Origin: Auanema rhodensis
Lineage: Eukaryota > Animalia > Nematoda
Reading direction: 5' to 3'
DNA: 64,000 nt
Assembly: GCA_964057225.1 (NCBI GenBank)
Contig: CAXKVF010000097.1
Coordinates: 1-64,000 of the forward strand
Below the pieces are notes generated by a model, which saw only the letters and a program-made list of their open reading frames with translations, made no database searches and was not told where the DNA came from. The position numbers were made by a program, and so were the translations under genes. Positions 1 through 64,000 of this stretch are shown here, piece after piece (positions within the stretch are counted from its first letter, which is position 1; each line of letters opens with the position of its first letter).

Positions 1-210
1 AGGTATATCGGACTTACGCTTAGTTATATCGGGCTTAGGCTTAGTTATATCGGGCTTGGGCTTAGTTATATCGGGCTTGGGCTTAGTTATATCGAGCTAA
101 GGCTTAGTTATATTAGGCTTAGGCTTAGTTATATCGGGCTTAGGCTTAGTTATATCGGGCTTAGGCTTAGTTAAATCGGGTTTAGGCTTAGTTTTATCGG
201 GCTTAGGGTC
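1..210 (-). repeat. 21-bp telomere-derived minisatellite (CTTAGTTATATCGGGCTTAGG)n; minus strand reads as a PKPDITK repeat
   Basis: About 10 degenerate 21-bp units containing TTAGGC/CTTAG. An ATG at 243-241 opens MTSIEYQDHLTDPKPDKTKPKPDLTKPKPDITK..., interrupted by TAG at 99-97; the frame resumes and runs off the window. Confidence 0.8.
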
Positions 211-239
211 AGTTAAATGATCTTGATATTCAATAGACG

Positions 240-241
<2 letters not shown>

Positions 242-280
<39 letters not shown>

Positions 281-544
281 GTAATGCATTGTATAACCTG
301 CTATATATAATGATTAGTATTTTTTATTGTATATATATATATAATAATAAAAAGTATATTATATTATATTATTTTATATATATATATATATTATTTTTAT
401 ATATATATATAAATATATTATGTATTTTATTTATTGTATTATATTATATATATATATATATAATATAATACAATAAAAAAAATATATATATATATATAAT
501 TTTTTATATATATATAAATATATTATGTATTTTATTTATTGTAT

Positions 545-618
<74 letters not shown>

Positions 619-620
619 TT
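242..620. repeat. (TA)n / AT-rich low-complexity microsatellite
   Basis: Long TATATA runs with internal inverted AT-rich segments. Confidence 0.95.
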
Positions 621-711
621 AATATACCTAACCCTAATGAAAATGATACAAATACTTCAGCACCACTATCTATCTCGGATCAAATGAAAAAAGTAATATT
701 GCTGTATGTAA

Positions 712-3600
712 AGCTGTAAATAGTTGTGAACATATTGGCGTAAAAATGGCAGACAAATGGCATAGGAATAGCTTAAAAATGGCAGAAGAATTGGCAAAAA
801 AATGGCAAAGAATTGGCAGGATGTAAGTAGCTCTAAACATATTGGCATAAAAATGGCAAATAGATGGCATAGAAATGGCATAAAAATGGCAGAAGAATGG
901 CAGAAAAATGGCAGAAAAATGGCAGAAAGTTGGCAAAAAAATGGCAAAAAAATGGCAAAGAATTGGCAGACTGTAAATAGTTGTGAACATATTGGCGTAA
1001 AAATGGCAGATAAATGGCAGAGAATTGGCAGGCTGTAAATAGTTGTGAACATATTGGCATAAAAATGGCAGATAAATGGCATAGAAATGGCATAAAAATG
1101 GCATAGAAATGGCATAAAAATGGCAGAAGAATGGCATAAAAATGGCAGAAAAATGGCAGAAAGTTGGCAAAAAAATGGCAAAGAAATGGCAAAGAATTGG
1201 CAGGATGTAAATAGTTATGAACAAAATGGCGTAAAAATGGCAGACAAATGGCATAGAAATGGCTTAAAAATGGCAGATATATGGCATAGAAATGGCATAA
1301 AAATGGCAGAAGAATGGCATAAAAATGGCAGAAAAATGGCAGAAAGTTGGCAAAAAAATGGCAAAGAAATGGCAAAGAATTGGCAGGATGTAAATAGTTA
1401 TGAACATAATGGCGTAAAAATGGCAGACAAATAGCATAGAAATGGCTTAAAAATGGCAGATATATGGCATAGAAATGGCATAAAAATAGCAGAAGAATGG
1501 CATAAAAATGACAGAAAAATGGCAGAAAGTTGGCAAAAAAATGGCAAAGAAATAGCAGAGAATTGGCAGGCTGTAAAAAGTTGTGAACATATTGGCATAA
1601 AAATGGCAGATAAATAGCATAGAAATGGCATAAAAATGGCAGAAGAATGGCATAAAAATGGCAGAAAAATAGCAGAAAGTTGGCAAAAAAATAGCAAAGA
1701 AATGGCAAAGAATTGGCAGACTGTAAATAGTTGTGAACATATTGCCGTAAAAATGGCAGATAAATGGCAGAGAATTGGCAGGCTGTAAATAGTTGTGAAC
1801 ATATTGGCATAAAAATGGCAGATTAATGACATAGAAATGGCATAAAAATGGCATAGAAATAGCATAAAAATGGCAGAAGAATGGCATAAAAATGGCAGAA
1901 AAATGGCAAAAAAATGGCAAAGAATTGGCAGGCTGTAAATAGTTGTGAACATATTGGCGTAAAAATGGCAGATAAATGGCATAGAAATGGCATAAAAATG
2001 GCAGAAGAATGGGCAAAAAAATGGCAAAAAATGGCAAAGAATTGGCAGGATGTGAGTAGCTCTAAACATATTGGCATAAAAATGGCAAATAGATGGCATA
2101 GAAATGGCATAAAAATGGCAGAAGAATGGCAGAAAAATTGCAGAAAAATGGCAGAAAGTTGGCAAAAAAATGGCAAAAAAATGGCAAAGAATTGGCAGGC
2201 TGTAAATAGTTGTGAACATATTGGCGTAAAAATGGCAGATAAATGGCATAGAAATGGCATAAAAATGGCAGAAGAATTGGCAAAAAAATGGCAAAAAATG
2301 GCAAAGAATTGGCAGGATGTAAGTAGCTCTAAACATATTGGCATAAAAATGGCAAATAGATGGCATAGAAATGGCATAAAAAAGGCAGAAGAATGGCAGA
2401 AAAATGGCAGAAAAATGGCAGAAAGTTGGCAAAAAAATGGCAAAGAAATGGCAAAGAATTGGCAGACTGTAAATAGTTGTGAACATATTGGCGTAAAAAT
2501 GGCAGATAAATGGCAGAGAATTGGCAGGCTGTAAATAGTTTTGAACATATTGGCATAAAAATGGCAGATAAATGGCATAGAAATGGCATAAAAATGGCAC
2601 AGAAATGGCATAAAAATGGCAGAAGAATGGCATAAAAATGGCAGAAAAATGGCAGAAAGTTGGCAAAAAAATGGCAAAGAAATGGCAAAGAATTGGCAGG
2701 ATGTAAATAGTTATGAACATAATGGCGTAAAAATGGCAGACAAATGGCATAGAAATGGCTTAAAAATGGCAGATAAATGGCATAGAAATGGCATAAAAAT
2801 GGCAGAAGAATGGCATAAAAATGGCAGAAAAATGGCAGAAAGTTAGCAAAAAAATGGCAAAGAAATGGCAAAGAATTGGCAGGATGTAAATAGTTATGAA
2901 CATAATGGCGTAAAAATGGCAGACAAATGGCATAGAAATGGCTTAAAAATGGCAGATATATGGCATAGAAATGGCATAAAAATGGCAGAAAAATGGCATA
3001 AAAATGGCAGAAAAATGGCAGAAAGTTGGCAAAAAAATGGCAAAGAAATAGCAGAGAATTGGCAGGCTGTAAAAAGTTGTGAACATATTGGCATAAAAAT
3101 GGCAGATAAATGGCATAGAAATGGCATAAAAATGGCAGAAGAATGGCATAAAAATGGCAGAAAAATGGCAGAAAGTTAGCAAAAAAATGGCAAAGAAATG
3201 GCAAAGAATTGGCAGGATGTAAATAGTTATGAACATAATGGCGTAAAAATGGCAGATCAATGGCATAGAAATGGCATAAAAATGGCATAGAAATGGCAGA
3301 AAAATGGCATAAAAATGGCAGAAAAATGGCAGAAAGTTGGCAAAAAAATGGCAAAGAAATAGCAGAGAATTGGCAGGCTGTAAAAAGTTGTGAACATATT
3401 GGCATAAAAATGGCAGATAAATGGCATAGAAATGGCATAAAAATGGCAGAAGAATGGCATAAAAATGGCAGAAAAATGGCAGAGAAATGGCAAAAAGTTG
3501 GCAAAAAAATGGCAAAAAAATGGCAAAGAATTGGCAGGCTGTAAATAGTTTTAAACATAATGGCATAAAAATGGCAGATGAATGGCAGAAAAATGGCAAA
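712..3600. repeat. Complex minisatellite: 11-bp core (AAAAATGGCAG/AGAAATGGCAT) interspersed with a ~35-bp GAATTGGCAGGCTGTAAATAGTTGTGAACATATTGGC module
   Basis: Direct inspection. The many overlapping low-complexity ORFs here are artefacts of the repeat. Confidence 0.95.
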
Positions 3601-3986
3601 AATATCGTATAAAAATTACATAAGCAGAGATGTAGCAGAGATGTAGTAGCATAAACATAAGTTTGGCAAAGAAATGAAGAACTGAAGAAAAAATTCATGG
3701 AAGAATTTCTTCCATCAGCGAAAGTTTTGAAAATATTTTCAAATGGAATTAGATTTCATACCAAATTGGAGTACTCGAGCCTACGTTTTGAGAACGTTGA
3801 ACACTCCTTTTCGGATGTAGTGTAATTGAAAAATAGTTGAATTTCAACTACTTGTAAAATTTTCTTTTGATATTCGTTCTCTGTAAACTCTGAAGTAATG
3901 CTGTACGCGCCTTGTTAAAAGACCTATAAAATGAAGGCCATTTAAAATTTTATTGTAGATAGTTGCAGTAATGCTGAAGTAACTTA

Positions 3987-5217
3987 TTACTTCAATAAAA
4001 TTGAAAACAGCAAAAATGTACAAACATATATATTTAATTCAAAGAACACATGAAATTCTATAGATAGTACAATCATTACAGAAAATTTTTCTCTTATTGT
4101 ACGAGAAGATGATAAAGTAGCAAAAAGAACAGGTTTATCCTTTTTCCATCCATCAAAATATGCTTTTCGCCATTTTCTTTCATCTCCATAGCTAACATAG
4201 AACAAGTATTCTCTTCCTTTTCTGAAACGGAAATGTTTAATAAAGTTATATCTCTAAACATTTCACATCAGATCTTGGTTTAATCTTTTTAATAGTGGAA
4301 TTGTCATTCCACAGCTAGGACAAGTGAAAACTTCTTTTTTTCTACTTTTTTTTTGCATTGGTTCTTTTCGATCATCATCATTGAATGATTGAATATTGTA
4401 CAGTTGTTTAAATCCTCTTTTTAGTGATGATTTTGAACATGTTTCATTTTTCTGTAAATTGATTTAGTTAGTTGGATTTTTTGAAAAAATGTTTACCTTC
4501 TGTTCAGACATTCTTACGACCAATTGCTGGAAAAAAAGCAGAATGAAGTCATTTAGCTTATTCTGGAATAAATATAAACCTGTGTTTATGACTTAAGTTA
4601 GTTTATACCGTTTTATCTATGGTTTCTGAAAGGAACAGCTCGTCTTCTAAGAAAGCAAATATTATGTTGTTGTTTTTTTTAAAACAAGGACAATCGCATA
4701 TAGTTTCCAAAACAATCTGTAAAAATTTCAATTATTTTTCAATCGTTTGAGATACACTCACCCACAACAATAAAATTTCTCTTATATCAATTGGAAGTTT
4801 TTTCAACGTTTCATAAAATGTGAGAAGATTGATTTTTTCTTCATTGGAGAGAAATGGGTTACAAACAATGTCTTTCTGCAAATGATTCCAGAATGAATAG
4901 TAGAATTAAGTTCTGAATTAAATTTTTTTCTCACCTTCACTATGTACATTTTCATCAAAATATCAGGTAGTTCTTTAAAGTTTTGAAGAACTTCTTTATG
5001 TATACTGCCGTATCTTAAAAGTATAGAGCTACAAGGAACAATAGCTAAATTGTCTCCATCATTCCATTGCAATAACTTGCTTATTCTGTCGAAGCTATTT
5101 TTCTGTGTTAATGCCTAATTTTGAAAAAAAATTTCTGAATATAATTTGAACAGAACCCACATATCGATCTTCCATGTTTTTAAATACTCTCAAAGTAGGA
5201 CAAACAGCAGACATCAT
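3987..5217 (-). CDS. Spliced gene of unknown function, 'family A' (CxxC plus YVS..RKW..A..DG motif, possibly Tudor/SH3-like); 3' end uncertain
   Basis: Manual GT-AG splicing gives MMSAVCPTLRVFKNMEDRY|ALTQKNSFDRISKLLQWNDG...MYIVK|KDIVCNPFLSNEEKINLLTFYETLKKLPIDIREILLLW|IVLETICDCPCFKK...IDKT|NKLNDF...EQK|KNETC...FTCPSCGMTIPLLKRLNQDLI|KGREYLFYVSYGDERKWRKAYFDGW... It is homologous to the gene at 29973-30927. Confidence 0.6.
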
Positions 5218-6233
5218 CTGGCAGCGGTAAGAAAATCTGTCAAAAGCTGAAACTGAACAATACAAATTAACTCACAGATTTTAAGTTACGGATACCAAAT
5301 AAGAGCTGAACAAAACAGAATACATTGTCATATTAACAACACGGGATAAAATAATAAAACAAAGTTTTTCAAATAACAAAATTCTTATATGAACAGTAAG
5401 AGTGTTTGAACAACTCAAAATTTTTTAATCTTTTTTTTGATTATGCTAAACGCAATAATAATAAATGAATATCATGTCACTTATCGGCAAAACTTGTTGA
5501 TTGTCATAGAATTTTTATGTAAGTGACTTTTCGATCTGAACAATTTTCTCAAAAGCTAATAGATCGATAATTATTTAAAATTATTTATGATTCAAAACAG
5601 CAGTGCAATCAATTAATGGAAGATTTTTCCCAATCGAAAGTTCATTTAATTACATTAATTGGTGGAAGAGTTTCTTTCATGAAAAGCCTTTTTTCAAAAA
5701 TGGTCTTTCTCATTTAGGAAAACCAAATATTCATAACTGGAATTTTGCTTGTATACATTCGTAAAAAATATCCATTCGTAAAGTTTTAAATAATAAATGA
5801 AATGCAAATATGAAAACAGAAATTGTTGTAGCGAATATAAAACATAAATTATGGAAAAGCAAATATTAAAAATTTATAAATATCCAGTTGTTTTCATCTT
5901 TAATCAACAAAATCTACAAACAGAAAATATTCTGGAAACTAAAAAAGATTGCTATAAGCAGAGTTGTGGCGGCATACATCAAATACTCTCATATTAAAAT
6001 GAGACATGTGTCAGAAACAAATGCATGATACACTTGGGGTGCAATTGATTCTTTTGAAGCGTTTGCGTACATGCATTATAAATTAATAAACTTGACAATT
6101 TTACAATCTATTTACAATTTTCCATAAATCATTATCTTAACAGACATTTCAATAAATGGTATAAAAGAGAAAATTCCAAAGCCAAAGAAAAAAAAATTAA
6201 AACAAACCACATTGCTCTCATTTTTTCCACAAC

Positions 6234-8262
6234 ATGGAATATACAGGACGCTTCATAAATGGAGTTTCTCAAGCTGCTCAATATGATTTTCTAGATCGGG
6301 CAGCGGACAAAGATGCTGAATATGTATCACATTCTGTGAGTTTTAAAACATTTTTACGCATAGGTTTCTACAATTTTAGACTGAATTCAATAATACAATT
6401 GTTGGTACTGAACAATTTTTCGAAACTTCAATTGAGGAAAATGTTGCAGAGGAATTAGAGGAAAACCCATCAAACCAAAAAGTAAGCATTGTGTTCAAGA
6501 AATTTAAAATGTAAAAACTTTGTTTTCAGATGAATGAAATCGCATTATATCACGAACAGAAAAATAAAAATATTTCAGAAAAACTTATGTTGCAAAATCA
6601 AGACAGTAGTTATAGGATTGATGAAATGAAAATTGTTTGCAGAAATGCAATTACCAGCTTTTTCGCTGATAGAATTTCAGCAAATGGCGAATCGGCACCA
6701 ACCCACTCAGGAATCAACAACTATAATATTGTAGAAGTTGTAGAGGAAGAAGATTATTCGGAGAAACTAATCGAAAACGAACAATTTATGGATTATGACA
6801 ATTCGAACAATGTCGACTGGTTAAACGCACCAATCAAAACAATTATTAAAGAGGTGAAACATTTAGGCTTGATATTTAAAACTTTTTCTGTAGATAAACG
6901 CCACGAAGGAACCGTCAAATTTCGATGTGATGATAAGTGTTTTCTGTTTAATTCAGTTCACAACAACACTACAAATGAACAGGTTTGGAAAATGGTTAAA
7001 ATTCTGTTTTTCAGAACAACAATGTGACCATGTTGTGAACGTCAAGTCGTTCAAAATACGGGCAATTGAATGCGGTTCTCCCAAAAATTGCGATAATACA
7101 GTACATGTAAGTTATCACAATCTTTTCCTGAATGCTTATCCATTTTTCTATTTCCAGATAATTTTGCATTTTGAATCTATCACAAAAAGAAAAGTGATAT
7201 CCTCGTTTTTCAATCATCTCGTGAATGTGAACAAAAATGAAGAAGAAACAATGATCAAACTGACACCCATTCAGTGTCAAAGAGAACTTCAAAGAATGAG
7301 AAAACTAATGGCGGAAGATGTCATCAGCTATCAAGGTTTTTTAATTTCAAAAATATTACTGATTAACAAAAATATGAAACATTTTAGGAACTGTAATAAA
7401 CGACATATCTCTTCATTATCTCTATATAATGGAAAACGAAATACAAAAAAACAGCTGGAAGTTGACGGTAAGTAATAAGTTTTTCGAGCAATATTATTTT
7501 TTTTAGAACTGCATGGAATTGCGTTATGATGTAGCTATGCGGCATCAATCACAATTAAAACACTTAATATCCCTCGTTGACGATGCTGAATGTGATAGAA
7601 AGGATGTACGAGTATATATACTCTACGGAGATTCTGGAGCAGGCAAATCTTATTTTGCTAAGAAGTATCTCGGTATGAATTTTTTAAATTAATTTTCAAA
7701 TTTGAAAGAACTATTTCAGAAAAAGTTGCCGGCTCTGTGTATACAACATCTGCTGATTGTACTAGTTATTTTGAAAGTGAGTTTCAACTTTGTTCCGATA
7801 AAAAAAATAATTTATAGAATATAACAAGCAAAATGGAATTATAATTGATGAAGTTGAACAGTTCGGACAACGTGGGTACATGACAGGAAAACAGCTCTTA
7901 ATGATGTGTAATGATGGTACCTGCAGGTAAGTGTTGAACACAAAAATAGTATTACTAAACCCATTTTTTCAGATTGAACGTTAAATTTTCAAGTTGTGTC
8001 ATAAAAGCCCATCATATCTTTCTTATTTCGAACATAGAACCTTCGCAATGGTTTGGGAATGATCATATAACAGTGAGTTCCCGAAAAGGTTAAAAATTAC
8101 ATTTGGTTTCAGTTGACAGCGTTCATGAGACGAATACATTGGATTGGCAAAGCAACCGAATTGAAATCTCAACCGAAATGGAGGAGAGGAAAAGCATTTG
8201 AAACAGTCTTGAAAATTAATCCTAATTATATAATAGATGTCCCTTTTGTGGAATTAAACTGA
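6234..8262 (+). CDS. Intron-containing CRESS-DNA-virus (circovirus-like) Rep homologue: degenerate HUH domain plus SF3 helicase
   Basis: 11 exons (6234-6335, 6380-6481, 6530-6853, 6894-7106, 7158-7335, 7388-7467, 7507-7672, 7720-7776, 7818-7926, 7973-8072, 8113-8262) splice in frame through GT..AG introns of 39-52 nt. Motifs: Walker A VYILYGDSGAGKS; YFEKYNKQNGIIIDE (compare WWDGY..VVIDD, Walker B); LLMMCN...LNVK (motif B'); IFLISN..PSQWF (motif C); AFMRRI (arginine finger). The exon 3/4 boundary is the least certain. Confidence 0.85.
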
Positions 8263-8589
8263 GATTAGAATTATTTTGTTTTTTTTCTTACAGTGATCAG
8301 TTATTAACATTTCATTCTTTTCATAAAAATGATCTCAATATTATCATTCAGGTTCAAATTTTTCTCGCAAATTTGTAGAATAAATTTTTTTCATATTCGC
8401 TTTCGAGCTGTACACACCTAGTATGAAAACAATTGAATTTATAAAAAAAAATATATTTTGAACTAATTTAGATGAAAAATTGTTTGGTTGTATCAAAAGT
8501 AGAAGAATTTCTTCCATTTACAAAAAAAACGTGAAAGTTTCTTCCATAATTATTTTTTGTTCTCATCACGATATAGGTAAACAAACAAT

Positions 8590-8890
8590 GATATATATGA
8601 ACAATTAAATAAATTACCTAATTTTTTCTAGAGCAATAACAATTAATTAAAAATGAATACTATGGAAGAAATTCTTCCACCGTTATGTATGAACAATTAA
8701 TTCAATCTCAAACTTTTTTTTGGTAGTTAAAACAATTACTTGAAGATAAATACAATGGAAAAAATTTTTCCACGGTTATGTATAAACCATTGAATATATC
8801 ACATAATTCTTCTTTGGCAGTTAAGACAATTGATTGAAAATAAATACTTTTAATTTTTTTTGCTGTTATGTATTAATAATTGAATATATC
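8590..8890. repeat. About 3 degenerate ~93-bp tandem repeats, two carrying the TGGAAGAAnTTCTTCCA-type palindrome
   Basis: TATG(T)ATGAACAATT...ACAATT...AATAC...TGGAA recurs with a ~93-bp period downstream of the Rep gene. Confidence 0.7.
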
Positions 8891-9678
8891 AAATTGGAGA
8901 GAAGACACCTGAGATCTGACGTTGATTATCACGGCCATATTTCATGTTTCATCGCGGAAGAAATTCTTCCATCTGAAAATGTAGATTAAAAAAAATGTTG
9001 TGCAGCAGAAATTTGTGATTATTTCAAGAAAATTATTTGAAAACTAAAGAAAGCAGAATTTATAAATATTGGAGAAATTCTTCCATAATTTCCATGATTC
9101 TTGTTTCATCATATACTATATTCAGTTTTCTCGAAAAAGATAAAAAGAAAATTCTACCTATATAAAAAGGTAAATGATTTGTTTTCTAATTTACTTTGAC
9201 TATATATACACATGTTTATATGTGAGATTTGTTCTAACTAGTTCATGTATACAAACCCAATCTTTTTTCAAAGATGTCCTTTTTACATTTTTTCAACAAA
9301 TAAAAATGATTAGCTGTTTTTCATCAATATCAATTTTAAATTCATAGTTATTGCTTTACAAAAAATTATATTTAGGTTTTTCTAAATAAAGGTGAAAATC
9401 AATTTCTTCGATCAACTTATTTTTGAAAACCTTTTGCTTCTGGCATAGTATTCAAAAAATACTGACATCATTGTCAGCCGATAGCAAAATGTTAACTTAC
9501 TAGCATCATAAATGCAATAAACTATCCAATCTTTTACCGCTTTGCCACCCTGGGCTATAAGAATTTGATAGTCAGAGTATATATAAATAGACATAATTCT
9601 TTTTTTCTTGTATTTTTTTTAGTCTGACATTAATTACTTTGTTATTTGGATATTTTCCAGATTTAAATATCCGTAATC

Positions 9679-10667
9679 ATGTCAATGATTAGTACCAACA
9701 TTGAAAAGAAAACTGCTACTACGTATAAACATACTCTACTTTCCGCGGAACAAATAAATACAGAACTTGATTCATTTGAGTTTCAGAATGAAAATTTGGA
9801 TATTCTTCCAAATGGTCAGGTTTTTAAAAAATAATTTTTTTATGTTATCAAATTGTTTTCAGATTTACAAATTGTTGATATAATCGAGTTTCAAGGATTG
9901 CGATGTTCAACACCTTTGAGCGAAAGAAAGTTACCAAGTGTCGATAAGTTCATCTTAAAAGGTACAAACGTGTAATGAATAACAAATTTTTTTATCAAAT
10001 TTTCAGAAGAACCATTAGACGTTTCTGATATTCCATGTAAAAAAATTGGAAAAGGTTTGATCAATGTAAAAGTGTCTGTCAATTTATATTTTTCAGTTGT
10101 AGCTGTTTCTCATAAGCCTCATGAAGTTCAAAATGGCTGTTCCATTGAGGAAATAAAAAAAAAGAAGAAGTTCAGGAGATGTTATTACTGAGTGCAAATG
10201 TGAAATTGCACATCTTAAAAATAGGGCTATTTCGAAAATTGCTAGTAAGAATTTTAAACATATTCAAATCTCAATAAAATGTCTATTTTTAGAAAATTTT
10301 CAACTGATTGACGAAAGGCAAATCATTCCTGAATACTGCACAATTGGTTGCAAAATTTTGGTGTATCATAAAATAACACGCTCCTGGCGCCTAGCCATTA
10401 TTGAAGATATTTCGGATGTCTATAGTAGCATAAAATATTCGCTGATGACAGTGAGTTTTGTTTTGTTTCCCAAATTTTGAGTATTGTTATTTTCAGATCG
10501 ATGACGTGCAAGATAAAATGATTGCAAAAAAATATCATTTTTTGTTCGCGAAAACAAGACTTGTGGGAAAAGAAAAAAATTGGCCAAAGCACATGTATAG
10601 ATTAGTATGCGATGATATTTCCGAGCCACATCTCTACTTGATTCAATCATTAAAAGATCTTGCTTGA
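9679..10667 (+). CDS. Spliced gene 'family B' (CxC plus Tudor-like segment plus PKH..L.C.D motif), copy 1; frameshifted at an A9 homopolymer
   Basis: ATG lies downstream of a TTTTCCAG acceptor. Six exons give MSMISTNIEKK...VITECKCEIAHLK...CKILVYHKITRSWRLAIIEDI...KNWPKHMYRLVCDDISEPHLYLIQSLKDLA*. The A-run is 9 here versus 11 in the intact copies. Confidence 0.6.
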
Positions 10668-11316
10668 ATATATGTAACCTTTTTCATATATTCTCATTTT
10701 TAAATTTTACTCGTTTTTACATTTTTCATGCCATCCATCAATCCTCATTTTGTGATAAAAAATAAAAAGTTTTACGATCGATTTGAGTATTTTTCTACAT
10801 ATCAGAGCATATTGAAATTGTGTTCAATCATTAAAACAAGTTTAGTTCAGTCTTATGAAACGTTTTATATTTTATAAAAAAAACATATTTTAACAATTGA
10901 ATTGTTGTTCATTGATACCTGTTAAAATGCTCAACCTTTTGCCTGTTTTGTTTTGTTACAACTAACAAATTTATTAAAAAAAATACCACAACCCAATCAA
11001 TCTTAGAAGTTCAATAAAATATAAAAAAATATAAAAATATTTTAAACATATTTTGAACCAATTCTATATGTAAAAAGCAGTTGTCTATTTGTTAAAATAT
11101 TCTAAATTAGTGAAAGAACTTCTTCCATTCACAAGAAACTTAAATTGGTGTGAGAGTTTGTTTCATAATTTTTTTTGCGGAAATCAAGATATAGGTTTTT
11201 TTAAATATCAATTTACAATTCATTTCCTATGCGTCTATTTTCAGATGAACTATTTTGAATATTTTATTCAATTATATTAGCTTAATTAATTTACAAATTA
11301 TACAATCCTTTTACAG

Positions 11317-11570
11317 CTACCTCATTGGAAAATGGAACAAGGTAAAAATTGGCCCCGCTGGGGCATCAGGACTAGGACTTTTTGCTGCAAGTGATATAGA
11401 GGTCAGGGGGTTAAGAAGCTCAATAAATATTACATATTCAGGCTGGAAGTTACATATGCGGATACGAGGTGTTGCCAACAAAAAAAAAAGAAGGGTGTTA
11501 TATAGTTAATAAAGGAGGAACCTGGGATGCTGAGAAGTTCAAGAAGCTTTACGAAAAAGTATATTTATGA
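11317..11570 (+). pseudogene. N-terminal SET-domain fragment (truncated histone-lysine-methyltransferase-like), copy 1
   Basis: Two exons (intron 11402-11441) give KVKIGPAGASGLGLFAASDIE|AGSYICGYEVL...GCYIVNKGGTWDA, matching the SET GxGLFAxxxIxxGxxIxxY and Y...DA motifs. It ends before the RFINHSC motif. Confidence 0.7.
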
Positions 11571-11659
11571 CTATTATATATATGACTATTATATAGACGA
11601 CTATTATATATACGACTATTATACTATCCCCCTGATCTTCCTTCTCCAAATTCCCCTGA

Positions 11660-13081
11660 TCTTCCTCCTCCCCGCTCTCCTCTCTCGACCTCTGGTCCAA
11701 CCTCTCTCTCCCCTCCGGTAACGGCAGCGCATTCTCTCTGCCGCGCGCCTATCGTGCTAGCCTGACGGCCTCTGTTGAGCTGTCCGGCCAGCGCCGCTCG
11801 TGGGGCTCCGAGCTCTACCAACAGGTAGAGCTCTCACCCACGGCGGATTCGAGTCCTCCTCCCGGCCTTCTCCCCCCTGCCCCGGTCCTCCCCCAAAACA
11901 GTTCCGGAGTCAAATTGTGGCAGTCTGTCGCCCGTGGTGGACTTGTCCCCCTTGACCCCGTCCCTTTTGACTTCCGCGGGGTCGTGCGAGTGCTTGGGTG
12001 CACTATAGCCCGAGTCTCCTCCGTAGGTGACGGGTTCGAGCTCGCTCCCCCCCCCGGCGGCGAGCGCCTCACCCATATCAGCACCCTCGTGGCGCCGATT
12101 TCCGACTCCAACCGGCTGATTGCGGTCCCCCGTATCTGGGCCGGCACCCCGTCTGTGCCTGCCACGGCTTTCTCCGTCCTGTACAGGGCAGCTCAGGTTG
12201 CTGGGTCCGGTGTGGTTACCAACAGCCTGGTGGGTGAGCCCGGACGCGGTGGGGCGGGCGACGTCCAGCTCGTCCTGCCATACCCCCGCGGCGCCGAGCT
12301 CGCCAATGCCTGCGTCCACGCCCTGAACTACCTCGCGGCCCATTACGAAGCCGCCGAGGCCCCCTCCCACTTTCTGGTGGCCCTCTGGATGGGCCTAACC
12401 GACCACGTACGTCCCGGTAATCCGTATGGCGACAGTGGAGGTGTGTGCAGTTTGGCCGGTAGAGGTGCCTCTTACCCCCCCGGCTTCGGTTACCTGTCAC
12501 CGGAAGTCGTGCCCTCGACGGCCCTGCCACTCCTCCCACGGGGCGCCTCTCTAGCCCAGGTTGTCCACTGGGTCGACAGCCTAGTCCTCACGCTAGGGGC
12601 GATTGTCTCATCCGTCCCCCCATCAACGGTTAACAAGGGGCGGCTGTACGACGCCGTGTGTGTAGCCCCCGGCGCTAGCCAGTTGGATGACGACGAGGCA
12701 GGGCTCAATGACGCAGCCCGGTGGGATGTCCGTCTGGCCGCCAGCGGGCCCATCGACGCCCTCTGCGGCAGGGTGGTACGCTCTTGGTGCCGGTGCCTTG
12801 GGTTCAAGGCCGAGAGCTCCGGCGCCACCCACCTCGGCTCGGCGGTCCACCACCTATTGGCCGCCGAGGACCTGCTCCCGGCCGGGCCCGAAAACGAGGT
12901 CTGGTTCCCCTGGTTGGAAAACGAGCCGACGGGCCTGGTCGACCCCGACTGGTGCTCCCCAGAAGTTTCTGCCCCCCTCGGCGGACCCGTGTGCCCGCCT
13001 CAGTGTCGGAGCTCAGCCGCCAGCACCCCCCCCCCCGTTAAGCCTAAGCTCGATATGCCTAAGCCTGAGTATGATAGTTAA
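11660..13081 (+). mobile_element. Endogenous viral element: toti/victorivirus-like dsRNA-virus capsid gene (N-terminal ~460 aa), copy 1, uninterrupted frame without ATG
   Basis: Abrupt GC-rich island with a stop-free frame of 473 codons. Recognisable victorivirus-type coat blocks: RAYRASLTASV...LYQQV; FSVLYRAAQVAGSGVVTN; GAELANACVHALNYLAAHYEAAEAPSHFLVALWMGL; DSGG...YPPGFG; LPLLP...WVDSLVLTLGAIVSSVPP...GRLYDAV. Confidence 0.8.
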
Positions 13082-13508
13082 GCCTAAGCTCGATATGCCT
13101 AAGCCTGAGTATGATAGTTAAGCCTAAGCCTAAGCCTAAGCCTAAGCCTAAGCCTAAGCCTAAGCCTAAGCCTGAAAAACTCGCAGATATCATCAACCAA
13201 CTGGATGAGAATGAGTTCAATAATTTTCAGGAAATTATTAATACCAGAAGGTTTAACAATGCTATAGGTTTGAAATCAAAAAACATTTTATGCTTAATAA
13301 AACTTTTTTTAGGACTTGAAACAGTCTCCCAGTTCCGAGGCATAAATTTAGAAGTTATCAATGACTTGGTAGCAGATACTAATGAAGAAGGTAAAATATT
13401 TTCAATTATAATAAACTTGTCATTTTTTAAGCTTTTGAGACAGATTTAATTGATACAATTGAAGAACTTTCCGGTATAAAAGCGGAAAAAAAGGATGAGA
13501 CATATTGA
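13037..13508 (+). pseudogene. 40-bp telomere-like duplication plus (AAGCCT)9 tract running in frame (KP repeats) into a spliced 3' gene fragment, copy 1
   Basis: KPKP..PEKLADIINQLDENEFNNFQEIINTRRFNNAI|GLETVSQFRGINLEVINDLVADTNEE|DLIDTIEELSGIKAEKKDETY* through two GT-AG introns. The stop codon coincides with the unit junction. Confidence 0.6.
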
Positions 13509-14124
13509 TAAATATTGGAGAAATTCTTCCATAATTTCCATGATTCTTGTTTCATCATATACTATATTCAGTTTTCTCGAAAAAGATAAAAAGAAAATTC
13601 TACCTATATAAAAAGGTAAATGATTTGTTTTCTAATTTACTTTGACTATATATACACATGTTTATATGTGAGATTTGTTCTAACTAGTTCATGTATACAA
13701 ACCCAATCTTTTTTCAAAGATGTCCTTTTTACATTTTTTCAACAAAGAAAAATGATTAGCTGTTTTTCATCAATATCAATTTTAAATTCATAGTTATTGC
13801 TTTACAAAAAATTATATTTAGGTTTTTCTAAATAAAGGTGAAAATCAATTTCTTCGATCAACTTATTTTTGAAAACCTTTTGCTTCTGGCATAGTATTCA
13901 AAAAATACTGACATCATTGTCAGCCGATAGCAAAATGTTAACTTACTAGCATCATAAATGCAATAAACTATCCAATCTTTTACCGCTTTGCCACCCTGGG
14001 CTATAAGAATTTGATAGTCAGAGTATATATAAATAGACATAATTCTTTTTTTCTTGTATTTTTTTTAGTCTGACATTAATTACTTTGTTATTTGGATATT
14101 TTCCAGATTTAAATATCCGTAATC

Positions 14125-15115
14125 ATGTCAATGATTAGTACCAACATTGAAAAGAAAACTGCTACTACGTATAAACATACTCTACTTTCCGCGGAACAAA
14201 TAAATACAGAACTTGATTCATTTGAGTTTCAGAATGAAAATTTGGATATTCTTCCAAATGGTCAGGTTTTTAAAAAATAATTTTTTTATGTTATCAAATT
14301 GTTTTCAGATTTACAAATTGTTGATATAATCGAGTTTCAAGGATTGCGATGTTCAACACCTTTGAGCGAAAGAAAGTTACCAAGTGTCGATAAGTTCATC
14401 TTAAAAGGTACAAACGTGTAATGAATAACAAATTTTTTTATCAAATTTTCAGAAGAACCATTAGACGTTTCTGATATTCCATGTAAAAAAATTGGAAAAG
14501 GTTTGATCAATGTAAAAGTGTCTGTCAATTTATATTTTTCAGTTGTAGCTGTTTCTCATAAGCCTCATGAAGTTCAAAATGGCTGTTCCATTGAGGAAAT
14601 AAAAAAAAAAAGAAGAAGTTCAGGAGATGTTATTACTGAGTGCAAATGTGAAATTGCACATCTTAAAAATAGGGCTATTTCGAAAATTGCTAGTAAGAAT
14701 TTTAAACATATTCAAATCTCAATAAAATGTCTATTTTTAGAAAATTTTCAACTGATTGACGAAAGGCAAATCATTCCTGAATACTGCGCAATTGGTTGCA
14801 AAATTTTGGTGTATCATAAAATAACACGCTCCTGGCGCCTAGCCATTATTGAAGATATTTCGGATGTCTATAGTAGCATAAAATATTCGCTGATGACAGT
14901 GAGTTTTGTTTTGTTTCCCAAATTTTGAGTATTGTTATTTTCAGATCGATGACGTGCAAGATAAAATGATTGCAAAAAAATATCATTTTTTGTTCGCGAA
15001 AACAAGACTTGTGGGAAAAGAAAAAAATTGGCCAAAGCACATGTATAGATTAGTATGCGATGATATTTCCGAGCCACATCTCTACTTGATTCAATCATTA
15101 AAAGATCTTGCTTGA
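14125..15115 (+). CDS. Family B gene, copy 2 (frame intact)
   Basis: Same as copy 1, with an A11 run that keeps the frame. Confidence 0.65.
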
Positions 15116-15764
15116 ATATATGTAACCTTTTTCATATATTCTCATTTTTAAATTTTACTCGTTTTTACATTTTTCATGCCATCCATCAATCCTCATTTTG
15201 TGATAAAAAATAAAAAGTTTTACGATCGATTTGAGTATTTTTCTACATATCAGAGCATATTGAAATTGTGTTCAATCATTAAAACAAGTTTAGTTCAGTC
15301 TTATGAAACGTTTTATATTTTATAAAAAAAACATATTTTAACAATTGAATTGTTGTTCATTGATACCTGTTAAAATGCTCAACCTTTTGCCTGTTTTGTT
15401 TTGTTACAACTAACAAATTTATTAAAAAAAATACCACAACCCAATCAATCTTAGAAGTTCAATAAAATATAAAAAAATATAAAAATATTTTAAACATATT
15501 TTGAACCAATTCTATATGTAAAAAGCAGTTGTCTATTTGTTAAAATATTCTAAATTAGTGAAAGAACTTCTTCCATTCACAAGAAACTTAAATTGGTGTG
15601 AGAGTTTGTTTCATAATTTTTTTTGCGGAAATCAAGATATAGGTTTTTTTAAATATCAATTTACAATTCATTTCCTATGCGTCTATTTTCAGATGAACTA
15701 TTTTGAATATTTTATTCAATTATATTAGCTTAATTAATTTACAAATTATACAATCCTTTTACAG

Positions 15765-16018
15765 CTACCTCATTGGAAAATGGAACAAGGTAAAAATTGG
15801 CCCCGCTGGGGCATCAGGACTAGGACTTTTTGCTGCAAGTGATATAGAGGTCAGGGGGTTAAGAAGCTCAATAAATATTACATATTCAGGCTGGAAGTTA
15901 CATATGCGGATACGAGGTGTTGCCAACAAAAAAAAAAGAAGGGTGTTATATAGTTAATAAAGGAGGAACCTGGGATGCTGAGAAGTTCAAGAAGCTTTAC
16001 GAAAAAGTATATTTATGA
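15765..16018 (+). pseudogene. SET-domain fragment, copy 2
   Basis: Same sequence as 11317-11570. Confidence 0.7.
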
Positions 16019-16083
16019 CTATTATATATATGACTATTATATAGACGACTATTATATATACGACTATTATACTATCCCCCTGA

Positions 16084-17507
16084 TCTTCCTCCTCCCCGCT
16101 CTCCTCTCTCGACCTCTGGTCCAACCTCTCTCTCCCCTCCGGTAACGGCAGCGCATTCTCTCTGCCGCGCGCCTATCGTGCTAGCCTGACGGCCTCTGTT
16201 GAGCTGTCCGGCCAGCGCCGCTCGTGGGGCTCCGAGCTCTACCAACAGGTAGAGCTCTCACCCACGGCGGATTCGAGTCCTCCTCCCGGCCTTCTCCCCC
16301 CTGCCCCGGTCCTCCCCCAAAACAGTTCCGGAGTCAAATTGTGGCAGTCTGTCGCCCGTGGTGGACTTGTCCCCCTTGACCCCGTCCCTTTTGACTTCCG
16401 CGGGGTCGTGCGAGTGCTTGGGTGCACTATAGCCCGAGTCTCCTCCGTAGGTGACGGGTTCGAGCTCGCTCCCCCCCCCCCGGCGGCGAGCGCCTCACCC
16501 ATATCAGCACCCTCGTGGCGCCGATTTCCGACTCCAACCGGCTGATTGCGGTCCCCCGTATCTGGGCCGGCACCCCGTCTGTGCCTGCCACGGCTTTCTC
16601 CGTCCTGTACAGGGCAGCTCAGGTTGCTGGGTCCGGTGTGGTTACCAACAGCCTGGTGGGTGAGCCCGGACGCGGTGGGGCGGGCGACGTCCAGCTCGTC
16701 CTGCCATACCCCCGCGGCGCCGAGCTCGCCAATGCCTGCGTCCACGCCCTGAACTACCTCGCGGCCCATTACGAAGCCGCCGAGGCCCCCTCCCACTTTC
16801 TGGTGGCCCTCTGGATGGGCCTAACCGACCACGTACGTCCCGGTAATCCGTATGGCGACAGTGGAGGTGTGTGCAGTTTGGCCGGTAGAGGTGCCTCTTA
16901 CCCCCCCGGCTTCGGTTACCTGTCACCGGAAGTCGTGCCCTCGACGGCCCTGCCACTCCTCCCACGGGGCGCCTCTCTAGCCCAGGTTGTCCACTGGGTC
17001 GACAGCCTAGTCCTCACGCTAGGGGCGATTGTCTCATCCGTCCCCCCATCAACGGTTAACAAGGGGCGGCTGTACGACGCCGTGTGTGTAGCCCCCGGCG
17101 CTAGCCAGTTGGATGACGACGAGGCAGGGCTCAATGACGCAGCCCGGTGGGATGTCCGTCTGGCCGCCAGCGGGCCCATCGACGCCCTCTGCGGCAGGGT
17201 GGTACGCTCTTGGTGCCGGTGCCTTGGGTTCAAGGCCGAGAGCTCCGGCGCCACCCACCTCGGCTCGGCGGTCCACCACCTATTGGCCGCCGAGGACCTG
17301 CTCCCGGCCGGGCCCGAAAACGAGGTCTGGTTCCCCTGGTTGGAAAACGAGCCGACGGGCCTGGTCGACCCCGACTGGTGCTCCCCAGAAGTTTCTGCCC
17401 CCCTCGGCGGACCCGTGTGCCCGCCTCAGTGTCGGAGCTCAGCCGCCAGCACCCCCCCCCCCGTTAAGCCTAAGCTCGATATGCCTAAGCCTGAGTATGA
17501 TAGTTAA
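16084..17507 (+). mobile_element. Toti/victorivirus-like capsid EVE, copy 2 (frameshift at C11 run)
   Basis: Same as copy 1 except the poly-C run near 16471 is 11 instead of 9. Confidence 0.8.
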
Positions 17508-17916
17508 GCCTAAGCTCGATATGCCTAAGCCTGAGTATGATAGTTAAGCCTAAGCCTAAGCCTAAGCCTAAGCCTAAGCCTGAAAAACTCGCAGATATCA
17601 TCAACCAACTGGATGAGAATGAGTTCAATAATTTTCAGGAAATTATTAATACCAGAAGGTTTAACAATGCTATAGGTTTGAAATCAAAAAACATTTTATG
17701 CTTAATAAAACTTTTTTTAGGACTTGAAACAGTCTCCCAGTTCCGAGGCATAAATTTAGAAGTTATCAATGACTTGGTAGCAGATACTAATGAAGAAGGT
17801 AAAATATTTTCAATTATAATAAACTTGTCATTTTTTAAGCTTTTGAGACAGATTTAATTGATACAATTGAAGAACTTTCCGGTATAAAAGCGGAAAAAAA
17901 GGATGAGACATATTGA
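17463..17916 (+). pseudogene. Telomeric tract (AAGCCT)6 plus KP-repeat gene fragment, copy 2
   Basis: As 13037-13508, with three fewer telomeric units. Confidence 0.6.
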
Positions 17917-18532
17917 TAAATATTGGAGAAATTCTTCCATAATTTCCATGATTCTTGTTTCATCATATACTATATTCAGTTTTCTCGAAAAAGATAAAAA
18001 GAAAATTCTACCTATATAAAAAGGTAAATGATTTGTTTTCTAATTTACTTTGACTATATATACACATGTTTATATGTGAGATTTGTTCTAACTAGTTCAT
18101 GTATACAAACCCAATCTTTTTTCAAAGATGTCCTTTTTACATTTTTTCAACAAAGAAAAATGATTAGCTGTTTTTCATCAATATCAATTTTAAATTCATA
18201 GTTATTGCTTTACAAAAAATTATATTTAGGTTTTTCTAAATAAAGGTGAAAATCAATTTCTTCGATCAACTTATTTTTGAAAACCTTTTGCTTCTGGCAT
18301 AGTATTCAAAAAATACTGACATCATTGTCAGCCGATAGCAAAATGTTAACTTACTAGCATCATAAATGCAATAAACTATCCAATCTTTTACCGCTTTGCC
18401 ACCCTGGGCTATAAGAATTTGATAGTCAGAGTATATATAAATAGACATAATTCTTTTTTTCTTGTATTTTTTTTAGTCTGACATTAATTACTTCGTTATT
18501 TGGATATTTTCCAGATTTAAATATCCGTAATC

Positions 18533-19523
18533 ATGTCAATGATTAGTACCAACATTGAAAAGAAAACTGCTACTACGTATAAACATACTCTACTTTCCGC
18601 GGAACAAATAAATACAGAACTTGATTCATTTGAGTTTCAGAATGAAAATTTGGATATTCTTCCAAATGGTCAGGTTTTTAAAAAATAATTTTTTTATGTT
18701 ATCAAATTGTTTTCAGATTTACAAATTGTTGATATAATCGAGTTTCAAGGATTGCGATGTTCAACACCTTTGAGCGAAAGAAAGTTACCAAGTGTCGATA
18801 AGTTCATCTTAAAAGGTACAAACGTGTAATGAATAACAAATTTTTTTATCAAATTTTCAGAAGAACCATTAGACGTTTCTGATATTCCATGTAAAAAAAT
18901 TGGAAAAGGTTTGATCAATGTAAAAGTGTCTGTCAATTTATATTTTTCAGTTGTAGCTGTTTCTCATAAGCCTCATGAAGTTCAAAATGGCTGTTCCATT
19001 GAGGAAATAAAAAAAAAAAGAAGAAGTTCAGGAGATGTTATTACTGAGTGCAAATGTGAAATTGCACATCTTAAAAATAGGGCTATTTCGAAAATTGCTA
19101 GTAAGAATTTTAAACATATTCAAATCTCAATAAAATGTCTATTTTTAGAAAATTTTCAACTGATTGACGAAAGGCAAATCATTCCTGAATACTGCGCAAT
19201 TGGTTGCAAAATTTTGGTGTATCATAAAATAACACGCTCCTGGCGCCTAGCCATTATTGAAGATATTTCGGATGTCTATAGTAGCATAAAATATTCGCTG
19301 ATGACAGTGAGTTTTGTTTTGTTTCCCAAATTTTGAGTATTGTTATTTTCAGATCGATGACGTGCAAGATAAAATGATTGCAAAAAAATATCATTTTTTG
19401 TTCGCGAAAACAAGACTTGTGGGAAAAGAAAAAAATTGGCCAAAGCACATGTATAGATTAGTATGCGATGATATTTCCGAGCCACATCTCTACTTGATTC
19501 AATCATTAAAAGATCTTGCTTGA
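18533..19523 (+). CDS. Family B gene, copy 3 (frame intact)
   Basis: Same as copy 2. Confidence 0.65.
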
Positions 19524-20172
19524 ATATATGTAACCTTTTTCATATATTCTCATTTTTAAATTTTACTCGTTTTTACATTTTTCATGCCATCCATCAATCC
19601 TCATTTTGTGATAAAAAATAAAAAGTTTTACGATCGATTTGAGTATTTTTCTACATATCAGAGCATATTGAAATTGTGTTCAATCATTAAAACAAGTTTA
19701 GTTCAGTCTTATGAAACGTTTTATATTTTATAAAAAAAACATATTTTAACAATTGAATTGTTGTTCATTGATACCTGTTAAAATGCTCAACCTTTTGCCT
19801 GTTTTGTTTTGTTACAACTAACAAATTTATTAAAAAAAATACCACAACCCAATCAATCTTAGAAGTTCAATAAAATATAAAAAAATATAAAAATATTTTA
19901 AACATATTTTGAACCAATTCTATATGTAAAAAGCAGTTGTCTATTTGTTAAAATATTCTAAATTAGTGAAAGAACTTCTTCCATTCACAAGAAACTTAAA
20001 TTGGTGTGAGAGTTTGTTTCATAATTTTTTTTGCGGAAATCAAGATATAGGTTTTTTTAAATATCAATTTACAATTCATTTCCTATGCGTCTATTTTCAG
20101 ATGAACTATTTTGAATATTTTATTCAATTATATTAGCTTAATTAATTTACAAATTATACAATCCTTTTACAG

Positions 20173-20426
20173 CTACCTCATTGGAAAATGGAACAAGGTA
20201 AAAATTGGCCCCGCTGGGGCATCAGGACTAGGACTTTTTGCTGCAAGTGATATAGAGGTCAGGGGGTTAAGAAGCTCAATAAATATTACATATTCAGGCT
20301 GGAAGTTACATATGCGGATACGAGGTGTTGCCAACAAAAAAAAAAGAAGGGTGTTATATAGTTAATAAAGGAGGAACCTGGGATGCTGAGAAGTTCAAGA
20401 AGCTTTACGAAAAAGTATATTTATGA
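20173..20426 (+). pseudogene. SET-domain fragment, copy 3
   Basis: Same sequence as 11317-11570. Confidence 0.7.
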
Positions 20427-20491
20427 CTATTATATATATGACTATTATATAGACGACTATTATATATACGACTATTATACTATCCCCCTGA

Positions 20492-21914
20492 TCTTCCTCC
20501 TCCCCGCTCTCCTCTCTCGACCTCTGGTCCAACCTCTCTCTCCCCTCCGGTAACGGCAGCGCATTCTCTCTGCCGCGCGCCTATCGTGCTAGCCTGACGG
20601 CCTCTGTTGAGCTGTCCGGCCAGCGCCGCTCGTGGGGCTCCGAGCTCTACCAACAGGTAGAGCTCTCACCCACGGCGGATTCGAGTCCTCCTCCCGGCCT
20701 TCTCCCCCCTGCCCCGGTCCTCCCCCAAAACAGTTCCGGAGTCAAATTGTGGCAGTCTGTCGCCCGTGGTGGACTTGTCCCCCTTGACCCCGTCCCTTTT
20801 GACTTCCGCGGGGTCGTGCGAGTGCTTGGGTGCACTATAGCCCGAGTCTCCTCCGTAGGTGACGGGTTCGAGCTCGCTCCCCCCCCCCGGCGGCGAGCGC
20901 CTCACCCATATCAGCACCCTCGTGGCGCCGATTTCCGACTCCAACCGGCTGATTGCGGTCCCCCGTATCTGGGCCGGCACCCCGTCTGTGCCTGCCACGG
21001 CTTTCTCCGTCCTGTACAGGGCAGCTCAGGTTGCTGGGTCCGGTGTGGTTACCAACAGCCTGGTGGGTGAGCCCGGACGCGGTGGGGCGGGCGACGTCCA
21101 GCTCGTCCTGCCATACCCCCGCGGCGCCGAGCTCGCCAATGCCTGCGTCCACGCCCTGAACTACCTCGCGGCCCATTACGAAGCCGCCGAGGCCCCCTCC
21201 CACTTTCTGGTGGCCCTCTGGATGGGCCTAACCGACCACGTACGTCCCGGTAATCCGTATGGCGACAGTGGAGGTGTGTGCAGTTTGGCCGGTAGAGGTG
21301 CCTCTTACCCCCCCGGCTTCGGTTACCTGTCACCGGAAGTCGTGCCCTCGACGGCCCTGCCACTCCTCCCACGGGGCGCCTCTCTAGCCCAGGTTGTCCA
21401 CTGGGTCGACAGCCTAGTCCTCACGCTAGGGGCGATTGTCTCATCCGTCCCCCCATCAACGGTTAACAAGGGGCGGCTGTACGACGCCGTGTGTGTAGCC
21501 CCCGGCGCTAGCCAGTTGGATGACGACGAGGCAGGGCTCAATGACGCAGCCCGGTGGGATGTCCGTCTGGCCGCCAGCGGGCCCATCGACGCCCTCTGCG
21601 GCAGGGTGGTACGCTCTTGGTGCCGGTGCCTTGGGTTCAAGGCCGAGAGCTCCGGCGCCACCCACCTCGGCTCGGCGGTCCACCACCTATTGGCCGCCGA
21701 GGACCTGCTCCCGGCCGGGCCCGAAAACGAGGTCTGGTTCCCCTGGTTGGAAAACGAGCCGACGGGCCTGGTCGACCCCGACTGGTGCTCCCCAGAAGTT
21801 TCTGCCCCCCTCGGCGGACCCGTGTGCCCGCCTCAGTGTCGGAGCTCAGCCGCCAGCACCCCCCCCCCCGTTAAGCCTAAGCTCGATATGCCTAAGCCTG
21901 AGTATGATAGTTAA
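20492..21914 (+). mobile_element. Toti/victorivirus-like capsid EVE, copy 3 (frameshift at C10 run)
   Basis: Same as copy 1 except the poly-C run near 20879 is 10. Confidence 0.8.
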
Positions 21915-22323
21915 GCCTAAGCTCGATATGCCTAAGCCTGAGTATGATAGTTAAGCCTAAGCCTAAGCCTAAGCCTAAGCCTAAGCCTGAAAAACTCGCA
22001 GATATCATCAACCAACTGGATGAGAATGAGTTCAATAATTTTCAGGAAATTATTAATACCAGAAGGTTTAACAATGCTATAGGTTTGAAATCAAAAAACA
22101 TTTTATGCTTAATAAAACTTTTTTTAGGACTTGAAACAGTCTCCCAGTTCCGAGGCATAAATTTAGAAGTTATCAATGACTTGGTAGCAGATACTAATGA
22201 AGAAGGTAAAATATTTTCAATTATAATAAACTTGTCATTTTTTAAGCTTTTGAGACAGATTTAATTGATACAATTGAAGAACTTTCCGGTATAAAAGCGG
22301 AAAAAAAGGATGAGACATATTGA
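21870..22323 (+). pseudogene. Telomeric tract (AAGCCT)6 plus KP-repeat gene fragment, copy 3
   Basis: As copy 2. Confidence 0.6.
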
Positions 22324-22939
22324 TAAATATTGGAGAAATTCTTCCATAATTTCCATGATTCTTGTTTCATCATATACTATATTCAGTTTTCTCGAAAAAG
22401 ATAAAAAGAAAATTCTACCTATATAAAAAGGTAAATGATTTGTTTTCTAATTTACTTTGACTATATATACACATGTTTATATGTGAGATTTGTTCTAACT
22501 AGTTCATGTATACAAACCCAATCTTTTTTCAAAGATGTCCTTTTTACATTTTTTCAACAAATAAAAATGATTAGCTGTTTTTCATCAATATCAATTTTAA
22601 ATTCATAGTTATTGCTTTACAAAAAATTATATTTAGGTTTTTCTAAATAAAGGTGAAAATCAATTTCTTCGATCAACTTATTTTTGAAAACCTTTTGCTT
22701 CTGGCATAGTATTCAAAAAATACTGACATCATTGTCAGCCGATAGCAAAATGTTAACTTACTAGCATCATAAATGCAATAAACTATCCAATCTTTTACCG
22801 CTTTGCCACCCTGGGCTATAAGAATTTGATAGTCAGAGTATATATAAATAGACATAATTCTTTTTTTCTTGTATTTTTTTTAGTCTGACATTAATTACTT
22901 CGTTATTTGGATATTTTCCAGATTTAAATATCCGTAATC

Positions 22940-23929
22940 ATGTCAATGATTAGTACCAACATTGAAAAGAAAACTGCTACTACGTATAAACATACTCTAC
23001 TTTCCGCGGAACAAATAAATACAGAACTTGATTCATTTGAGTTTCAGAATGAAAATTTGGATATTCTTCCAAATGGTCAGGTTTTTAAAAAATAATTTTT
23101 TTATGTTATCAAATTGTTTTCAGATTTACAAATTGTTGATATAATCGAGTTTCAAGGATTGCGATGTTCAACACCTTTGAGCGAAAGAAAGTTACCAAGT
23201 GTCGATAAGTTCATCTTAAAAGGTACAAACGTGTAATGAATAACAAATTTTTTTATCAAATTTTCAGAAGAACCATTAGACGTTTCTGATATTCCATGTA
23301 AAAAAATTGGAAAAGGTTTGATCAATGTAAAAGTGTCTGTCAATTTATATTTTTCAGTTGTAGCTGTTTCTCATAAGCCTCATGAAGTTCAAAATGGCTG
23401 TTCCATTGAGGAAATAAAAAAAAAAGAAGAAGTTCAGGAGATGTTATTACTGAGTGCAAATGTGAAATTGCACATCTTAAAAATAGGGCTATTTCGAAAA
23501 TTGCTAGTAAGAATTTTAAACATATTCAAATCTCAATAAAATGTCTATTTTTAGAAAATTTTCAACTGATTGACGAAAGGCAAATCATTCCTGAATACTG
23601 CGCAATTGGTTGCAAAATTTTGGTGTATCATAAAATAACACGCTCCTGGCGCCTAGCCATTATTGAAGATATTTCGGATGTCTATAGTAGCATAAAATAT
23701 TCGCTGATGACAGTGAGTTTTGTTTTGTTTCCCAAATTTTGAGTATTGTTATTTTCAGATCGATGACGTGCAAGATAAAATGATTGCAAAAAAATATCAT
23801 TTTTTGTTCGCGAAAACAAGACTTGTGGGAAAAGAAAAAAATTGGCCAAAGCACATGTATAGATTAGTATGCGATGATATTTCCGAGCCACATCTCTACT
23901 TGATTCAATCATTAAAAGATCTTGCTTGA
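22940..23929 (+). CDS. Family B gene, copy 4 (frameshift at A10 run)
   Basis: Same as the other copies apart from homopolymer length. Confidence 0.55.
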
Positions 23930-24481
23930 ATATATGTAACCTTTTTCATATATTCTCATTTTTAAATTTTACTCGTTTTTACATTTTTCATGCCATCCAT
24001 CAATCCTCATTTTGTGATAAAAAATAAAAAGTTTTACGATCGATTTGAGTATTTTTCTACATATCAGAGCATATTGAAATTGTGTTCAATCATTAAAACA
24101 AGTTTAGTTCAGTCTTATGAAACGTTTTATATTTTATAAAAAAAACATATTTTAACAATTGAATTGTTGTTCATTGATACCTGTTAAAATGCTCAACCTT
24201 TTGCCTGTTTTGTTTTGTTACAACTAACAAATTTATTAAAAAAAATACCACAACCCAATCAATCTTAGAAGTTCAATAAAATATAAAAAAATATAAAAAT
24301 ATTTTAAACATATTTTGAACCAATTCTATATGTAAAAATCAGTTGTCTATTTGTTAAAATATTCTAAATTAGTGAAAGAACTTCTTCCATTCACAAGAAA
24401 CTTAAATTGGTGTGAGAGTTTGTTTCATAATTTTTTTTGCGGAAATCAAGATATAGGTTTTTTTAAATATCAATTTACAAT

Positions 24482-24920
24482 AATTGTGGTGACCAACAAA
24501 TGGATGAAGTTCTCGTTACTTATTCTTTATAAACCCAAATCAAATTACTTAGGCGCTATCATTATTAAAAGGTATACACGGAATGAACCGATGAACTGTA
24601 AAATTTAAAAAGAAAATCATTAAAAAAATAAAAATAAATAATTTCTTAGTAATAAAAGAAGTAATATATAATATAAAATATTGTGGTGACCAACAATTGG
24701 ATGAAGTTCTCGTTACTTATTCTTTATAAACCCAAATCAAATTACTTAGGCGCTATCATTATTAAAAGGTATACACGGAATGAACCGATGAACTGTGAAA
24801 TTTAAAAAGAAAATAATTAAAAAAAGAAAAAAAAAGTTCTCGTTACTTATTCTTTATAAACCCAAATCAAATTACTTAGGCGCTATCATTATTAAAAGGT
24901 ATAAACGGAATGAACCGATG
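24482..24920 (-). repeat. About 2.5 inverted copies of the 197-bp repeat
   Basis: Reverse complement of the units at 27386-29985. Confidence 0.9.
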
Positions 24921-25268
24921 ATATAATAAAAAATAAAAATATTTAAGAATCTAAATAAACTAACTTCTTGGAAAGCTAGAAGTTGATGTTGCTGATTCTG
25001 ATATAATATAATTTAATATAATGTAACGACTAATCCAAATTCTCTAAATCAAAAACTGAAAATTGAATAAATATTCTGAAACTACTTGACTTACTCGAGA
25101 TTTGAATAAATTATAGAAACAATTTTAATATATATAAGTAATATAAAATGAATAAAAATCTAAATAAACTAACTTCTTGGATAGCGAGATGTTGATGTTG
25201 CTGATTCTGCTGCGTGTTAAAGATCCATTCATCGGGAACAATGTGAGTTCATTTTCTCAACCCCTCTC

Positions 25269-25275
25269 TTATATA
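25269..25275 (-). promoter_or_regulatory. TATA box (GTATATAAG) of the leftward promoter
   Basis: Matches the nematode GTATAWWAG consensus, immediately downstream of HSEs on the minus strand. Confidence 0.55.
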
Positions 25276-25284
25276 CCTTTACCG

Positions 25285-27015
25285 TGAGAATTTCTGGAAA
25301 ACTATCGAATGTTCTAGAATGTTCGATAGTTTTCCAGAAAGTCTCACGATGGTAGTTTTCCAGAAATTCTCACGTTTCAAAATAGAACATGACTATTGAT
25401 CTACTTGAGATTTACTTTTGATAAACAACTACACAATTCTTCATGTAACTATTCCATATTATTCTAAAACATTCTAGAACATTCTAGAACATTCCAGAAT
25501 ATTCTAGAACATTCCAGAATATTCTAGAACATTCTAGAACATTCCAGAATATTCTAGAACATTCCAGAATATTCTAGAATATTCCAGAACATTCTAGAAC
25601 ATTCCCGAACATTCAAGAACATTCTAGAACATTCCTGAATCTTCTAGAATGTTCTAGAATGTTTGAGAATGAAAAAGAATGCTCTCTTTTTTGATTTCAA
25701 AATGTTCAATCAATAGTTACATGAAGAATTGTGTAGTTGTTTATCAAAAGTAAATCTCAAGTAAGTCAATAGTCATGTTCTATTTTGAAACGTGAGAATT
25801 TTTCGAAAAATATCATCATGAGAATTTCTGGAAAATTCTAGAATATTTTCAAATGTTCTATTCGAAAGTTCTGAAATATTCTGGAATGTTCTAGAATAAA
25901 ACAGAATAATTTTTAGATTGTTCTAGAATATTCTAGAATTTTCCAGAAATTCTCATGATGTTATTTTTCGAAAAATTCTCACGTTTCAAAATAGAACATG
26001 ACTATTGACTTACTTGAGATTTACTTTTGATAAACAACTACACAATTCTTCATGTAACTATTCCATATTATTCTAAAACATTCTAGAACATTCTAGAACA
26101 TTCCAGAATATTCTAGAACATTCCAGAATATTCTAGAACATTCCAGAATATTCTAGAACATTCCAGAACATTCGAGAACATTCTAGAACATTCCTGAATC
26201 TTCTAGAATGTTCTAGAATGTTTGAGAATGAAAAAGAATGCTCTCTTTATTGATTTCAAAATGTTCAATCAATAGTTACATGAAGAATTGTGTAGTTGTT
26301 TATCAAAAGTAAATCTCAAGTAAGTCAATAGTCATGTTCTATTTTGAAACGTGAGAATTTTTCGAAAAATAACATCATGAGAATTTCTGGAAAATTATAG
26401 AATATTCTAGAACAATCTAAAAATTAATCTGTTTTATTCTAGAACATTCCAGAATATATCAGAACTTTCGAATAGAACATTTGAGAATATTCTAGAATTT
26501 TCCAGAAATTCTCATGATGTTATTTTTCCAAAAATTCTCACGTTTCAAAATAGAACATGACTATTGACTTACTTGAGATTTACTTTTGATAAACAACTAC
26601 ACAATTCTTCATGTAACTATTGATTGAACATTTTGAAATCAACAAAAAGAGAGCATTCTTTTTCATTCTCAAACATTCTAGAACATTCCTGAATCTTCTA
26701 GAATGTTCTAGAATGTTCCGGAATGTTCTAGAATGTTCTGGAATGTTCTAGAATATTCTGGAATGTTTGAGAATATTCTGGAATGTTCTAGAATGTTCTA
26801 GAATGTTTTAGAATAATATGGAATAGTTACATGAAGAATTGTGTAGTTGTTTATCAAAAGTAAATCTCAAGTAAATCAATAGTCATGTTCTATTTTGAAA
26901 CGTGAGAATTTCTGTAAAACTATCATCGTGAGACTTTCTGGAAAACTACCATCGTGAGATTTTCTGGAAAACTATTGAACATTCTAGAACATTCGATAGT
27001 TTTCCAGAAATTCTC
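25285..27015. promoter_or_regulatory. Heat-shock-element (nGAAnnTTCn) minisatellite arrays
   Basis: 10-bp period TTCTAGAACA/TTCCAGAATA, i.e. continuous alternating nGAAn pentamers, in blocks at about 25461-25665, 26070-26230 and 26670-26815, plus scattered sites. Confidence 0.8.
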
Positions 27016-27025
27016 ACGGTAAAGG

Positions 27026-27032
27026 TATATAA
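27026..27032 (+). promoter_or_regulatory. TATA box (GTATATAAG) of the rightward promoter
   Basis: Mirror copy of the above. It is followed by a CTCACATT initiator-like sequence ~25 bp downstream and a clean gtaagt...ttttcag intron near 27212-27251. Confidence 0.55.
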
Positions 27033-27385
27033 GAGAGGGGTTGAGAAAATAAACTCACATTGTTCCCGATGAATGGATCTTTAACACGCAGCAGAATCAG
27101 CAACATCAACTTCTCGCTATCCAAGAAGTTAGTTTATTTAGATTTTTATTCATTTTATATTACTTATATATATATATATTAAAATTGTTTCTATAATTTA
27201 TTCAAATCTCGAGTAAGTCAAGTAGTTTCAGAATATTTATTCAATTTTCAGTTTTTGATCTAGAGAATTTGGATCAGTCGTTACATTATATTAAACTATA
27301 TTATATCAGAATCAGCAACATCAACTTCTAGCTTTCCAAGAAGTTAGTTTATTTAGATTTTTAAATATTTTTATTTTTTATTATA

Positions 27386-29985
27386 TCATCTGTTCATTCC
27401 GTGTATACCTTTTAATAATGATAGCGCCTAAGTAATTTGATTTGGGTTTATAAAGAATAAGTAACGAAAACTTCATCCATTTGTTGGTCACCACAATATT
27501 TTATATTATTTATTAATTCTTTTATTACTAAGAAATTATTTCTTTTTCTTTTTTTAATGATTTTCTTTCTGATTTTCACAGTTCATCGGTTCATTCCGTG
27601 TATACCTTTTAATAATGATAGCGCCTAAGTAATTTGATTTGGGTTTATAAAGAATAAGTAAGGAGAACTTCATCCATTTGTTGGTCACCACAATATTTTA
27701 TATTATTTATTACTTCTTTTATTACTAAGAAATTATTTATTTTTCTTTTTTTAATGATTTTCTTTCTAAATTTCACAGTTCATCGGTTCATTCCGTGTAT
27801 ACCTTTTAATAATGATAGCGCCTAAGTAATTTGATTTGGGTTTATAAAGAATAAGTAACGAGAACTTCATCCATTTGTTGGTCACCACAATTATTTATAT
27901 TATATATTACTTCTTTTATTACTAAGAAATTATTTCTTTTTCTTTTTTTAATGATTTTCTTTTTAAATTTCACAGTTCATCGGTTCATTCAGTGTATACC
28001 TTTTAATAATGATAGCGCCTAAGTAATTTGATTTGGGTTTATAAAGAATAAGTAACGAGAACTTTATCCAATTGTTGGTCACTAGAATATTTTATATTAT
28101 ATATTACTTTTTTTATTACTAAGAAATTATTTATTTTTATTTTTTTAATGATTTTCTTTTTAAATTTCACAGTTCATCGGTTCATTCCGTGTATACCTTT
28201 TAATAATGATAGCGCCTAAGTAATTTGATTTGGGTTTATAAAGAATAAGTAACGAGCACTTCATCCATTTGTTGGTCACCACAATATTTTATATTATATA
28301 TTACTTCTTTTATTACTAAGAAATTATTTATTTTTATTTTTTTAATGATTTTCTTTTTAAATTTCACAGTTCATCGGTTCATTCCGTTTATACTTTTTAA
28401 TAATGATAGCGCCTAAGTAATTTGATTTGGGTTTATAAAGAATAAGTAACGAGAACTTTATCCAATTGTTGGTCACTAGAATATTTTATATTATATATTA
28501 CTTCTTTTATTATTAAGAAATTTCTAAAGTTTTTCTTTCTAAATTTCACAGTTCATCGGTTCATTCCGTGTATACCTTTTAATAATGATAGCGCCTAAGT
28601 AATTTGATTTGGGTTTATAAAGAATAAGTAACGAGAACTTTATCCAATTGTTGGTCACTAGAATATTTTATATTATATATTACTTCTTGTATAACTAAGA
28701 AATTTCTAATGTTTTTCTTTCTAAATTTCACAGTTCATCGGTTCATTCCGTGTATACCTTTTAATAATGATAGCGCCTAAGTAATTTGATTTGGGTTTAT
28801 AAAGAATAAGTAACGAGAACTTTATCCAATTGTTGGTCACTAGAATATTTTATATTATATATTACTTCTTTTATTACTAAGAAATTTCTAATGTTTTTCT
28901 TTCTAAATTTCACAGTTCATCGGTTCATTCCGTGTATACTTTTTAATAATGATAGCGCCTAATTATTTTGATTTGGGTTTATAAAGAATAAGTAATGAGA
29001 ACTTCATCCATTTGTTGGTCACCACAATATTTTATATTATATATTACTTTTTTTATTACTAAGAAATTATTTATTTTTTTTCTTTTAATGATTTTCTTTC
29101 TAAATTTCACAGTTCATCGATTCATTCCGTTTATACCTTTTAATAATGATAGCGCCTAAGTAATTTGATTTGGGTTTATAAAGAATAAGTAATGAGAACT
29201 TCATCCATTTGTTGGTCACCACAATTATTTATATTATATATTACTTCTTTTATTACTAAGAAATTATTTCTTTTTCTTTTTTTAATGATTTTCTTTTTAA
29301 ATTTTACAGTTCATCGGTTCATTCCGTGTATAATTTTTAATAATGATAGCGCCTAAGTATTTTGATTTGGGTTTATAAAGAATAAGTAACGAGAACTTCA
29401 TCCATTTGTTGGTCACCACAATATTTTATATTATATATTACTTCTTTTATTACTAAGAAATTATTTATTTTTATTTTTTTAATGTTTTTCTTTCTAAATT
29501 TCACAGTTTATCGGTTCATTCCGTGTATACCTTTTAATAATGATAGCGCCTAAGTAATTTGATTTGGGTTTATAAAGAATAAGTAACGAGAACTTCATCC
29601 ATTTGTTGGTCACCACAATTATTTATATTATATATTACTTCTTTTATTACTAAGAAATTATTTCTTTTTCTTTTTTTAATGATTTTCTTTTTAAATTTCA
29701 CAGTTCATCGGTTCATTCAGTGTATACCTTTTAATAATGATAGCGCCTGAGTAATTTGATTTGGGTTTATAAAGAATAAGTAATGAGAACTTCATCCATT
29801 TGTTGGTCACCACAATATTTTATATTATATATTACTTCTTTTATTACTAAGAAATTATTTCTTTTTCTTTTTTTAATGATTTTCTTTCTAAATTTCACAG
29901 TTCATCGGTTCATTCCGTGTATATCTCTTGATAATGATACCGCCTAAGTAATTTGATTTGGGTTTATTAAGAATGAGTAACGAAC
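27386..29985 (+). repeat. Tandem array of 197-bp units (three are 182 bp), about 14 copies; one more diverged copy at ~30950-31055
   Basis: GTTCATCGGTTCATTCC (or single-base variants) recurs at 27581, 27778, 27975, 28172, 28369, 28551, 28733, 28915, 29112, 29309, 29506, 29703 and 29900. Confidence 0.95.
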
Positions 29986-30927
29986 TGTTGATCACCGGAA
30001 GACTAGTTCGTGTATCATACCAGCTGGTTCCACACCAGTCGTTGCGAGCTGAACTCAACAGCAAGATAGTTGAAATTGTCGAAAATTTCTTCCACATTCT
30101 TGAACATAATATAACTTTACAACTAGAACCATCATCTATACTGAATTATTTCGAACAATCTGAAGAGAAACAGTTGAACATACGTAAACTATTTACTAGC
30201 ACTGTCTATATTTGTGAACTTTGTGGATTCTCAAGATTCACATTCGCCAAAAGCATTGTAAGTGTTTTATTAGTAAACCATAAATAAGTTAACTCAGTTG
30301 TGGAGTTTAACATTCAAATATCGTTTTGGCTTATCTGGTATACGATGTTTGACTGAACAGAACAGCGATATCGATGAAAATATTGCTTTAGCAATAATTT
30401 TCATGGAACATCCTCAGATTTCAAAATCTGTTAAACAGGCAACGGTTCGAAATGAAATTAATTTGAAATAATAATTCGTTCATCGTTTGTTAGGAATTGA
30501 TGCTTAGGCAGCTCACTTTGATTAAAACCCTGGACAACCTAGAGAAAGGGAATTTCAATGAGAAGCGTAAACAATCTTTATGTGAAACAGCAAGTGAAAA
30601 CGACACTTGTATATTTTGTAACGATGAATGGCCAAAACCTACTATGCATTCAATCAAAAGACGACGATTACTGAGGTTCATAGATATTCAAGTATTTTTT
30701 CTAGTCTTTAGTAAATTTTAAGCACTGATAGTGAAGAATATTCCTATATCTGTTATGTCTCTTCTCATAAAAATGGTCCCAGAAAATGGGTAGAAGCTTT
30801 TTACGATGGTTTTTCCAAGTATGGAAATCCTCTGCTGAGAAGTACAACAAGTTCAAAATACACCCTGAGGGTGTACTACAAAGGCTGTCAAAAATGTATA
30901 GAAAAAAAATTTTTAAAAAAATGTTGA
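29973..30927 (+). CDS. Spliced family A paralogue (4 exons)
   Basis: Exons 29973-30257, 30298-30444, 30494-30675 and 30723-30927 give MSNELLITGRL...YICELCGF...DTCIFCNDEW...KRRRLLS|TDSEEYSYICYVSSHKNGPRKWVEAFYDGFSKYGNPLLRSTTSSKYTLR...*. Confidence 0.65.
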
Positions 30928-31065
30928 TTTTAGTTTTATTGATTTTTTTATCGTTTATTACTAAGAAATTTCTAATGATTTTCTTTTTAAATCTCACAGT
31001 TCATCGGTTCATTCCGTGAATCCCTTTTAATAATGATACTGCTTAAGTAATTTGATGCAGAAAAT

Positions 31066-32170
31066 ATGTCGGAATACGACTCCTTCGAAGAAGAAGGTCC
31101 AATTCATTCGTTGTTACAAGAGATTTTAGATCGTATAGACAACATGGCACTTAAAAACCAAGGCATGCCCTATTTTTATTAAGACAACTTACATTGGTAT
31201 TCAGATCAAGATTGTACCATGTCTTCTTCAAATAAAATAGCGAACGATACGAACAGAAATGAGAAAAAAAGAAAACAAATTGATCGAAATGTTCATAGAA
31301 ATGAGCTTATGCAGAAAGAGGAAGGAGCTTTCAACTATGATGATGAAATTGTTGAAAGAGACAGAATAAAAATAAAAAAATTTCTAATAAATAATGGAAT
31401 CAATGTAGAGCGCGCGTATGTTGCTCTGGTTAGCCAATATTGGATTTGATATTTGTTGCAATACATCTTTTCTAGGTAGCTATAGCTGATGAAGAAGAAT
31501 TTAGATATGGCTTTAACACTAGTGAAAGCTCCGATTCAGATTATACGGTTGTATATAGTCAGCGTAGCCAAGGTACGAGAAGTCGTACTAGAAGAAGTCG
31601 AATCGCAACCGAAAATTGTCGTTGTGACGCAACGTTTCTCAATTCTGTCGTTTTTAACAAACTAATTGACTCAAGTAAATTCCAATCATGGTTATCTTAT
31701 TGTCTCATTCTTATAGTGCATGATACTTTTCAAGTACTGATAATAACTAGAGAAAATTCAGTCGAAAAAGTTATTCCCAACTCTCTTTTCATTGTGTTAG
31801 ATCAAGGAAATCGTTGGAGAGCAGCAGTTGCTCTGAAAACTTGTAAAAAGAGTTTCAACATATATTACAATGTGCTCATGGTATAACCTACAATAATTTT
31901 GAATCGAACATAAAATTGTTTTTCTAGTACGAGGAAGCTACTGTTTTCCTCAAAAGTTGAAGCATAATCAACAATGCTCAATTTGACAATAAAACAGTCG
32001 AAACGTTGCTCAACAAAATCTCTGAATTCTGTGGCAAACAAAGACCAGGCAGGCGAGGTACAACTGGTAAAACATATCCAAAACACACACATTCGTTGAA
32101 ATGTCTTGATTTTCAAAATCATGCTTTTTTACTACTGCCAAAACAAGTTTCCAGAAACGAAGCTGTTTGA
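31066..32170 (+). pseudogene. Spliced family B paralogue with an in-frame TGA at 31958-31960
   Basis: MSEYDSFEEEG...IATENCRCDATFLNSVVFNKLIDS|MHDTFQVL...FIVLDQGNRWRAAVAL...YYNVLM|YEEATVFLKS*SIINN...GKTYPKHTHSLKCLDFQNHAFLLLPKQVSRNEAV*. The first intron needs a GC donor. Confidence 0.55.
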
Positions 32171-32730
32171 TTAACTTATTTTTTTCTCACGAACTATTTG
32201 AAGAATTGTCATCATAGTAATCAATGAAATGTTAATACTGAAATTCATATGTGAAACACATGATCATAGTGGAATGTGAACCACAAACATTTTTTTAACA
32301 ATAAAACAGTCGAAACGTTGCTCAACAAAATCCCTGAATTCTGTGGCAAACAAAAACCAGGCAGGCGAGGTACAACTGGTAAAACATATCCAAAACACAC
32401 ACATTCGTTGAAATGTCTTGATTTTCAAAATCATGCTTTTTTACTACTGCCAAAACAAGTTTCCAGAAACGAAGCTGTTTGATTAACTTATTTTTTTTTC
32501 AAGAACTAATTGAAGAATTGTCATCATAGTAATCAATGAATTGTTAATACTGAAATTCATATGTGAAACACATGATCATTGTGGAATGTGAACCACAAAC
32601 AATTTTTGTTTTTTGATTAAACTTATTTTTTTCTCACGAACTAATTGAAAAATGGTAATAATAGTAAGCAATGAATTGTTAATACTGAAATTCATATGTG
32701 AAACACATAATCATTGTGGAATGTGAACCA
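31987..32730 (+). repeat. 312-bp direct duplication of the gene 3' end plus three ~120-bp subterminal repeats
   Basis: CAATAAAACAGTCG occurs at 31987 and 32299. The ...GAAATTCATATGTGAAACACAT...GTGGAATGTGAACCA unit occurs three times. Confidence 0.9.
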
Positions 32731-32737
32731 AAAATAA

Positions 32738-32787
32738 GCGGGGGCGCGGGGGCGGCAGCCCCTGCATGTAGATATAGAAATAACTAG
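32738..32787 (+). mobile_element. GC-rich hairpin followed by CTAG: Helitron/rolling-circle-like 3' terminus
   Basis: GCGGGGGC-GGCA-GCCCCTGC forms an 8-bp stem with one G:T and a GNRA loop at 32746-32765. CTAG at 32784-32787 directly abuts telomeric repeats. Confidence 0.5.
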
Positions 32788-32906
32788 CCTAAGCCTAAGC
32801 CTAAGCCTAAGCCTAAGCCTAAGCCTAAGCCTAAGCCTAAGCCTAAGCCTAAGCCTAAGCCTAAGCCTAAGCCTAAGCCTAAGCCTAAGCCTAAGCCTAA
32901 GCCTAA
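32787..32906 (-). repeat. Interstitial telomeric tract, 20 perfect TTAGGC units
   Basis: (GCCTAA)20 on the plus strand. Confidence 0.98.
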
Positions 32907-33222
32907 AAACAAATTTTTATTGATATTGGTGCATGGTAACCATGACTTTGAAATTTACGTGAACTTTAATTTATGCTAATTAAATGTACACGTGATGTGC
33001 ACTTGGTATGTAACTCGCTTCACGTGAAAGATAAAGAAATGCGGTTTTCAAAATTAGATTCCCCATGTCCATATTAGTCTAAAAACAAATTTTTATTGAT
33101 ATTGGTTCATGGTAACCATGACTTTGAAATTTACGTGAACTTTAATTTATGCTAATTAAATGTACACGTGATGTGCACTTGGTATGTAACTCGCTTCACG
33201 TGAAAGATAAAGAGATGCGGTT
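32903..33222 (-). repeat. About 1.8 inverted monomers of the 176-bp satellite (fold-back)
   Basis: Reverse complement of the main array; orientation switches at ...GATGCGGTT|TGGTTACC. Confidence 0.95.
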
Positions 33223-36200
33223 TGGTTACCATGCACCAATATCAATAAAAATTTGTTTTTAGACTAATATGGACATGGGGAATCTAATTTTGAAAACCGC
33301 ATCTCTTTATCTTTCACGTGAAGCGAGTTACATACCAAGTGCACATCACGTGTACATTTAATTAGCATAAATTAAAGTTCACGTAAACTTCAAAGTCATG
33401 GTTACCATGAAGCAATATCAATAAAAATTTGTTTTTAGACTAATATGGACATGGGGAATCTAATTTTGAAAACCGCATCTCTTTATCTTTCACGTGAAGC
33501 GAGTTACATACCAAGTGCACATCACGTGTACATTTAATTAGCATAAATTAAAGTTCACGTAAATTTCAAAGTCATGGTTACCATGAACCAATATCAATAA
33601 AAATTTGTTTTTAGACTAATATGGACATGGGGAATCTAATTTTGAAAACCGCATCTCTTTATCTTTCACGTGAAGCGAGTTACATACCAAGTGCACATCA
33701 CGTGTACATTTAATTAGCATAAATTAAAGTTCACGTAAATTTCAAAGTCATGGTTACCATGCACCAATATCAATAAAAATTTGTTTTTAGACTAATATGG
33801 ACATGGGGAATCTAATTTTGAAAACCGCATCTCTTTATCTTTCACGTGAAGCGAGTTACATACCAAGTGCACATCACGTGTACATTTAATTAGCATAAAT
33901 TAAAGTTCACGTAAATTTCAAAGTCATGGTTACCATGAACCAATATCAATAAAAATTTGTTTTTAGACTAATATGGACATGGGGAATCTAATTTTGAAAA
34001 CCGCATCTCTTTATCTTTCACGTGAAGCGAGTTACATACCAAGTGCACATCACGTGTACATTTAATTAGCATAAATTAAAGTTCACGTAAATTTCAAAGT
34101 CATGGTTACCATGAACCAATATCAATAAAAATTTGTTTTTAGACTAATATGGACATGGGGAATCTAATTTTGAAAACCGCATCTCTTTATCTTTCACGTG
34201 AAGCGAGTTACATACCAAGTGCACATCACGTGTACATTTAATTAGCATAAATTAAAGTTCACGTAAATTTCAAAGTCATGGTTACCATGAACCAATATCA
34301 ATAAAAATTTGTTTTTAGACTAATATGGACATGGGGAATCTAATTTTGAAAACCGCATCTCTTTATCTTTCACGTGAAGCGAGTTACATACCAAGTGCAC
34401 ATCACGTGTACATTTAATTAGCATAAATTAAAGTTCACGTAAACTTCAAAGTCATGGTTACCATGAAGCAATATCAATAAAAATTTGTTTTTAGACTAAT
34501 ATGGACATGGGGAATCTAATTTTGAAAACCGCATCTCTTTATCTTTCACGTGAAGCGAGTTACATACCAAGTGCACATCACGTGTACATTTAATTAGCAT
34601 AAATTAAAGTTCACGTAAATTTCAAAGTCATGGTTACCATGAACCAATATCAATAAAAATTTGTTTTTAGACTAATATGGACATGGGGAATCTAATTTTG
34701 AAAACCGCATCTCTTTATCTTTCACGTGAAGCGAGTTACATACCAAGTGCACATCACGTGTACATTTAATTAGCATAAATTAAAGTTCACGTAAACTTCA
34801 AAGTCATGGTTACCATGAACCAATATCAATAAAAATTTGTTTTTAGACTAATATGGACATGGGGAATCTAATTTTGAAAACCGCATTTCTTTATCTTTCA
34901 CGTGAAGCGAGTTACATACCAAGTGCACATCACGTGTACATTTAATTAGCATAAATTAAAGTTCACGTAAATTTCAAAATCATGGTTACCATGCACCAAT
35001 ATCAATAAAAATTTGTTTTTAGACTAATATGGACATGGGGAATCTAATTTTGAAAACCGCATCTCTTTATCTTTCACGTGAAGCGAGTTACATACCAAGT
35101 GCACATCACGTGTACATTTAATTAGCATAAATTAAAGTTCACGTAAAATTCAAAGTCATGGTTACCATGCACCAATATCAATAAAAATTTGTTTTTAGAC
35201 TAATATGGACATGGGGAATCTAATTTTGAAAACCGCATCTCTTTATCTTTCACGTGAAGCGAGTTACATACCAAGTGCACATCACGTGTACATTTAATTA
35301 GCATAAATTAAAGTTCACGTAAATTTCAAAGTCATGGTTACCATGAACCAATATCAATAAAAATTTGTTTTTAGACTAATATGGACATGGGGAATCTAAT
35401 TTTGAAAATCGCATCTCTTTATCTTTCACGTGAAGCGAGTTACATACCAAGTGCACATCACGTGTACATTTAATTAGCATAAATTAAAGTTCACGTAAAT
35501 TTCAAAGTCATGGTTACCATGAACCAATATCAATAAAAATTTGTTTTTAGACTAATATGGACATGGGGAATCTAATTTTGAAAACCGCATCTCTTTATCT
35601 TTCATGTGAAGCGAGTTACATACCAAGTGCACATCACGTGTACATTTAATTAGCATAAATTAAAGTTCACGTAAATTTCAAAGTCATGGTTACCATGAAG
35701 CAATATCAATAAAAATTTGTTTTTAGACTAATATGGACATGGGGAATCTAATTTTGAAAACCGCATCTCTTTATCTTGCACGTGAAGCGAGTTACATACC
35801 AAGTGCACATCACGTGTACATTTAATTAGCATAAATTAAAGTTCACGTAAATTTCAAAGTCATGGTTACCATGAACCAATATCAATAAAAATTTGTTTTT
35901 AGACTAATATGGACATGGGGAATCTAATTTTGAAAACCGCATCTCTTTATCTTTCACGTGAAGCGAGTTACATACCAAGTGCACATCACGTGTACATTTA
36001 ATTAGCATAAATTAAAGTTCACGTAAATTTCAAAGTCATGGTTACCATGAACCAATATCAATAAAAATTTGTTTTTAGACTAATATGGACATGGGGAATC
36101 TAATTTTGAAAACCGCATTTCTTTATCTTTCACGTGAAGCGAGTTACATACCAAGTGCACATCACGTGTACATTTAATTAGCATAAATTAAAGTTCACGT

Positions 36201-39200
36201 AAATTTCAAAGTCATGGTTACCATGCACCAATATCAATAAAAATTTGTTTTTAGACTAATATGGACATGGGGAATCTAATTTTGAAAACCGCATCTCTTT
36301 ATCTTTCACGTGAAGCGAGTTACATACCAAGTGCACATCACGTGTACATTTAATTAGCATAAATTAAAGTTCACGTAAATTTCAAAGTCATGGTTACCAT
36401 GAAGCAATATCAATAAAAATTTGTTTTTAGACTAATATGGACATGGGGAATCTAATTTTGAAAACCGCATCTCTTTATCTTTCACGTGAAGCGAGTTACA
36501 TACCAAGTGCACATCACGTGTACATTTAATTAGCATAAATTAAAGTTCACGTAAATTTCAAAGTCATGGTTACCATGAACCAATATCAATAAAAATTTGT
36601 TTTTAGACTAATATGGACATGGGGAATCTAATTTTGAAAACCGCATCTCTTTATCTTTCACGTGAAGCGAGTTACATACCAAGTGCACATCACGTGTACA
36701 TTTAATTAGCATAAATTAAAGTTCACGTAAACTTCAAAGTCATGGTTACCATGAAGCAATATCAATAAAAATTTGTTTTTAGACTAATATGGACATGGGG
36801 AATCTAATTTTGAAAACCGCATCTCTTGATCTTTCACGTGAAGCGAGTTACATACCAAGTGCACATCACGTGTACATTTAATTAGCATAAATTAAAGTTC
36901 ACGTAAATTTCAAAGTCATGGTTACCATGAACCAATATCAATAAAAATTTGTTTTTAGACTAATATGGACATGGGGAATCTAATTTTGAAAACCGCATCT
37001 CTTTATCTTTCACGTGAAGCGAGTTACATACCAAGTGCACATCACGTGTACATTTAATTAGCATAAATTAAAGTTCACGTAAATTTCAAAGTCATGGTTA
37101 CCATGCACCAATATCAATAAAAATTTGTTTTTAGACTAATATGGACATGGGGAATCTAATTTTGAAAACCGCATCTCTTTATCTTTCACGTGAAGCGAGT
37201 TACATACCAAGTGCACATCACGTGTACATTTAATTAGCATAAATTAAAGTTCACGTAAATTTCAAAGTCATGGTTACCATGAACCAATATCAATAAAAAT
37301 TTGTTTTTAGACTAATATGGACATGGGGAATCTAATTTTGAAAACCGCATCTCTTTATCTTTCACGTGAAGCGAGTTACATACCAAGTGCACATCACGTG
37401 TACATTTAATTAGCATAAATTAAAGTTCACGTAAATTTCAAAGTCATGGTTACCATGAACCAATATCAATAAAAATTTGTTTTTAGACTAATATGGACAT
37501 GGGGAATCTAATTTTGAAAACCGCATCTCTTTATCTTTCACGTGAAGCGAGTTACATACCAAGTGCACATCACGTGTACATTTAATTAGCATGAATTAAA
37601 GTTCACGTAAATTTCAAAGTCATGGTTACCATGAACCAATATCAATAAAAATTTGTTTTTAGACTAATATGGACATGGGGAATCTAATTTTGAAAACCGC
37701 TTCTCTTTATCTTTCACGTGAAGCGAGTTACATACCAAGTGCACATCACGTGTACATTTAATTAGCATAAATTAAAGTTCACGTAAATTTCAAAGTCATG
37801 GTTACCATGAACCAATATCAATAAAAATTTGTTTTTAGACTAATATGGACATGGGGAATCTAATTTTGAAAACCGCATTTCTTTATCTTTCACGTGAAGC
37901 GAGTTACATACCAAGTGCACATCACGTGTACATTTAATTAGCATAAATTAAAGTTCACGTAAATTTCAAAATCATGGTTACCATGCACCAATATCAATAA
38001 AAATTTGTTTTTAGACTAATATGGACATGGGGAATCTAATTTTGAAAACCGCATCTCTTTATCTTTCACGTGAAGCGAGTTACATACCAAGTGCACATCA
38101 CGTGTACATTTAATTAGCATAAATTAAAGTTCACGTAAATTTCAAAGTCATGGTTACCATGAACCAATATCAATAAAAATTTGTTTTTAGACTAATATGG
38201 ACATGGGGAATCTAATTTTGAAAACCGCATTTCTTTATCTTTCACGTGAAGCGAGTTACATACCAAGTGCACATCACGTGTACATTTAATTAGCATAAAT
38301 TAAAGTTCACGTAAATTTCAAAGTCATGGTTACCATGCACCAATATCAATAAAAATTTCTTTTTAGACTAATATGGACATGGGGAATCTAATTTTGAAAA
38401 CCGCATCTCTTTATCTTTCACGTGAAGCGAGTTACATACCAAGTGCACATCACGTGTACATTTAATTAGCATAAATTAAAGTTCACGTAAATTTCAAAGT
38501 CATGGTTACCATGAACCAATATCAATAAAAATTTGTTTTTAGACTAATATGGACATGGGGAATCTAATTTTGAAAACCGCATCTCTTTATCTTTCACGTG
38601 AAGCGAGTTACATACCAAGTGCACATCACGTGTACATTTAATTAGCATAAATTAAAGTTCACGTAAATTTCAAAGTCATGGTTACCATGAAGCAATATCA
38701 ATAAAAATTTGTTTTTAGACTAATATGGACATGGGGAATCTAATTTTGAAAACCGCATCTCTTTATCTTTCACGTGAAGCGAGTTACATACCAAGTGCAC
38801 ATCACGTGTACATTTAATTAGCATAAATTAAAGTTCACGTAAATTTCAAAGTCATGGTTACCATGAACCAATATCAATAAAAATTTGTTTTTAGACTAAT
38901 ATGGACATGGGGAATCTAATTTTGAAAACCGCATCTCTTTATCTTTCACGTGAAGCGAGTTACATACCAAGTGCACATCACGTGTACATTTAATTAGCAT
39001 AAATTAAAGTTCACGTAAAATTCAAAGTCATGGTTACCATGCACCAATATCAATAAAAATTTGTTTTTAGACTAATATGGACATGGGGAATCTAATTTTG
39101 AAAACCGCATCTCTTTATCTTTCACGTGAAGCGAGTTACATACCAAGTGCACATCACGTGTACATTTAATTAGCATAAATTAAAGTTCACGTAAATTTCA

Positions 39201-42200
39201 AAGTCATGGTTACCATGAACCAATATCAATAAAAATTTGTTTTTAGACTAATATGGACATGGGGAATCTAATTTTGAAAATCGCATCTCTTTATCTTTCA
39301 CGTGAAGCGAGTTACATACCAAGTGCACATCACGTGTACATTTAATTAGCATAAATTAAAGTTCACGTAAATTTCAAAGTCATGGTTACCATGAACCAAT
39401 ATCAATAAAAATTTGTTTTTAGACTAATATGGACATGGGGAATCTAATTTTGAAAACCGCATCTCTTTATCTTTCATGTGAAGCGAGTTACATACCAAGT
39501 GCACATCACGTGTACATTTAATTAGCATAAATTAAAGTTCACGTAAATTTCAAAGTCATGGTTACCATGAAGCAATATCAATAAAAATTTGTTTTTAGAC
39601 TAATATGGACATGGGGAATCTAATTTTGAAAACCGCATCTCTTTATCTTGCACGTGAAGCGAGTTACATACCAAGTGCACATCACGTGTACATTTAATTA
39701 GCATAAATTAAAGTTCACGTAAATTTCAAAGTCATGGTTACCATGAACCAATATCAATAAAAATTTGTTTTTAGACTAATATGGACATGGGGAATCTAAT
39801 TTTGAAAACCGCATCTCTTTATCTTTCACGTGAAGCGAGTTACATACCAAGTGCACATCACGTGTACATTTAATTAGCATAAATTAAAGTTCACGTAAAT
39901 TTCAAAGTCATGGTTACCATGAACCAATATCAATAAAAATTTGTTTTTAGACTAATATGGACATGGGGAATCTAATTTTGAAAACCGCATTTCTTTATCT
40001 TTCACGTGAAGCGAGTTACATACCAAGTGCACATCACGTGTACATTTAATTAGCATAAATTAAAGTTCACGTAAATTTCAAAGTCATGGTTACCATGCAC
40101 CAATATCAATAAAAATTTGTTTTTAGACTAATATGGACATGGGGAATCTAATTTTGAAAACCGCATCTCTTTATCTTTCACGTGAAGCGAGTTACATACC
40201 AAGTGCACATCACGTGTACATTTAATTAGCATAAATTAAAGTTCACGTAAATTTCAAAGTCATGGTTACCATGAACCAATATCAATAAAAATTTGTTTTT
40301 AGACTAATATGGACATGGGGAATCTAATTTTGAAAACCGCATCTCTTTATCTTTCACGTGAAGCGAGTTACATACCAAGTGCACATCACGTGTACATTTA
40401 ATTAGCATAAATTAAAGTTCACGTAAATTTCAAAGTCATGGTTACCATGAACCAATATCAATAAAAATTTGTTTTTAGACTAATATGGACATGGGGAATC
40501 TAATTTTGAAAACCGCATCTCTTTATCTTTCACGTGAAGCGAGTTACATTCCAAGTGCACATCACGTGTACATTTAATTAGCATAAATTAAAGTTCACGT
40601 AAACTTCAAAGTCATGGTTACCATGAAGCAATATCAATAAAAATTTGTTTTTAGACTAATATGGACATGGGGAATCTAATTTTGAAAACCGCATCTCTTT
40701 ATCTTTCACGTGAAGCGAGTTACATACCAAGTGCACATCACGTGTACATTTAATTAGCATAAATTAAAGTTCACGTAAATTTCAAAGTCATGGTTACCAT
40801 GAACCAATATCAATAAAAATTTGTTTTTAGACTAATATGGACATGAGGAATCTAATTTTGAGAACCGCATCTCTTTATCTTTCACGTGAAGCGAGTTACA
40901 TACCAAGTGCACATCACGTGTACATTTAATTAGCATAAATTAAAGTTCACGTAAATTTCAAAGTCATGGTTACCATGCACCAATATCAATAAAAATTTGT
41001 TTTTAGACTAATATGGACATGGGGAATCTAATTTTGAAAACCGCATCTCTTTATCTTTCACGTGAAGCGAGTTACATACCAAGTGCACATCACGTGTACA
41101 TTTAATTAGCATAAATTAAAGTTCACGTAAATTTCAAAGTCATGGTTACCATGAACCAATATCAATAAAAATTTGTTTTTAGACTAATATGGACATGGGG
41201 AATCTAATTTTGAAAACCGCATCTCTTTATCTTTCACGTGAAGCGAGTTACATTCCAAGTGCACATCACGTGTACATTTAATTAGCATAAATTAAAGTTC
41301 ACGTAAATTTCAAAGTCATGGTTACCATGAACCAATATCAATAAAAATTTGTTTTTAGACTAATATGGACATGGGGAATCTAATTTTGAAAACCGCATCT
41401 CTTTATCTTTCACGTGAAGCGAGTTACATACCAAGTGCACATCACGTGTACATTTAATTAGCATAAATTAAAGTTCACGTAAATTTCAAAGTCATGGTTA
41501 CCATGAAGCAATATCAATAAAAATTTGTTTTTAGACTAATATGGACATGGGGAATCTAATTTTGAAAACCGCATCTCTTTATCTTTCACGTGAAGCGAGT
41601 TACATACCAAGTGCACATCACGTGTACATTTAATTAGCATAAATTAAAGTTCACGTAAATTTCAAAGTCATGGTTACCATGCACCAATATCAATAAAAAT
41701 TTGTTTTTAGACTAATATGGACATGGGGAATCTAATTTTGAAAACCGCATCTCTTTATCTTTCACGTGAAGCGAGTTACATACCAAGTGCACATCACGTG
41801 TACATTTAATTAGCATAAATTAAAGTTCACGTAAATTTCAAAGTCATGGTTACCATGAACCAATATCAATAAAAATTTGTTTTTAGACTAATATGGACAT
41901 GGGGAATCTAATTTTGAAAACCGCATCTCTTTATCTTTCACGTGAAGCGAGTTACATACCAAGTGCACATCACGTGTACATTTAATTAGCATAAATTAAA
42001 GTTCACGTAAATTTCAAAGTCATGGTTACCATGAAGCAATATCAATAAAAATTTGTTTTTAGACTAATATGGACATGGGGAATCTAATTTTGAAAACCGC
42101 ATCTCTTTATCTTGCACGTGAAGCGAGTTACATACCAAGTGCACATCACGTGTACATTTAATTAGCATAAATTAAAGTTCACGTAAATTTCAAAGTCATG

Positions 42201-45200
42201 GTTACCATGAACCAATATCAATAAAAATTTGTTTTTAGACTAATATGGACATGGGGAATCTAATTTTGAAAACCGCATCTCTTTATCTTTCACGTGAAGC
42301 GAGTTACATACCAAGTGCACATCACGTGTACATTTAATTAGCATAAATTAAAGTTCACGTAAATTTCAAAGTCATGGTTACCATGAACCAATATCAATAA
42401 AAATTTGTTTTTAGACTAATATGGACATGGGGAATCTAATTTTGAAAACCGCATTTCTTTATCTTTCACGTGAAGCGAGTTACATACCAAGTGCACATCA
42501 CGTGTACATTTAATTAGCATAAATTAAAGTTCACGTAAATTTCAAAGTCATGGTTACCATGCACCAATATCAATAAAAATTTGTTTTTAGACTAATATGG
42601 ACATGGGGAATCTAATTTTGAAAACCGCATCTCTTTATCTTTCACGTGAAGCGAGTTACATACCAAGTGCACATCACGTGTACATTTAATTAGCATAAAT
42701 TAAAGTTCACGTAAATTTCAAAGTCATGGTTACCATGAACCAATATCAATAAAAATTTGTTTTTAGACTAATATGGACATGGGGAATCTAATTTTGAAAA
42801 CCGCATCTCTTTATCTTTCACGTGAAGCGAGTTACATACCAAGTGCACATCACGTGTACATTTAATTAGCATAAATTAAAGTTCACGTAAATTTCAAAGT
42901 CATGGTTACCATGAACCAATATCAATAAAAATTTGTTTTTAGACTAATATGGACATGGGGAATCTAATTTTGAAAACCGCATCTCTTTATCTTTCACGTG
43001 AAGCGAGTTACATTCCAAGTGCACATCACGTGTACATTTAATTAGCATAAATTAAAGTTCACGTAAACTTCAAAGTCATGGTTACCATGAAGCAATATCA
43101 ATAAAAATTTGTTTTTAGACTAATATGGACATGGGGAATCTAATTTTGAAAACCGCATCTCTTTATCTTTCACGTGAAGCGAGTTACATACCAAGTGCAC
43201 ATCACGTGTACATTTAATTAGCATAAATTAAAGTTCACGTAAATTTCAAAGTCATGGTTACCATGAACCAATATCAATAAAAATTTGTTTTTAGACTAAT
43301 ATGGACATGAGGAATCTAATTTTGAGAACCGCATCTCTTTATCTTTCACGTGAAGCGAGTTACATACCAAGTGCACATCACGTGTACATTTAATTAGCAT
43401 AAATTAAAGTTCACGTAAATTTCAAAGTCATGGTTACCATGCACCAATATCAATAAAAATTTGTTTTTAGACTAATATGGACATGGGGAATCTAATTTTG
43501 AAAACCGCATCTCTTTATCTTTCACGTGAAGCGAGTTACATACCAAGTGCACATCACGTGTACATTTAATTAGCATAAATTAAAGTTCACGTAAATTTCA
43601 AAGTCATGGTTACCATGAACCAATATCAATAAAAATTTGTTTTTAGACTAATATGGACATGGGGAATCTAATTTTGAAAACCGCATCTCTTTATCTTTCA
43701 CGTGAAGCGAGTTACATTCCAAGTGCACATCACGTGTACATTTAATTAGCATAAATTAAAGTTCACGTAAATTTCAAAGTCATGGTTACCATGAACCAAT
43801 ATCAATAAAAATTTGTTTTTAGACTAATATGGACATGGGGAATCTAATTTTGAAAACCGCATCTCTTTATCTTTCACGTGAAGCGAGTTACATACCAAGT
43901 GCACATCACGTGTACATTTAATTAGCATAAATTAAAGTTCACGTAAATTTCAAAGTCATGGTTACCATGAAGCAATATCAATAAAAATTTGTTTTTAGAC
44001 TAATATGGACATGGGGAATCTAATTTTGAAAACCGCATCTCTTTATCTTTCACGTGAAGCGAGTTACATACCAAGTGCACATCACGTGTACATTTAATTA
44101 GCATAAATTAAAGTTCACGTAAATTTCAAAGTCATGGTTACCATGCACCAATATCAATAAAAATTTGTTTTTAGACTAATATGGACATGGGGAATCTAAT
44201 TTTGAAAACCGCATCTCTTTATCTTTTACGTGAAGCGAGTTACATACCAAGTGCACATCACGTGTACATTTAATTAGCATAAATTAAAGTTCACGTAAAT
44301 TTCAAAGTCATGGTTACCATGAACCAATATCAATAAAAATTTGTTTTTAGACTAATATGGACATGGGGAATCTAATTTTGAAAACCGCATCTCTTTATCT
44401 TTCACGTGAAGCGAGTTACATACCAAGTGCACATCACGTGTACATTTAATTAGCATAAATTAAAGTTCACGTAAATTTCAAAGTCATGGTTACCATGAAG
44501 CAATATCAATAAAAATTTGTTTTTAGACTAATATGGACATGGGGAATCTAATTTTGAAAACCGCATCTCTTTATCTTTCACGTGAAGCGAGTTACATACC
44601 AAGTGCACATCACGTGTACATTTAATTAGCATAAATTAAAGTTCACGTAAACTTCAAAGTCATGGTTACCATGAAGCAATATCAATAAAAATTTGTTTTT
44701 AGACTAATATGGACATGGGGAATCTAATTTTGAAAACCGCATCTCTTTATCTTTCACGTGAAGCGAGTTACATACCAAGTGCACATCACGTGTACATTTA
44801 ATTAGCATAAATTAAAGTTCACGTAAATTTCAAAGTCATGGTTACCATGAACCAATATCAATAAAAATTTGTTTTTAGACTAATATGGACATGAGGAATC
44901 TAATTTTGAGAACCGCATCTCTTTATCTTTCACGTGAAGCGAGTTACATACCAAGTGCACATCACGTGTACATTTAATTAGCATAAATTAAAGTTCACGT
45001 AAATTTCAAAGTCATGGTTACCATGCACCAATATCAATAAAAATTTGTTTTTAGACTAATATGGACATGGGGAATCTAATTTTGAAAACCGCATCTCTTT
45101 ATCTTTCACGTGAAGCGAGTTACATACCAAGTGCACATCACGTGTACATTTAATTAGCATAAATTAAAGTTCACGTAAATTTCAAAGTCATGGTTACCAT

Positions 45201-48200
45201 GAACCAATATCAATAAAAATTTGTTTTTAGACTAATATGGACATGGGGAATCTAATTTTGAAAACCGCATCTCTTTATCTTTCACGTGAAGCGAGTTACA
45301 TTCCAAGTGCACATCACGTGTACATTTAATTAGCATAAATTAAAGTTCACGTACATTTCAAAGTCATGGTTACCATGAACCAATATCAATAAAAATTTGT
45401 TTTTAGACTAATATGGACATGGGGAATCTAATTTTGAAAACCGCATCTCTTTATCTTTCACGTGAAGCGAGTTACATACCAAGTGCACATCACGTGTACA
45501 TTTAATTAGCATAAATTAAAGTTCACGTAAATTTCAAAGTCATGGTTACCATGAAGCAATATCAATAAAAATTTGTTTTTAGACTAATATGGACATGGGG
45601 AATCTAATTTTGAAAACCGCATCTCTTTATCTTTCACGTGAAGCGAGTTACATACCAAGTGCACATCACGTGTACATTTAATTAGCATAAATTAAAGTTC
45701 ACGTAAATTTCAAAGTCATGGTTACCATGCACCAATATCAATAAAAATTTGTTTTTAGACTAATATGGACATGGGGAATCTAATTTTGAAAACCGCATCT
45801 CTTTATCTTTCACGTGAAGCGAGTTACATACCAAGTGCACATCACGTGTACATTTAATTAGCATAAATTAAAGTTCACGTAAATTTCAAAGTCATGGTTA
45901 CCATGAACCAATATCAATAAAAATTTGTTTTTAGACTAATATGGACATGGGGAATCTAATTTTGAAAACCGCATCTCTTTATCTTTCACGTGAAGCGAGT
46001 TACATACCAAGTGCACATCACGTGTACATTTAATTAGCATAAATTAAAGTTCACGTAAATTTCAAAGTCATGGTTACCATGAAGCAATATCAATAAAAAT
46101 TTGTTTTTAGACTAATATGGACATGGGGAATCTAATTTTGAAAACCGCATCTCTTTATCTTGCACGTGAAGCGAGTTACATACCAAGTGCACATCACGTG
46201 TACATTTAATTAGCATAAATTAAAGTTCACGTAAATTTCAAAGTCATGGTTACCATGAACCAATATCAATAAAAATTTGTTTTTAGACTAATATGGACAT
46301 GGGGAATCTAATTTTGAAAACCGCATCTCTTTATCTTTCACGTGAAGCGAGTTACATACCAAGTGCACATCACGTGTACATTTAATTAGCATAAATTAAA
46401 GTTCACGTAAATTTCAAAGTCATGGTTACCATGAACCAATATCAATAAAAATTTGTTTTTAGACTAATATGGACATGGGGAATCTAATTTTGAAAACCGC
46501 ATTTCTTTATCTTTCACGTGAAGCGAGTTACATACCAAGTGCACATCACGTGTACATTTAATTAGCATAAATTAAAGTTCACGTAAATTTCAAAGTCATG
46601 GTTACCATGCACCAATATCAATAAAAATTTGTTTTTAGACTAATATGGACATGGGGAATCTAATTTTGAAAACCGCATCTCTTTATCTTTCACGTGAAGC
46701 GAGTTACATACCAAGTGCACATCACGTGTACATTTAATTAGCATAAATTAAAGTTCACGTAAATTTCAAAGTCATGGTTACCATGAACCAATATCAATAA
46801 AAATTTGTTTTTAGACTAATATGGACATGGGGAATCTAATTTTGAAAACCGCATCTCTTTATCTTTCACGTGAAGCGAGTTACATACCAAGTGCACATCA
46901 CGTGTACATTTAATTAGCATAAATTAAAGTTCACGTAAATTTCAAAGTCATGGTTACCATGAACCAATATCAATAAAAATTTGTTTTTAGACTAATATGG
47001 ACATGGGGAATCTAATTTTGAAAACCGCATCTCTTTATCTTTCACGTGAAGCGAGTTACATTCCAAGTGCACATCACGTGTACATTTAATTAGCATAAAT
47101 TAAAGTTCACGTAAACTTCAAAGTCATGGTTACCATGAAGCAATATCAATAAAAATTTGTTTTTAGACTAATATGGACATGGGGAATCTAATTTTGAAAA
47201 CCGCATCTCTTTATCTTTCACGTGAAGCGAGTTACATACCAAGTGCACATCACGTGTACATTTAATTAGCATAAATTAAAGTTCACGTAAATTTCAAAGT
47301 CATGGTTACCATGAACCAATATCAATAAAAATTTGTTTTTAGACTAATATGGACATGAGGAATCTAATTTTGAGAACCGCATCTCTTTATCTTTCACGTG
47401 AAGCGAGTTACATACCAAGTGCACATCACGTGTACATTTAATTAGCATAAATTAAAGTTCACGTAAATTTCAAAGTCATGGTTACCATGCACCAATATCA
47501 ATAAAAATTTGTTTTTAGACTAATATGGACATGGGGAATCTAATTTTGAAAACCGCATCTCTTTATCTTTCACGTGAAGCGAGTTACATACCAAGTGCAC
47601 ATCACGTGTACATTTAATTAGCATAAATTAAAGTTCACGTAAATTTCAAAGTCATGGTTACCATGAACCAATATCAATAAAAATTTGTTTTTAGACTAAT
47701 ATGGACATGGGGAATCTAATTTTGAAAACCGCATCTCTTTATCTTTCACGTGAAGCGAGTTACATTCCAAGTGCACATCACGTGTACATTTAATTAGCAT
47801 AAATTAAAGTTCACGTAAATTTCAAAGTCATGGTTACCATGAACCAATATCAATAAAAATTTGTTTTTAGACTAATATGGACATGGGGAATCTAATTTTG
47901 AAAACCGCATCTCTTTATCTTTCACGTGAAGCGAGTTACATACCAAGTGCACATCACGTGTACATTTAATTAGCATAAATTAAAGTTCACGTAAATTTCA
48001 AAGTCATGGTTACCATGAAGCAATATCAATAAAAATTTGTTTTTAGACTAATATGGACATGGGGAATCTAATTTTGAAAACCGCATCTCTTTATCTTTCA
48101 CGTGAAGCGAGTTACATACCAAGTGCACATCACGTGTACATTTAATTAGCATAAATTAAAGTTCACGTAAATTTCAAAGTCATGGTTACCATGCACCAAT

Positions 48201-51200
48201 ATCAATAAAAATTTGTTTTTAGACTAATATGGACATGGGGAATCTAATTTTGAAAACCGCATCTCTTTATCTTTTACGTGAAGCGAGTTACATACCAAGT
48301 GCACATCACGTGTACATTTAATTAGCATAAATTAAAGTTCACGTAAATTTCAAAGTCATGGTTACCATGAACCAATATCAATAAAAATTTGTTTTTAGAC
48401 TAATATGGACATGGGGAATCTAATTTTGAAAACCGCATCTCTTTATCTTTCACGTGAAGCGAGTTACATACCAAGTGCACATCACGTGTACATTTAATTA
48501 GCATAAATTAAAGTTCACGTAAATTTCAAAGTCATGGTTACCATGAAGCAATATCAATAAAAATTTGTTTTTAGACTAATATGGACATGGGGAATCTAAT
48601 TTTGAAAACCGCATCTCTTTATCTTTCACGTGAAGCGAGTTACATACCAAGTGCACATCACGTGTACATTTAATTAGCATAAATTAAAGTTCACGTAAAT
48701 TTCAAAGTCATGGTTACCATGAAGCAATATCAATAAAAATTTGTTTTTAGACTAATATGGACATGGGGAATCTAATTTTGAAAACCGCATCTCTTTATCT
48801 TTCACGTGAAGCGAGTTACATACCAAGTGCACATCACGTGTACATTTAATTAGCATAAATTAAAGTTCACGTAAATTTCAAAGTCATGGTTACCATGAAG
48901 CAATATCAATAAAAATTTGTTTTTAGACTAATATGGACATGGGGAATCTAACTTTGAAAACCGCATCTCTTTATCTTTCACGTGAAGCGAGTTACATACC
49001 AAGTGCACATCACGTGTACATTTAATTAGCATAAATTAAAGTTCACGTAAATTTCAAAGTCATGGTTACCATGAACCAATATCAATAAAAATTTGTTTTT
49101 AGACTAATATGGACATGGGGAATCTAATTTTGAAAACCGCATCTCTTTATCTTTCACGTGAAGCGAGTTACATACCAAGTGCACATCACGTGTACATTTA
49201 ATTAGCATAAATTAAAGTTCACGTAAATTTCAAAGTCATGGTTACCATGAACCAATATCAATAAAAATTTGTTTTTAAACTAATATGGACATGGGGAATC
49301 TAAATTTGAAAACCGCATCTCTTTATCTTTCACGTGAAGCGAGTTACATACCAAGTGCACATCACGTGTACATTTAATTAGCATAAATTAAAGTTCACGT
49401 AAATTTCAAAGTCATGGTTACCATGCACCAATATCAATAAAAATTTGTTTTTAGTTTAATATGGACATGGGGAATCTAATTTTGAAAACCGCATCTCTTC
49501 ATCTTTCACGTGAAGCGAGTTACATACCAAGTGCACATCACGTGTACATTTAATTAGCATAAATTAAAGTTCACGTAAATTTCAAAGTCATGGTTACCAT
49601 GAAGCAATATCAATAAAAATTTGTTTTTAGACTAATATGGACATGGGGAATCTAATTTTGAAAACCGCATCTCTTTATCTTTCACGTGAAGCGAGTTACA
49701 TACCAAGTGCACATCACGTGTACATTTAATTAGCATAAATTAAAGTTCACGTAAATTTCAAAGTCATGGTTACCATGAACCAATATCAATAAAAATTTGT
49801 TTTTAGACTAATATGGACATGGGGAATCTAATTTTGAAAACCGCATCTCTTTATCTTTCACGTGAAGCGAGTTACATACCAAGTGCACATCACGTGTACA
49901 TTTAATTAGCATAAATTAAAGTTCACGTAAATTTCAAAGTCATGGTTACCATGAAGCAATATCAATAAAAATTTGTTTTTCGACTAATATGGACATGGGG
50001 AATCTAATTTTGAAAACCGCATCTCTTTATCTTTCACGTGAAGCGAGTTACATACCAAGTGCACATCACGTGTACATTTAATTAGCATAAATTAAAGTTC
50101 ACGTAAATTTCAAAGTCATGGTTACCATGCACCAATATCAATAAAAATTTGTTTTTAGACTAATATGGACATGGGGAATCTAATGTTGAAAACCGCATCT
50201 CTTTTTCTTTCACGTGAAGCGAGTTACATACCAAGTGCACATCACGTGTACATTTAATTAGCATAAATTAAAGTTCACGTAAATTTCAAAGTCATGGTTA
50301 CCATGAAGCAATATCAATAAAAATTTGTTTTTAGACTAATATGGACATGGGGAATCTAATTTTGAAAACCGCATCTCTTTATCTTTCACGTGAAGCGAGT
50401 TACATACCAAGTGCACATCACGTGTACATTTAATTAGCATAAATTAAAGTTCACGTAAATTTCAAAGTCATGGTTACCATGCACCAATATCAATAAAAAT
50501 TTGTTTTTAGACTAATATGGACATGGGGAATCTAATGTTGAAAACCGCATCTCTTTTTCTTTCACGTGAAGCGAGTTACATACCAAGTGCACATCACGTG
50601 TACATTTAATTAGCATAAATTAAAGTTCACGTAAATTTCAAAGTCATGGTTACCATGAAGCAATATCAATAAAAATTTGTTTTTAGACTAATATGGACAT
50701 GGGGAATCTAATTTTGAAAACCGCATCTCTTTATCTTGCACGTGAAGCGAGTTACATACCAAGTGCACATCACGTGTACATTTAATTAGCATAAATTAAA
50801 GTTCACGTAAATTTCAAAGTCATGGTTACCATGAACCAATATCAATAAAAATTTGTTTTTAGACTAATATGGACATGGGGAATCTAATTTTGAAAACCGC
50901 ATCTCTTTATCTTACACGTGAAGCGAGTTACATACCAAGTGCACATCACGTGTACATTTAATTAGCATAAATTAAAGTTCACGTAAATTTCAAAGTCATG
51001 GTTACCATGCACCAATATCAATAAAAATTTGTTTTTAGTTTAATATGGACATGGGGAATCTAATTTTGAAAACCGCATCTCTTCATCTTTCACGTGAAGC
51101 GAGTTACATACCAAGTGCACATCACGTGTACATTTAATTAGCATAAATTAAAGTTCACGTAAATTTCAAAGTCATGGTTACCATGCACCAATATCAATAA

Positions 51201-54200
51201 AAATTTGTTTTTAGACTAATATGGACATGGGGAATCTAATTTTGAAAACCGCATCTCTTTATCTTTCACGTGAAGCGAGTTACATACCAAGTGCACATCA
51301 CGTGTACATTTAATTAGCATAAATTAAAGTTCACGTAAATTTCAAAGTCATGGTTACCATGAACCAATATCAATAAAAATTTGTTTTTAGACTAATATGG
51401 ACATGGGGAATCTAATTTTGAAAACCGCATCTCTTTATCTTTCACGTGAAGCGAGTTACATACCAAGTGCACATCACGTGTACATTTAATTAGCATAAAT
51501 TAAAGTTCACGTAAATTTCAAAGTCATGGTTACCATGCACCAATATCAATAAAAATTTGTTTTTAAACTAATATGGACATGGGGAATCTAATTTTGAAAA
51601 CCGCATTTCTTTATCTTTCACGTGAAGCGAGTTACATACCAACTGCACATCACGTGTACATTTAATTAGCATAAATTAAAGTTCACGTAAATTTCAAAGT
51701 CATGGTTACCATGCACCAATATCAATAAAAATTTGTTTGTAAACTAATATGGACATGGGGAATCTAATTTTGAAAACCGCATCTCTTTATCTTTCACGTG
51801 AAGCGAGTTACATACCAAGTGCACATCACGTGTACATTTAATTAGCATAAATTAAAGTTCACGTAAATTTCAAAGTCATGGTTACCATGCACCAATATCA
51901 ATAAAAATTTGTTTTTAGACTAATATGGACATGGGGAATCTAATTTTGAAAACCGCATCTCTTTATCTTTCACGTGAAGCGAGTTACATACCAAGTGCAC
52001 ATCACGTGTACATTTAATTAGCATAAATTAAAGTTCACGTAAATTTCAAAGTCATGGTTACCATGAACCAATATCAATAAAAATTTGTTTTTAGACTAAT
52101 ATGGACATGGGGAATCTAATTTTGAAAACCGCATCTCTTTATCTTTCACGTGAAGCGAGTTACATACCAAGTGCACATCACGTGTACATTTAATTAGCAT
52201 AAATTAAAGTTCACGTAAATTTCAAAGTCATGGTTACCATGAAGCAATATCAATAAAAATTTGTTTTTAGACTAATATGGACATGGGGAATCTAATTTTG
52301 AAAACCGCATCTCTTTATCTTTCACGTGAAGCGAGTTACATACCAACTGCACATCACGTGTACATTTAATTAGCATAAATTAAAGTTCACGTAAATTTCA
52401 AAGTCATGGTTACCATGAACCAATATCAATAAAAATTTGTTTTTAGACTAATATGGACATGGGGAATCTAATTTTGAAAACCGCATCTCTTTATCTTTCA
52501 CGTGAAGCGAGTTACATACCAAGTGCACATCACGTGTACATTTAATTAGCATAAATTAAAGTTCACGTAAATTTCAAAGTCATGGTTACCATGCACCAAT
52601 ATCAATAAAAATTTGTTTTTAGTTTAATATGGACATGGGGAATCTAATTTTGAAAACCGCATCTCTTTATCTTTCACGTGAAGCGAGTTACATACCAAGT
52701 GCACATCACGTGTACATTTAATTAGCATAAATTAAAGTTCACGTAAATTTCAAAGTCATGGTTACCATGAACCAATATCAATAAAAATTTGTTTTTAGAC
52801 TAATATGGACATGGGGAATCTAATTTTGAAAACCGCATCTCTTTATCTTTCACGTGAAGCGAGTTACATACCAAGTGCACATCACGTGTACATTTAATTA
52901 GCATAAATTAAAGTTCACGTAAATTTCAAAGTCATGGTTACCATGAACCAATATCAATAAAAATTTGTTTTTAGACTAATATGGACATGGGAAATCTAAT
53001 TTTGAAAACCGCATCTCTTAATCTTTCACGTGAAGCGAGTTACATACCAAGTGCACATCACGTGTACATTTAATTAGCATAAATTAAAGTTCACGTAAAT
53101 TTCAAAGTCATGGTTACCATGAAGCAATATCAATAAAAATTTGTTTTTAGACTAATATGGACATGGGGAATCTAATTTTGAAAACCGCATCTCTTTATCT
53201 TTCACGTGAAGCGAGTTACATACCAAGTGCACATCACGTGTACATTTAATTAGCATAAATTAAAGTTCACGTAAATTTCAAAGTCATGGTTACCATGAAG
53301 CAATATCAATAAAAATTTCTTTTAGACTAATATGGACATGGGGAATCTAATTTTGAAAACCGTATCTCTTTATCTTTCACGTGAAGCGAGTTACATACCA
53401 AGTGCACATCACGTGTACATTTAATTAGCATAAATTAAAGTTCACGTAAATTTCAAAGTCATGGTTACCATGAAGCAATATCAATAAAAATTTCTTTTAG
53501 ACTAATATGGACATGGGGAATCTAATTTTGAAAACCGTATCTCTTTATCTTTCACGTGAAGCGAGTTACATACCAAGTGCACATCACGTGTACATTTAAT
53601 TAGCATAAAATAAAGTTCACGTAAATTTCAAAGTCATGGTTACCATGCACCAATATCAATAAAAATTTGTTTTTAAACTAATATGGACATGGGGAATCTA
53701 ATTTTGAAAACCGCATCTCTTTATCTTTCACGTGAAGCGAGTTACATACCAAGTGCACATCACGTGTACATTTAATTAGCATAAATTAATGTTCACGTAA
53801 ATTTCAAAGTCATGGTTACCATGAACCAATATCAATAAAAATTTGTTTTTAGACTAATATGGACATGGGGAATCTAATTTTGAAAACCGCATCTCTTTAT
53901 CTTTCACGTGAAGCGAGTTACATACCAAGTGCACATCACGTGTACATTTAATTAGCATAAATTAAAGTTCACGTAAATTTCAAAGTCATGGTTACCATAC
54001 ACCAATATCAATAAAAATTTGTTTTTAAACTAATATGGACATGGGGAATCTAAATTTGAAAACCGCATCTCTTTATCTTTCACGTGAAGCGAGTTACATA
54101 CCAAGTGCACATGACGTGTACATTTAATTAGCATAAATTAAAGTTCACGTAAATTTCAAAGTCATGGTTACCATGAAGCAATATCAATAAAAATTTGTTT

Positions 54201-57200
54201 TTAAACTAATATGGACATGGGGAATCTAATTTTGAAAACCGCATCTCTTTATCTTTCACATGAAGCGAGTTACATACCAAGTGCACATCACGTGTACATT
54301 TAATTAGCATAAATTAAAGTTCACGTAAATTTCAAAGTCATGGTTACCATGAAGCAATATCAATAAAAATTTGTTTTTAGACTAATATGGACATGGGGAA
54401 TCTAATTTTGAAAACCGCATCTCTTTATCTTTCACATGAAGCGAGTTACATACCAAGTGCACATCACGTATACATTTAATTAGCATAAATTAAAGTTCAC
54501 GTAAATTTCAAAGTCATGGTTACCATGCACCAATATCAATAAAAATTTGTTTTTAGACTAATATGGACATGGGGAATCTAATTTTGAAAACCGCATCTCT
54601 TTATCTTTCACGTGAAGCGAGTTACATACCAAGTGCACATCACGTGTACATTTAATTAGCATAAATTAAAGTTCACGTAAATTTCAAAGTCATGGTTACC
54701 ATGCACCAATATCAATAAAAATTTGTTTTTAGACTAATATGGACATGGGGAATCTAATTTTGAAAACCGCATCTCTTTATCTTTCACGTGAAGCGAGTTA
54801 CATACCAAGTGCACATCACGTGTACATTTAATTAGCATAAATTAAAGTTCACGTAAATTTCAAAGTCATGGTTACCATGAACCAATATCAATAAAAATTT
54901 GTTTTTAGACTAATATGGACATGGGGAATCTAATTTTGAAAACCGCATCTCTTTATCTTTCACGTGAAGCGAGTTACATACCAAGTGCACATCACGTGTA
55001 CATTTAATTAGCATAAATTAAAGTTCACGTAAATTTCAAAGTCATGGTTACCATGAAGCAATATCAATAAAAATTTGTTTTTAGACTAATATGGACATGG
55101 GGAATCTAATTTTGAAAACCGCATCTCTTTATCTTTCACGTGAAGCGAGTTACATACCAAGTGCACATCACGTGTACATTTAATTAGCATAAATTAAAGT
55201 TCACGTAAATTTCAAAGTCATGGTTACCATGAAGCAATATCAATAAAAATTTGTTTTTAGACTAATATGGACATGGGGGATCTAATTTTGAAAACCGCAT
55301 CTCTTTATCTTTCACGTGAAGCGAGTTACATACCAAGTGCACATCACGTGTACATTTAATTAGCATAAATTAAAGTTCACGTAAATTTCAAAGTCATGGT
55401 TACCATGCACCAATATCAATAAAAATTTGTTTTTAGACTAATATGGACATGGGGGATCTAATTTTGAAAACCGCATCTCTTTATCTTTCACGTGAAGCGA
55501 GTTACATACCAAGTGCACATCACGTGTACATTTAATTAGCATAAATTAAAGTTCACGTAAATTTCAATGTCATGGTTACCATGAACCAATATCAATAAAA
55601 ATTTGTTTTTAAACTAATATGGACATGGGGAATCTAAATTTGAAAACCGCATCTCTTTATCTTTCACGTGAAGCGAGTTACATACCAAGTGCACATCACG
55701 TGTACATTTAATTAGCATAAATTAAAGTTCACGTAAATTTCAAAGTCATGGTTACCATGCACCAATATCAATAAAAATTTGTTTTTAGTTTAATATGGAC
55801 ATGGGGAATCTAATTTTGAAAACCGCATCTCTTCATCTTTCACGTGAAGCGAGTTACATACCAAGTGCACATCACGTGTACATTTAATTAGCATAAATTA
55901 AAGTTCACGTAAATTTCAAAGTCATGGTTACCATGCACCAATATCAATAAAAATTTGTTTTTAGACTAATATGGACATGGGGAATCTAATTTTGAAAACC
56001 GTATCTCTTTATCTTTCACGTGAAGCGAGTTACATACCAAGTGCACATCACGTGTACATTTAATTAGCATAAATTAAAGTTCACGTAAATTTCAAAGTCA
56101 TGGTTACCATGCACCAATATCAATAAAAATTTGTTTTTAAACTAATATGGACATGGGGAATCTAATTTTGAAAACCGCATCTCTTTATCTTTCACGTGAA
56201 GCGAGTTACATACCAAGTGCACATCACGTGTACATTTAATTAGCATAAATTAAAGTTCACGTAAATTTCAAAGTCATGGTTACCATGAACCAATATCAAT
56301 AAAAATTTGTTTTTAGACTAATATGGACATGGGGAATCTAATTTTGAAAACCGCATCTCTTTATCTTTCACGTGAAGCGAGTTACATACCAAGTGCACAT
56401 CACGTGTACATTTAATTAGCATAAATTAAAGTTCACGTAAATTTCAAAGTCATGGTTACCATGAACCAATATCAATAAAAATTTGTTTTTAGACTAATAT
56501 GGACATGGGAAATCTAATTTTGAAAACCGCATCTCTTAATCTTTCACGTGAAGCGAGTTACATACCAAGTGCACATCACGTGTACATTTAATTAGCATAA
56601 ATTAAAGTTCACGTAAATTTCAAAGTCATGGTTACCATGAAGCAATATCAATAAAAATTTGTTTTTAGACTAATATGGACATGGGGAATCTAATTTTGAA
56701 AACCGCATCTCTTTATCTTTCACGTGAAGCGAGTTACATACCAAGTGCACATCACGTGTACATTTAATTAGCATAAATTAAAGTTCACGTAAATTTCAAA
56801 GTCATGGTTACCATGAAGCAATATCAATAAAAATTTCTTTTAGACTAATATGGACATGGGGAATCTAATTTTGAAAACCGCATCTCTTTATCTTTCACGT
56901 GAAGCGAGTTACATACCAAGTGCACATCACGTGTACATTTAATTAGCATAAATTAAAGTTCACGTTAATTTCAAAGTCATGGTTACCATGAACCAATATC
57001 AATAAAAATTTGTTTTTAGACTAATATGGACATGGGAAATCTAATTTTGAAAACCGCATCTCTTTATCTTTCACGTGAAGCGAGTTACATACCAAGTGCA
57101 CATCACGTGTACATTTAATTAGCATAAATTAAAGTTCACGTAAATTTCAAAGTCATGGTTACCATGAAGCAATATCAATAAAAATTTGTTTTTAGACTAA

Positions 57201-60200
57201 AATGGACATGGGGAATCTAATTTTGAAAACCGCATCTCTTTATCTTTCACGTGAAGCGAGTTACATACCAAGTGCACATCACGTGTACATTTAATTAGCA
57301 TAAATTAAAGTTCACGTAAATTTCAAAGTCATGGTTACCATGCACCAATATCAATAAAAATTTGTTTTTAGACTAATATGGACATGGGGGATCTAATTTT
57401 GAAAACCGCATCTCTTTATCTTTCACGTGAAGCGAGTTACATACCAAGTGCACATCACGTGTACATTTAATTAGCATAAATTAAAGTTCACGTAAATTTC
57501 AAAGTCATGGTTACCATGAACCAATATCAATAAAAATTTGTTTTTAGACTAATATGGACATGGGGAATCTAATTTTGAAAACCGCATCTCTTTATCTTTC
57601 ACGTGAAGCGAGTTACATACCAAGTGCACATCACGTGTACATTTAATTAGCATAAATTAAAGTTCACGTAAATTTCAAAGTCATGGTTACCATGAAGCAA
57701 TATCAATAAAAATTTGTTTTTAGACTAATATGGACATGGGGAATCTAATTTTGAAAACCGCATCTCTTTATCTTACACGTGAAGCGAGTTACATACCAAG
57801 TGCACATCACGTGTACATTTAATTAGCATAAATTAAAGTTCACGTAAATTTCAAAGTCATGGTTACCATGCACCAATATCAATAAAAATTTGTTTTTAGT
57901 TTAATATGGACATGGGGAATCTAATTTTGAAAACCGCATCTCTTCATCTTTCACGTGAAGCGAGTTACATACCAAGTGCACATCACGTGTACATTTAATT
58001 AGCATAAATTAAAGTTCACGTAAATTTCAAAGTCATGGTTACCATGCACCAATATCAATAAAAATTTGTTTTTAGACTAATATGGACAGGGGGGATCTAA
58101 TTTTGAAAACCGCATCTCTTTATCTTTCACGTGAAGCGAGTTACATACCAAGTGCACATCACGTGTACATTTAATTAGCATAAATTAAAGTTCACGTAAA
58201 TTTCAAAGTCATGGTTACCATGCACCAATATCAATAAAAATTTGTTTTTAGACTAATATGGACATGGGGGATCTAATTTTGAAAACCGCATCTCTTTATC
58301 TTTCACGTGAAGCGAGTTACATACCAAGTGCACATCACGTGTACATTTAATTAGCATAAATTAAAGTTCACGTAAATTTCAATGTCATGGTTACCATGAA
58401 CCAATATCAATAAAAATTTGTTTTTAGACTAATATGGACATGGGGAATCTAATTTTGAAAACCGCATCTCTTTATCTTTCACGTGAAGCGAGTTACATAC
58501 CAAGTGCACATCACGTGTACATTTAATTAGCATAAATTAAAGTTCACGTAAATTTCAAAGTCATGGTTACCATGAAGCAATATCAATAAAAATTTGTTTT
58601 TAGACTAATATGGACATGGGGAATCTAATTTTGAAAACCGCATCTCTTTATCTTACACGTGAAGCGAGTTACATACCAAGTGCACATCACGTGTACATTT
58701 AATTAGCATAAATTAAAGTTCACGTAAATTTCAAAGTCATGGTTACCATGAACCAATATCAATAAAAATTTGTTTTTAGACTAATATGGACATGGGGAAT
58801 CTAATTTTGAAAACCGCATCTCTTTATCTTTCACGTGAAGCGAGTTACATACCAAGTGCACATCACGTGTACATTTAATTAGCATAAATTAAAGTTCACG
58901 TAAATTTCAAAGTCATGGTTACCATGAAGCAATATCAATAAAAATTTGTTTTTAGACTAATATGGACATGGGGAATCTAATTTTGAAAACCGCATCTCTT
59001 TATCTTACACGTGAAGCGAGTTACATACCAAGTGCACATCACGTGTACATTTAATTAGCATAAATTAAAGTTCACGTAAATTTCAAAGTCATGGTTACCA
59101 TGCACCAATATCAATAAAAATTTGTTTTTAGTTTAATATGGACATGGGGAATCTAATTTTGAAAACCGCATCTCTTCATCTTTCACGTGAAGCGAGTTAC
59201 ATACCAAGTGCACATCACGTGTACATTTAATTAGCATAAATTAAAGTTCACGTAAATTTCAAAGTCATGGTTACCATGCACCAATATCAATAAAAATTTG
59301 TTTTTAGACTAATATGGACAGGGGGGATCTAATTTTGAAAACCGCATCTCTTTATCTTTCACGTGAAGCGAGTTACATACCAAGTGCACATCACGTGTAC
59401 ATTTAATTAGCATAAATTAAAGTTCACGTAAATTTCAAAGTCATGGTTACCATGCACCAATATCAATAAAAATTTGTTTTTAGACTAATATGGACATGGG
59501 GGATCTAATTTTGAAAACCGCATCTCTTTATCTTTCACGTGAAGCGAGTTACATACCAAGTGCACATCACGTGTACATTTAATTAGCATAAATTAAAGTT
59601 CACGTAAATTTCAATGTCATGGTTACCATGAACCAATATCAATAAAAATTTGTTTTTAGACTAATATGGACATGGGGAATCTAATTTTGAAAACCGCATC
59701 TCTTTATCTTTCACGTGAAGCGAGTTACATACCAAGTGCACATCACGTGTACATTTAATTAGCATAAATTAAAGTTCACGTAAATTTCAAAGTCATGGTT
59801 ACCATGCACCAATATCAATAAAAATTTGTTTTTAGTTTAATATGGACATGGGGAATCTAATTTTGAAAACCGCATCTCTTCATCTTTCACGTGAAGCGAG
59901 TTACATACCAAGTGCACATCACGTGTACATTTAATTAGCATAAATTAAAGTTCACGTAAATTTCAAAGTCATGGTTACCATGAACCAATATCAATAAAAA
60001 TTTGTTTTTAGACTAATATGGACATGGGGAATCTAATTTTGAAAACCGCATCTCTTTATCTTACACGTGAAGCGAGTTACATACCAAGTGCACATCACGT
60101 GTACATTTAATTAGCATAAATTAAAGTTCACGTAAATTTCAAAGTCATGGTTACCATGCACCAATATCAATAAAAATTTGTTTTTAGTTTAATATGGACA

Positions 60201-63200
60201 TGGGGAATCTAATTTTGAAAACCGCATCTCTTCATCTTTCACGTGAAGCGAGTTACATACCAAGTGCACATCACGTGTACATTTAATTAGCATAAATTAA
60301 AGTTCACGTAAATTTCAAAGTCATGGTTACCATGCACCAATATCAATAAAAATTTGTTTTTAGACTAATATGGACATGGGGAATCTAATTTTGAAAACCG
60401 CATCTCTTTATCTTTCACGTGAAGCGAGTTACATACCAAGTGCACATCACGTGTACATTTAATTAGCATAAATTAAAGTTCACGTAAATTTCAAAGTCAT
60501 GGTTACCATGAACCAATATCAATAAAAATTTGTTTTTAGACTAATATGGACATGGGGAATCTAATTTTGAAAACCGCATCTCTTTATCTTTCACGTGAAG
60601 CGAGTTACATACCAAGTGCACATCACGTGTACATTTAATTAGCATAAATTAAAGTTCACGTAAATTTCAAAGTCATGGTTACCATGCACCAATATCAATA
60701 AAAATTTGTTTTTAAACTAATATGGACATGGGGAATCTAATTTTGAAAACCGCATTTCTTTATCTTTCACGTGAAGCGAGTTACATACCAACTGCACATC
60801 ACGTGTACATTTAATTAGCATAAATTAAAGTTCACGTAAATTTCAAAGTCATGGTTACCATGCACCAATATCAATAAAAATCTGTTTGTAAACTAATATG
60901 GACATGGGGAATCTAATTTTGAAAACCGCATCTCTTTATCTTTCACGTGAAGCGAGTTACATACCAAGTGCACATCACGTGTACATTTAATTAGCATAAA
61001 TTAAAGTTCACGTAAATTTCAAAGTCATGGTTACCATGCACCAATATCAATAAAAATTTGTTTTTAGACTAATATGGACATGGGGAATCTAATTTTGAAA
61101 ACCGCATCTCTTTATCTTTCACGTGAAGCGAGTTACATACCAAGTGCACATCACGTGTACATTTAATTAGCATAAATTAAAGTTCACGTAAATTTCAAAG
61201 TCATGGTTACCATGAACCAATATCAATAAAAATTTGTTTTTAGACTAATATGGACATGGGGAATCTAATTTTGAAAACCGCATCTCTTTATCTTTCACGT
61301 GAAGCGAGTTACATACCAAGTGCACATCACGTGTACATTTAATTAGCATAAATTAAAGTTCACGTAAATTTCAAAGTCATGGTTACCATGAAGCAATATC
61401 AATAAAAATTTGTTTTTAGACTAATATGGACATGGGGAATCTAATTTTGAAAACCGCATCTCTTTATCTTTCACGTGAAGCGAGTTACATACCAACTGCA
61501 CATCACGTGTACATTTAATTAGCATAAATTAAAGTTCACGTAAATTTCAAAGTCATGGTTACCATGAACCAATATCAATAAAAATTTATTTTTAGACTAA
61601 TATGGACATGGGGAATCTAATTTTGAAAACCGCATCTCTTTATCTTTCACGTGAAGCGAGTTACATACCAAGTGCACATCACGTGTACATTTAATTAGCA
61701 TAAATTAAAGTTCACGTAAATTTCAAAGTCATGGTTACCATGCACCAATATCAATAAAAATTTGTTTTTAGTTTAATATGGACATGGGGAATCTAATTTT
61801 GAAAACCGCATCTCTTTATCTTTCACGTGAAGCGAGTTACATACCAAGTGCACATCACGTGTACATTTAATTAGCATAAATTAAAGTTCACGTAAATTTC
61901 AAAGTCATGGTTACCATGAACCAATATCAATAAAAATTTGTTTTTAGACTAATATGGACATGGGGAATCTAATTTTGAAAACCGCATCTCTTTATCTTTC
62001 ACGTGAAGCGAGTTACATACCAAGTGCACATCACGTGTACATTTAATTAGCATAAATTAAAGTTCACGTAAATTTCAAAGTCATGGTTACCATGAACCAA
62101 TATCAATAAAAATTTGTTTTTAGACTAATATGGACATGGGAAATCTAATTTTGAAAACCGCATCTCTTAATCTTTCACGTGAAGCGAGTTACATACCAAG
62201 TGCACATCACGTGTACATTTAATTAGCATAAATTAAAGTTCACGTAAATTTCAAAGTCATGGTTACCATGAAGCAATATCAATAAAAATTTGTTTTTAGA
62301 CTAATATGGACATGGGGAATCTAATTTTGAAAACCGCATCTCTTTATCTTTCACGTGAAGCGAGTTACATACCAAGTGCACATCACGTGTACATTTAATT
62401 AGCATAAATTAAAGTTCACGTAAATTTCAAAGTCATGGTTACCATGAAGCAATATCAATAAAAATTTCTTTTAGACTAATATGGACATGGGGAATCTAAT
62501 TTTGAAAACCGTATCTCTTTATCTTTCACGTGAAGCGAGTTACATACCAAGTGCACATCACGTGTACATTTAATTAGCATAAATTAAAGTTCACGTAAAT
62601 TTCAAAGTCATGGTTACCATGAAGCAATATCAATAAAAATTTCTTTTAGACTAATATGGACATGGGGAATCTAATTTTGAAAACCGTATCTCTTTATCTT
62701 TCACGTGAAGCGAGTTACATACCAAGTGCACATCACGTGTACATTTAATTAGCATAAAATAAAGTTCACGTAAATTTCAAAGTCATGGTTACCATGCACC
62801 AATATCAATAAAAATTTGTTTTTAAACTAATATGGACATGGGGAATCTAATTTTGAAAACCGCATCTCTTTATCTTTCACGTGAAGCGAGTTACATACCA
62901 AGTGCACATCACGTGTACATTTAATTAGCATAAATTAATGTTCACGTAAATTTCAAAGTCATGGTTACCATGAACCAATATCAATAAAAATTTGTTTTTA
63001 GACTAATATGGACATGGGGAATCTAATTTTGAAAACCGCATCTCTTTATCTTTCACGTGAAGCGAGTTACATACCAAGTGCACATCACGTGTACATTTAA
63101 TTAGCATAAATTAAAGTTCACGTAAATTTCAAAGTCATGGTTACCATACACCAATATCAATAAAAATTTGTTTTTAAACTAATATGGACATGGGGAATCT

Positions 63201-64000
63201 AAATTTGAAAACCGCATCTCTTTATCTTTCACGTGAAGCGAGTTACATACCAAGTGCACATGACGTGTACATTTAATTAGCATAAATTAAAGTTCACGTA
63301 AATTTCAAAGTCATGGTTACCATGAAGCAATATCAATAAAAATTTGTTTTTAAACTAATATGGACATGGGGAATCTAATTTTGAAAACCGCATCTCTTTA
63401 TCTTTCACATGAAGCGAGTTACATACCAAGTGCACATCACGTGTACATTTAATTAGCATAAATTAAAGTTCACGTAAATTTCAAAGTCATGGTTACCATG
63501 AAGCAATATCAATAAAAATTTGTTTTTAGACTAATATGGACATGGGGAATCTAATTTTGAAAACCGCATCTCTTTATCTTTCACATGAAGCGAGTTACAT
63601 ACCAAGTGCACATCACGTATACATTTAATTAGCATAAATTAAAGTTCACGTAAATTTCAAAGTCATGGTTACCATGCACCAATATCAATAAAAATTTGTT
63701 TTTAGACTAATATGGACATGGGGAATCTAATTTTGAAAACCGCATCTCTTTATCTTTCACGTGAAGCGAGTTACATACCAAGTGCACATCACGTGTACAT
63801 TTAATTAGCATAAATTAAAGTTCACGTAAATTTCAAAGTCATGGTTACCATGCACCAATATCAATAAAAATTTGTTTTTAGACTAATATGGACATGGGGA
63901 ATCTAATTTTGAAAACCGCATCTCTTTATCTTTCACGTGAAGCGAGTTACATACCAAGTGCACATCACGTGTACATTTAATTAGCATAAATTAAAGTTCA
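33223..64000 (+). repeat. 176-bp satellite DNA array, about 175 highly homogeneous copies, continuing beyond the window
   Basis: Period 176 (33241 to 33417; 15 units = 2640 bp), with only scattered SNP variants. Confidence 0.99.

Follow-up and report, generated by a model that had tools for sequence, protein, structure and literature searches.

An intron-rich nuclear gene of the nematode Auanema rhodensis that probably carries the helicase core of a CRESS-DNA virus Rep

The locus at positions 6234-8262 of a 64,000-nucleotide stretch of Auanema rhodensis DNA (contig CAXKVF010000097.1, forward strand; the whole stretch is called the window below) is likely to be a single-copy, host-style nematode nuclear gene, the last five exons of which encode a superfamily 3 helicase (S3H) core derived from the Rep of a CRESS-DNA virus (Cressdnaviricota). 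Judged from its sequence, the gene probably encodes an exapted ATPase. The reading frame is intact and the gene structure is that of a host gene, as in a domesticated viral gene, and the residues that bind and hydrolyse ATP, a conserved lysine and an arginine pair are all present.

Gene model and splicing

The window has a GC content of about 30 % and contains TTAGGC-type telomere repeats and large satellites; a 176-nt satellite is among its repeats. An Rfam search of the window at gathering thresholds returned no RNA gene.

Using a script that scored GT..AG introns and kept only stop-free, in-frame chains, we obtained an open chain on the forward strand that runs from an ATG at 6234 to a TGA at 8262. 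The spliced frame comprises 1503 nt, or 500 codons, with one stop, which is terminal, and without frameshifts under the splice model. When not spliced, the same interval contains 32-56 stops per frame. When the weakest splice score observed served as threshold, spliced chains extended to 1686 nt at the real locus and to 207 nt on the opposite strand. Sixty random loci, generated as first-order Markov sequences, were the control and yielded chains of 280 nt on average and never more than 606 nt.

The minimal model consists of 12 exons and 11 introns, two of these introns being optional, and between 10 and 12 exons are compatible. Introns 4 (6937-7014) and 5 (7107-7157) are the optional ones; both are in frame and stop-free, and read-through is possible. 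The splice sites of introns 3 and 6 are weak and have alternatives, and the splice model is ambiguous for exons 3-7. The 11 exons spliced in frame of the original prediction lie within this range, and the chain of 1503 nt compares with a random maximum of well under half that length. Its claim of a gene free of stops holds as well: none interrupts the 500 codons, whereas the alternative frames of the same spliced sequence contain 44 and 42.

All 11 introns are of the GT..AG type, with GTAAGT-like donors and nematode-like acceptors that resemble TTTCAG. They are short (39-78 nt) and closely spaced, with 11 introns per 1.5 kb of coding sequence. The GC content is 34.8 % in exons, 25.9 % in introns and 25-28 % in the flanks, and within exon codons the first position is richer in GC than the second (GC1 > GC2). 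The components of the gene are as follows, with the basis for each in brackets.

6234-8262, + strand: whole gene, ATG to TGA (500 codons, unbroken after splicing)
6234-7467, + strand: exons 1-7, N-terminal ~307 residues (stop-free runs of 165 and 182 codons in DNA of 30 % GC)
6234-6335, + strand: exon 1 (splice model)
6380-6481, + strand: exon 2 (splice model)
6530-6853, + strand: exon 3 (splice model, ambiguous region)
6894-6936, + strand: exon 4 (splice model, ambiguous region)
7015-7106, + strand: exon 5 (splice model, ambiguous region)
7158-7335, + strand: exon 6 (splice model, ambiguous region)
7388-7467, + strand: exon 7 (splice model, ambiguous region)
7507-7672, + strand: exon 8, with Walker A; the match to viral Reps starts here (profile alignment; six-frame E 1.1e-5 for the exon alone)
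7720-7776, + strand: exon 9, variable segment linking Walker A and Walker B (tblastn and profile alignments stay colinear over the junctions)
7818-7926, + strand: exon 10, with Walker B (tblastn and profile alignment; weak six-frame match)
7973-8072, + strand: exon 11, with K422 and motif C (six-frame E 7.8e-7 for the exon alone; column shares)
8113-8262, + strand: exon 12, with the arginine pair, an unmatched tail of 40 residues and the stop codon (profile alignment, column shares)
8379-8384, + strand: candidate polyadenylation signal AATAAA, 117 nt past the stop codon (putative)

The helicase core and its viral relatives

The SF3 helicase core comprises approximately residues 347-460 and is encoded by exons 8-12. 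Its motifs were located by pattern and by comparison with the alignment columns of 74 viral Reps. Residues called non-seed below lie outside the ten seed residues that were masked in the profile comparisons.

7627-7650, + strand: Walker A, GDSGAGKS, residues 348-355 (columns of G348, G351, G353, K354 and S355 shared by 72-100 % of the 74 viral Reps)
7838-7852, + strand: Walker B, IIIDE, residues 389-393 (column shares)
7983-7985, + strand: Lys422 (K422), non-seed (column is lysine in 99 % of viral Reps)
8025-8051, + strand: motif C and its context, ISN..P..W, residues 436-444 (patterns, column shares)
8119-8136, + strand: AFMRRI, residues 454-459 (non-seed R457 and R458; columns are arginine in 96-97 % of viral Reps)

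The four motifs quoted in the original prediction are thus all found where it had placed them, with the order and spacing of CRESS Reps. Walker B lies 36 residues beyond S355 (expected, ~35-45 for a CRESS-type S3H), and S437-N438 of motif C lies 43 residues beyond E393 (expected, ~40-45) and is followed by P441 and W444. From knowledge of the family, we take K422 to be the B'/beta-hairpin lysine, and R457/R458 presumably form the arginine finger. Fifty columns show at least 70 % agreement among the 74 viral Reps. The nematode protein has the prevailing residue in 20 of them, and 11 of these residues are non-seed (G348, G351, A358, Y370, Y383, L409, K422, I433, A454, R457 and R458). Several near-invariant columns of viral Reps are altered, and given these changes the helicase activity may itself be altered or lost.

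Viral relatives were retrieved from IMG/VR with a degenerate DNA pattern derived from the protein's own motifs and their spacing (G-K-S, D-[DE], S-N-x-x-P-x-x-W-[FY]), for which we estimate about a dozen chance matches in that database. The pattern occurred in at least 120 stretches. Among the 120 matches listed, 113 loci are shorter than 6 kb, with a median of 2855 bp, and in 109 the match keeps the frame without a stop, inside ORFs with a median of 268 aa and a maximum of 428 aa. All five loci above 11 kb are among the other 11, in agreement with the number of chance matches estimated. With a second pattern, which used all codons and added further residues of the query, 20 of 20 matches fell in contigs of 1.9-5.7 kb, while an over-strict pattern gave none. 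Pfam identified RNA_helicase in all of the ten best-matching ORFs and Viral_Rep in eight; for ten ORFs sampled at regular intervals along the list, the corresponding counts were eight and nine. Among the matches listed, the environmental genomes L037, the best match, and L143 stand closest. Named relatives of L037 belong to Kajamanuvirus (Kanorauviridae, Saturnivirales, Cressdnaviricota), and its nearest solved structure is an 'ATP-dependent helicase Rep' (PDB 7lar).

A tblastn comparison of the spliced protein with the motif-picked loci returned 40 loci at E<1e-3 (best, 7.7e-15), in alignments of 116-160 aa with 25-33 % identity that are colinear over exons 8-12. Scored against a profile of 25 viral Reps, the spliced protein reached 78.1 bits, and 35.8 bits with the ten seed residues masked as X, the maximum among shuffles being 17.2. 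For a profile of 74 viral Reps the respective values were 83.8, 32.7 and 19.0 bits, with 2000 seed-keeping shuffles per profile in both cases. As the viral comparators were picked by motif, the unmasked scores are inflated, and the masked scores and shuffles are the fair figures. The match aligns residues 307-460 with positions 119-262 of the 267 in the profile. Its signal amounts to 21.5 bits between Walker A and Walker B and 16.5 bits between Walker B and motif C, and is weaker past motif C (6.9 bits). The stretch ahead of Walker A is unconvincing, with 1.2 bits, a value equalled in 24 of 1000 shuffles. These comparisons support the assignment of the C-terminal part to the SF3 helicase cores of CRESS-virus type.

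When exon 8 was submitted to Pfam alone, only generic P-loop families were matched, RNA_helicase (PF00910) among them at its positions 2-17 (13.2 bits, E 0.13, cut-off 21.5). A phmmer search with the same exon against 1.84 billion representatives gave two matches, a fish NLR and a repeat protein, both of which we rejected as spurious. Both results would suit an ordinary cellular P-loop or AAA+ gene without viral ancestry. Against the CRESS Rep profile, however, none of the unrelated P-loop proteins (the fish NLR, one kinase-like and one clamp-loader-like ORF, and 150 decoy ORFs) exceeded 13.3 bits, compared with 83.8 bits for the nematode protein. Moreover, the match extends from Walker A to the arginine pair and includes the 11 conserved non-seed residues. 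We give a purely cellular origin almost no credence and rank it last among the alternatives.

The kinase-like and clamp-loader-like ORFs came from viral and metagenome contigs queried with exon 8, where P-loop look-alikes of this sort were the only matches and were discarded. Piecewise Pfam searches with ten exon translations gave matches for exon 8 only, all of them generic P-loop families. Exons 8, 10, 11 and 12, each compared by itself with solved structures, yielded nothing useful, and a search for homologous proteins with exon 8 found no fragment-sized homologue. No close relative or orthologue appeared in these protein searches, the queries of which were single exons or ORF pieces that distant or differently sized relatives could escape.

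Among viral sources, an RNA virus also has to be considered, that is, a helicase of the picorna-like 2C type. PF00910 includes 2C-type and CRESS helicases alike, and a neighbouring tandem array contains insertions derived from a double-stranded RNA virus, with a Totivirus_coat match, which shows that sequences of RNA viruses do reach this region. Against this, the motif syntax retrieved Rep-sized ORFs in contigs of 2-5 kb and no polyprotein among the matches listed. The protein scores 78-84 bits on the CRESS profiles, for which all comparators were CRESS Reps, whereas CRESS Reps themselves score 30-50 bits on the mixed PF00910 model. No remnant of a protease or polymerase was seen nearby in searches with the CRESS profile and the ORFs. 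An RNA-virus helicase, second among the alternatives, is thus improbable, and a CRESS-DNA virus remains our preferred source.

The N-terminal region and absent Rep components

The N-terminal ~307 residues have an acidic composition in which Asn, Glu and Ile abound. Scored against the endonuclease half of the viral Rep profile, residues 1-307 gave no signal (-1.4 bits). With the contiguous N-terminal ORFs as queries, Pfam matched no family, even at E 10, and a search for homologous proteins with the N-terminal ORF of 182 aa found nothing. A single-sequence AlphaFold model of the contiguous stretch 6894-7334 was uninformative (pLDDT 41). We also searched the first 33 kb of the window in six frames with the Rep profile, which detected exons 8 and 11 and, weakly, exon 10, and no HUH endonuclease. 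The original prediction of a CRESS-type Rep/SF3 helicase gene therefore stands for the helicase core, on the strength of its masked and unmasked profile scores, the controls and the motif syntax, and fails for a full Rep, given the score of residues 1-307 and the absence of an HUH domain.

No capsid remnant was found in the 33 kb either: 456 ORFs from 130 loci of CRESS size matched the helicase exons only, a weak test as capsids diverge fast. A second copy or paralogue is lacking in the window. Inverted repeats flank the gene at the level expected by chance for AT-rich DNA, and the pair that encloses it, of 25 nt and 80 % complementary (5873-5897 and 8423-8447), belongs to a set of 48 comparable AT-rich pairs within 8 kb. 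Chance hairpins are likewise numerous in the AT-rich flanks, where a Rep origin would show a stem-loop with a conserved nonanucleotide.

These data bear on the suggestion, made in the original prediction, that the gene may encode the enzyme of rolling-circle mobile elements of a class hitherto unrecognised. Its helicase is of the type used by rolling-circle viruses, and the 25-nt inverted pair does flank the gene. But an HUH endonuclease is absent in every frame of the 33 kb searched, and without this domain the protein could not nick DNA and so could not start rolling-circle replication. Besides the single copy in the window, the databases hold no relative that the piecewise queries could detect, and the inverted pair does not rise above chance. 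As a nuclease, a second copy and a convincing terminal structure are all missing, the suggestion finds no support; we regard such an element as very improbable and place it third. Membership in the Helitrons or other rolling-circle transposons was likewise rejected, as the HUH nuclease, multiple copies and defined termini are all wanting.

Intron gain, origin and comparison with known systems

Four introns split the viral part of the gene. The junctions between exons 9 and 10, 10 and 11, and 11 and 12 fall in confidently aligned columns, and that between exons 8 and 9 falls in a variable loop. Since the 109 viral relatives, among the matches listed, are uninterrupted at all four sites, these introns were most probably gained after the capture of the viral sequence. 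They would offer a clean case of intron gain in nematodes, one in which an intron-less ancestor of the sequence is known. The host-like introns and the base composition also argue for the long nuclear residence proposed in the original prediction. The selection that it proposed as well would be a presumption, since the searches with single exons and ORF pieces yielded no orthologue from which to estimate it.

Over the profile columns, the nematode protein is 14-27 % identical to viral Reps (median 22.7 %), compared with a median of 37 % among the viruses, and it is more distant from the viral Reps than any sampled viral Rep is from the rest. This long branch fits an old capture, changed constraint, or both. 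It would also agree with a neutral relic, a captured viral helicase that is still open by chance, unexpressed or non-functional, and decaying. Such a relic would be in keeping with the change of 30 of the 50 conserved columns, with the failure of single exons and ORF pieces to find a relative in protein searches, and with a location amid satellites and recently amplified repeats. An unselected frame should, however, have been broken over the span needed for the gain of introns and the acquisition of host composition. Instead, 500 codons are free of stops where the other two frames have 44 and 42, GT..AG boundaries and nematode-like acceptors are kept at 11 of 11 introns, and the catalytic residues are retained. 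We consider a neutral relic unlikely, although it heads the alternatives, and favour a captured S3H core that has been maintained in a host gene.

In the history that we propose, a CRESS-virus Rep would have been captured long ago and only its S3H motor half retained, the HUH nicking domain being lost and some 300 residues that match nothing in the searches taking its place. After capture, the gene would have acquired host base composition, probably gained at least four spliceosomal introns in its viral part, and drifted beyond the divergence found among sampled viral Reps. Its retained residues and its family suggest that the predicted protein still binds and hydrolyses ATP. Like the S3H domains of viruses, it may form a ring, and it could translocate on nucleic acid under host control, with the lineage-specific N-terminal region directing it to its target.

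Insertions derived from Rep are frequent, and the majority consist of whole Reps or of Reps in decay. A motor domain on its own, with its catalytic residues, new sequence and host introns, is the expected appearance of a viral part that has turned into a host gene. It would be something of a long shot to go further and propose that the S3H motor was rebuilt as a lineage-specific gene with a host job in a repeat-rich, telomere-repeat-bearing and possibly germline-restricted region. Were that so, candidate jobs would be to block the replication of incoming ssDNA viruses or to process DNA at chromosome ends, and the four probable intron gains would each be later than one definable capture event.

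Several known systems invite comparison. The picorna-like 2C helicases share with the nematode protein their superfamily and the Pfam family PF00910. Here, in contrast to 2C, there is no polyprotein context, and both the context of motif C and the profile affinity, obtained with CRESS comparators only, point to the Rep branch. Helitrons, with their RepHel protein, are likewise eukaryotic nuclear elements linked to rolling-circle replication. In these, an HUH Rep is joined to a Pif1-type SF1 helicase, whereas the nematode helicase belongs to SF3 and has no HUH domain. The closest resemblance is to the S3H domain of CRESS Reps (Cressdnaviricota), in which Walker A, Walker B, the lysine, motif C (S-N-x-x-P-x-x-W) and the arginine pair occur in the same order and with the same spacing. 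Unlike a CRESS Rep, the nematode gene is nuclear, has four introns in its helicase and an unrelated N-terminus of 300 residues in place of an HUH endonuclease, and is accompanied neither by a capsid gene nor by a small circular genome.

The novelty that the original prediction had presumed needs to be softened, since circovirus-like Rep insertions, some of them expressed, have already been reported in the filarial nematodes Brugia, Loa, Wuchereria and Onchocerca (Liu et al. 2011, PMC3198968). Those insertions were detected through similarity to whole Reps, and the word 'intron' does not occur in the main text of that report (PMC3198968). The gene described here resembles them in being a Rep-derived sequence fixed in a nematode nuclear genome, and differs from them, as they are described, in containing the helicase half only, in its density of introns and in having no detectable relative. 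A Rep-derived nematode gene as such was therefore already known, and what sets the present gene apart is that the nuclease has gone, that the helicase is fused to new sequence, that introns are so dense and that the sequence stands isolated.

The tandem array and its coat insertions

A tandem array begins approximately 800 bp past the CRESS-virus Rep-type helicase gene, and each of its 4.41-kb units contains an AT-rich orphan gene with three introns and a 1.5-kb GC-rich block. The largest exon of the orphan gene returned no Pfam match.

Features of the array (window coordinates)
9058-24481, tandem array of the 4.41-kb unit, ~3.5 copies, 99.2-100% identity
14125-15115, full copy of the orphan gene, 283 aa
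11611-13110, 16041-17540 and 20451-21950, blocks at 65% GC
11915-13081, 16515-17507 and 20859-21914, + strand, ORFs of these blocks, 67% GC

The GC-rich blocks have ORFs for part of a totivirus-like coat protein: Totivirus_coat in Pfam is matched at E 1e-15 to 1e-18, over positions 100-423 of the 759 in the profile. No polymerase was seen. The blocks are free of introns, and their 65% GC compares with 25-30% in the host DNA; both the compositional contrast and the lack of introns suggest that the coat insertion is much younger than the helicase gene. The data also suggest that the insertion was amplified along with the 4.41-kb unit that hosts it.

Immediate surroundings of the helicase gene

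Upstream of the helicase gene, the minus strand at 3848-4955 carries a spliced chain of seven exons that remains free of stops over 771 nt, which suggests a neighbouring gene in the opposite orientation. A palindrome of 17-19 nt (TGGAAGAAATTCTTCCA) occurs seven times between 3696 and 11127 and is dense at 8498-9085, where some of its occurrences fall within a 93-nt repeat (8592-8847) shortly past the end of the helicase gene. It could represent either a protein-binding site or the remnant of a small inverted-repeat element.

Satellites and telomere-type repeats

Repeats outside the 4.41-kb array (window coordinates)
4-215, 21-nt array containing TTAGGC
242-626, (AT)n, following the 21-nt array
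742-3600, 11-nt unit (AAATGGCAGAG) arrayed over 2.8 kb, higher periods 150-183 nt
27386-29983, 24467-24835 and 25461-26218, 197-nt satellite and arrays of a 10-nt unit (ATTCTAGAAC)
32786-32906, AGCCTA repeat, 20 perfect copies, internal to the window
33223-64000, 176-nt satellite, 175 copies, 98% identity

The long ORFs listed within the repeats at 4-215, 242-626 and 742-3600 are repeat artefacts. Two kinds of repeat lie in the interval from the 4.41-kb array to the telomere-type repeat: the 197-nt satellite, which has 13 copies at 94% identity as well as a short second site, and the ATTCTAGAAC arrays. The 176-nt satellite directly follows the AGCCTA copies and reaches the window end. AGCCTA is the nematode telomere repeat as read on the opposite strand. 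Together, the two may mark a chromosome end that was healed or fused, or else a somatically lost region.

Follow-up and report, generated by a model that had tools for sequence, protein, structure and literature searches.

A toti-like dsRNA-virus capsid fragment joined to host DNA and telomere repeats in the genome of the nematode Auanema rhodensis

The locus and its surroundings

The window, i.e. the whole stretch of DNA that was analysed, comprises the 64,000 nucleotides at positions 1 to 64,000 of contig CAXKVF010000097.1 from Auanema rhodensis (assembly GCA_964057225.1). An earlier note, made from its letters without database searches, had described a sharply bounded GC-rich island of 1.4 kb in AT-rich DNA. 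Exactly this was found, with a GC content of 67% (GC3 74%) versus 28% in either flank and with sharp edges. The + strand of the island holds a stop-free frame of 473 codons at 11660–13081, and the remaining five frames of the insert contain 8–13 stops. Using 2,000 first-order Markov resamples of the insert for comparison, not a single one reached the 459 open viral codons (median 190, maximum 437). The open frame claimed in the earlier note therefore goes beyond chance; however, its last 14 codons (residues 460–473) and the stop are encoded by telomere-variant filler of the host, not by the virus. Its start had been placed about 255 nt before an “annotated” ORF, which is explained by the first TTG of the frame at 11915, 255 nt in. 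As had also been noted, the capsid frame 11660–13081 lacks an N-terminal ATG, Met codons occurring at residues 244 and 466, and no RdRp-like long ORF was found in the window. A further GC island was likewise absent from the window. The two scanned antisense ORFs of the insert gave no match in Pfam, and the region 11200–14000 gave none in Rfam. Positions of the features are summarized in Table 1.

Table 1. Coordinates of the capsid fragment copies, their junctions and the surrounding host features in the window.
Feature	Position	Strand	Description	Evidence
Tandem array	9058..24481	+	3.5 units of about 4.4 kb (9058-13503, 13504-17911, 17912-22318, partial 22319-24481)	blastn, pairwise alignments
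Interrupted gene, two host exons	11318..11558	+	no Pfam match	
Possible TSD, left	11553..11558	+	GAAAAA ending left host exon	
5' junction filler	11560..11623	+	4.3 iterated copies of 15-bp unit	TRF
Direct duplication at insert start	11629..11676	+	24 nt, copy 1 only; absent from X1, X4 and X9 contigs	
Capsid fragment copy 1	11660..13036	+	459 codons, open, without start ATG; about N-terminal 55-60% of toti-like coat	PF05518, E 1.7e-17; 33 capsid-like matches; LRV1 fold match
3' junction filler	13037..13118	+	40-bp telomere-variant repeat; gives last 14 codons and stop	TRF
Pure telomere tract	13119..13173	+	(TAAGCC)x9 in copy 1, x6 in copies 2 and 3	
Possible TSD, right	13174..13179	+	GAAAAA opening right host flank	
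Capsid fragment copy 2	16084..17462	+	frame broken at poly-C	
Capsid fragment copy 3	20492..21869	+	frame broken at poly-C	

The insert interrupts a host gene, the two left exons of which resemble the start of a SET domain in their motif. Host exon sequence breaks off at 11558 and resumes from 13174, and the host frame stops just before the insert. The hexamer GAAAAA stands at either end in the same host frame, with a background of 4 occurrences in 2,823 host bases. For the 15-bp filler no source elsewhere was detected by k-mer search of one 4.4-kb unit, except for one 10-mer. The last viral letters on the 3' side, up to 13036, form a C run. The filler that follows was aligned to the host 21-bp satellite at 4–215 with a score of 72 (reached by 0 of 1,000 shuffles), versus 52 for pure telomere, and by this alignment is kin of that satellite. 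Read from the right host flank, the G-strand of the pure telomere tract leads into the viral antisense strand. A poly-A tail is absent, with no A or T run of at least 8 within or after the insert, and a retroelement-sized ORF or LTR was found neither nearby nor at either junction. Repeats of the TTAGGC type are present in the window, and the sequencing runs contain them at very high depth; TTAGGC is the telomere repeat of Caenorhabditis (PMC6800518). Together with the introns of the flanking genes described below, these repeats make a nematode the probable host.

Further repeats of this kind were observed at a distance from the insert. Behind the 21-bp telomere-variant satellite at 4–215 come an AT microsatellite and an array based on 11 bp that reaches 3600. 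At 32786–33223 a second internal telomere tract, (GCCTAA)x20, links unique DNA to the inverted 324-bp start of a 176-bp satellite and looks like another healed or fused break. The satellite itself is homogeneous (33223–64000, about 175 copies, 98–100% identity) and extends up to the window end.

The units of the tandem array are mostly host DNA and are 99.2–99.8% identical, with 1–4 substitutions and few indels between units. Among the three insert copies that they carry, 0 substitutions were found. As the junctions are common to all copies, one integration with subsequent segmental amplification is indicated. The earlier statement that the capsid was amplified three times is correct for the number of copies; however, the virus was copied within a 4.4-kb host unit (3.5 units) and not alone. 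At a poly-C run near codon 130 the frame is lost in copies 2 and 3. Absence of stops, as claimed before, thus applies to copy 1, which is open throughout, but not to copies 2 and 3, and openness hinges on a slippery homopolymer. Copy 1 stands apart: it has the 24-nt duplication and a telomere tract longer than the others, and its unit differs in poly-A length at 10154; its homopolymer lengths may be assembly errors.

Several neighbouring features were recorded. A multi-exon host gene at 9680–10670 (+ strand), repeated in the array copies, gave no Pfam match in the two exons scanned; in unit 1 alone its frame is interrupted by the poly-A at 10154, the frame around this position being open in the other array units, and an approximately 86% identical paralogue is present in runs X1 and X4. 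The fourth array unit is cut off by a nested palindromic element at 24466–29983 with inverted arms of about 2 kb and 10-bp internal repeats, which is flanked on both sides by 197-bp repeats in opposite orientation and is possibly a foldback-type transposon. Left of the array, at 7508–8260 (+ strand), lies an intron-split P-loop NTPase gene, whose Walker A exon yielded weak AAA and RNA_helicase matches below the cut-off. Its motif order across exons resembles that of CRESS-virus Rep proteins in their superfamily 3 helicase, and judged from its sequence the gene may be an old, intronised descendant of an ssDNA virus. Introns of the flanking genes are short and AT-rich and end in TTTCAG.

Capsid identity and relation to victoriviruses

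The insert was confirmed as an endogenous viral element derived from the capsid gene of a toti-like dsRNA virus. The profile comparison with Totivirus_coat (PF05518), which the earlier note had proposed as a check of this origin, gave 63.3 bits and thus exceeded the gathering threshold of 25 bits. Residues 103–430 were aligned to profile positions 100–423 of 759, in agreement with the suspected truncation of the C-terminus. The capsid frame starts about where canonical coats start and ends slightly beyond the EPT motif, therefore about 40% of the coat is missing at the C-terminal side. A phmmer search of 1.84 billion representative proteins yielded 33 matches at E<=0.001. The best match, P0001, is a protein of 867 aa with 30% identity and 122.5 bits, followed by a runner-up with 60.8 bits. 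Nine of the ten best matches (P0002–P0010) are canonical coats scoring 355–643 bits on PF05518. P0001 itself showed no Pfam match at E<=0.001 in our scan and bears a precomputed PF05518 label on its record. It is encoded on a single Logan contig of 3,350 nt and is likely the coat of an undescribed toti-like virus. A profile made from the other 32 matches scored the ORF with 117 bits and P0001 with 80 bits, the best of 200 shuffles reaching -2.8; we are aware that these 32 proteins were chosen by likeness to the ORF.

Additional searches returned little. Word-based homologue searches with the ORF, at near and longer lengths, found nothing, and with the two-sequence alignment P0001 only. The single ORF sequence had no sequence match in the PDB. 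The A1 alignment profile retrieved the capsids of Leishmania RNA virus 1 (LRV1) from the PDB at 3.5e-77, but this profile is dominated by other coats and the value is therefore not direct evidence. The ESM Atlas contained no usable match for the ORF and only weak unrelated ones for P0001, and searches of viral contigs gave nothing. A metagenome contig match (L001) was rejected, as it represents the antisense frame of a bacterial gene, presumably similar to RimK.

Structure prediction was performed with AlphaFold2. The 33-row alignment resulted in a model with a pLDDT of 77 and a pTM of 0.85; the single-sequence model (pLDDT 32) was useless. Using Foldseek, the predicted model was matched to the LRV1 capsid at E 5.8e-13 and a TM of 0.70. 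Comparison with 6y83_A gave a Z of 22.7 and an rmsd of 3.9 over 417 aligned residues, so that model residues 8–457 would have their fold in common with capsid residues 15–459. The predicted model also matched victorivirus coats in a viral structure library and, in the fold search, Hubei toti-like virus 1 with 24% identity over 277 columns. Since victorivirus-type coats supplied the alignment behind the model, these fold matches are not independent of them. According to this model, a Ghabrivirales capsid fold is predicted over the insert.

The coat had been called victorivirus-type. This holds for the predicted fold and the Pfam family: the insert resembles Victorivirus/Leishmaniavirus-type coats (PF05518; LRV1, PDB 6Y83 and 7NS2) in its profile match and in an EPT motif near residue 422. 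At the finer level it is overstated: of the 54 columns that are conserved across 80% or more of 31 canonical coats the ORF keeps only 31, and its 63 bits on PF05518 are far from the values of the canonical coats given above. In two quick trees the ORF paired with P0001 apart from the 31 canonical coats (SH-aLRT 99); these trees have long branches, biased composition, a midpoint root and unnamed rows, and rows of <=500 aa or with <=200 residues in the shared region were left out. With its long branches and biased composition, the tree leans against a nesting of the coat among canonical victorivirus-type coats. The genus Victorivirus is marked by RdRp phylogeny and by a stop/restart junction between coat and RdRp, and its hosts are fungi; the insert ends mid-capsid. 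By sequence and predicted fold we would describe it as a toti-like coat of the victori/leishmania fold, not as a demonstrated victorivirus. The source virus likely came from a little-sampled branch.

Integration and copy number in independent DNA data

Nine of the 13 listed runs, from three studies and with three organism labels, hold 77–91% of the words of insert plus flanks; one of these runs, the best, may be the source sample. No RNA run stood among those listed, which is no evidence on expression either way. Contigs of four runs (X1, X4, X9, X10) were aligned to 11120–14400. The seven listed contig pieces on the insert, from these four runs, showed 0 substitutions. The 5' junction is bridged by contigs of X1 (11493–12062) and X9 (11422–11687), bridging contigs being found in studies P1 and P3. 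In study P2 one contig covers the insert from the 5' filler into the 3' filler. At the other side, contigs of X1 and X4 extend beyond the insert by 30 letters of telomere-variant filler, with a bar of 31 letters in the tool used, and the telomere tract is joined to the right flank in contigs of X1 (13158–13846) and X9 (13147–13502). The whole telomere tract was spanned by no listed contig, and the 3' junction is represented by abutting pieces plus the assembly. Of the DNA across both junctions that the earlier note had asked for, the 5' half was thus obtained as bridging contigs and the 3' half as abutting pieces only. The depth of the insert is of the same order as that of the flanks; in X4 it amounts to 27.5, with 28–42 for the flanks and 6 for the diverged paralogue.

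With the 5' junction bridged in independent DNA contigs, chromosomal integration is real. Homology and joining to host DNA together define the insert as a non-retroviral endogenous viral element, and since it occurs in three studies with a common 5' junction, germline inheritance would be implied. No joint skipping the insert, i.e. no empty site, was seen in 4 of the 13 listed runs, with X10 thinly covered; X10 as a candidate empty-site strain was rejected, as parts of the insert are present at a depth of 2–4. Record 19 of X4 (by our own reading of the table) is unchanged over 13172–13400 and then continues leftwards with about 1 kb of DNA unlike this stretch, which is more in keeping with a rearrangement junction than with a clean insertion.

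A contig of X1 spans the unit boundary 13503/13504, and a loose end of X4 at this place matches the unique left entry 9028–9057; taken alone, both are also compatible with only one insert whose flank is duplicated. The assembly shows tandem amplification of the whole unit, for which contigs give weak support. The copy number of three is that of the assembly, and contig depth fits several copies but is no copy number. With respect to the poly-C run, contigs of X1 and X4 show the form of copy 2, and X9 has another length that causes no shift of the copy 1 frame.

The insertion is probably young, because 0 substitutions were found among three copies and seven contig pieces from four runs and because the GC content is not ameliorated; this age is uncalibrated, as the runs differ little in the flanks too. 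The recent integration proposed earlier is upheld by these two observations, but the absence of stops, on which it had also been based, is true of one copy.

Origin of the insert and its significance

We consider it probable that the 5' part of a toti-like capsid gene entered the genome once, as cDNA captured when a germline break was mended by error-prone repair, and was later duplicated together with the adjoining host DNA in the 4.4-kb unit. To our knowledge toti-like viruses encode no reverse transcriptase, therefore we infer that part of the viral plus-strand RNA was turned into cDNA by a reverse transcriptase of the host. Polymerase-theta-type end joining would then have patched the cDNA into a break within the host exon; at the 5' end it would have synthesized the iterated templated filler, and at the 3' end it would have drawn on telomere and telomere-variant repeats. 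Finally, the entire unit would have been amplified in tandem. Both the reverse transcriptase and the repair pathway are read from the junction anatomy alone. In C. elegans, templated insertions are described as the hallmark left by theta-mediated end joining (PMC8034613). As the integration took place in the germline, a virus of the worm itself is perhaps about twice as likely a source as a fungal or protist virus. In a survey of parasitic nematodes, 36 of 91 viruses belonged to the Totiviridae, more than to any other family (PMC11445058).

Among the alternatives, the telomere repeats themselves may have initiated the capture, a course of events that we regard as unlikely. A break healed with telomere repeats would have offered a G-rich 3' overhang, which would have primed reverse transcription on the viral plus-strand RNA by telomerase or by the reverse transcriptase of a telomere-associated retroelement, and the capped end would later have been linked to the other end of the break by end joining. 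The polarity fits, with the G-strand leading into the capsid antisense strand, although the chance of this is 1 in 2. The capsid start is kept and the 3' part is gone, which is the opposite of the usual LINE product, LINE products being usually 5'-truncated. Moreover, the right flank ends with AGG on the G-strand, a possible seed for telomerase, and nematode telomerase heals breaks with 1–3 nt of priming (PMC11347171). However, the repeats adjoining the virus are variant kin of a satellite 11 kb away, which suggests DNA copying, no complementarity between repeat and virus is visible at the join, and a single event is all there is. The same doubt applies to the more specific proposal that a telomeric overhang primed reverse transcription of a dsRNA virus of the nematode itself, one belonging to a little-sampled branch next to the victori- and leishmaniaviruses, and that the end was then fused and amplified. 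A little less likely still appears a retrotransposon-mediated insertion into the exon, by LINE target-primed reverse transcription or LTR template switch, with a 6-bp TSD and the fillers as by-products. Such elements are usually proposed to have integrated with the help of retroelements (PMC12922265), and the GAAAAA in the same host frame at both ends would be in line with it. However, neither poly-A nor a retroelement ORF or LTR is seen at the junctions, the insert does not contain the 3' end of the viral RNA, and record 19 of X4 puts the former adjacency of the flanks in doubt. A retrotransposon origin can have the step of reverse transcription by the host in common with capture during break repair.

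Two further explanations concern the nature of the insert rather than its route. Domestication, either as an expressed protein or by amplification under selection for antiviral small RNAs, is improbable in our view. In its favour, the frame of copy 1 is open and preserved by the poly-C form of X9, the unit is amplified in tandem, and a translated toti-like element is known from planthoppers (PMC10636211). Nevertheless, there is no start ATG, the host frame ends before the insert, contigs of X1 and X4 are frame-broken like two of the three copies, and with zero substitutions nothing is there to show selection. An intact translatable frame is consequently not present in all carriers, two of three copies and two of three runs covering the poly-C being broken. 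We infer that the fragment makes no capsid protein, because it lacks a start ATG and the C-terminal 40%, the host frame stops just upstream, and two of the three copies lose the frame at the poly-C. At most, read-through RNA from the insert could feed small-RNA pathways. By far the least probable, and largely refuted, is an assembly chimera or a contaminant from a fungus, a protist or a virus-derived library artefact. The GC contrast is extreme, the best run may be the source sample, and copy 1 differs from three well-covered runs in the 24-nt duplication and in homopolymer length, which makes local assembly errors likely. Yet contigs of P1 and P3 bridge the 5' junction, the P2 contig runs from filler to filler across the insert, and a gene of an RNA virus is not expected at flank-like depth in DNA of three studies. 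The chimera, named in the earlier note as the alternative, is thus rejected by DNA contigs of three studies with 0 substitutions, two of them bridging the 5' host junction.

Capsid-derived elements of toti-like (Ghabrivirales) viruses have been described for Trichinella genomes (PMC13483474), and nematodes are named among the known hosts of toti-like elements (PMC10636211). The Trichinella elements are alike in the nematode host, the partial capsid and their mostly recent integration; their viruses were placed in a proposed new suborder, with matches of about 0.5–0.6 kb (PMC13483474). Compared by description only, the available part of that report describes neither a telomere-repeat junction nor tandem amplification for them, unlike the insert here (PMC13483474). 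In planthoppers, capsid or RdRp fragments likewise reside in eukaryote chromosomes, and some are transcribed, piRNA-yielding or translated, whereas the present insert is known from DNA alone (PMC10636211). For the junctions, likenesses exist in Caenorhabditis, where interstitial telomere sequences form composites of perfect and degenerate TTAGGC at internal sites (PMC6800518) and theta-mediated insertions leave templated filler (PMC8034613). The Caenorhabditis repeats adjoin host sequence, whereas here they adjoin DNA derived from an RNA virus (PMC6800518). For a telomere-flanked element of an RNA virus no precedent was found in our literature search, a weak result since most subscription journals lie outside it. 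As far as these sources reach, toti-like capsid elements of nematodes are already published (PMC13483474, PMC10636211), and the present one is set apart by its divergent virus lineage and by the telomere-repeat junction.

The insert records contact of the germline of this lineage with a divergent toti-like virus, of which one relative with 30% identity is known, and its sequence is a probe to find the source virus. Owing to the young age the junction scars are unblurred, which is useful as the integration route of RNA viruses is usually inferred and not seen. If priming from telomere repeats were true, it would represent a new, retrotransposon-independent route of endogenisation that makes use of the ease with which nematodes cap breaks with new telomeres.
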